Below the pieces are notes generated by a model. That model was not told the origin of the DNA. It saw only the letters and a program-made list of their open reading frames with translations, and did not search any database. A program made the position numbers and the translations under genes. From Podarcis melisellensis (Eukaryota), in assembly GCA_964234715.1 (NCBI GenBank), contig OZ174275.1: a stretch of DNA of 64,000 nucleotides; one strand, written 5' to 3'. Positions 1 to 64,000 of this stretch are shown piece after piece; position 1 is the stretch's first letter; the number at the start of each line of letters is the position of its first letter.

Positions 1-424
1 AGGCATGTTTCTCCCCGCACTCCTTTTCCCCTCCCCAACCAAAGAGGCCTCTGAATTCTGCAGAAGAGGCTGGTGTACAGCTGTTGGTCTCTAGGGTTCT
101 ACTTCTGGATGGCTCTGAACTTTGCCTTTCATGTTGTTTTGGATTTTCTTCTTGGAGGAAGTAATTGAGTAAACTAGTTAATAGCAGCAGAAGTGTGAAC
201 AATGAATCTCTCTATCATCAAAGCAGAGGAACTGATTACAATGAGTAACAGAAAAATGGAGTTAGAGTAAATACCCCCCCCTTTCCTTTCCTTTTGCTCC
301 ATTTTGTAATAGCTACACAGCCCTTCATATTAATGAATCCCTATAAATGTATCTTTGTCTTCACAAAGTTTTTTTTAAGAGTTTTGTTCTGATATAATAG
401 CTTAGAAGTCCCCCCTCCAAAATA

Positions 425-651
425 CAGTGGTACCTCGGGTTACATAACGCTTCTGGTTACAGACTCTGCTAACCCAGAAATATTACCTCGGGTTAAGAAC
501 TTTGCTTCAGGATGAGAACATAAATTGTGCTCCGGTGGGGCAGCGGCAGCGGGAGGCCCCATTAGCTAAAGTGGTGCTTCAGGTTAAGAACAGTTTCAGG
601 TTAAGAACAGACCTCCGGAACGAATTAAGTACTTAACCCGAGGTACCACTG
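425..651. mobile_element. Tc1/mariner (Tigger/pogo-like) MITE, family A
   Basis: TIR CAGTGGTACCTCGGGTTA...TAACCCGAGGTACCACTG, TA TSD; four copies in the window. Confidence 0.85.
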
Positions 652-3600
652 TATAGGGATTATTATATCAGGCAGTGTTCACCTGGCTGGTGCTTTGAAG
701 TGCTGGAACACATTCAGTTGTTCCCTGAGTACATCGGGCACAACTAAAGGGTAAAAATGTATGTTCTGTATGTTAATAATAATAAACAGAGTTGTCTGGT
801 AGTCTGACTGGGAAACTTGCTTGGGTACATGCCTGAAGCAAATATTGAGTGCTGCTAAACCTAGAGCAATTTCTACATTACAGAAATAGGTAAAAAAAAA
901 TAAACCCTCTGTCCTGAAAAGAACCACGAATCTTCACAGTGAAACAAGCCATCAAACTCTCCAAACTGTAAATAGGACTTGGTGGCCAATATTTTATTCT
1001 TTTTGCAGTGATTCCTAATGTAAATAAAACACATTAAATATAGTCCCACAAACTATTTTAAGTCTGTAAATATGTTTTAAAAAATGAAATATCCATGTGC
1101 AATGGGTTGAAAATTATAAATTTTGCCCCATGGTTTGGTGTTTTGTTTTTTGGTTAATGCACAATTTTTCTGCTCTACTTGGCTCCTCTTGTTCCTTGGC
1201 TAGGGCACAGTACACAGATTGTGTCATCCTTGTTCATAAAAGCACTTGCAATCAATGAGAATGTCATGGCAAATAACAGGAATTCTAAGGGAAACATGAG
1301 GAATGCATGCAGTTTTTGCTACTGATCTAGTTATGTCTTTGGTTCAGTTGTTTTAGGAAGAGGTTGAAGAATGTATGAATCATTTGCAATTTATCAATTA
1401 GAGAAAAGCCTCACTGTGTTTGTGTTTATTGTGCTACAGTAGCTTTCCCCCAACCCTGTAGTCAAAAATATCTGGAAGGCACCAGATTGGGGGAGGCTGC
1501 ATTATAACAAGAAAGCTTGGTTTAAATATTAGGGAAACTATCTGACTCTGATGTAAGCTGCCAAATAGGAAAGCAGGACAGCCAAGCTCTTCGAGGCTTG
1601 TCCAGAAGTGAATGGATCCTGTCCTCTGAGGGATGGTTTGGGAATGAACTCACTCCTACAACATAGAGACGGGAGGGAGCAGATTGGTTAAATTTATTGA
1701 GCTGGAAGTGATCTGGCTTTCATAAGTAAGTTGACACTGAGGTTAGAAATGTACATGACACAAATGGCAAAATGCTTTGAAAGTACTGAAGTACTGTAAC
1801 ACAGCTGATTCATCTGGAGATGAGTCAGGAGAAGTGATACCATTACATATTAAAGTTAAAAATACCCCACCTTCAGCTGATGAGGGTGGTAACAAGCAAA
1901 TATTTAGCTGTGAGCACATATGCTATAAAATGGTACTATTTAGGTGCTTGGAGAAAGGTGAGGATTTATTCTCTCACCTATTTCTGCATTAATGAATTAA
2001 TGGTGTCTTTTCCGTTAGATGTGGCACATTTGTTCACTTTCAGAGATAATGAAAGAAAGGTGGAAGCTGGAGAGCTCTAATTTCTCAACTGAGCAATAGC
2101 TATCTTGTTCCCCACTTGGATTGAAGGCAAAATAAAATGTATGGTTGTCTGTAGAACTGCTGTGGACTGCATTCTGAATAAATTGGTGTCTGTTGGCAAT
2201 ACGAATTACAGTATCCTGAAACTAAGAAAATTATATGCTTAATGTTAGAGAAACATCTACGAAGTCATAGCTTTGGAGACGGGCTGGCTAAGCATATAAA
2301 GTCTAGTACAGATTTTTGAGGTACAGAAATATATTGGGCCCATATTACTGACTATCAGGAGCACAGAGGAGTGTTGAGTCTTTGATCTGGCAAGCTGGTC
2401 TGTTTACATTGGAGACATCCAATATGGTTCCATTTGCAGTTATTAACTGCTCAGAGATTTAAGAAGCTGAGTGTCCTGAAATCCCTTAAGTTGACTCTTC
2501 TCTGGCTTGCTGTTTTGCCAAGGTTTCTGGTGTGGAAATGTCATCTCCTGCTTGGAAGATGTGTCACTTGTGGGACTGGAACACTTAGCTAAATCTTCTC
2601 TGAAACTGGATCAGGCATTTGAAATAGGCATAGATTCCAAGGGAGAGGCCGGGAAATGCTCGTTCCTGGCTGCTTTCTCAACCAGGTGACTCTTCCTTAG
2701 GGAGTGCCCCCTGGACAAGGAAAAACACCCATTGCACAAGTGTGCATGCATAGGATTTACTTGCTGCTGTTCAGCACAGGAGCAACAGCTCCTTTGTTGA
2801 ATACTGTACTAGCTTATCAAGCTCCTCTTCAAAAAGAATACTGTGTTTAAAAGCTTTACTGTGCCATAGCTGCAGCCCACAAAGTGAACTTTGGGTCACT
2901 CCAAAAATGTGAGTACTAGTGTTTCTTTATGTGCCATCTTAAAGGCCCTATGGATTAACTACAGGTGGCGGCAATGCAAATCTTAAAATTTAATCTAAGC
3001 AGTACAGGTATTTCCTGTTGCTTTGCTTGTTTCTTTACTGAATGATGACATGTTTCTTGCTTTTTGTTTTCTTTGTTATTGGCGTCTAATTTGTATTGCG
3101 TGCAATGTACTTTTGTTGGTTTGTTTGATTATATTATATTAAGTCTCAATAATACATTGTAAAATCTAAGCTAAGATTATTTATCATTGAAGTTGATACA
3201 GAACAGCCTCTGCTCCTCACCATAAAGTTTGTCATTAGCTCTTGGTGGCTGTTGCTCCGTCACTTGTGCTCACATCCTGGCTAGTATTGTCAGCAGGTCT
3301 TCTTGTGACACGAGGTAGCAGGGAAGATAGAGAACACAGCAGGGACCTGGAAAGGCTTCTTGTCTTGGAATCCACTTTCCCAGAGGTCTACTGAAAGATG
3401 GCTTTGTTCTTGTTTATTTGCAGAATAATTAATATTAATAGTAAAATAATGACTGTGGGTAATGTGGTTTCAATGGAGTGATTGAGAAAATATTCCTGAA
3501 GTATGAAGAGAAAGTAAGTAATGAGTAGGTAGGGGGTCCTGCGGGTCCTAAATAGAACCATGTCAGGCTGGATCCCTTACTCCAGTTTGGAAACACTGGA

Positions 3601-6600
3601 ACATGAGTTTATCCCAGTTGACAAACCTCATTGGACTTTGAGCCCCAAGTCCCGTAAAGATTACCTCTACTAGCTGATGTGTGCTGCACGTTTGGATGCA
3701 ACATAGGGTAATAAAATTCATTAGCTTTTATCTGGTCACAATAGGTTGGATACCCAGTGGGCAGCTTGTCTGTTGGTGTGTGCTGCTGCCAACCACAGAG
3801 GCACCGAGTGGAAAAACTTCAGGTGGTTGCACTTTTCTTAAACTTCCACTCAAGTGCCCAGGCACCACCTGGGTGTATTAAAGGGTGGTGCACAGGGAGA
3901 GGTTCTGTTTTCAGTAAATCTATACAGGTGGATAATTTATAGCCAGGCTTCCTGGAATGTGTGGGCATGTGACAACAGCAGTCCATATGTTTCAAAGCTA
4001 TAGGTCAAATAATTCAAGTAATGAGGAATTCCCCCCCCCCTTTAAATTCTGGCTTGTTCTGCATTTGCCTCCCAACACAAACATTCTCAGCTTTAACTCT
4101 AGAAACTGAAGAACTGGATGCTTTAATTTGTTTGATTTGGCATCTTAAAGTCATTTAAATACCACTGAGCTGCAGATTCGGGACTATGTTTTTTGTGAAT
4201 TTGGTGTTACAGAATGGTAGCTTGGATCTAGAGTTTGTATGTTCTAAAAACAAAAGAAACTCAGACAGGGAGAAAGTGCTTATAATTTGAGAGGGAGGAG
4301 GGTGTTGGAGGGACACAATTACTATAGTTAGAGAAACTCAATCCACTGTAGAGGAGTTAACCTTTCCCAAACAAGTATATTTAAGTTCTTAAAGCAAAAA
4401 CAAAATGACTGGGCTACCCCATGGGTCACTGCTACAGCAACTTGACTTCTTAATTATTACACTCTGGGCTCTCCCTAGTTTAGCTCGCAAGGAATCAGCA
4501 GTTGTGTAGATGTGTTTAATAACTTAAGTGGTCCCTGTATGAGCATCCCCACATGGTTCTGTGCATAAGTCAATATATATTCTGCCTGCAGAAGTTTGCA
4601 GCATTGCTTGGGGCCCAGTCAGAGCAAATCCAGCTGGGTAAACTTCATTTCCTAGCTTTTCAGATAGAAGAAATCACTTGTTGACTCAAATTATGTGGAA
4701 GCTGAATTTTGATTGTCCAAAGGATATTTATTGTTCAATGAGTGTTGTTTTTATTTAAAAATGAGATGCATCTTTGAAAACCATAAATAAGCATCATTTT
4801 TATCTTGGCTGTAGGGTGCCCAGAGGAGGAAGTCAGGCAGATTAATTGGGGCAGGTGTGAGAGCTGGGCTGTGGGCCAGTGCTGCCTGGACAGGGGATCC
4901 ATGTTTGTGTTGGCTCCTTCCGGTTGGTGAGGAGCTGTTGCTTTGTACAGCTGTCCTGACTGGGCCTTTTCATACCACCCTGATACTTCTAAACTCTGGG
5001 GTAATATCTTTTTACACTAGGACTTGGCATATTTCCAGTATATTTGCTAGAGAGTGACACCTTGGATTGCAGGGGGTAGCTGCTCCTGTTGCTATATTTG
5101 AGGGTGCCCCTCCCTAGATTCTGCTGAAACTGAGAAGTACACTCTGGGTGAGAGGGTTTTCTTAGTTGTCAGATGAAGTAGCTATATTTGAGTCAGACCA
5201 GTGAGAATTGGCTACAAAGCTGTGTTGGCTCCACTTTTTCCAGTGTACTAAGCAAGCACTTTAAGAACCTAGAGACTCCCTTCCACCCCTTGGTATCTGG
5301 CAGCCTTGTGTTTGGGTATGTAAATCTGTAACGAAACTGGGACTCTTAAAACGTGTGTGAGGGAATGTGAGCCTAGTTTGTTGGGACGGAGTCTTTGGGC
5401 TTGCTTGGTAGCTGATTTAACTTCCTTGGTGGTAAGGTGAGCTAGGGCTGTTAGGAGTTTTCAGTACCTAAACCAGGAGCGTGCATTTTAAAAAGGCTTT
5501 CCCACGTGACAGGAGAGGGCCGATGTGGCAACATAGCAGTGGCTTAATCTCCTTCTGTTTGGGTGCCAGTTTTTCTCTTAAGGATCTCTCGGAGCATTCA
5601 GTATCATGGAAACTATTGCTACAAGCGTTTGAAGGGAGGATGAAACCCAGTCCTTTGTACCATGGGAGCTCTGCCTTGCCATGGGAGCAAGCTGGATACC
5701 TTTCCAGGGTGTGGGGGAGCTTTTTATAGCAAGGAATGTGCAAGAGGCAATGAGCAACAGTCAAGTATGTCCATCAGTCATTAACCATGAGCTAACCTTT
5801 ATAATGAGCTATGATAATGGAATCCTCCTGTCACCAAAACAGGCTGTGGAGGGTGCCTGGGAACCTCTATTTTTGCTGTATACATTACATGCATGCCAGC
5901 TGAGACCACTGACACAGTCTTACTAGAACTGTAGTGACTAGATAAGCATGTGTATATTGCCGAGTGAATGTGAGACCGAGGAAGTGGTTTTAGGGTAGCA
6001 TGACCAGTGCGCCAGAACAGAACAATGCTATAGGACAGAGCACAAGAGGTGGGGGTTCCAGGTGCCACTAAAATTTGAGAGCCCAAAGTCTGCCACTGGA
6101 GGCTGCTAGGGTGAAAAGTGAGCAAATGCACTACAGTGTAGCCACTCTTGTGGTGGTAAGATATAACTATGGTCTGCTTAAACCCAAGAGCTCAAGCACT
6201 GACAATATTATTTTGTTCTGTTAAACAGCTTGGTAAGTTATTTTCCTTCCAGAAAGGGAACAAACAAAAGTCCTTTGATAATACCGTAAGAATCAAGGCA
6301 GTCTGCAGAACCTTGGAGATTGACTGATGACATTAGCTTTTTGTAGGCAATGTAGTAATTCTGAATATTACATAGGGGCTTGGATGTACTGAAATGACAC
6401 ATCTAGTCCCTTAAAAATCTATATACAGTGTTCCTCAGTGGATTCAGCTGTTGCAGGAGCAGCTTCCAGATTTCTCCCCTGGGATAGAGATCCCTTACCA
6501 GAGATGCCTCCCACACTCCTGACTGTGAACTGAATTGGGAAAGTAGGCAGCTGGGGTGAATGTGCCTTTGTACACTTGGGCATGTCCCAGTCTGGCCCTA

Positions 6601-6897
6601 ACCCAACTCCTCTCAGCATCACAGAAAAGACTTGTCCTGTAAGTACTTTGTGCTACTAGTGGTCTTGTATGTGAAGATTCCCCCACAAGGAACCAGAAGG
6701 CCTACCTCATTCTTGTCCCTGTAGATAGTGCCCGACATTCCTATATAATGGGGCTAGCCTATTTGGGTTTGGATGACACTCTACTTTTCTGTGTCTCATT
6801 GGAATTGCCATGTTCTGTTACATATACAGTTATTTTGCTTTTCTTCCCAGCTGCTCCAAAATCTGCAAAAATTCTCTGCTGCAAGGAAACCAGAGTG

Positions 6898-15822
<8,925 letters not shown>

Positions 15823-16005
15823 TTGCTTCCTCCCTTCCCCCTTAAGGTGTGCACCCTGCAAGCATTTTCTCCAGAGGTCACCAAATCATTGGCCTCCAAC
15901 TTGCATCAAAAACCATGAAAACAATCTGGAACTTTCTGAGGACACTCTTATTGTAACCAACGCTTCCTTTTAAACATCTAGAATTATGGTGATGATTTTT
16001 TTTCT

Positions 16006-16011
16006 AATAAA
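16006..16011 (+). terminator. Probable PACSIN3 polyadenylation signal
   Basis: AATAAA about 185 nt after the stop codon. Confidence 0.6.
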
Positions 16012-16867
16012 GGTATATAAAATTTTCTGAATCCTGTGCGTTATAATGGAATAGAAGGTGGAAAATGCCCCGTGAAGCGCAAAGCACCCAAACTCCTTTC
16101 CTCTTCTGTGCAGTGATTCCAACAAGCCTATTGTCTGCCAGCTGAATAAGTAGCAGTTGCTCTAAAAATGAACATTAAAGGATAGTTAGAAGCCAACTGC
16201 GGAATGGCAACTCTCCGGCAGCTTATTCCTAGGCAAGGGTCAAACTAGCCATCTCAATTGCACCCCAACTACCTGTCTAGCAACTATATTACATAAGCTC
16301 CTATCCCAACTGCTGAATCTGTTGATAGTTTGCAGTACTGACTTCATATGGAAGCGAGGTATTGAAAACTATGCTGTTAAGAAGTGCAACTAGGATCTGA
16401 TATGACTGTTACAGGACAAACCATAGTATCCTTCAGTATAGTCACACTGATTAGATGGAAAGCACTCAAACAGGCATTATGTTTGTGGTAACAGATGTAC
16501 ATCAACTATACATGTGGGGCTCCTGTGCTACATCAGGATAGTTGTGAGAGGAGGTGCTAGTGGTGTTTGCACAGAATGAATGGCACAGCATTTCGGCCTA
16601 TAATTGTTTGCTAAGAACTGCCTTCGCTTCACTTCTTCACATGCCCCATGGAGCTATTTTTACAGAGCACCACTGTTAGGCAGTGGACCACTTTGGGTCG
16701 GGTCCTCAGCAATCTTGCAAGAAGTTGCAAAGATCACTTGCTGTAGTTGGTGTCTTTTATGTAGCAAACGTGCTTTGCCTCGGGGTTGAAGTTTTGCAAC
16801 AGGTGCAAGTCTGTTGAAATATGGAGTGCAGCTGTTGCAACAAGTAATCGCTCTCATTCCTGTGCTG

Positions 16868-16873
16868 TTTATT
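16868..16873 (-). terminator. Candidate polyadenylation signal of the THAP9-like gene
   Basis: tttatt on + (AATAAA on -) about 630 nt past the stop codon. Confidence 0.4.
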
Positions 16874-17191
16874 GACCTGGCCCAAGGCTTCAGCCACTTG
16901 GTGCTGGACTTTGCTTCTTGATAGCCAAAGGTCAAGAGTTATGTTCTAATCTGGGCTGCTGCCTCAGCTTTGCTTCTACAGACCAGAGTGGGGTTGGTAG
17001 CAAAAGTGCTGGGGAAGGGGGAAGTCCCAATTTGGGGGACTAGTTGGATAAAAGGCATATGGTTCTTAAAACTCCAGAGCTGGGACTGCACAACAAAGGA
17101 AGCCATGATAAGTCCATAAGCAAAATTCCAATATCCACTCAGGAAACAACTTTATAAAGACCAGCTTTGCCAATGTAAATAGGATACCAAT

Positions 17192-17260
17192 ATTCCTGCA
17201 TTGCAGGGGGCCTGGACTAGATGATCCTTGGGGTCTCTTCCAATTCTACAATTTTGTGAT
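17192..17260 (+). mobile_element. CR1 3' tail fragment
   Basis: attcctgcattgcagggggcctggactagatgatccttggggtctcttccaattctac, a typical CR1 3' end. Confidence 0.6.
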
Positions 17261-17501
17261 CCCCATGCTGTAAGCCCTGCAAAAATGCTTCTCAAAGGCA
17301 CACACATGTCACTTTCATGTGAAAAGTTAGAATGACCTTCCTGCATGTCAGTTCCGCGTGGCCCTCCCTGCCTGTGTCCGCTCCAATAAGAAAGCCAAGT
17401 GCAAAGCTGCCTCGTAGTTTTCTACCAGCTTGCAGCATATCATAAGCTACCGCTTCTCTTACAAGGCCACGTAAACATAAGCATTCAGCTTCCCACCACC
17501 A

Positions 17502-19446
17502 TCAAATAGGCATGTACCATTCCATGAGTCCACGCGTTTGCTGAGGCCAGTCCCTGCTGGGGCCATCTGCATTCCCTGTCTGCTGCTTACCATTAGCCAC
17601 TTTCAAAGAGCTGCTACATTCATGAGTCGGTGGCGTGGACAACTGCCCTTGCCCTGCCTCAAGCCACAGTTCCAAGAAGGTTCGCACAAGCTCCTGCAGC
17701 AGAGTGACGTAATGGTTGGAAACCACAGCGTTGCTCTCAAAGAGGTGGTTGCCCAGGGATGAGAAAAGACTGGGCTCCTCACTCACATCTGCCAAGATGG
17801 CCAGCTGCCGCGCCAAGAACCCGCGGTGGCTGGAGTCTCCAAGGAACAAGGAAGGCAGGCCAACAACCTGCTTTGCTCTGCGGATCACCTTCCGTACGGA
17901 CTCTGCCGGGAGGTACTTTCTTCCCTTGCTCTCCACGCACAGCAGGGCACTGCCCGTGGGCACACCCTTACAAGGGCACAAGAGGGCAGCGCGGCATTCG
18001 GCGCAGGAGAGGAGGGGCATCAGCTTCCCCAAAACAACGCAGGAAATGCAGGCGATGGCGTCTTCCTCCAACTCGGCCAGAAAGGCTGGGGCTATGCCCT
18101 GTGTCTCTCGTGGAGGCCCAGTGCCCCGAGGCAAGCGCCAGATCTGCCCGCGAGCCAGAGGCCAGGAAGCCTGCAACTGGAGGTTAGTTCTTCTGCGTAA
18201 GGATATGTCAAGCAGGTTTGGTGGATCGAGGCCCAGACCAGAAAGAGCTCTGTTCAAGACAAGCCTGTACGCCCGCTGGAAGGTCCATGCGGGGCCAACA
18301 CCTTTGTGCCCACGGGCTTGCTGTATGGCTCCCCTGCACCACTCCAGAGGGTCCAGGCTCCACCAACAGGACAGCAAAGAAGCGGTGGGCTCGTCTTCTG
18401 CCTGTAGGTGGGTCTGCGCCAGCCACTGAAAGCTGCGCAGGTTCACCAGGAAGCCAATGAAGCCCCATCGATGCCTGCTCAGCCCTACCAGCTCCCCGGT
18501 GGCAGTGCGGAGTTTGCGAAGCAGGTTCTCGTACTCGTTGCAGAGGTTGTTGAGGGCGCTGGCACTAGCGCGGGAGAGGGGTGCCTTGAAACCTTTCCCA
18601 TAGATGTTGCAGCTGCTGCACGTGTCAAAAATGGCACTCAGCAGCCCGATAAAGTGGGCAGTGGCTTCATGACCCTGAAATTGAGGCAGGCCGAGCCTCG
18701 CTGCAAAATGCAAAGCCTGAACCGTGCCCTCGCTGAACAACTGCGTGGCCCCATTTCCCCACACCTGCTGTTCCTGCGGGCTGATCGCTCCGGCCTGGCA
18801 TGCCGCCTGGAGCACCACTTCTTCCTGCAGAGCCCCGAGATGCAGGAGGTAATCCCAGCAGACCGCCTTGCCGCTCACCTGGAGGCTGCCGGCGGCTTGC
18901 AGCAAGCGGTGGATCAGCGTCAACAAATGGCTGGGATCGAAGTAGTATGCTATTTCCAGCGTAGGAGTAGCTGGATGGAAAAACGTGGACTTGACAAAGA
19001 GGCCGTCCACCGCCACTCCCAGCCGCCTGGCTGTCTCGATATTGGGAGCTGTGGCATCAGACGTCACAGAGACCACCTGCACGCCAATGTCGTACAGTTT
19101 GAGGATACAGTGGCATAGGAGCTGGGCTTGTATGTCACCTCTAAGGGTGGCAAGGAGGAAGTAGCCAACAGGCACTATCCACTGGCCTTGGAATCCAACA
19201 GCCACAAGCAGGAGGGCTTCTCCGGCTGCCGAAACCTCATCCGCATCATATTTACCAGCACCAAAGTCCATCAAACCATGCAAACGCCCGGTGGAAGGGT
19301 CATAGTGGCTTCTTCTTTCCAAAGGGATTGAGCCCATAAGGAGAGAGCACAACTTGAAGGTTTTCTCCCCTGCTTGAGATCTCTCTGCCAGAGCATCGAA
19401 GGCTTGTTGGCTGAATCCCGGCTCGTAATCCAGGTTTGAGAGCCAC
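17502..19446 (-). CDS. THAP9: THAP9-like terminal exon (RNase H catalytic core, GTP-binding insertion, C-terminal Cys/His domain)
   Basis: ctcatag|[16 protein letters not shown]... continues into the 616-aa ORF at 17502..19352. Confidence 0.93.
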
Positions 19447-22400
19447 CTATGAGGGAAGAAGCATGGGAAAGAAAGCTAATCAGCTCCATGTTTGGTTCAA
19501 ACAAAAATCTTTCTTCTACTGCCAAACCCCAGAGCCTGAGGATAGTATGTTTCTTTGCCCTCGTGCTTATGAAAAATCAAAGCATGATGTTACTTTCATA
19601 AACTATTTTAGGCCATGCTTGTGCTAGAGGGCCTGAGAATAGTTCCACGTGGGATGGCAGAGCCTGCATCAGTTCTGCTTTCATACTCTGGTTCTCTTTG
19701 CAGTACAGTGGTACCTCGGGTTACATATGCTTCAGGTTACATACGCTTCAGGTTACACACTCCGCTAACCCTGAAATAGTGCTTCAGGTTAAGAACTTTG
19801 CTTCAGGATAAGAACAGAAGTCAGGCTCCAGCAGCGCAGCAGCAGGAGGCCCCATTAGCTAAAGTGGTGCTTCAGGTTAAGAACAGTTTCAGGTAAAGAA
19901 CGGACCTCCGGAACGAATTAAGTACTTAACATGAGGTACCACTGTATTTGAAATCAAGAAGAAGAAGAAATCTCCCATAAACCATCAGGTGAGCTCAAAA
20001 GCCTGTTTTCTTCCCAACACACCAAATCATCCATGTGGTTTCTTTTAGGCTAACAGTGCATTTGGCACAGTTTGTGTAGGTCACTATTAGGTTGCTTCCC
20101 AATGGGCTCCTAGTGCTGTCTAATTGTTGCCTTTCTGTAAACTACAAGAAGAATCGCAATTGACTTTCTATAGTACTGTGCTTTTCCCACGTGTACATCC
20201 CCACCACATTGTGTCCAACGCTCTCTACCCCACTATTTTATGAGTTCATTTTTTAACACCTATATTTTAATTATCACTGAAAGATGTTTCTGGCTCTTGA
20301 AATTAAAGAGGCACATCATTATAGCACGGTACTTTGATTTTGCCAAGTGCCGGTTGTGTGGTTCTGTGATACACGCGCCATTGCTATGTCTGCTTTTCTT
20401 GATGTTTCCATAGTCCAAAGTTGTTTCCCCCATATCTGGGCTCTCACATAGCAGAGTAGGTTTTCTAGTGTTTTAACCAATTTTTACCATTTTACATTAT
20501 ATCTCTTGTACAGTGGTACCTCGGGTTACAGACGCTTCAGGTTACAGACCCCGCTAACCCAGAAATAGTACCTCGGGTTAAGAACTTTGCTTCAGGATGA
20601 GAACAGAAATCGTGTGGCGGCAGCGGGAGGCCCCATTAGCTAAAGTGGTACCTCAGGTTAAGAACAGTTTCAGGTTAAGGACGGACCTCCAGAATGAATT
20701 AAGTTCTTAACCCGAGGTACCACTGTAAACCACATAGAGACTACAGTGGTGCCCCGCAAGACGAATGCCTCGCAAGACGAAAAACCCGCAAGACGAAAGG
20801 GTTTTTCGGTTTTTGCGACGCTTCGCTAGACGATTTTCCCTATGGGCTTGCATCACAAGACGAAAGCCCATAGGGAAATCTCGGGGACCTTTTTTTAAAT
20901 GCTGGCGGTGGGGAGCAAAGCCTTTTCCCTGCCTCCGGACTTCAGAAGAGGTCCAGGAAGGCCGGCGGGGGCGAAAGGCTTTGCTCCCCACCGCCAGCAT
21001 TTTAAAAGCGGTCCGGGATAGCAGGGAATCGCTTCCCGCTATCCCGGACGGCTTTTGAAGGCAGGCGGGGGGAGCAAAGACTCTTGCCCCCCGCCCGCCT
21101 TGGGAAGAGGTCCTGGACAGCAGCGCTGCCTTTTCCGCTCTCCCGGAAGGGCAGGCAGGGGGGAGCAAAGACTTTTGCCCCCCGCCCACCTTGGGAAGAG
21201 GTCCAGGACCTCTTCCCAAGGCGGGCGGGGGGCAAAAGTCTTTGTCCCCCTGCCTGCCTTCCCGGGGGCTTTTAAATCGCCCCGGGACAGCTGAGAATTC
21301 CTCCGCTGTTCCGGGGCGATTTTAAAATGCTGGCGGGCAGCAGCGAAGGCTTCGCTGCCGCCCGCCAGCATTTTAAAAGCCCCCGGGACTGTCCCGGGAA
21401 GGCAGGCGGGGGGGAAGCAAAGACTTTCGCCCCCGCCAGCCTTCAGAAGAGGTCGGGGGACAGACTGTCCCCAGACCTGGTCTGAAGGTGGTTCGGTTTC
21501 CATAGGAACGCATTAATTGATTTTTAATGCATTCCTATGGGAAACCGTGCTTCGCAAGACGAAAAACTCGCAAGACGAAAAGACTTGCGGAACGAATTAA
21601 TTTCGTCTTGCGAGGCACCACTGTATTGTAGTTAAGTGGCATGTGCGTCTTATGATATTTTTTAGCTTATTTCTTTGGTGCCACTGAGTGTTTGGATGGA
21701 TGGGAGAAGACCAACCAATTCAGACTATCTTTCTTAGGTTGCAATCCTAAATGTACGTACGTGGGAGGGAGAGAGAGAGAGATCATACTTTTTTTGAGAG
21801 AGCAAGACATATTTCTGAGAAAACCTTTAGAGGCTTGCAGTGATGCTTATACCTCCAAAGTCTAGTTTTATCAACTAGCACAGCTGTTTCCTTTTCCTTG
21901 TGAATTGTCCATTCCTCTGCTTCCTCTTGCTAATAAATCTGATCTTACTTTAACCTCCAATGGATGAAAAGCTTAACTTTTCTCTCTCTCACACACACCA
22001 CACACACACGGGGCACACTACATTCAAGTCTTTTTGTTCACCTTGGCTTTCCCCTGATCAGAGTTTTGGACATCATTTGCCTCTCTCAAATTGCTTCCAT
22101 ACAACAATGTGATGCCAAGCCAGTGCAGAGGTTGTACTGTCATGCTGTACTAAACAAGGGACAGCCCAGGTTTAAATTCTGACTCACTCCTGAAGCTCCC
22201 TGGATGACCTTGGGTCAGTTACCATCTCTTAGCTTAACTTGCTTCACAGGGTTGTTGTGAGGATAAAATGGGGGTTGGACATAGAACCAAGTATGCTACC
22301 TCAGGTTCCTTGGAGGAATTTGGGATATGAACATAGGGCCCAATTCAACTAACCAGTCTCACTTGTGGAAGCCTGTGCAAGGACTTCTGCTAGTGCAATG

Positions 22401-25400
22401 AAGGTTTCTCCCTATCCTCCCACTGCATGCCCCCTGCACCTCTGATATCAGCTCTGAGGTGGTCAGGAGAACCCCTAGAAGAGCAAGCCTGAGTTGACAG
22501 TGTGATCTGTTTAGGGCTACACTGAATTCCTCCCATAATAACCCATGTAAAGTGATCAATCAGTTGGCTAGTACATTACTCAAATCTTTCAAGTTTCAAT
22601 TCCAGTAACCATGAAAGATTAACCATTTCCCCCCAGCATGCCTTCAAGGCCAGAGGTTTCTTGACCAATTGCATTTGGTGAAGTAGCAGTGCAATCCTAG
22701 CCATGTCTACAGAAGTCAGTCCTATTGAATTCCATGGGGCTTACTCAGAATAAATGGTGTTGGGCAGCAGCCTAAACTATTGTTTACAAAAGTCCATGCA
22801 TCAATAGTCTTCATGGTGCCACAGGCATCCGTCTGTCCCTTGCAGGATGTCAAACTCATTTTTATCTCAGTCATCCAGCCCTAAATCCTGGGTTACCAAC
22901 AGTCATATCCTCATGGTTTGACAATTTCCTCCATTTGCCCAATATTGCATTTTTAATGAAAGCTTTTCCAGGGGATCTGCAAATGTCTCCTCTGAGGAAC
23001 CGGATTTTCAGATTTGGCCTCTTCTTTTTGGAACAAAGGAATTTGCCCTACTTTCCTTGAGGGATTGTTACATTTCCCTGGAATTTGGTTTCCGGCAACC
23101 TGAGTGAAGGCATCCTTGATACAGGGCCTCTGAGGGTGGAATTCCCTTCCCCTCCAGATAACATCTACGGCAGCTCTTAGGAGTTTTTGCAGCTTGTGAA
23201 AAACCTTTTTTTCATCTGGACCTTTGGCTGAATTTCTCTCTCTCCTCTGCACCTCAAACTTCATATTTGCCCTTGTGGATTGTTTGATGTGGAATTTCCT
23301 TGTGTAGCATGAGAACAGAGGAAGCTGCTTTATACCAAGTCAGACCACTGCTTCATCTAGTTCCACAATGTCTGCTCTGGCTGGCAGAAACCCTTCAGGA
23401 TTTGGGGCAGGAGCCTTTTCCCAGCTCTCGGACTGAACCAGGGACCTTCTGCTTGCAAGTCAGATCCTCTGCCATTGTGGTCCTTCAGAAGATGGCCCAA
23501 GCAAGGTCATCCATGTCTGAGCAGTCAGTGGCAAATCTTACACAGAAAGCTTGCAGACTACGTTCAGGAGCTCCTCTAGGTCTGTACGTGAGGTGTCCCG
23601 ACATAACGAAGTAATGTGTTTTCAGGCATTCTCCACCCCTCTTTCTTTTCTCCCATCTTAAAAGTGTCACACTGGAAAAAGTAGTTTCTTCAGCAAGCTA
23701 GAATGCATATATAGTGCCTATGTCTGTGCACTCTTGCTTTGCAACGTTTGCCCCTAGTTAACACAAATAAGATACAAATAAGAAAGACATACGTGCGAAG
23801 GGTGGTGGCCTCTGGGAGCTGGAATGTCTTCTTCACAAATTCATAGGCCTTGGCTGAGAACAAATGCAGCGAGACGGCAAAATTGCGGGTGGCAGCTGGG
23901 TAGTTCTCGCACAGGGCTCCCTCACACTGCAAAGTGAGCTGCAGGTCTGCTGAAGTAAAGAGGGTTCCTCAAGCAAGGGATGGACAGTGAGGTGAAGCTA
24001 ATTTGGGGTGATGCTGCAGAGGAAGAGTCTTTAACATTGGCCTCAGCAGTGACTCTGCTGCGTTCAGACTGGGGGCTAGAAGAAGATTCAACATCCTCTA
24101 TTTTCATGGGGAGGGAAACTGAGTCCAAAACCCAGGAGGATTGGGTGACCAAGAAAGCAGAGAAGGGTGTACTTAAAGTTATTAAGGGTTTGGGGAAGTG
24201 GGGGAGATTTGTAGCAATTGCATACCGAGCACAACTGGCCAGTCGGAAATGCTGAGGAGGTAATCAAGTGGGGTAAAGGTAAAGGTACCCCTGCCCGTAC
24301 GGGCCAGTCTTGACAGACTCTGGGGTTGTGCGCCCATCTCACTTAAGAGGCCAGGGGCCAGCGCTGTCCGGAGACACTTCCAGGTCACGTGGCCAGCGTG
24401 ACATCGCTGCTCTGGCGAGCCAGAGCCGCACACGGAAACGCCGTTTACCTTCCCGCTGGTAAGCGGTCCCTATTTATCTACTTGCACCCAGAAGTGCTTT
24501 CGAACTGCTAGGTTGGCAGGCGCTGGGACCGAGCAGCGGGAGCGCACCCCGCCGCAGGGATTCGAACCGCCGACCTTTCGATCGGCAAGTCCTAGGCGCT
24601 GAGGCTTTAACCCACAGCGCCACCTGCATCCCTACAATCAAGTGGGGTAGGGGGGCTGAAACAATGCCAATATATTCCACATCTGGCAACCAATGCACTC
24701 CTTTGGTTTCAGATAGTACATGGGTAGATGAGTCTAAAAAGCCCAGGACACAATTTTGTCATGGCCTTCTAGCAGCTACAGTGGTACATTTACCAGAAGC
24801 AATGTATTTAGTGTTAACTCTGGAAAGGTATACTTGATACTGACCAAACTAAGCCTCCTAAAGCAAAATATACATCCGGAGGCATAGTTTTGTCTTCCAG
24901 AGTTAACACTAAATACATTACTTCTGGTACGTGAGCCACTAAAGGGCTGTGAAAATTACCCCACTCATCTTAACCAAGCCTTGAAGCTGGTTTGTATCAT
25001 GGCTCCCTCCTTGGAACCTTGAATGATTCTGAAACTGCACTGGTCTTATTGTAAAGGTCCTCTGGCATGAAGAAGAGCCCCTTTGGCAAGGCTTACAGTG
25101 CTTACCGCTGAACTGGGAGCGCAGCATGTGTTCCATGTCCTTCTGGAGGAGATGCTGCTCCCGCAGGCTCTCCAGCACACTCCACAGCTCCTGCTGATAA
25201 TAGGAGAGGCGGCGCTGGGCTGCGTCCTGCTCCCGTTCAGTCCCCTGCACTGGGCCGGTGGGGATCAGAGACTTGGTTCTGCTGCCCATAGCTTCACTCA
25301 GGCTATACTGATGCTCCGCTTGGATGAGTTCCACCTACAGGAAGACAAAGAAGACCCGTTGCTTCATCTTTTTAATTCTCTCACCATAACTTCCATGTCC

Positions 25401-28400
25401 TCCTGGCACCCGATGTTTGTCCATGTGGATTTTCCACAAAGGGCTGGATTTGCTTATTCCTGAAAACTAAACTGACTTCACCTTTCTCCTTTGCCTTGAT
25501 TTTCCTTTTAGCCTCTCACCACAGCCAGAGTAAACCCTTCCCAGACTCCCTTCTCCCATCAGAATCACAATAGTTAGTGGATGTGGCCACTCTCCCTCTT
25601 TAAAGCTAACTTAGGATACCGTGATGGAAGTCAGGTTCTGCAGTTTGCTCCAGGAGCAAAGAATGTAAAGTTCTACCTTTGTACAGTAGGCTGGTTTCTA
25701 CTCACACTTACACACCTCTGTCCTCCATCCAGGCCCACAAGAAGCATTATTTGAGGTCAAGGATACATTCCAGCCAGGCACAAACACGCAAGGAGGATGC
25801 AATCTAAGAACAATTAGGGATGTGGCCTTGGAAGAGTGGGTGTGGCCTGGGGAGTGTCCTGAGGACCAGAGAGGGACCTGGAGGGCCACATTTCACCCAT
25901 GGGCCTGAGGTTCCCCATCTCTGCTATAGGCTTTGTCCAAGTCCCAATGGTAATATAAGCTACATGCTACAGCATTTAGTGACACGCAGTTTTGTAATTT
26001 TAGATTCTGGACTGAACAGTCTCCTGGTGGGGAGGAGGGGCTCTTCATATGGTAATTTGGAGCCAGCTCTGCTGTGTTTAGTGTTCTCCTGCTCTTTCTT
26101 CTGTGTGGGGCCCTTGACCTCTGCCCCAAAGTCCTTCCCAACAGCTGCATTGCTGGCATTGGAGAAGGCACCAGCTACCCTCGCTGGTATACCTACTGCT
26201 TTGGCTTGTGCAGGAGATGAGTCAGCTGCTGGAGTAGCTTCGCTGATACTAGCCACTGGCCAACTGATGCCCATGGTTTTGACAGACTTTGATGGATGTT
26301 TCCCTTTTGTTGGTTCCTGTATTGAGAAAGAGTTCAAATGAATTAGACATAGCAATTTGACCAAAAAAAGAAAAAGGCCTGGTTGAAACAGACTGGATAA
26401 GCTAATGCTGTAGTAGAAGGCAAAAGTGAACAAAAAATAATCCCCAACAACATTGCCATGGCATTACTGGAACTAATTAAGCATACTTCAAACATTAGAG
26501 GCTGGATCCAGGTTATGCCTTAGTCCCACACAACTTACTCATGACTATCTTAAGTTTCATCAATTTAACTGGGTGAAAAGTTAACCACTGGGTTGCAATC
26601 CTAGATACACTTATCACAAAGTCCCACTGAAGTCAGTGGGATTTACTTATGTGTAGACATGTGTAGATTGTGGCATTATGTTTGATCCAACCTACTCTCT
26701 ATGTTATTTACTCATTGTCAGGCAAACCCAGATTTATTTCAAATGAAGAAAAAAAGGCATTTCTGAGACCAGAATACAGATGAGGGCTTACGTATTAGAA
26801 TAGCCATCCACTGCAAACCTAATTCACTGCACAATAAAGGTAACATTGTCAGAGACAGTTGTTCTCTTAGCCTCCTCTGTGGTGTGCTGGTTTTCCAGTG
26901 AAGTGTCTGACTTCAAACACAGAATTCCTCACCTGTGCTCTGAAATAGTATAGTCTGAAGGTTAAGACACATCCCTTTTCCTCAACACCAGCTGTCAGGC
27001 ATGGGAAGGGAATGAATTCTGGACTCTCGGAACAGAGACACGCAATTCAGTGCTGCCTACACTGATTTGACAACAACTCTCCATGGTTCCAAGCAGGAGT
27101 CTTTAGCCAGCATAGAATCATAGAGTTGGAAGAGACCACAAGGGCCATCGAGTCCAACCCCCTGCCAAGCAGGAAACACCATCAGAGCACTCCTGACATA
27201 TGGTTGTCAAGCCTCTGCTTAAAGACCTCCAAAGAAGGAGACCACACTCCTTGGCAGCAAATTCCACTGTCAAACAGCTCTTACTGTCAGGAAGTTCTTC
27301 CTAATGTTTAGGTGGAATCTTCTTTCTTGTAGTTTGGATCCATTGCTCCGTGTCCGCTTCTCTGGAGCAGCAGAAAACAACCTTTCTCCCTCCTCTATGT
27401 GACATCCTTTTATATATTTGAACATGGCTATCATATCACCCCTTAACCTCCTCTTCTCCAGGCTAAACATGCCCAGCTCCCTTAGCCGTTCCTCATAAGG
27501 CATCGTTTCCAGGCCTTTGACCATTTTGGTCGCCCTCCTCTGGACACGTTCCAGTTTGTCAGTGTCCTTCTTGAACTGTGGTGCCCAGAACTGGACACAG
27601 TACTCCAGGTGAGGTCTGACCAGAGCAGAATACAGTGGCACTATTACTTCCCTTGATCTAGATGCTATACTCCTATTGATGCAGCCCAGAATTGCATTGG
27701 CTTTTTTAGCTGCCGCGTCACTCTGTTGGCTCATGTCAAGTTTGTGGTCAACCAAGACTCCTAGATCCTTTTCACATGTACTGCTCTCAAGCACTACCTT
27801 GAGATGCCAGACATTGCACCGGGGACCTTCTACATGCAATGCAAATATTCTGCCCCTGCATCACCTTGCTTCCCCATTATTATCAGTGGGATATGGAAGG
27901 AAAACTGGTTTTGGAAGTAAAGCTTTGCAGTCTTTTCAGACAGAGGCCTAATCTCAAGCATGCCAGTTCTTCAGGTGCAGATTATTGTGAACTGTTAGTC
28001 GTATATATCAAACTTCCTAAAACATTTCCGATGCTGTTGGGCTAAAGGGTACACTAGAAAGGACTATAAAAATCTATGCACAATGACAGCTACAGAAAAT
28101 ACACTAAAGACAAAAGAAAAAGAAGAAAATTGCACAGATGAATATGATTCTTAATAAAATGCTTCTTAATCAAAAACTGCTTGGAACATTCCCCCACCCC
28201 ACTGCAGCACACCTAAGCATATTCCCCCCGCCCCCACTTTGACGTAGCAGGAACCATATCCATCTCTGCAGCTGTCCCTTTTTTTGTTTTAGGACTATGG
28301 AAATCCTCTGCTAAGCCCACAAGCCGGTGGCAGAACAGGAAAAGTGCTGGGAGACCTTGACCTTGATCAAAAGCTGCAATGCTAAATGCACTTACACAAA

Positions 28401-28576
28401 GAGGGGCACAACCAATAGGATACAATGACACTTAACCTCTGACTAAATATGGATAGGACTGTTGGAAATGTGTGATAACAAAGTGTATAAGAAAGAAGGG
28501 AAACTCTGCAATGTGTCTTCCTCTGGGAGAGTTATCAGCTGAAGTGTGGGATACAATTTTTCAAAATAAGATAAAT

Positions 28577-28614
<38 letters not shown>

Positions 28615-31600
28615 ATTAAAAAATAAATAACTCAAAAACTACTGCTACTTAAAGTGTCCCTGAATTTGGTGCATTTGCCTGACCACCTTTTTCCTGCTAT
28701 TCCCTGACTCTTCTGTGTCTTGTCCCTCTGTTGAAGTGTGGGCTAATTTTGGCAGGGTGCCAATATATTGACCAATATATTGTACAACACTTAACATACA
28801 TTTAAGCACTTTAATAAATAGATTTCCCCACTGAATATTGCTCCCAGTACAGCAATCACTTCCTTGTTCCTGTCTTCCATTTCTACATACTATATTTCAT
28901 GTCAGGCTATCATCTGGACACCCCTTCTATTGCCAACAAATGGTCTGTCCTAGCAGGTATCTGGATAAAGAAGTTCTTTTGTGGCTCCTTTTTCACTATA
29001 TGACCCTTTGTCCGAGCAGCTGAATCAGAGACTCATAAAATGTGTTGGCACTTCTTCAGCTTTCCAGTTCCTGCTATTACTGAGCAAAAAGCTGATGAAC
29101 CACAGTTCTTCTCTTCCATTCCCTTTATACATACACCCCCAAGGCCCACTACCAATTCCCAAACTCACGTCCTCCCTTACTGCATTATCCTTCCTTCAAC
29201 CCAAGTTTGCAAGTTTAAGTAAATCCTCTCCCTATTCTGAATCCTGCTGTTTTTGGCAATGTGCCTTTTTCATTCCCATATTCCCACTTTCAATTCACGC
29301 TCTTGCACCTATGTTCAGTGGATTACATACTAGGAAATGCGTCTATCTACTCAACTGTCTTCAAAAATAAACACAGTCACCTACAGCTTATTTTTCTTCA
29401 TTTCACGGATGTTCTTAGAAGCCATTGTTTCCTGAGCAGCAGGGGTGGGCGCAAGAGCTGCACTGCCCCATGGAGAACCTTACAAGGGCCATATGCAAGC
29501 CATGGAGGAGGCCAGGGCAAAATTGGGTGGGGCACCGGATGGGACTCTGATCTTAGTACCATAGGCTACACCCTAGTCATGCAAAAGTCATAACAATCTG
29601 TACTCCCTGACACCCACATACACACTTCTTTCCATTCACACAAGCAAAAGGTATCATCACAGACATCTTCCAGCCAGGCAACAGTTCTCAAGGAGGGCAC
29701 AGAACAGTGACAATGAAGGGTGTGGCCTAGTGAGAGCCATGAGGGCCTGAAAGAAAAGCCTAGAGAGCCACATTCACCCTCAAACCTGAGGTTTCCTAAC
29801 ACTGCTGAATGAGAAGGGGAAAGTACCATGGAAAAGTGAGGCTGTATCAAATCTTATTCCTATGCAGAGGAGACCCACTGAAACTAACAGACATGACTAA
29901 CTTGGGTTCATTAATTTTAATGGGCCTACACCAAGCAGAATTTAGTTGGAGTCAACCCTTAGAGGTTGCAGGTTTTAGACTGGACCAGAACTTGAGGTAG
30001 CACATATTTTAGGGACAAAGGAGATCTGGTAGGAGAGCCCTTGAGGTTAGTAAATGAGAACCAAGCTGCAGCTCAGAAATCCCTCAGTATGGCCCAAATT
30101 GCTGAGCAAGGCAGACAATTAAAAAGTCCAGCTAAGCTGCCAAGGTGAGCTGCACTACAGCTTTCCTGACCAGGGAAGAGTCACTAGCAGGAAGCCTTTC
30201 CTGTCCTGTACAAGGAAGACAAACATCCCTAACGCCAGCAATTCTTACATTTCTGCTGCCTTCACAGAAAACCAGGGGATGGGATCGGAAGCATCCACCT
30301 CTGCAGCTCTGTATTGTCAGAGACTAGGAATGCTGACAGAAATTATGAGGGATTTGAGGGACCTGGGTAAGATTTAGGGACGAGAACCAGCCTTCTTGTT
30401 TCTGTACCACAACTCTTTCCCCTCTAGAACAGCATGACTCACACCAAGGAGGACAAGAGTTAAACCTCTGGGAAGTTAGTTTGCTTCTGTGAGTTGTGCA
30501 ATGTCATTTCCCCACCCCTTTGGCTATAAAAAATTCAAATGACTTTCCATTCAAATGAATTTATTTCAACTTTTGGAAAGAGGCAAGGAGGGTGCACTCT
30601 CCCCAGGCGCTCACTTTTTGGACTGAGGTAGCAAATCCAGTTATTACACCAGGGCCTTCTCACAGGATGTTGTGGTTACCTCACTAATCCAAACCAGATG
30701 TTGAGGATCCCAGAGACCATTGCTTTCTTCATGCAGTAACCCAGGCCTCTCCCAGATGTGAGCAAGATATCAAGGCTGAGAGAAACCCGTCAGAAAGTCC
30801 TAACAGTACCAAATAAGACGACTCCATTTAGAAAGCATTTTGCATCTGCCTAGTTCTTTAAGAGGCTTGTGATTGTTCTACAAAGGCATCAAACTAAACT
30901 CAGTTCTCCTTCTGTGAGAAGGATTACAAAACAGGCCACTTTGAAGCTTGAAGCCATGTACAGCCAGGTAGGCTGCATCTGGATAAAATCACTTCTTTTG
31001 GGATGCTTCCCACCTCTGCCCCTGGCCATCTTCTGTGTTTGTCATTTCCTTCTACCTTCTATGACCCAAGATGAAAGCTTTCAATTGCCATAGGTAGCGC
31101 AAGATCTTCTGCCTCAATCCACAAAGGAGATCTACCTAGCCCAGCATCTTGCTTCAAAGAGTAACAAGCCACATGCTGCTAGGGACTTGCTTCAAATCTT
31201 AATGTAACCCAGGATACCCTGCCCTCTTGGACATTTTGTTCCTGCTGTAGCATGACATTTAACAACAGCTGTACATACTGAAACTTTTCGTGGACAGTGC
31301 TTGTATTATTCAGGGACTGAAGACAAGGAGGCAGGGCACTCTCCTGAAACAAACACTTGGCAGTTAAGAGCAGTGTGCCTATGTTGCAGCTTCAGAGGCA
31401 CACAGATACCCATTCTGAAAGAAAACAACAGGAAACACAGGACAGAGAGCCTCAGGGAGCTACGTTTTGGGCAGCCTATGCACTGATGAATACAAGCAGC
31501 AATAAAGGGGGGGGGAAGGCCCCACATTGCAGCCAAATCTGATGTTCCCTCTTGTGGCAAAACCAAAACGTTAATCTGTGCAGAGATTCTTTTAGATTGG

Positions 31601-31837
31601 ATCAGCAATACTTCCAGAAAAACACCTCCCTACACCATGGAAGCATGGAAAAAAGATTAGATATAAAGAGTGAAGGACACACAGTCTTCCCCCCCCCCTT
31701 TTAAACGTCTTAGCAAGGACAGAAAACATGATGTTCTGATGTTGTACAGTACTAAGAAACTCTGCCAAAGCCCACCAATCAGGGACTCTAGGTGATGGTG
31801 CCCACAAATGGAGGGAACCAGCGAACTCTTAATGACT

Positions 31838-31871
<34 letters not shown>

Positions 31872-33228
31872 GAGCAGATGCCCCTTCATCACAACATGAG
31901 AAACCAGCAGTAACTCTGCTGCTGGAAGCCCCAAAACATCCCAATAAGCAGGGGTTCAAGACTCCTTTTGCTGCTCTCAAACACAATTTTGTAGCCAAAA
32001 CATGCAAAGGAAAGGAAGAAGATCCCACCCAACACAGCACTCATGTTGTTCCCATAGCACATAAAGAGCCGATCCCAAGTGGTGCCGGAAAGAGGCAAGT
32101 TGAGGGGCAGTTCAAGGTCCAGGCAAGAAGTGTTCCAGCCTGGTGCTGAGGTCTTTGAGCTGGAGCTACCGGAACCACACCCAGGGGTCCCGCTGAGTTT
32201 CATGAGCTGTTGTCAAAGAAAGACTCCCAAGTCTAGTACTTCCCTTTATGGACAGGTTTCCATTTGCTGTTTAAAACATTGTTGCTCCTACAAGCTCAGG
32301 GTGCACCCAGCCTTAGCTTCTGAGGCCAAACTCTCCCACTGTGCCAACTGCCCCACAGCAGCCTTGTCCAAGAGTCCCAACTTACTCATCTCCCCAGATC
32401 TAGTCAGGTCTGGGGCTTTGCTAAGTACTGGGGGCTCCAGGTCATCCTCAGATGAGGAATTCTCCAGCTAATACATAGCACAGGGGTAGGCAAACTAAGG
32501 CCCGGGGGACGGATGCAGCCCAATCGCCTTCTCAATCCGGCCCACGGACGGTCCGGGAATCAGCGTGTTTTTACATGAGTAGAATGTGTCCTTTTATTTA
32601 AAATGCATCTCTGGGTTATTTGTGGGGCATAGGAATTCGTTCATTCCCCCCCCCCCAAAAAAAATATAGTCCGGCCCCCCACATGGTCTGAGGGACAGTG
32701 GACCGGCCCACGGCTGAAAAAGGTTGCTGACCCCTGACATAGCAGCAGTAGTGGGGGCTCTAAAGCCTGCAAGATTATTTAGGCCCACCAGGCTGCCCCA
32801 TTTGGCCTGTGAAGGCATTTTGGTCAATCCAAGCCCATCTGTCCTACACCAGATGTCATATCAGGACGTCATCAGGTGTCAGGCAAACAAAGACAAAGCT
32901 GGGCCAAAAACGGTCTTGCTTGCAAAGCAGCTGATTGCAGGCACCTACAAAGTACTGTGCCCTTGGTTTGATTTCAAGCTGTGCAGGTCAAAGGAAGATG
33001 GGTCACCTGACATTACGGTGATGTTGGCTGACTGACAGGTGGGCAACCCCATCCACCCATTAAAGTTGGCCCCTGGGTGGTGGGGAACATAAGGACCCTC
33101 AAATCTTCTGACCAGCCAATTCCCCACTCCAGAATAGGGCATGGAGCTGAGAAGCAACCCATGCCCACTCAGCTAGTGTAACTGTAGTATTAAATTACAA
33201 TGAAATTCTCTCCCACTGAATAATATTA

Positions 33229-33278
<50 letters not shown>

Positions 33279-36200
33279 TTAAACCACAGACATCCAACTG
33301 GCTTGCCCCAGACACTCTGGGCATCTTTCAACATAATATAAAAACACAGTGAGACATCAAACATTAAAAACTTCCCGATACAGGGCTGTATTTGGAAAGT
33401 TGTGTAATTGTTCATTCTTTGACATCTGATGTGGGGGCATTCAACAGGGCGAGTGCCACTACTGAGAAGGCTCTCTGCCTGGTTCCGTGTAACTTCACTT
33501 CTCACAATGAGGGAACCACCAGAAGGCCCTCAGAACTGGACCTCAGAGCTGAATGATGGGGGCGAAGCTGCTCTTTTAGGTATACAGAGCCGAGGCCATG
33601 AAATCAGTGAGACCTGAAATTTCTTAAACTTGAATAGATTCTGCCTGAACTTGCAAGCAGAAATGGAAACACTGCAACCAGGGTGTGGCGCAAACTCAGT
33701 GAAACGTTACACAAAGTGGCCATTGTCTGCCGAGCAATCATGTGTGGGTTTGCATATTGCAGGGTTCCCCACAAAGCACTCCAGTGTTAAAAAAACAAAA
33801 CCCCAACCCTCTAGATGTCCGTCCCCCCGTTATGTGAACCTAATAAGCAACCTGGAGGAAACTAAAATCTGGATCAAGTAGAGGAACTCTAAAAAAGAAA
33901 TAGAAACATAGAGATACCCTGAAATACACATAAATTGGTCAGTCAACATGTTTTGAATTAATGCTCAAGGTGGTATAGAAAAGTTGAATACAATGGAAAT
34001 AATAGCTAAATATAACCTCCATTCTTCCTGTGTGCCAATATAATGTTACTGTTAAAACCTTCCTACCCTACAGCAATGAAATATGGAGTGACACTGTGAC
34101 ATAAAGAGGAAATGGGTGGGGGGAGATGACATTTTATTACAGTGGTACCTTGGGTTACATACGCTTCAGGTTACATACACTTCAGGTTACACACTCCGCT
34201 AACCCAGAAATAGTGCTTCAGGTTAAGAACTTTGCTTCAGGGTAAGAACAGAAATCGGGCTCTGGCGGCGCAGCGGCGGCAGGAGGCCCCATTAGCTAAA
34301 GTGGTGTTTCAAGTTAAGAACAGTTCCAGGTTAAGAACGGACTTCCAGAACGAATTAAGTACTTAAACTGAGGTACCACTGTACAAGCAAATCTTCCAGA
34401 AGCATAGAAATGAACAGCGCAATTAGATAATGTGCAGGGGTGGGGGAAGTGTATTTACAGAACAATCCTATTCTCGTGCTATGACAAAGAGGCAGTAGAT
34501 AAGTCACCACTTTGTTGGCTGAATAGCTGCCACACCCAATGCAAGCTCAACCTGAAACAGTGTGGTGTGGAACACACAGCACAGAAACGCCAAAAGCAGT
34601 ATAAACACAACAGACACAAACTCACTGCCCCTAGAAACATCCAAAAGCCCACCAGTTAAGGACTATGCCTGGAATGAGAGCCAGTGTGGCGTAGTAGGGA
34701 GAGTATTGGACTAGGACCTGGAAGAACGGAGTTCAAATCCCCACTCGGATATGAACTGCACTGGGTGACTTTGCGCTAGTCACAATCTCTCAGCCTCACC
34801 TACTGTACAGGTGTGTTGCAACAGTGAAATGGAGATGGGGACAACCATGTATACTACCTTGAACTCCTGGAGGAAAGGCAGGATATAAATGTAATAGTGA
34901 AGGATGCCCACCAATGGGGCATTTGCCTCCCACTCACCCCTCCAAGCCCCAACATCCAATTATAGGTGCTAGGAGCACAAGGGTTGCAGGAGAAGCCCTG
35001 GTTTGTTAGAAAAGTGCAGCAGGGCTTCTCCTAAACCCTGCAGCCCCTCAACCAGCAGAGAGCAGGCCTTTTCTGTAGTAGTTCCTCATCTGTGGAATGC
35101 TCTCCCCAGAAAGGCTCACCTGCCACCATCATTACATGTCTTTAGGCGCCAAGGAAAAACATTCCTCTTTACCCAGGCCTTCAGCCATTAAATAATCTAC
35201 GACTTGTTAAATGTGTTTTTTGGCAGGGACTGTTATTGTGAATATTTTATTAGCATGCATCTATAATTATGCTCTGCATTATGCTTTTTATTATTATGCT
35301 CCGTGAAATATGTTCTTGATGTTGTACACCACCCTGGGATCTTCTGATAAAGGGTGGTATATAAACTGAATAAATAATAATAACAATAATAATCTTCACT
35401 GTAGGATTGTGCCCTTAAGTTTCTGGTATCTTCTTACTCCAAGCACCTGACATGTCCTCCACCACACAGCATATATTGTATAATAATATTACGGCTCCCT
35501 CCAGTGGATCATGCTGTTGATGCACTGGGAGAGGGAATCAAACACTTCTCCAAACTTTGAGGCTACTTGTTGCTGGGAACAGAGCAAGGGCAACAACATG
35601 AATTGGTGTGAGATAATCTTCAAGTGTACCAACATAGTGTCAGCAGCACTTTTTTTTATTATGACTGCTTGCAGTCTTGTCTGCCTTGGTAAAAGGAACA
35701 GTTTTTACCCCGTGAAATAAGGCAGCATGGCTTGGATCATGAGCAAGAACATCAACACACACGAGAAGAAGAGTAGCAATTGCTGACAAAAACACATGAC
35801 CAGCATGTCAAAGTTTAGAGCCCTGCTGGATCATATCAAAGGGCTGTTTAGACCAGTAGTGGCACACCTTTTTTCAGACCAGGCTACCTATTTCCTTTTG
35901 AGCACCACATGTCAGTGGTGGGTGAGGCAGCAGCAAAAGAAGGCAGAGTAATGAATGCAAATTTAACCTTTCTATACACACACATACTCATACACCTCTC
36001 TTTATCTTCTATCCAGACAAGCCAGTGGCGTAGCGTGGGGGGTGCAGGGGGGGGCCGGCCGCACCGGGTGCAACATCTGGGGGTTAGGGTTAGGGGGCGC
36101 AAATCCACGGGTTAGGGGGCGCAAATCCACGGGTTAGGGGGTGCAAATTACTTGCCTTGCCCCGGGTGCTGACAACCCACGCTACGCCACTGAGACAAGC

Positions 36201-37565
36201 AAGCCACATCATTAGAATTCCAACTAGGCAACAATATTTAGGGTGTGAAGGGTATCACCTGGGAAGAGTTCCAAGTGCCAGAGAGAGAGGTTTGGAGAAC
36301 TGTGTTTGGTCACCAGGCCTGAGGTTCTCCATCCCTGACTGAGACCAACATCTTGTTTCCCAGTTACCAACCAGATGCCTCTGGGCAACCCCCCCCCCCC
36401 AGTAAATGGCAATTCAGAGACAGTTGGAGCTGGCCTATGACCATCATGATTAGTTACAACTGATACTTTTAAAAGCAAAGTGGGAAATAAGATTATCTAA
36501 ATCCTCATGTTTAAACTCGACTGTTAGCTGACTGTGCCTCTTCAGACTGTGGGTGGGTGATCAAATGTAGAAATGCTTTCTGATATTTTAGGTATACACT
36601 TGTCTGTGCAGAAAAATTATCAGTGGGAGGGAATGTGGACATTCATCCCAGTCTTTAAGAATTTGGTGGAGCACATGGTTTCTATACAACTGGGCATCAT
36701 AGGAGCCAACTCCTAGGGGCTGTGGGGGCTTTGGCCCCCACAATAAAATATTTAACCACAATGTTGATGGGCATTTCTATTCAAATGGTGTGTGTGCACT
36801 GTGTCATGTGATTGATTATGCAGGGCGGGGTTTACCTGGGCCCCCACAATATTTTATTTAAATTGGCACCCCTGCTGGGCATTCAAAAGCATCACGGCCT
36901 CTGACAGCAGTGCAGACCCATGAATCCTCTTTTATAGGCACCTAAGCTGGTGGCCACCACTGGGGGAGCAATCACAGATGGAGGCTAATATTCTGCCTTA
37001 AACCATGGTAGAGCATTGGTTACTTGGTGGCCCTGCCTGGCAGCACTCTCCTCCGTTCTCTGGTGCTAGGATACCTTGAAGGAGAACACGGAGGGGATCA
37101 CGCCCGCCTTCAGCCTTTTCTGTCCTCCATACACCTCGAAGTCATCCTGGAAGAAATGATCTGAGCAGATGCAGGCGCCTGAGCCTGGGATCCACAGCTT
37201 CCTGGAGCCTGGCTCAATGCGATTCACAGCCAGCATCCACTTCTTCCTCAGTTCATGGGCTTTGGGGAAGCTGGAGGAAGAAGAGATGGGAAACTATAAA
37301 TCCCACTGACTTTCCCCACATGGGCTGATGGTGAAGGTGACGACACCGACTGACACAAAGCCCCGCCCACAACCCCACACCTGGCCCCGCCCCTTGTTAA
37401 CCAAAGCCCCGCCCCCTCCGCTAATAGGCTTAGAACCAGCCACGCTCTCCATGAGGAGGCCCCATTACGGTATTCAGATGCAGACCTGTGGAAGGAGAGG
37501 CCCTTGGCCCGGTTCTCCCGCGTGTCCCGGTTGGGACAGTTAACGGCCGAGCAGGCTTTAGGCAT
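17502..37565 (-). CDS. THAP9: THAP9-like domesticated P-element transposase gene (THAP zinc finger + P-type RNase H fold), about 907 aa
   Basis: Minus-strand exons 37486-37565, 37075-37270, 26197-26316 (donor uncertain), 25106-25334, 23793-23946, 17502-19446 total 2724 nt, all GT-AG and in phase, with no stops. THAP C2CH domain [10 protein letters not shown]...SFHSFP...W...CSDHF...VIPSVF. P-transposase motifs [67 protein letters not shown]. The symbol marks family membership; orthology is not shown. Confidence 0.9.
19706..19944. mobile_element. TcMar MITE family A
   Basis: Same TIRs, TA TSD. Confidence 0.85.
20511..20725. mobile_element. TcMar MITE family A
   Basis: Same TIRs, TA TSD. Confidence 0.85.
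20744..21623. mobile_element. TcMar MITE family B (880 bp) with a GC-rich internal repeat array
   Basis: TIR CAGTGGTGCC(C/T)CGCAAGACGAA, TA TSD, subterminal GCAAGACGAA repeats. Confidence 0.85.
23793..23946 (-). CDS. THAP9: THAP9-like exon 5 (HTH region of P transposase)
   Basis: cagcag|[10 protein letters not shown]...[10 protein letters not shown]|gtatgt. Confidence 0.87.
24276..24635 (-). mobile_element. Sauria SINE, full length
   Basis: Minus strand starts GGGATGCAGGTGGCGCTGTGGGTTAAA, has B-box GGTTCGAATCC and an (ACCTTT)n tail. 14-bp TSD AATCAAGTGGGGTA at 24262-24275 and 24636-24649. Confidence 0.88.
25106..25334 (-). CDS. THAP9: THAP9-like exon 4 (HCF-binding motif, coiled coil)
   Basis: cctgtag|[12 protein letters not shown]...LRSQFS G|gtaagc. 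Confidence 0.85.
26197..26316 (-). CDS. THAP9: THAP9-like exon 3 (low-complexity linker; 3' boundary uncertain)
   Basis: Acceptor caatacag|GAA CCA in phase 0. Best phase-0 donor is GCA|gtaggt; the frame stays open to a stop at 25960. Confidence 0.55.
27111..27792 (-). mobile_element. CR1 LINE, 5'-truncated (end of ORF2 + 3' UTR)
   Basis: EKDLGVLVD...[19 protein letters not shown]...RRLRGDMI; (ATTCTATG) tail. Confidence 0.92.
28579..28611. repeat. (TG)n microsatellite
   Basis: Read directly from the sequence. Confidence 0.9.
31841..31869. repeat. (AC)n microsatellite
   Basis: Read directly from the sequence. Confidence 0.9.
32481..32736. mobile_element. hAT (Charlie-like) MITE
   Basis: TIRs CAGGGGTAGGCAAACT / CAGGGGTCAGCAACCT; perfect 8-bp TSD ACATAGCA. 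Confidence 0.88.
33225..33610 (-). mobile_element. L2-type LINE 3' fragment with (TAA)n tail
   Basis: Reverse copy of the same 3' end as at 11755; (TTA)n at about 33229-33277. Confidence 0.6.
34140..34381. mobile_element. TcMar MITE family A
   Basis: Same TIRs with slight decay, TA TSD. Confidence 0.85.
34675..34897 (+). mobile_element. tRNA-derived CORE-type SINE
   Basis: A/B-box-like head (ggagttcaaatcccc), CORE-like ctgggtgactttg...tctctcagcctc. Relatives at about 22117-22332 and 49746-49955. Confidence 0.65.
35045..35392 (+). mobile_element. L2 LINE 3' fragment
   Basis: Peptide RE(Q)[14 protein letters not shown]...KTFLFTQAF typical of the L2 ORF2 end; AAT tail. Confidence 0.65.
36023..36192. 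mobile_element. hAT-type MITE carrying TTAGGG-containing repeats
   Basis: Perfect TIR CAGTGGCGTAGCGTGGG; perfect 8-bp TSD AGACAAGC. Confidence 0.88.
36698..36874. mobile_element. Short non-autonomous DNA transposon with an 8-bp TSD
   Basis: Imperfect TIRs CATAGGAGCCAA / CAGGGGTGCCAA; perfect TSD CTGGGCAT. Confidence 0.75.
37075..37270 (-). CDS. THAP9: THAP9-like exon 2 (THAP C-half)
   Basis: cctccag|[65 protein letters not shown]|gtatcc (not in the ORF track). Confidence 0.9.
37486..37565 (-). CDS. THAP9: THAP9-like exon 1 (THAP N-half)
   Basis: ATG at 37565; [28 protein letters not shown]|gtctgc. Confidence 0.88.
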
Positions 37566-37767
37566 CGTCTCCGACTCCGCGGCGAAAAGCCCCAATCCCG
37601 GCTCCCGCCAAGCGCGGTTACTTTGCCTCGAGCGTCATGGCGGCAACGTCCGCGGCGCACTCTGAACTGACCCCGGAGGCGACCCGTCGGAGGGAAACGC
37701 CCCGCGCGCGGATTGGTCCCCGCGGCGACCTGTTGCCGGCCGCGGTGGGTGCTGGGAAAAAGAAAAC

Positions 37768-52262
<14,495 letters not shown>

Positions 52263-54183
52263 GGATTCAGGAGAGACTTTGCAGCTTGTGGCCATCAGCG
52301 AAACACCAATTGCACCTTGAGTCCACCTGGAAGAATTGAACAGGATTGCTTTTTAGCCGAGCATGGCTGGGGCTTCTTGAGGAGAAAAGGAGAAATGGAC
52401 ATGCCTGGCACTTGCTCAAAAACTCTCTGGACATTATTTTCTATTTGAAATGACCCCAACCTTCAGCTAATGGAATATTGGCCCTTCCAGAGATTCCCCC
52501 GCTGCTGCTGCGCACTGCACAAGGGTTGCCAATTGACCTCTGTGCTGCTGCTGTTTCCACTTCCCCCAGCCCCTGGCTGTTATTAGCAGAATATGTTTGG
52601 GGGGAGAAGGAAGCTGTGTCTGAAACTCTTCCAAGGGAAATGACAGTAAACAGGGGAATGGTGGGGAATCCCCAGGGCCTAGACTGTCTTCTAGAACAGG
52701 GGGAAGTTTTGATTTTGGCACAAGGTCATTCTTGCTGGCCATGCCTTGAACCAATGTAATGTAATTAGATCCCTTTTTGAGAGCAGTGACTTAAAAGCCT
52801 CCATCTGTAGCAAGCGGCAAAGGATCAAGGCATGCTTGGGTGGGCTTGTGCAAGATATTTGCAGTGTTATGCAAATATGCTGGACAGCTGGGGAAACGTA
52901 CATTTCTTACCCTGTCACACACACCCTGAACCATGGGTTGATGCTGTTGAGAAGAGAGCATCTTCAGTTGAGGAATGAAGAGGTTATTGGGCCTGCTGTT
53001 TCATATAACCTGTTGCCTCGTCTCCTTGGTGCCCTCTTGGTTTCCTTTCAGACCTTTATGGAAACTGCTAACAAAACAGGGCAGTGGGCGCTCAGTCCAC
53101 TGGCTCTGGTGTGGTTTGTGCAACCACTGCTGTTGCTGGCCTCCCTTCCCCGGCGAGATCTACCTGAATAGCATGGCCCCATCTGCACGTGGGGAAAGGA
53201 AGTAGTTTGAAGGAAAGCGGCTTCCCCTTGTCGAAGCTTCACTGCTGCCCCTTTGCTCCTTCTAGCCCAGCATTCTGGGTTTCTTTCTTAAACGACTCCA
53301 GATACAGTTCTGCTGGTGTAGATGAAGAACAGGAGCAGATGAAAGTGCTCTCTTCCATCCCACAATGCTGCTTTGATGTTCAGGACAGAAGCTATCCTGC
53401 CACAAAGCCCCCTCTTGCATCTGCATGCCTTTCCCCCCTGCCTTGGTTTATGTTCTTCTCTTGGAAGAAGAATCTCATCACACTGGGAAACTCAATCCAC
53501 GTGAAGCGGTGCTTGCTGTTGTAACCATTTTACATTTACCTTGCATGATAGTTGCTGTTGCAGCTGTGGGTTCATCTGAAGACTTGCGTCGTGCCCATTG
53601 TACATTCTGTTAAGGTAGCAAGTCTGTCTAATCGCTCTTCACTGGGAAATCAACCACTAAGAGTACACTGGAATGATGACTTTGGTTTCGATAAGATGCT
53701 CTTGCTAGAGAAAGAGAGATGAGGTTTATCAGGGTAGCTTGAGGACCCACTTTACGATGGAGCAACATCTTGCCTATTTCCATATCTGCATATTCATTAG
53801 TGCAATTGACCTGCTTTCTCCTTGCACACTTCCCCAAGAAGGTAAATGGCTGCATGGGCTTACTGGAAATCTCTTCCCCGCCCCCTTGGGTCTGCTCCAC
53901 TTCTCATTTTTTGCTCCCTGGGTTCTGAAAATGCACTGATGTTTTAACTTCGATTATTGCAAATTTGTCTTAAAGTGCTCCTTTTCCAAGGCCAGGAGTT
54001 TGCAGAGCTTTGGTTTGGCCTGGTGTGCTCTCGACTGGAAGAGGGTTCTCTTCTTGGGCTGTCTGTGTACTTTGAGTTAAAACGGTAGTATTAATGAGCT
54101 TTGTTGTGGCCAAGGTTGGGCCTCTGCTGTGTGGGGAGGTCCAAAGGGGAGTGATAAGGATTCTCTCCCTCCCACCCCAAGTG

Positions 54184-54189
54184 AATAAA
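54184..54189 (+). terminator. Probable ARFGAP2 polyadenylation signal
   Basis: AATAAA followed by a GT-rich downstream element (gtgtgtgttcc). Confidence 0.6.
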
Positions 54190-55334
54190 ATCAAATACGT
54201 GTGTGTTCCATTTCTGTGACTTCCTTTTTTTAATTCAGATGTAGCTGATGGACCCCAGGGACACTGAGGCAAGCAGAGCTACTCCCTTTTCTTGCCATGG
54301 GCTAGGAAGGGAAGTTAGCAGACTTCAGGTGAGGTGTAAAGAGGACACAGTCTGGGTGTGAAAGCAGCCTTAAAGGATTACCAATTTGTGTTGATTTTTT
54401 CTTTATGAAAAATGAGCTGATTTGAAACACCGTCTGATTAATACACTTTTTTAAAAAAAACTTTGTACCTTCCCTAGGAAGACACTTACCAATGATTCAG
54501 TGGAGTTTTGAGCGGTATTGTCACCTTTCGCATTCCCTCAAGTTGTAATGAATCTCAGACACATTACTTGCCTTTTACAACATGCTTTATTTACTATATA
54601 TTATACTTTGTTTGCAGGAAAGTTTAAAGCTTTGCAATTTAATAAATAATGCCCTACTCCTTTCTCCTACGATAGAGCCCAGTAAGCATTTGAAAATGCT
54701 CATCGGCAATGGCCATCCCACAAAGTATGGAAGCTTAGCCCCAAATTTCAAATCTGGTGACTTAACTGGGGTCATGTCTTACTAACTTGTTTGAATTTTG
54801 AAGTGAAAGCTTGGAAGGTATTGGACTAGCTAACCGACTAGCAGATAGGGCATATACAGGAGGAGAAAGTAAAATAAATCTCGCGAGGACAAGAAGAGTG
54901 CTTTGAGTTACAGGCTTCATCTTGTATATTTCCTATCCTTGGATGAGGATGAAAATGTTTCACAGTGCATAGTTTTGGGATTAGAATTGATTCTTCAAAG
55001 GTAGCTACTACTTGCCCTAGTGCTAGAACGTTTCTACTAATTTGACTTGTTTGCCACCAGAGGGCAGTCGAACCCTGCAGCTGATGTCAGCTTTCATGGC
55101 CTAGCCATCCAATTTCTCTGCCAGTATGAGAAGAAAACAACAGTTTTTGTTAGAATGGGGTGTGCCTTGCTGAGAGGGAGCTCTGAGCTATAATACTGAT
55201 AAAGAGTAAAAAGGAGTAGGTCACACGTTGAGCTTGTGGAGGAAGGTACTTAAACAGCTATGTTTCATCAACGCCTACATGGCTTCAGTTACAAGGGCTG
55301 AAAATAAGCTTGTACTCCCATGCATATCTATCCA

Positions 55335-55515
55335 TCAGTTCTCAGAGGAATCTGTCTCTTCGGTGGAGCCGTCGCTTTCCGCATCCATTTTTCGGCGGTG
55401 GAGGAGAGGCCTCCAAGGGGAGCTGAGGCGGAGAGAGGGGCGGGAAGGCACATTGGTCGCATCCCCGCTGGCAGGGTTGGAATTGGAAAGGGAGAGCCCG
55501 GAAACCTGAGCTACC
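55335..55515 (-). CDS. CSTPP1: CSTPP1 last coding exon
   Basis: ttgcag|VAQVSG...[31 protein letters not shown]. Confidence 0.9.
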
Positions 55516-58500
55516 CTGCAAGAAGAAAAATGGGGCTGAGAGATTTGTCATTGCAGAATCTTGCGCACTAGTACATGGGGGAAAGGATCTGGCTCACAGG
55601 TTGCCGTCAGGGCTCCTCTGCCGCATGCACTGTTCTTGCAATGGAAGATTTAATGTTTGCAAGAAGCCAAGAGCTTCCTCTGCTGGCATATAGCTTCCAC
55701 TTCCTAAACTGCTCTTAGAATCATAGAGTTGGAAGAGACCACAAGGGCCATCGAGTCCAACCCCCTGCCAAGCAGGAAACACCATCAGAGCACTCCTGAC
55801 ATATGGTTGTCAAGCCTCTGCTTAAAGACCTCCAAAGAAGGAGACTTCACCACACTCCTTGGCAGCAAATTCTACTGTCGAACAGCTCTTACTGTCAGGA
55901 AGTTCTTCCTAATGTTTAGGTGGAATCTCCTTTCTTGTAGTTTGGAACCATTGCTCTGTGTCCGCTTCTCTGGAGCAGCAGAAAACAACCTTTCTCCCTC
56001 CTCTATGTGACATCCTTTAATATATTTGAACATGGCTATCATATCACCCCTTAACCTCCTCTTCTCCAGGCTAAACATGCCCAGCTCCCTTAGCAGTTTC
56101 TCATAAGGCATCGTTTCCAGGCCTTTGATCATTTTGGTTGCCCTCCTCTGGACACATTCCAGTTTGTCAGTGTCCTCCTTGAACTGTGGTGCCCAGAACT
56201 GGGCACAGTACTCCAGGTGAGGTCTGACCAGAGCAGAATACAGTGGCACTATTACTTCCCTTGATCTAGATGCTATACTCCTATTGATGCAGCCCAGAAT
56301 TGCATTGGCTTTTTTAGCTGCCGCGTCACACTGTTGGCTCATGTCAAGACTCCTAGATCCTTCTCACATGTACTGCTCTCAAGCCAGGTGTCACCCATCT
56401 TGTATTTGTGCCTCTCATTTTTTTTTTGCCCAAGTGTTTAAGTGACAGGACTCTTGGCTTGCACAGCTAAGGCTGCCTCCTTAGTTAGAAGCCTCTGGGT
56501 CTCTTTTAAGGTGGCTAGCCAAACTGCTGTGTGATACACCTTTTGCACTCTTGCACAGGTGCTGTTTGTTGGGATTAGACTTGGGCTGGAAAGTCTTCCA
56601 TTCCCTCCATGTCAATTAGCAGTAATTGCATAAAAAGGCAATTTGCCGTCTCATCAACTGCACCACTGAGCTGAGACGGATCCAAAGAGGAGTCATGCTG
56701 CATAACCTGTGCCTGTAGCTCAGGGGGAAAATGCATGTTTTATAAACTGAAGGTGTTGGGTTCAGTCCCTGGCATCTGCAGACAGGGGTGGAAATGTCCT
56801 TGAAGGAAGAGGCACTGCAGAGTAGACTACTGAGCTAGAGGGACATGTTGCCTGACTCTGCTTTCTCCGCTGGAAAAGGGACTTACAGTTTCTCCAGTTC
56901 CTGATCCATATGTGGGTCAAGCAGCAGGTCTGCCTTATCTGGGAGAGCACCTGGAGGAGGAAAAAAGCAACAAGGTGAAGATCAGCCTGATACTTCAGCA
57001 AAAGCTGCTGTCATCCATATGCCATAGGAACTTGACAATGTCCATTTTGTGTGTGCTTTTCAGCTGAACACAAGTTCATAATGCAAATAGAGCCTTCTGC
57101 AGAGTGGATGATACATCCCTTTGAGAACATGCAGTTACGTCAAGGCAATGCTGGTCAATCTCTTCCCCAAAACAATGGGATTTGCGGGTACTCATGTTAA
57201 CTGTTAGATTACCTTTTACATGCTCTATTGCTTGTTTTCTTGCTTAGAAGGAGCTACATGATCTCGGCCGCTTGTAACAAGGGTGCCTATGCAGCTGTCG
57301 TCTTCTGAGGGATGCCTCATAGAAAATCTAACACATAAACTAAAACACTTAAGCTGAAAGCAAGCACCCTTGCCCCGCTGTCTTTCCATTGTGTCTTCAC
57401 AGAAACTGTGCAATTGTGTAGAATGAAATCCTGATGGCCTGCTTTCTTGCTGCAAAGCAGTATTGATAGGAGACAACTTGGGGTGGAGAAAAAATGCCTT
57501 AACCCTTTCTGCTTCCCACAATGTACTGGATGCATGTTTGCAAGAGGGTAAATAAAGATGTAGTGGCTTGGGGTGGGAGCTAAGCTGGGAGAGCCACTAA
57601 ACTAGATGGACCAATGGTCTGACCAGAGGAAGGCAACTTCCTGTGTTCTCTGACGCTCCAAGAAATGGGGTTCTTCAGCACCCCTGGCTCCATGTCACAA
57701 AAGCCTGCAGCAGCCAAGAAAATGCTCCTGCCTGCTGCCAGCCTTCCACAGCCTCAATTAGCTGAACCCAGCCAAATGCTGGTAATCTTCCTGCATGTGT
57801 AAGAAAGTCTCCTGGGACGCTTGAGTCTCTTGGGAGAGTTGGTAGGCAGCACTTAGAGGACCGGTGAATCAATATTGACGTGAGGCTGGGCGTTGCCATC
57901 TGCCTGAGAAACTCATCCACTGTGCTCTAATCCCTGTCTCTCGTCATGGCAGGGCTGCCGCCTCTCCAAGGCCCCTGCCTGAAAGCGCCTCCCAGCCCTC
58001 GCCTGGAACTGCCCTCGCTGCAGGGCTCGCTGTGATCCCCTGCAGACCAAAGCCTATTCAAATCAGCCTGCGTGCAGGGAAGATGAAAAGGCACCAGGAG
58101 AAGAATCTGGCTTCCCTTGCCAAGACGAGAGCACCTGTTCGACTTGCGGCTGCTGCCCCTCCCTGTGAGAGGCCTCGGCAGGAAGCTGGCAAGAGGCCAG
58201 AGGCCAGGCCTTCCTTAATGGAAGGGAAAACCCAGGCACTTTGTGCATGGCACAGCGATGGCAGTGGGCAGGGCTTGCTCAGCCCATATGTTGGCTTTGC
58301 CCCTTTACTGGAAAGTGGCTTTTGCAGACCTGGCTGGGCACAGTCCAGGCACCCTCTTCCTCCTGTGAATGGATGTCTCTCTAAGCCTGTTTGCAGAGGG
58401 GATTGCAGGCTTGTATGCTCTGTCCTCTTTGATATATAATCTCCTTGCTGCTGGGTAAACAGCCCTGCACCAGGAGAGCATTAGCAGCTCAGATGGCTGG

Positions 58501-61500
58501 CTGAGGCACAGGGAGGGAGAGAGCAGCGCTGGCTGTGCTGTGACTTAGACCCTCGCAGGCAGGCGGCTCACACGGGCCAGAAAACGAGAGAGGGCAGAGG
58601 GACTGAGAAGCAGCTTGGTACAGGGACTTGCAATGGGTTGAAGATACTCAGAAGTCACTAGTACTAGTCACTAGGTACCACTGTATAGGACAGAACCCAA
58701 CAATAGCTAGAAATTTAGCACAAAGGAATACATGAGAGTAAATGTGAAATCTGATGGGCTCACTTTAGCCAATCATAATTCATTTGATCCAGTGCAGGCC
58801 ACAAATGATTGGGCCAAGAATTAAACAATTAATTTAAGAAACACTTCCCTCCTTTTGCAGAAGCAAATCAACAAATGTATAGTCAGCATACGGTTGCAGC
58901 CAGTCACAGCTGCCTGACAAGGGAACCGGTGTGAAACCCATGTTTCCAAACACGCATCTGCCACAGTCACACTTTACAACTAAAAGATAATGCATGATGT
59001 GGTCTTTGGGCAACTGGAAGGAATTAAAGCAGTTTAAATGAAGGGTTTTTCTTTCTTTTTTTGTACTGTCCCGCTTGCCTTTCTTGACTGATTCATTCCA
59101 AGTTTCTTTACTCCAAAGGGACCTTTCTAAAATGCTCCTACTTTGTTCTTCTGGCATATTTGGTCACGGCAAAGACATTTTTCTCAGTGGTCACTTTAAA
59201 ACCTGCTGTCAACTTCCCTAGACCACATCATTGCGGGGGAGAGGGAAGAAACAGGGGGGGACTTTTCTTTACCGAGGGCTCTGTTGATCCCATGATGCTT
59301 TGCAAGAGCCATCAGAAATCCATAGAAGGTCAGTCTCTGCACACTGCTCAGAACTTCCTTCACAATAGCAGATGGGGGACAACTAGGCAAACGAGAGGAA
59401 GACAGGAAGAAATTGTGCTGCATCAGTTTCAGCAATTTCAGCTTATGGATGGAGGGATGGATCAGGTGTCACTTTGCAACATGAAGCTGTCTTTTAAAAG
59501 GACGCAGGAGGAAATAATCTCCCCATAACTCCCTCTGACTCTGGCCATGCGTGAATTGGGCTGCACCCCCCTGCCTCAAGGGATTTTGGTGGGAGCTGCC
59601 ACCTGGCATGTCACCAGTAAGGGAAGACTCCTTCCACCATAGGCTTGACAGGATCCAGTCACTTAGTCCCATTCCCTTGCCTCAGGGGAGGACTGCTGCC
59701 CGCTATGGCATCAAGGAAGAAGGACAAGGACAGGAAATGCTGCCTGGACAAGCCTGGCTCTGTGTGGGCCCTGTACAATTCCTGCTTCTGTACTAGATTT
59801 GAGAATCTTCTGTGAGCTGCTTTGAGAGTGTCTTGGGGCTATAAAGCAGGATATGAATAAATAATCAATCTCCACAGGCAACCATGATTGCCTTTTAATG
59901 TGAGGAGGTGAAAAGTGCTTTGCTGAAGGGCATTTCCCAACAACTTTGACCAGCAGGTACTGCAATCCATTTCTGTCAGCGCTGGCATAGCTCTTATACT
60001 GAAGGAAGGATATTGTCAGCACTGTTTCTGTTGAGAAATGGGCCCTATTTCACGCTCAGCCTGAAACGCCCTAGATGAGCCTGAGAATACTGGGGTACTC
60101 TTAAGTCAAAAGACCACTTCCATCTGGCAGAACTCAGAGTTAAGAGGGGTCTCAAAACGTGCTCACTTGTTACAGGGAAAACTGCCTTTTTGCAGTTGTG
60201 CGCTCCTTGAGAAGTTGGTATCATAATTTCTGTCACCCATCTAACTATCAGTGGTACTTAGCCATGCTAGTTTCAGAGAGCAGAGAGGCAGCATTGGGCT
60301 AAGGATACAGGGCAACTTGCCACATCTCAGTTCCTAGATGTGATGAGTGTCTTTGCCTAGACTTCAGGGAGCCCCTCCCCTCCCTGCAAGGTAGGCAGAG
60401 ATGAACCATGGTTTATTCATGTTAGCCGGTCACAAGCCTTACCTGTATTTGGACCTGTCACACAGAGACTCAAGGCACTGGTAAAATGCAGATGCCTCCA
60501 CCCCATCGAGGGGGCTGCACTCACTTAGAGTCTGGCGCGAACGATGCTGCCCAGAGGATGATGTAGGCACAATGACAGTGTTTGGGTTCTTGCCCGTCAA
60601 GAGCTCTTGATAGATGGCAGCCACGCTTTCAATGAACTCTGTAAAAACAGAAAGGCAACTTAGAAATCATGGTTATTGGCACACATGGGAATTCTCAAGG
60701 CTTGGGGACATGTGTAGCAAATCGATCCCATTCTTCCTCCTGCAGTTACTTACGCATGATACTGCCAAAGACGTCTTAGAGCATGCAATACTGTGATTTT
60801 ACTTGTGTTACTATGTGATGAGGACCCAAAAGGCCTTAGTGCAGGGGACGCCAACATGGTTCCCTTCACATGGTTTTGGACTAATACTATGGTATGTATT
60901 TTTGTGTTTTTATATTGTAAACTGCCTTGTGATCCTCAGATGAAGGGTGGTCTAGAATTGTAAAAAACAAAACAAAAAACCAAGCAGCCCCATCATCCCT
61001 GGCCATTGGCCATGCTGGCTGGGCCTGGTGGGTGCTGTAGCCCACAACATCTGGGAGGAAATCACACTGGCGACCTCTGTGCCTTTGTGACACAGCCTAG
61101 CACTTAGCCTTTTCAGGATGGGACAAGAAAGCCACAAGAGGATTTCACAGGGCCACCTCTGAAAATCTTGTGGATGAATTGCTGGTCCTGCTCTTTGAGT
61201 GTGCTTTTTAAGAAAAATTCCTTCCAACTTTGATTCTACGAAGGAGAGTGAAAGTCAAGGCCACCCAATCAGACCAGCTTCTTAAACACGCAAACTTCCA
61301 TGGTCACAGAGATAAACACCACCCAAGTTAGGAAGAAGCTGTTTGGCATTGTTGGAGGAGGCAAGGGAGTTGGGTCAAGCAGTCTCCAGCCTGCAGCCCA
61401 GTGTACTTCAGCACAAATCCAAAGTAAACACAAGACAGGGTCCAAAGGGGAAATTAGGGGGAGAAGCTGGCCGAAAGCATTTCCCCCCAGGCTCCAAACC

Positions 61501-63582
61501 TTCCCCGCTGTTTACTCCCAGAATCTAAATTTAAACAAGTTTGTTTATGGACCTGGTCAGCCATTTACAGATGTAGATTCCACACTGAGTGGTTTGCATG
61601 CATGTGGGCTGGTAGGGTAGCCTGAAAAGCTGACGTGCGCAGATGAGCATGGAAGTGGTGACCTGTGGTCTGTGTCTGCCGACCTCTACGCACACAACTA
61701 GAGCCTGGAAGGCTATGATGCGTCACGAAGATGGGTGGCTTTCTAAGGTTATCCTGAAGGTCCAGAGTTTAGAGCAGCTTTCAGAACATGCTGCATTCTT
61801 GAAATGGACCCCATTCACGCAGGAGAGAGTGACTGAGAGAGGGGTTCATTATCTGCTGTAAATTTGGATTCCATCCCTGCCCAGAGATAAACAACAGAGA
61901 GGCGTGTCGTAAGGATGAAGGAATTTAGCACACGATTCCATCTCCCAGAGGCAATAAAATGTAAACAGGCATTTCCACACGGTTACCATGAATATACACT
62001 GTTCCCAAATTTCAGGGTTTTTACCCGACAGGTGCTAGAGTTTTCACTCAGACCCATTCTCTTGCTGGTTACCATCAGAAAGGAAACTGCTTTCCAGAAA
62101 TAAAATACTTGGGGCTGCTTCAAGCATTCTGAATTTGCTACATGTAAAGGGTTTTTGTGAAGATGTGAGAAAACCATGTACATGATGCCTATTTGTGGTC
62201 GTGCTGGTTGTATATTGATATTTTTCTTCTCCAGGTGTTTTGGGTTACAATGCAATCTGAGGCAGCATGGCCAGTGTTCAGGTATGGTGGGTGCACATAT
62301 CAATGGAGGTTTGTTCACAACAGGGTTTTGATGGGGTTACACAGAATCAGGTGTGTGGTTTGGGGGTGCTGCTGGGCATAGTGTTATTTATAGAAGTGAC
62401 CTCAGTGGCTGGGAGTGACTTCTATCAGTTTGGGTTCATTCACCAATTGCAGCCTTGTCTGGAGAAAGTGGAGCTGGCCCCAATTGCACATGCATTGGTT
62501 ACATCCAGACTAAACTACTACAGTGATTGGCATATAGGACTGCCTTTGGAGACAGTCCAGAAACTTCAGCTGCTACAAACTTCAGCTGCCAGAATGCTTA
62601 TGGGAGTAGACAGTTTGATCACATCACACTGATTTTGCATCAGTTGCTCTTGCCACCCACTTGTTTCTGGGCTCCGTGTGAAGAACTGGTGGTAACCTTT
62701 AAAACCCTGAACAGTTTAGGACCAGATTATTTGAAGCGCTGCCTACACCCATATGAACCCACCCAGGCTAAGGACCTCCTACTAAGGTTGGCAAATACCA
62801 AAAACAGGGCCTTTTCCGTGTCAGCTCCACACTTGTAGAAGAACTCTGCTTCTCCCCTTTTCTTGTCGTTCTTAAGCAGACCCTAAAGACTTCTTTATTT
62901 CACTGAGTTCACTCAAGCTGGACCCCCTGTATATGCTTTTATCTCATGTGTTTTTATTGTTATTTGTCCATTGTTTTTCAAAAGCCACCTTGCGAGGGCT
63001 TGCCTTTAAAGGAGAGGGGAGAAATATATAAACCAATAATAATAAATATACGGTGAAATGGATGCAAAGTTCACACATGAGGAGGAGCCACATGTACTTT
63101 TCATGCTTTAACTTCAGTGTTTTCTGGAAATGAGTTGCGTCCAAAGTGTCTCTCTGACTCAGGCATGTGTCGAGTGAATGATCTTCACATGCAGTTCTCT
63201 ATCGGGAGGATCTGTGTTGTAGGACAAGGCTTCCTGGCCTGTGTTGCCCACACTCCTGCCACACTCCTGTCTATTGTAGCTGTGCAGGAGGACAGTGGCA
63301 CCATGAGGGCAGGGCCACACTCAGCAGAGTGAAGTGCAGGGCTGCTGTCTTATCATGTTTTGAAGTAAGTGAAGCAATACATATTACCATGTGAAAAAGG
63401 GGGGGTGGGCAATGGTGTGAAGCTGCTAAGTCCAGAGTCTACAATCCTAAATGGGTCACTGTAGTAAGAGAGACAAGGTTAGTAAGATGGGCTCACCTGA
63501 GTAGTAAAACTGGATCTGGAGGGCAAACAGGAAGTCTGAAAAAGACATCAAGCAGTCCACAGCATCATCCATGAGAACAATC
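55335..63582 (-). CDS. CSTPP1: CSTPP1 / C11orf49 homolog, last five coding exons (5' part lies beyond the window)
   Basis: Exons 63497-63582, 60443-60638, 59273-59382, 56887-56950, 55335-55515, all in phase. Motifs [59 protein letters not shown]. Tail-to-tail with ARFGAP2, as in human. Confidence 0.92.
55716..56434 (-). mobile_element. CR1 LINE, 5'-truncated, same subfamily as the copy at 27111
   Basis: Near-identical to 27111-27792; ORF 55872..56342. Confidence 0.92.
56887..56950 (-). CDS. CSTPP1: CSTPP1 exon
   Basis: ctccag|[22 protein letters not shown]|gtaagt. Confidence 0.9.
59273..59382 (-). CDS. CSTPP1: CSTPP1 exon
   Basis: cctag|[11 protein letters not shown]...INRAL G|gtaaag. Confidence 0.92.
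60443..60638 (-). CDS. CSTPP1: CSTPP1 exon
   Basis: tacag|[14 protein letters not shown]...CDRSKY AG|gtaagg. Confidence 0.92.
62380..63050 (+). mobile_element. Degraded L2 LINE ORF2 3' region
   Basis: [10 protein letters not shown]...[31 protein letters not shown], with frameshifts. Confidence 0.75.
63497..63582 (-). CDS. CSTPP1: CSTPP1 exon
   Basis: ttccag|[29 protein letters not shown]|gtgagc. Confidence 0.9.
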
Positions 63583-64000
63583 CTGGAATGGAGAAGGAGA
63601 GACAGACAGCTCAACAACAGCCAGTTGCTATGCCAGGTAACTTACAGCTGAGGCCAAGTTCACAGGAAGTGAGCAAGGACTCCTCAGAGTCACAAAGAGG
63701 GTCACAGCCCTTTATAGACTAGAACAGATGCACAAGCTTCCAGGGACTGGAATCCTAGGAATTACCTCTGCCTATTTCCCAAAGCAGGTGATGGGAGGCA
63801 GAGCCAAAAGTGGGGCGAAACACCTTTCCTCTCTCTCCCGGTGTGCCACTGTTCTCTCGCCTCTCTTCCATCTCACCCAGCAGGCTGCCAGGGAATGAAT
63901 GAACAGAGGTCTAAACTGCCAGAGGTCTAAACTGATCCCATGTCAAAGGCTTCCCTGTCTTCCATCACTCCATCTCTTTTGGCTCTCTCCTAGCCACACA

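Follow-up and report, generated by a model that had tools for sequence, protein, structure and literature searches.

THAP9 has so far been treated as the single domesticated P-element transposase of vertebrates. The human protein (studied in PMC8230255 and PMC10824691) has a reported cleavage activity and carries a lysine at the canonical first catalytic aspartate. A study of THAP9 evolution treated the sequences from lizard, alligator and turtle as one set of orthologs (PMC10824691), and in a 2026 preprint the reptile sequences fell into five clusters that were left unexplained. Relatives that still move are known as well: zebrafish Pdre2, or zfTHAP9, is a mobile P-like element with terminal inverted repeats (TIRs) 13 bp long, target duplications of 8 bp and numerous deleted copies (PMC10983969). 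In this context, we analyzed a window of 64,000 nucleotides from the lizard Podarcis melisellensis (contig OZ174275.1, assembly GCA_964234715.1), in which a THAP9-like gene lies between PACSIN3 and ARFGAP2. This gene is probably a P-element transposase turned host gene, apparently present in one copy, and an old paralog of THAP9 that arose by duplication before mammals and sauropsids split.

Searches with full-length relatives (tblastn) together with a splice-site search resolved a minus-strand gene of six coding exons, running from position 37565 to 17502, with GT donors and AG acceptors at all introns. The coding sequence comprises 2,727 nt, that is 908 codons with zero internal stops, and 887 of the 908 residues are identical to those of the Podarcis raffonei protein annotated as 'THAP9 X1'. 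Coding exon 1 (37486..37565, 80 nt, minus strand as all that follow) opens with the ATG at 37565-37563, is followed by a GT donor and carries the opening half of the THAP zinc finger, its product matching residues 1-26 of the P. raffonei protein with 100% identity. The remainder of the THAP domain is found in exon 2 (37075..37270, 196 nt; Pfam THAP, E 1e-9), so that between them the two exons retain all four C2CH residues (C5 and C10 in the first, C62 and H65 in the second) and likewise P29, W38 and P86. Exon 3 (26197..26316, 120 nt) covers a linker region and is followed by a phase 0 intron specific to the group of proteins that we call group A below. Exon 4 (25106..25334, 229 nt) encodes a predicted helical linker, exon 5 (23793..23949, 157 nt) the helix-turn-helix (HTH) domain of P-element transposases (PF12017, E 1.3e-14), and exon 6 (17502..19446; 1,945 nt, with the stop codon at 17502-17504 counted) the RNase H-like catalytic core, the insertion (GBD) domain within it and, at the C-terminus, the THAP9-type domain. 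The introns carry high-copy repeats, with depth peaks at 19540-19939, 20340-20939, 21340-21739 and 24140-24739; scanning the window for Rfam families and tRNAs returned no matches.

Domain searches were run on single exons, with the P. raffonei ortholog as full-length proxy. Exon 6 matched TNP-like_RNaseH_N (E 2e-31), GBD (E 5.5e-28) and THAP9_C (E 3.4e-11), and exon by exon PF12017, PF21787, PF21788 and PF22824 each scored above the curated cut-off and followed the P-transposase order. TNP-like_RNaseH_C (PF21789), which models the RNase H-like fold in its C-terminal half, gave no Pfam match in the lizard protein at E 0.01 and just a 'weak' one in the alligator and turtle orthologs; the helix that bears E629 is well aligned and modelled with high confidence. 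An AlphaFold model of the exon 6 product (pLDDT 79) found its best PDB match in the Drosophila P transposase 6p5a (E 1.6e-15, TM 0.68 over 416 columns, 21% identity). The original prediction, made from the DNA letters, of an intact six-exon GT-AG gene with a THAP finger, a full P-transposase body and introns laden with transposable elements is thus borne out, and its length of about 907 residues was approximately right, the computed value being 908 codons.

The neighbouring genes were assigned from their less conserved exons, because the best-conserved exons of the PACSIN and ArfGAP genes do not discriminate between paralogs. On the plus strand, the PACSIN3 coding region (6898..15822; ATG at 6898, stop at 15820-15822) converges on the THAP9-like gene, and the two stop codons are 1,679 bp apart. 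It scores 66.9 and 75.7 bits as PACSIN3, whereas PACSIN1/2 reach no more than 53.9 and 61.2, and the linker is without an NPF motif. On the other side the ARFGAP2 coding region (37768..52262, plus strand) has its first exon at 37768-37839, starting with an ATG at 37768, a zinc-finger exon at 38242-38361 and a last exon ending in DRYGSY and a stop near 52262; a central exon is identical to ARFGAP2 residues 269-313 at 44 of 45 positions. The divergent start codons of ARFGAP2 and the THAP9-like gene are separated by a spacer of 202 bp (37566..37767) within a CpG island (GC 0.62 and CpG o/e 0.79 over 37300-38400, vs a CpG o/e of 0.26 for the window). The 5' flank, already described as the ARFGAP2 promoter, presumably acts in both directions, and the corresponding spacer is 202 bp in P. 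raffonei, 164 bp in alligator and 183 bp in green turtle.

Databases hold two groups of proteins that both go by the name THAP9 and share about 32-35% identity. Group A, to which the Podarcis gene belongs, sits between ARFGAP2 and PACSIN3 every time in lizard, alligator and green turtle, its flanks in P. raffonei, alligator and green turtle being an ARFGAP2 of 540 aa and a PACSIN gene with FCH/SH3 domains; the signs, though indirect, are of one syntenic group A locus in four species. Among annotated proteins and in a word-limited search, group A members turned up in squamates (lizards and snakes), turtles and crocodilians, and none in birds or mammals. NCBI calls it THAP9 in squamates and crocodilians, and in green turtle it is listed as 'uncharacterized LOC102930032'. 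True THAP9 makes up group B; its neighbours in guinea fowl are a 1,277-aa WD40 gene (SEC31A-like) and an 804-aa TCR/CXC gene (LIN54-like). The same annotated proteins and word-limited search list no group B member for lacertids, snakes, anoles or monitors, and the turtle THAP9 locus has zero called neighbours within 10 kb.

Phylogenetic analysis separates the two groups. With 14 outgroups, group A, group B and the clade uniting them each received 100/100 support, and the same topology was obtained with 34 outgroups and with an LG+C20 PMSF model. Rather than grouping with THAP9 orthologs, the Podarcis gene falls, with 100% support, into a clade that is sister to all amniote THAP9, and the same turtle and crocodile species occur in both clades. 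The outgroups come mostly from short contigs and include one tick and one mayfly protein; none is a named sequence from amphibians, lungfish or fish, so the duplication is not bracketed from below. An alternative is a duplication confined to the sauropsid stem, followed by divergence of group A fast enough to produce a long-branch artefact; the paralog would then be younger and mammals would never have lost it. Two observations favour such a history, namely that group A is known from sauropsids only and that its stem branch is long, with 0.8-1.0 substitutions per site or about twice the group B stem, and the position of group A outside all amniote THAP9 could indeed be partly due to long-branch attraction, although the mixture model and the AU tests agree on it. 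A clade of group A with sauropsid group B was rejected under LG+G4 (delta lnL 38.4, p 8e-5) and under LG+C20 PMSF (delta lnL 19.0, p 0.0014), and the monophyly of group B is supported at 99-100. We therefore consider the sauropsid-stem duplication improbable, though clearly the strongest of the alternatives.

Under the preferred reading of a duplication before the mammal/sauropsid split, one P-like transposase gene would have been domesticated and gained introns, and would then have been duplicated at the DNA level. One copy would have stayed between SEC31A and LIN54 as true THAP9, and the other would have come to lie head-to-head with ARFGAP2 and tail-to-tail with PACSIN3, where it persists in squamates, turtles and crocodilians. 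Transcription from the CpG-island promoter shared with ARFGAP2 and the predicted splicing would give a 908-aa protein with a C2CH THAP finger, an HTH domain, an RNase H-like core split by the insertion domain and a THAP9-type C-terminal domain.

The original prediction had offered two options, a THAP9 paralog that mammals lack and an ortholog relocated from the SEC31A-LIN54 locus, and the data uphold the first. That the lizard gene is the sole THAP9, moved into the ARFGAP2-PACSIN3 interval, would agree with its NCBI name in squamates and crocodilians and with the absence of a group B protein from the lacertid listing. It is contradicted by the coexistence of both genes, on separate contigs, in the turtles Chelonia mydas, Chelydra serpentina, Lepidochelys and Eretmochelys and in the crocodile Crocodylus porosus. 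In gecko, moreover, a group B THAP9 with 34% identity to the Podarcis gene has a TCR/CXC (LIN54-like) gene downstream, the Podarcis gene itself does not occupy the SEC31A-LIN54 position that marks true THAP9, and the trees do not nest group A within the THAP9 sequences of sauropsids. Relocation of a single gene is accordingly very unlikely.

Just as unlikely is an independent second domestication, in which a different P-like transposon landed by chance beside ARFGAP2. The identity to THAP9 of about 35% is as low as that between some transposon lineages, and P-like transposases are plentiful in animals (2,576 matches). Against this, all four turtle THAP9 introns coincide with group A introns in alignment column and phase, which argues for the duplication of one already intron-bearing gene. 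The first two exons measure 80 and 196 nt in group A and turtle THAP9 alike, groups A and B are monophyletic against 34 outgroups, and outgroup proteins lie on contigs too short to accommodate introns, one of them with 947 aa on a contig of 3,041 bp. The earlier description of a candidate second domesticated paralog therefore stands as far as a second gene is concerned; it does not imply a domestication event of its own.

Evidence on selection and splicing also supports a fixed host gene, as had been proposed, the open frame beside heavily invaded introns having been taken as a sign of purifying selection. The gene order ARFGAP2, THAP9-like gene, PACSIN3 is common to P. raffonei, alligator and green turtle. 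Ratios of dN/dS for group A are 0.28, 0.17 and 0.24 with frames open throughout, and group A has thus been kept under purifying selection. Spliced contigs from four runs (X1, X5, X12 and X14), presumed to be RNA and derived from related lizards rather than P. melisellensis, cover exon 4 and show exon 6 spliced to exon 5 and exon 5 to exon 4 exactly where GT-AG sites were predicted, with exon depth at the level of a single transcript. Comparison of the 3' flank (15000-17520) with the 5' flank (37540-38250) revealed no inverted 11-mer, where 0.12 would be expected by chance, and hence no TIR. The complete reading frame might suggest a copy of a P-type transposon that is active, or was until recently; this is hardly credible given the lack of TIRs, the 20 kb span with five introns, the conservation of the locus from lizard to alligator and turtle, dN/dS values well under 1, the loss of the canonical first catalytic aspartate and the absence of the P superfamily from the six DNA-transposon superfamilies named in a survey of the anole genome (PMC3014272).

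The catalytic residues offer clues to what the protein may do. Group A retains the equivalents of THAP9 D304, D374 and E613 as D321 (codon 19268-19266, minus strand), D391 (19058-19056) and E629 (18344-18342), and those of D414 and D519 are likewise present; human residues are numbered as in the papers, which agrees with the numbering of the horse protein in the alignment. D391 and E629 also correspond to fly D303 and E531. At the column of fly D230, the canonical first catalytic aspartate, all 15 group A proteins have glycine (G299 in the lizard, codon 19334-19332) and 28 of 30 outgroups have aspartate, and the canonical DDE triad is incomplete. Judged from these residues, transposition chemistry of group A is doubtful, and any cleavage would have to depart from the canonical mechanism, as has been reported for human THAP9. 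The protein may instead act mainly by sequence-specific DNA binding and assembly on DNA. All sampled sauropsid THAP9 sequences carry Ala or Gly at D374. A tentative and rather speculative extension would make the pre-amniote group A gene the sole surviving P-derived gene of lacertids, snakes, anoles and monitors after loss of true THAP9, and the DNA-cutting copy in reptiles, with the D374 equivalent kept. If true, function would have been divided or handed over between two domesticated transposases.

We found no paper describing the group A paralog, and this old sister gene of THAP9 is apparently undescribed. It adds a second, ancient sister to what was regarded as a single gene, has been retained since, at the latest, squamates parted from turtles and archosaurs, and has been hidden in databases under the name THAP9 or LOC102930032. 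Since lizard, alligator and turtle sequences were pooled as THAP9 orthologs, the 'class-specific' residue patterns of reptiles are probably in part a mixture of two genes. The pair further provides a natural experiment in which paralogs lost different catalytic residues by lineage, group A at the first aspartate and sauropsid THAP9 at D374.

Among described systems THAP9 is the closest. Both proteins begin with the THAP domain and continue through a linker, the HTH and the RNase H-like core that holds the insertion domain to the THAP9 C-terminal domain, their lengths are similar (908 aa for group A, about 900 aa for THAP9), and the canonical first catalytic aspartate is substituted in both. 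Group A differs in its one extra intron, its locus between PACSIN3 and ARFGAP2, its separate clade and, as far as annotated proteins and the word-limited search reach, its restriction to non-avian reptiles, as well as in having Gly where THAP9 has Lys (K282) and, in squamates, K786 in place of E776. With the Drosophila P-element transposase (6p5a, 6pe2) the lizard protein shares the predicted fold of exon 6, which superposes, and, in the DDE triad, an aligned second Asp and Glu; unlike the fly element, however, the Podarcis gene is apparently single-copy, has THAP9-type introns and no TIRs, and carries Gly for D230. Similarly, zebrafish Pdre2 has superfamily and protein architecture in common with the lizard gene, whereas the latter is without TIRs and apparently without target duplications or deleted copies, and is syntenic across reptiles.

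Our analysis supports the gene between PACSIN3 and ARFGAP2 as a sister gene of THAP9, derived like it from a domesticated P-element transposase. The original prediction that 17502-37565 contains an intact THAP9-like gene of six exons was borne out by tblastn, in which full-length relatives used as queries gave six collinear blocks in the window, and by a splice-site search. The latter placed exons 1 to 6 on the minus strand at 37565-37486, 37270-37075, 26316-26197, 25334-25106, 23949-23793 and 19446-17502, with GT-AG boundaries throughout. The spliced coding sequence of 2,727 nt (908 codons) contains no internal stops, and 887/908 residues are identical to the Podarcis raffonei protein 'DNA transposase THAP9 isoform X1'. 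With a dS of 0.035 against Podarcis, the window derives from a lacertid closely allied to that genus. Domain searches were run exon by exon, with this ortholog (P0001) serving as full-length proxy. Exon 2 encodes an intact THAP finger (Pfam E 1e-9), and C5, C10, C62, H65, P29, W38 and P86 are all found in the protein. A single 616-codon ORF (17502-19352, minus strand) carries the TNP-like_RNaseH_N, GBD and THAP9_C domains, and the ORF upstream of it encodes the P-transposase HTH. [quoted passage not shown]

The convergent downstream neighbour is PACSIN3 (ATG 6898, stop 15820-15822), identified by two less conserved F-BAR exons that score 66.9 and 75.7 bits versus at most 53.9 and 61.2 for PACSIN1/2; its linker exons contain no NPF motif. 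The divergent upstream neighbour is ARFGAP2, whose exon 1 ([18 protein letters not shown]...) begins at 37768 and whose zinc-finger exon lies at 38242-38361; its central non-catalytic exon matches ARFGAP2 residues 269-313 at 44/45 positions. Both start codons, 202 bp apart, fall within a CpG island (GC 0.62, CpG o/e 0.79 vs 0.26 across the window). In the roughly 12 kb past the ARFGAP2 stop codon (52263-64000), where no gene was identified, the plus strand stays free of stops over long distances, as at 57879-58436 (186 codons). The ARFGAP2/window gene/PACSIN arrangement recurs in Podarcis raffonei, Alligator mississippiensis and Chelonia mydas, with a divergent ARFGAP2 of ~540 aa, a convergent FCH/SH3 gene and start-codon spacers of 202, 164 and 183 bp, respectively. 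No inverted 11-mer is common to the two flanks of the window gene, which thus lacks TIRs.

The gene is fixed, constrained and probably expressed. Exon-wise dN/dS is 0.28 vs Podarcis, 0.17 vs alligator and 0.24 vs Chelydra, and the frames are open in all orthologs used. Spliced contigs running from exon 6 through exon 5 to exon 4 were found across four small sequencing runs of relatives of the window species, tentatively taken to be RNA (three organisms, four studies). They omit 4,346 bp and then the following intron, precisely at the predicted splice sites; the 19444->23791 joint is seen in runs X1, X5 and X12, and in X14 exon 5-exon 4 is the sole junction. One contig reaches 4,599 nt, the greatest length among them.

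High-copy repeats occupy parts of the introns. In transcriptome-like runs of related lizards, segments 19540-19939, 20340-20939, 21340-21739 and 24140-24739 reach contig depths of tens of thousands and are joined in rearranged orders in many contigs; they are high-copy repeats and probably transcribed. The stretch 20707-21503 has long ORFs on both strands, in which a peptide like [11 protein letters not shown] recurs, and resembles an element with internal repeats lying within intron 5. Intron 2 holds a 189-aa ORF (27270-27839, minus strand) without Pfam match at E 0.01, which we take to resemble a CR1/LINE reverse transcriptase in its C-terminal portion.

A profile search recovered two separate groups, both carrying the name THAP9. 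Group A, to which the window gene belongs, comprises squamates, alligator and the turtles Chelydra and Pelusios (59-73% identity to alligator); group B, true THAP9, comprises mammals, birds and other turtles (~35%). In an exhaustive search, group A members have at least 60% identity and the next sequences are group B representatives at 32-34%, with none in between; the remaining P-like transposases score lower. Chelonia mydas has both genes, 'uncharacterized LOC102930032' (A) on a 134-Mb contig and 'THAP9' (B) on a 142-Mb contig, and cluster look-ups found both in Chelydra, Lepidochelys, Eretmochelys and Crocodylus porosus. In guinea fowl, a WD40 gene (1,277 aa) and a TCR/CXC gene (804 aa) flank the group B gene, and the TCR/CXC gene also adjoins the gecko gene; this arrangement corresponds to the SEC31A-LIN54 setting of human THAP9. 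Among the annotated squamate proteins listed, group B is represented by only one gecko and one cordylid, and lacertids, anoles, snakes and monitors show only group A. This pattern fits true THAP9 having been lost on the branch to lacertids and toxicoferans; its name may then have been passed to group A by annotation pipelines. One and the same gene is an 'uncharacterized protein LOC102930032' in green turtle (P0068/P0064) but goes by 'DNA transposase THAP9' in alligator (P0016) and in squamates such as Podarcis (P0001), so the THAP9 label spans two distinct genes across reptiles.

The coexistence of both groups within species and the sister position of group A in trees support the paralog reading proposed earlier. 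With 14 outgroups (P-like transposases outside both groups), A, B and A+B each receive 100/100 support, and A branches as the sister group of THAP9 from mammals and sauropsids together; the topology is the same with 34 outgroups and under LG+C20 PMSF. Each of the four turtle THAP9 introns has a group A counterpart at the same alignment column and in the same phase; both genes have an 80-nt exon 1 and a 196-nt exon 2, and group A has one additional phase-0 intron. Outgroup transposases lie on contigs too short for introns (e.g. 947 aa on 3,041 bp). We propose that a P-element transposase was domesticated once and gained introns, that a duplication at the DNA level, predating the amniote ancestor, would then have produced A and B, and that A would have been lost in mammals and birds. 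A duplication in the sauropsid stem is a minor alternative, kept alive by the long group A stem; the grouping of A with sauropsid B is rejected in AU tests (p 8e-5 and 0.0014).

This second THAP9-like gene is annotated in databases yet undescribed in the literature searched, in which nothing relevant linked THAP9 with ARFGAP2, PACSIN3 or 'paralog'. Six lizards, four alligators and seven turtles have been pooled as THAP9 orthologs (PMC10824691). Two 2026 preprints on THAP9 make no mention of paralogs, duplication or synteny; one of them reports that reptiles fall into five clusters, with leopard gecko, Lilford's wall lizard and saltwater crocodile among the species included. The P superfamily does not figure in a survey of anole DNA transposons (PMC3014272).

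Excision by human THAP9 requires D304, D374 and E613 (PMC8230255), and fly D230 superposes on human K282 (PMC10824691). We compared these columns in 15 group A proteins and 30 outgroups, horse numbering in the alignment being equal to the published human numbering. The D304 column is Asp in group A (window D321) with the two exceptions given below, in mammalian and sauropsid group B and in 27/30 outgroups. The E613 column is Glu in group A outside crocodilians (window E629), mammalian group B, 28/30 outgroups and all sampled sauropsid group B proteins but pigeon (Gln). At D374, Asp is found in 15/15 group A proteins (window D391), mammalian group B and 29/30 outgroups. The K282 column is Gly in 15/15 group A proteins, Lys in mammalian group B and Asp in 28/30 outgroups; in sauropsid group B it is Gln in birds, Asp/Glu in turtles, Asp in crocodile and cordylid, and Gly in gecko.

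The catalytic D374 is absent from every sampled sauropsid true THAP9 (P0089, P0252, P0021, P0081, P0253, P0083, P0286, P0090, P0316, P0319, P0259, P0257, P0307): Ala takes its place in gecko, turtles and crocodile, birds have Gly, and in the cordylid it is deleted; mammals retain it. Published work notes 'class-specific substitutions' at D374 and reports that only mammals conserve it (PMC10824691). Within group A, the E613 equivalent is Gln in crocodilians (P0016, P0084) and the D304 equivalent is Asn in the boa Candoia and the agamid Phrynocephalus (P0005, P0012); such lineage-specific changes hint that selection may maintain something other than catalysis.

Judged by these residues, group A is not canonical as a DDE enzyme. 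DNA binding via the THAP finger is the best-supported predicted activity of its protein; cleavage is possible and, if it occurs, would be non-canonical. Group A retains 54/66 columns conserved in B and outgroups, and B retains 48/59 of those conserved in A and outgroups; erosion of group A is no greater than that of THAP9. From the residue columns, the catalytic positions of group A are about as intact as those of human THAP9.
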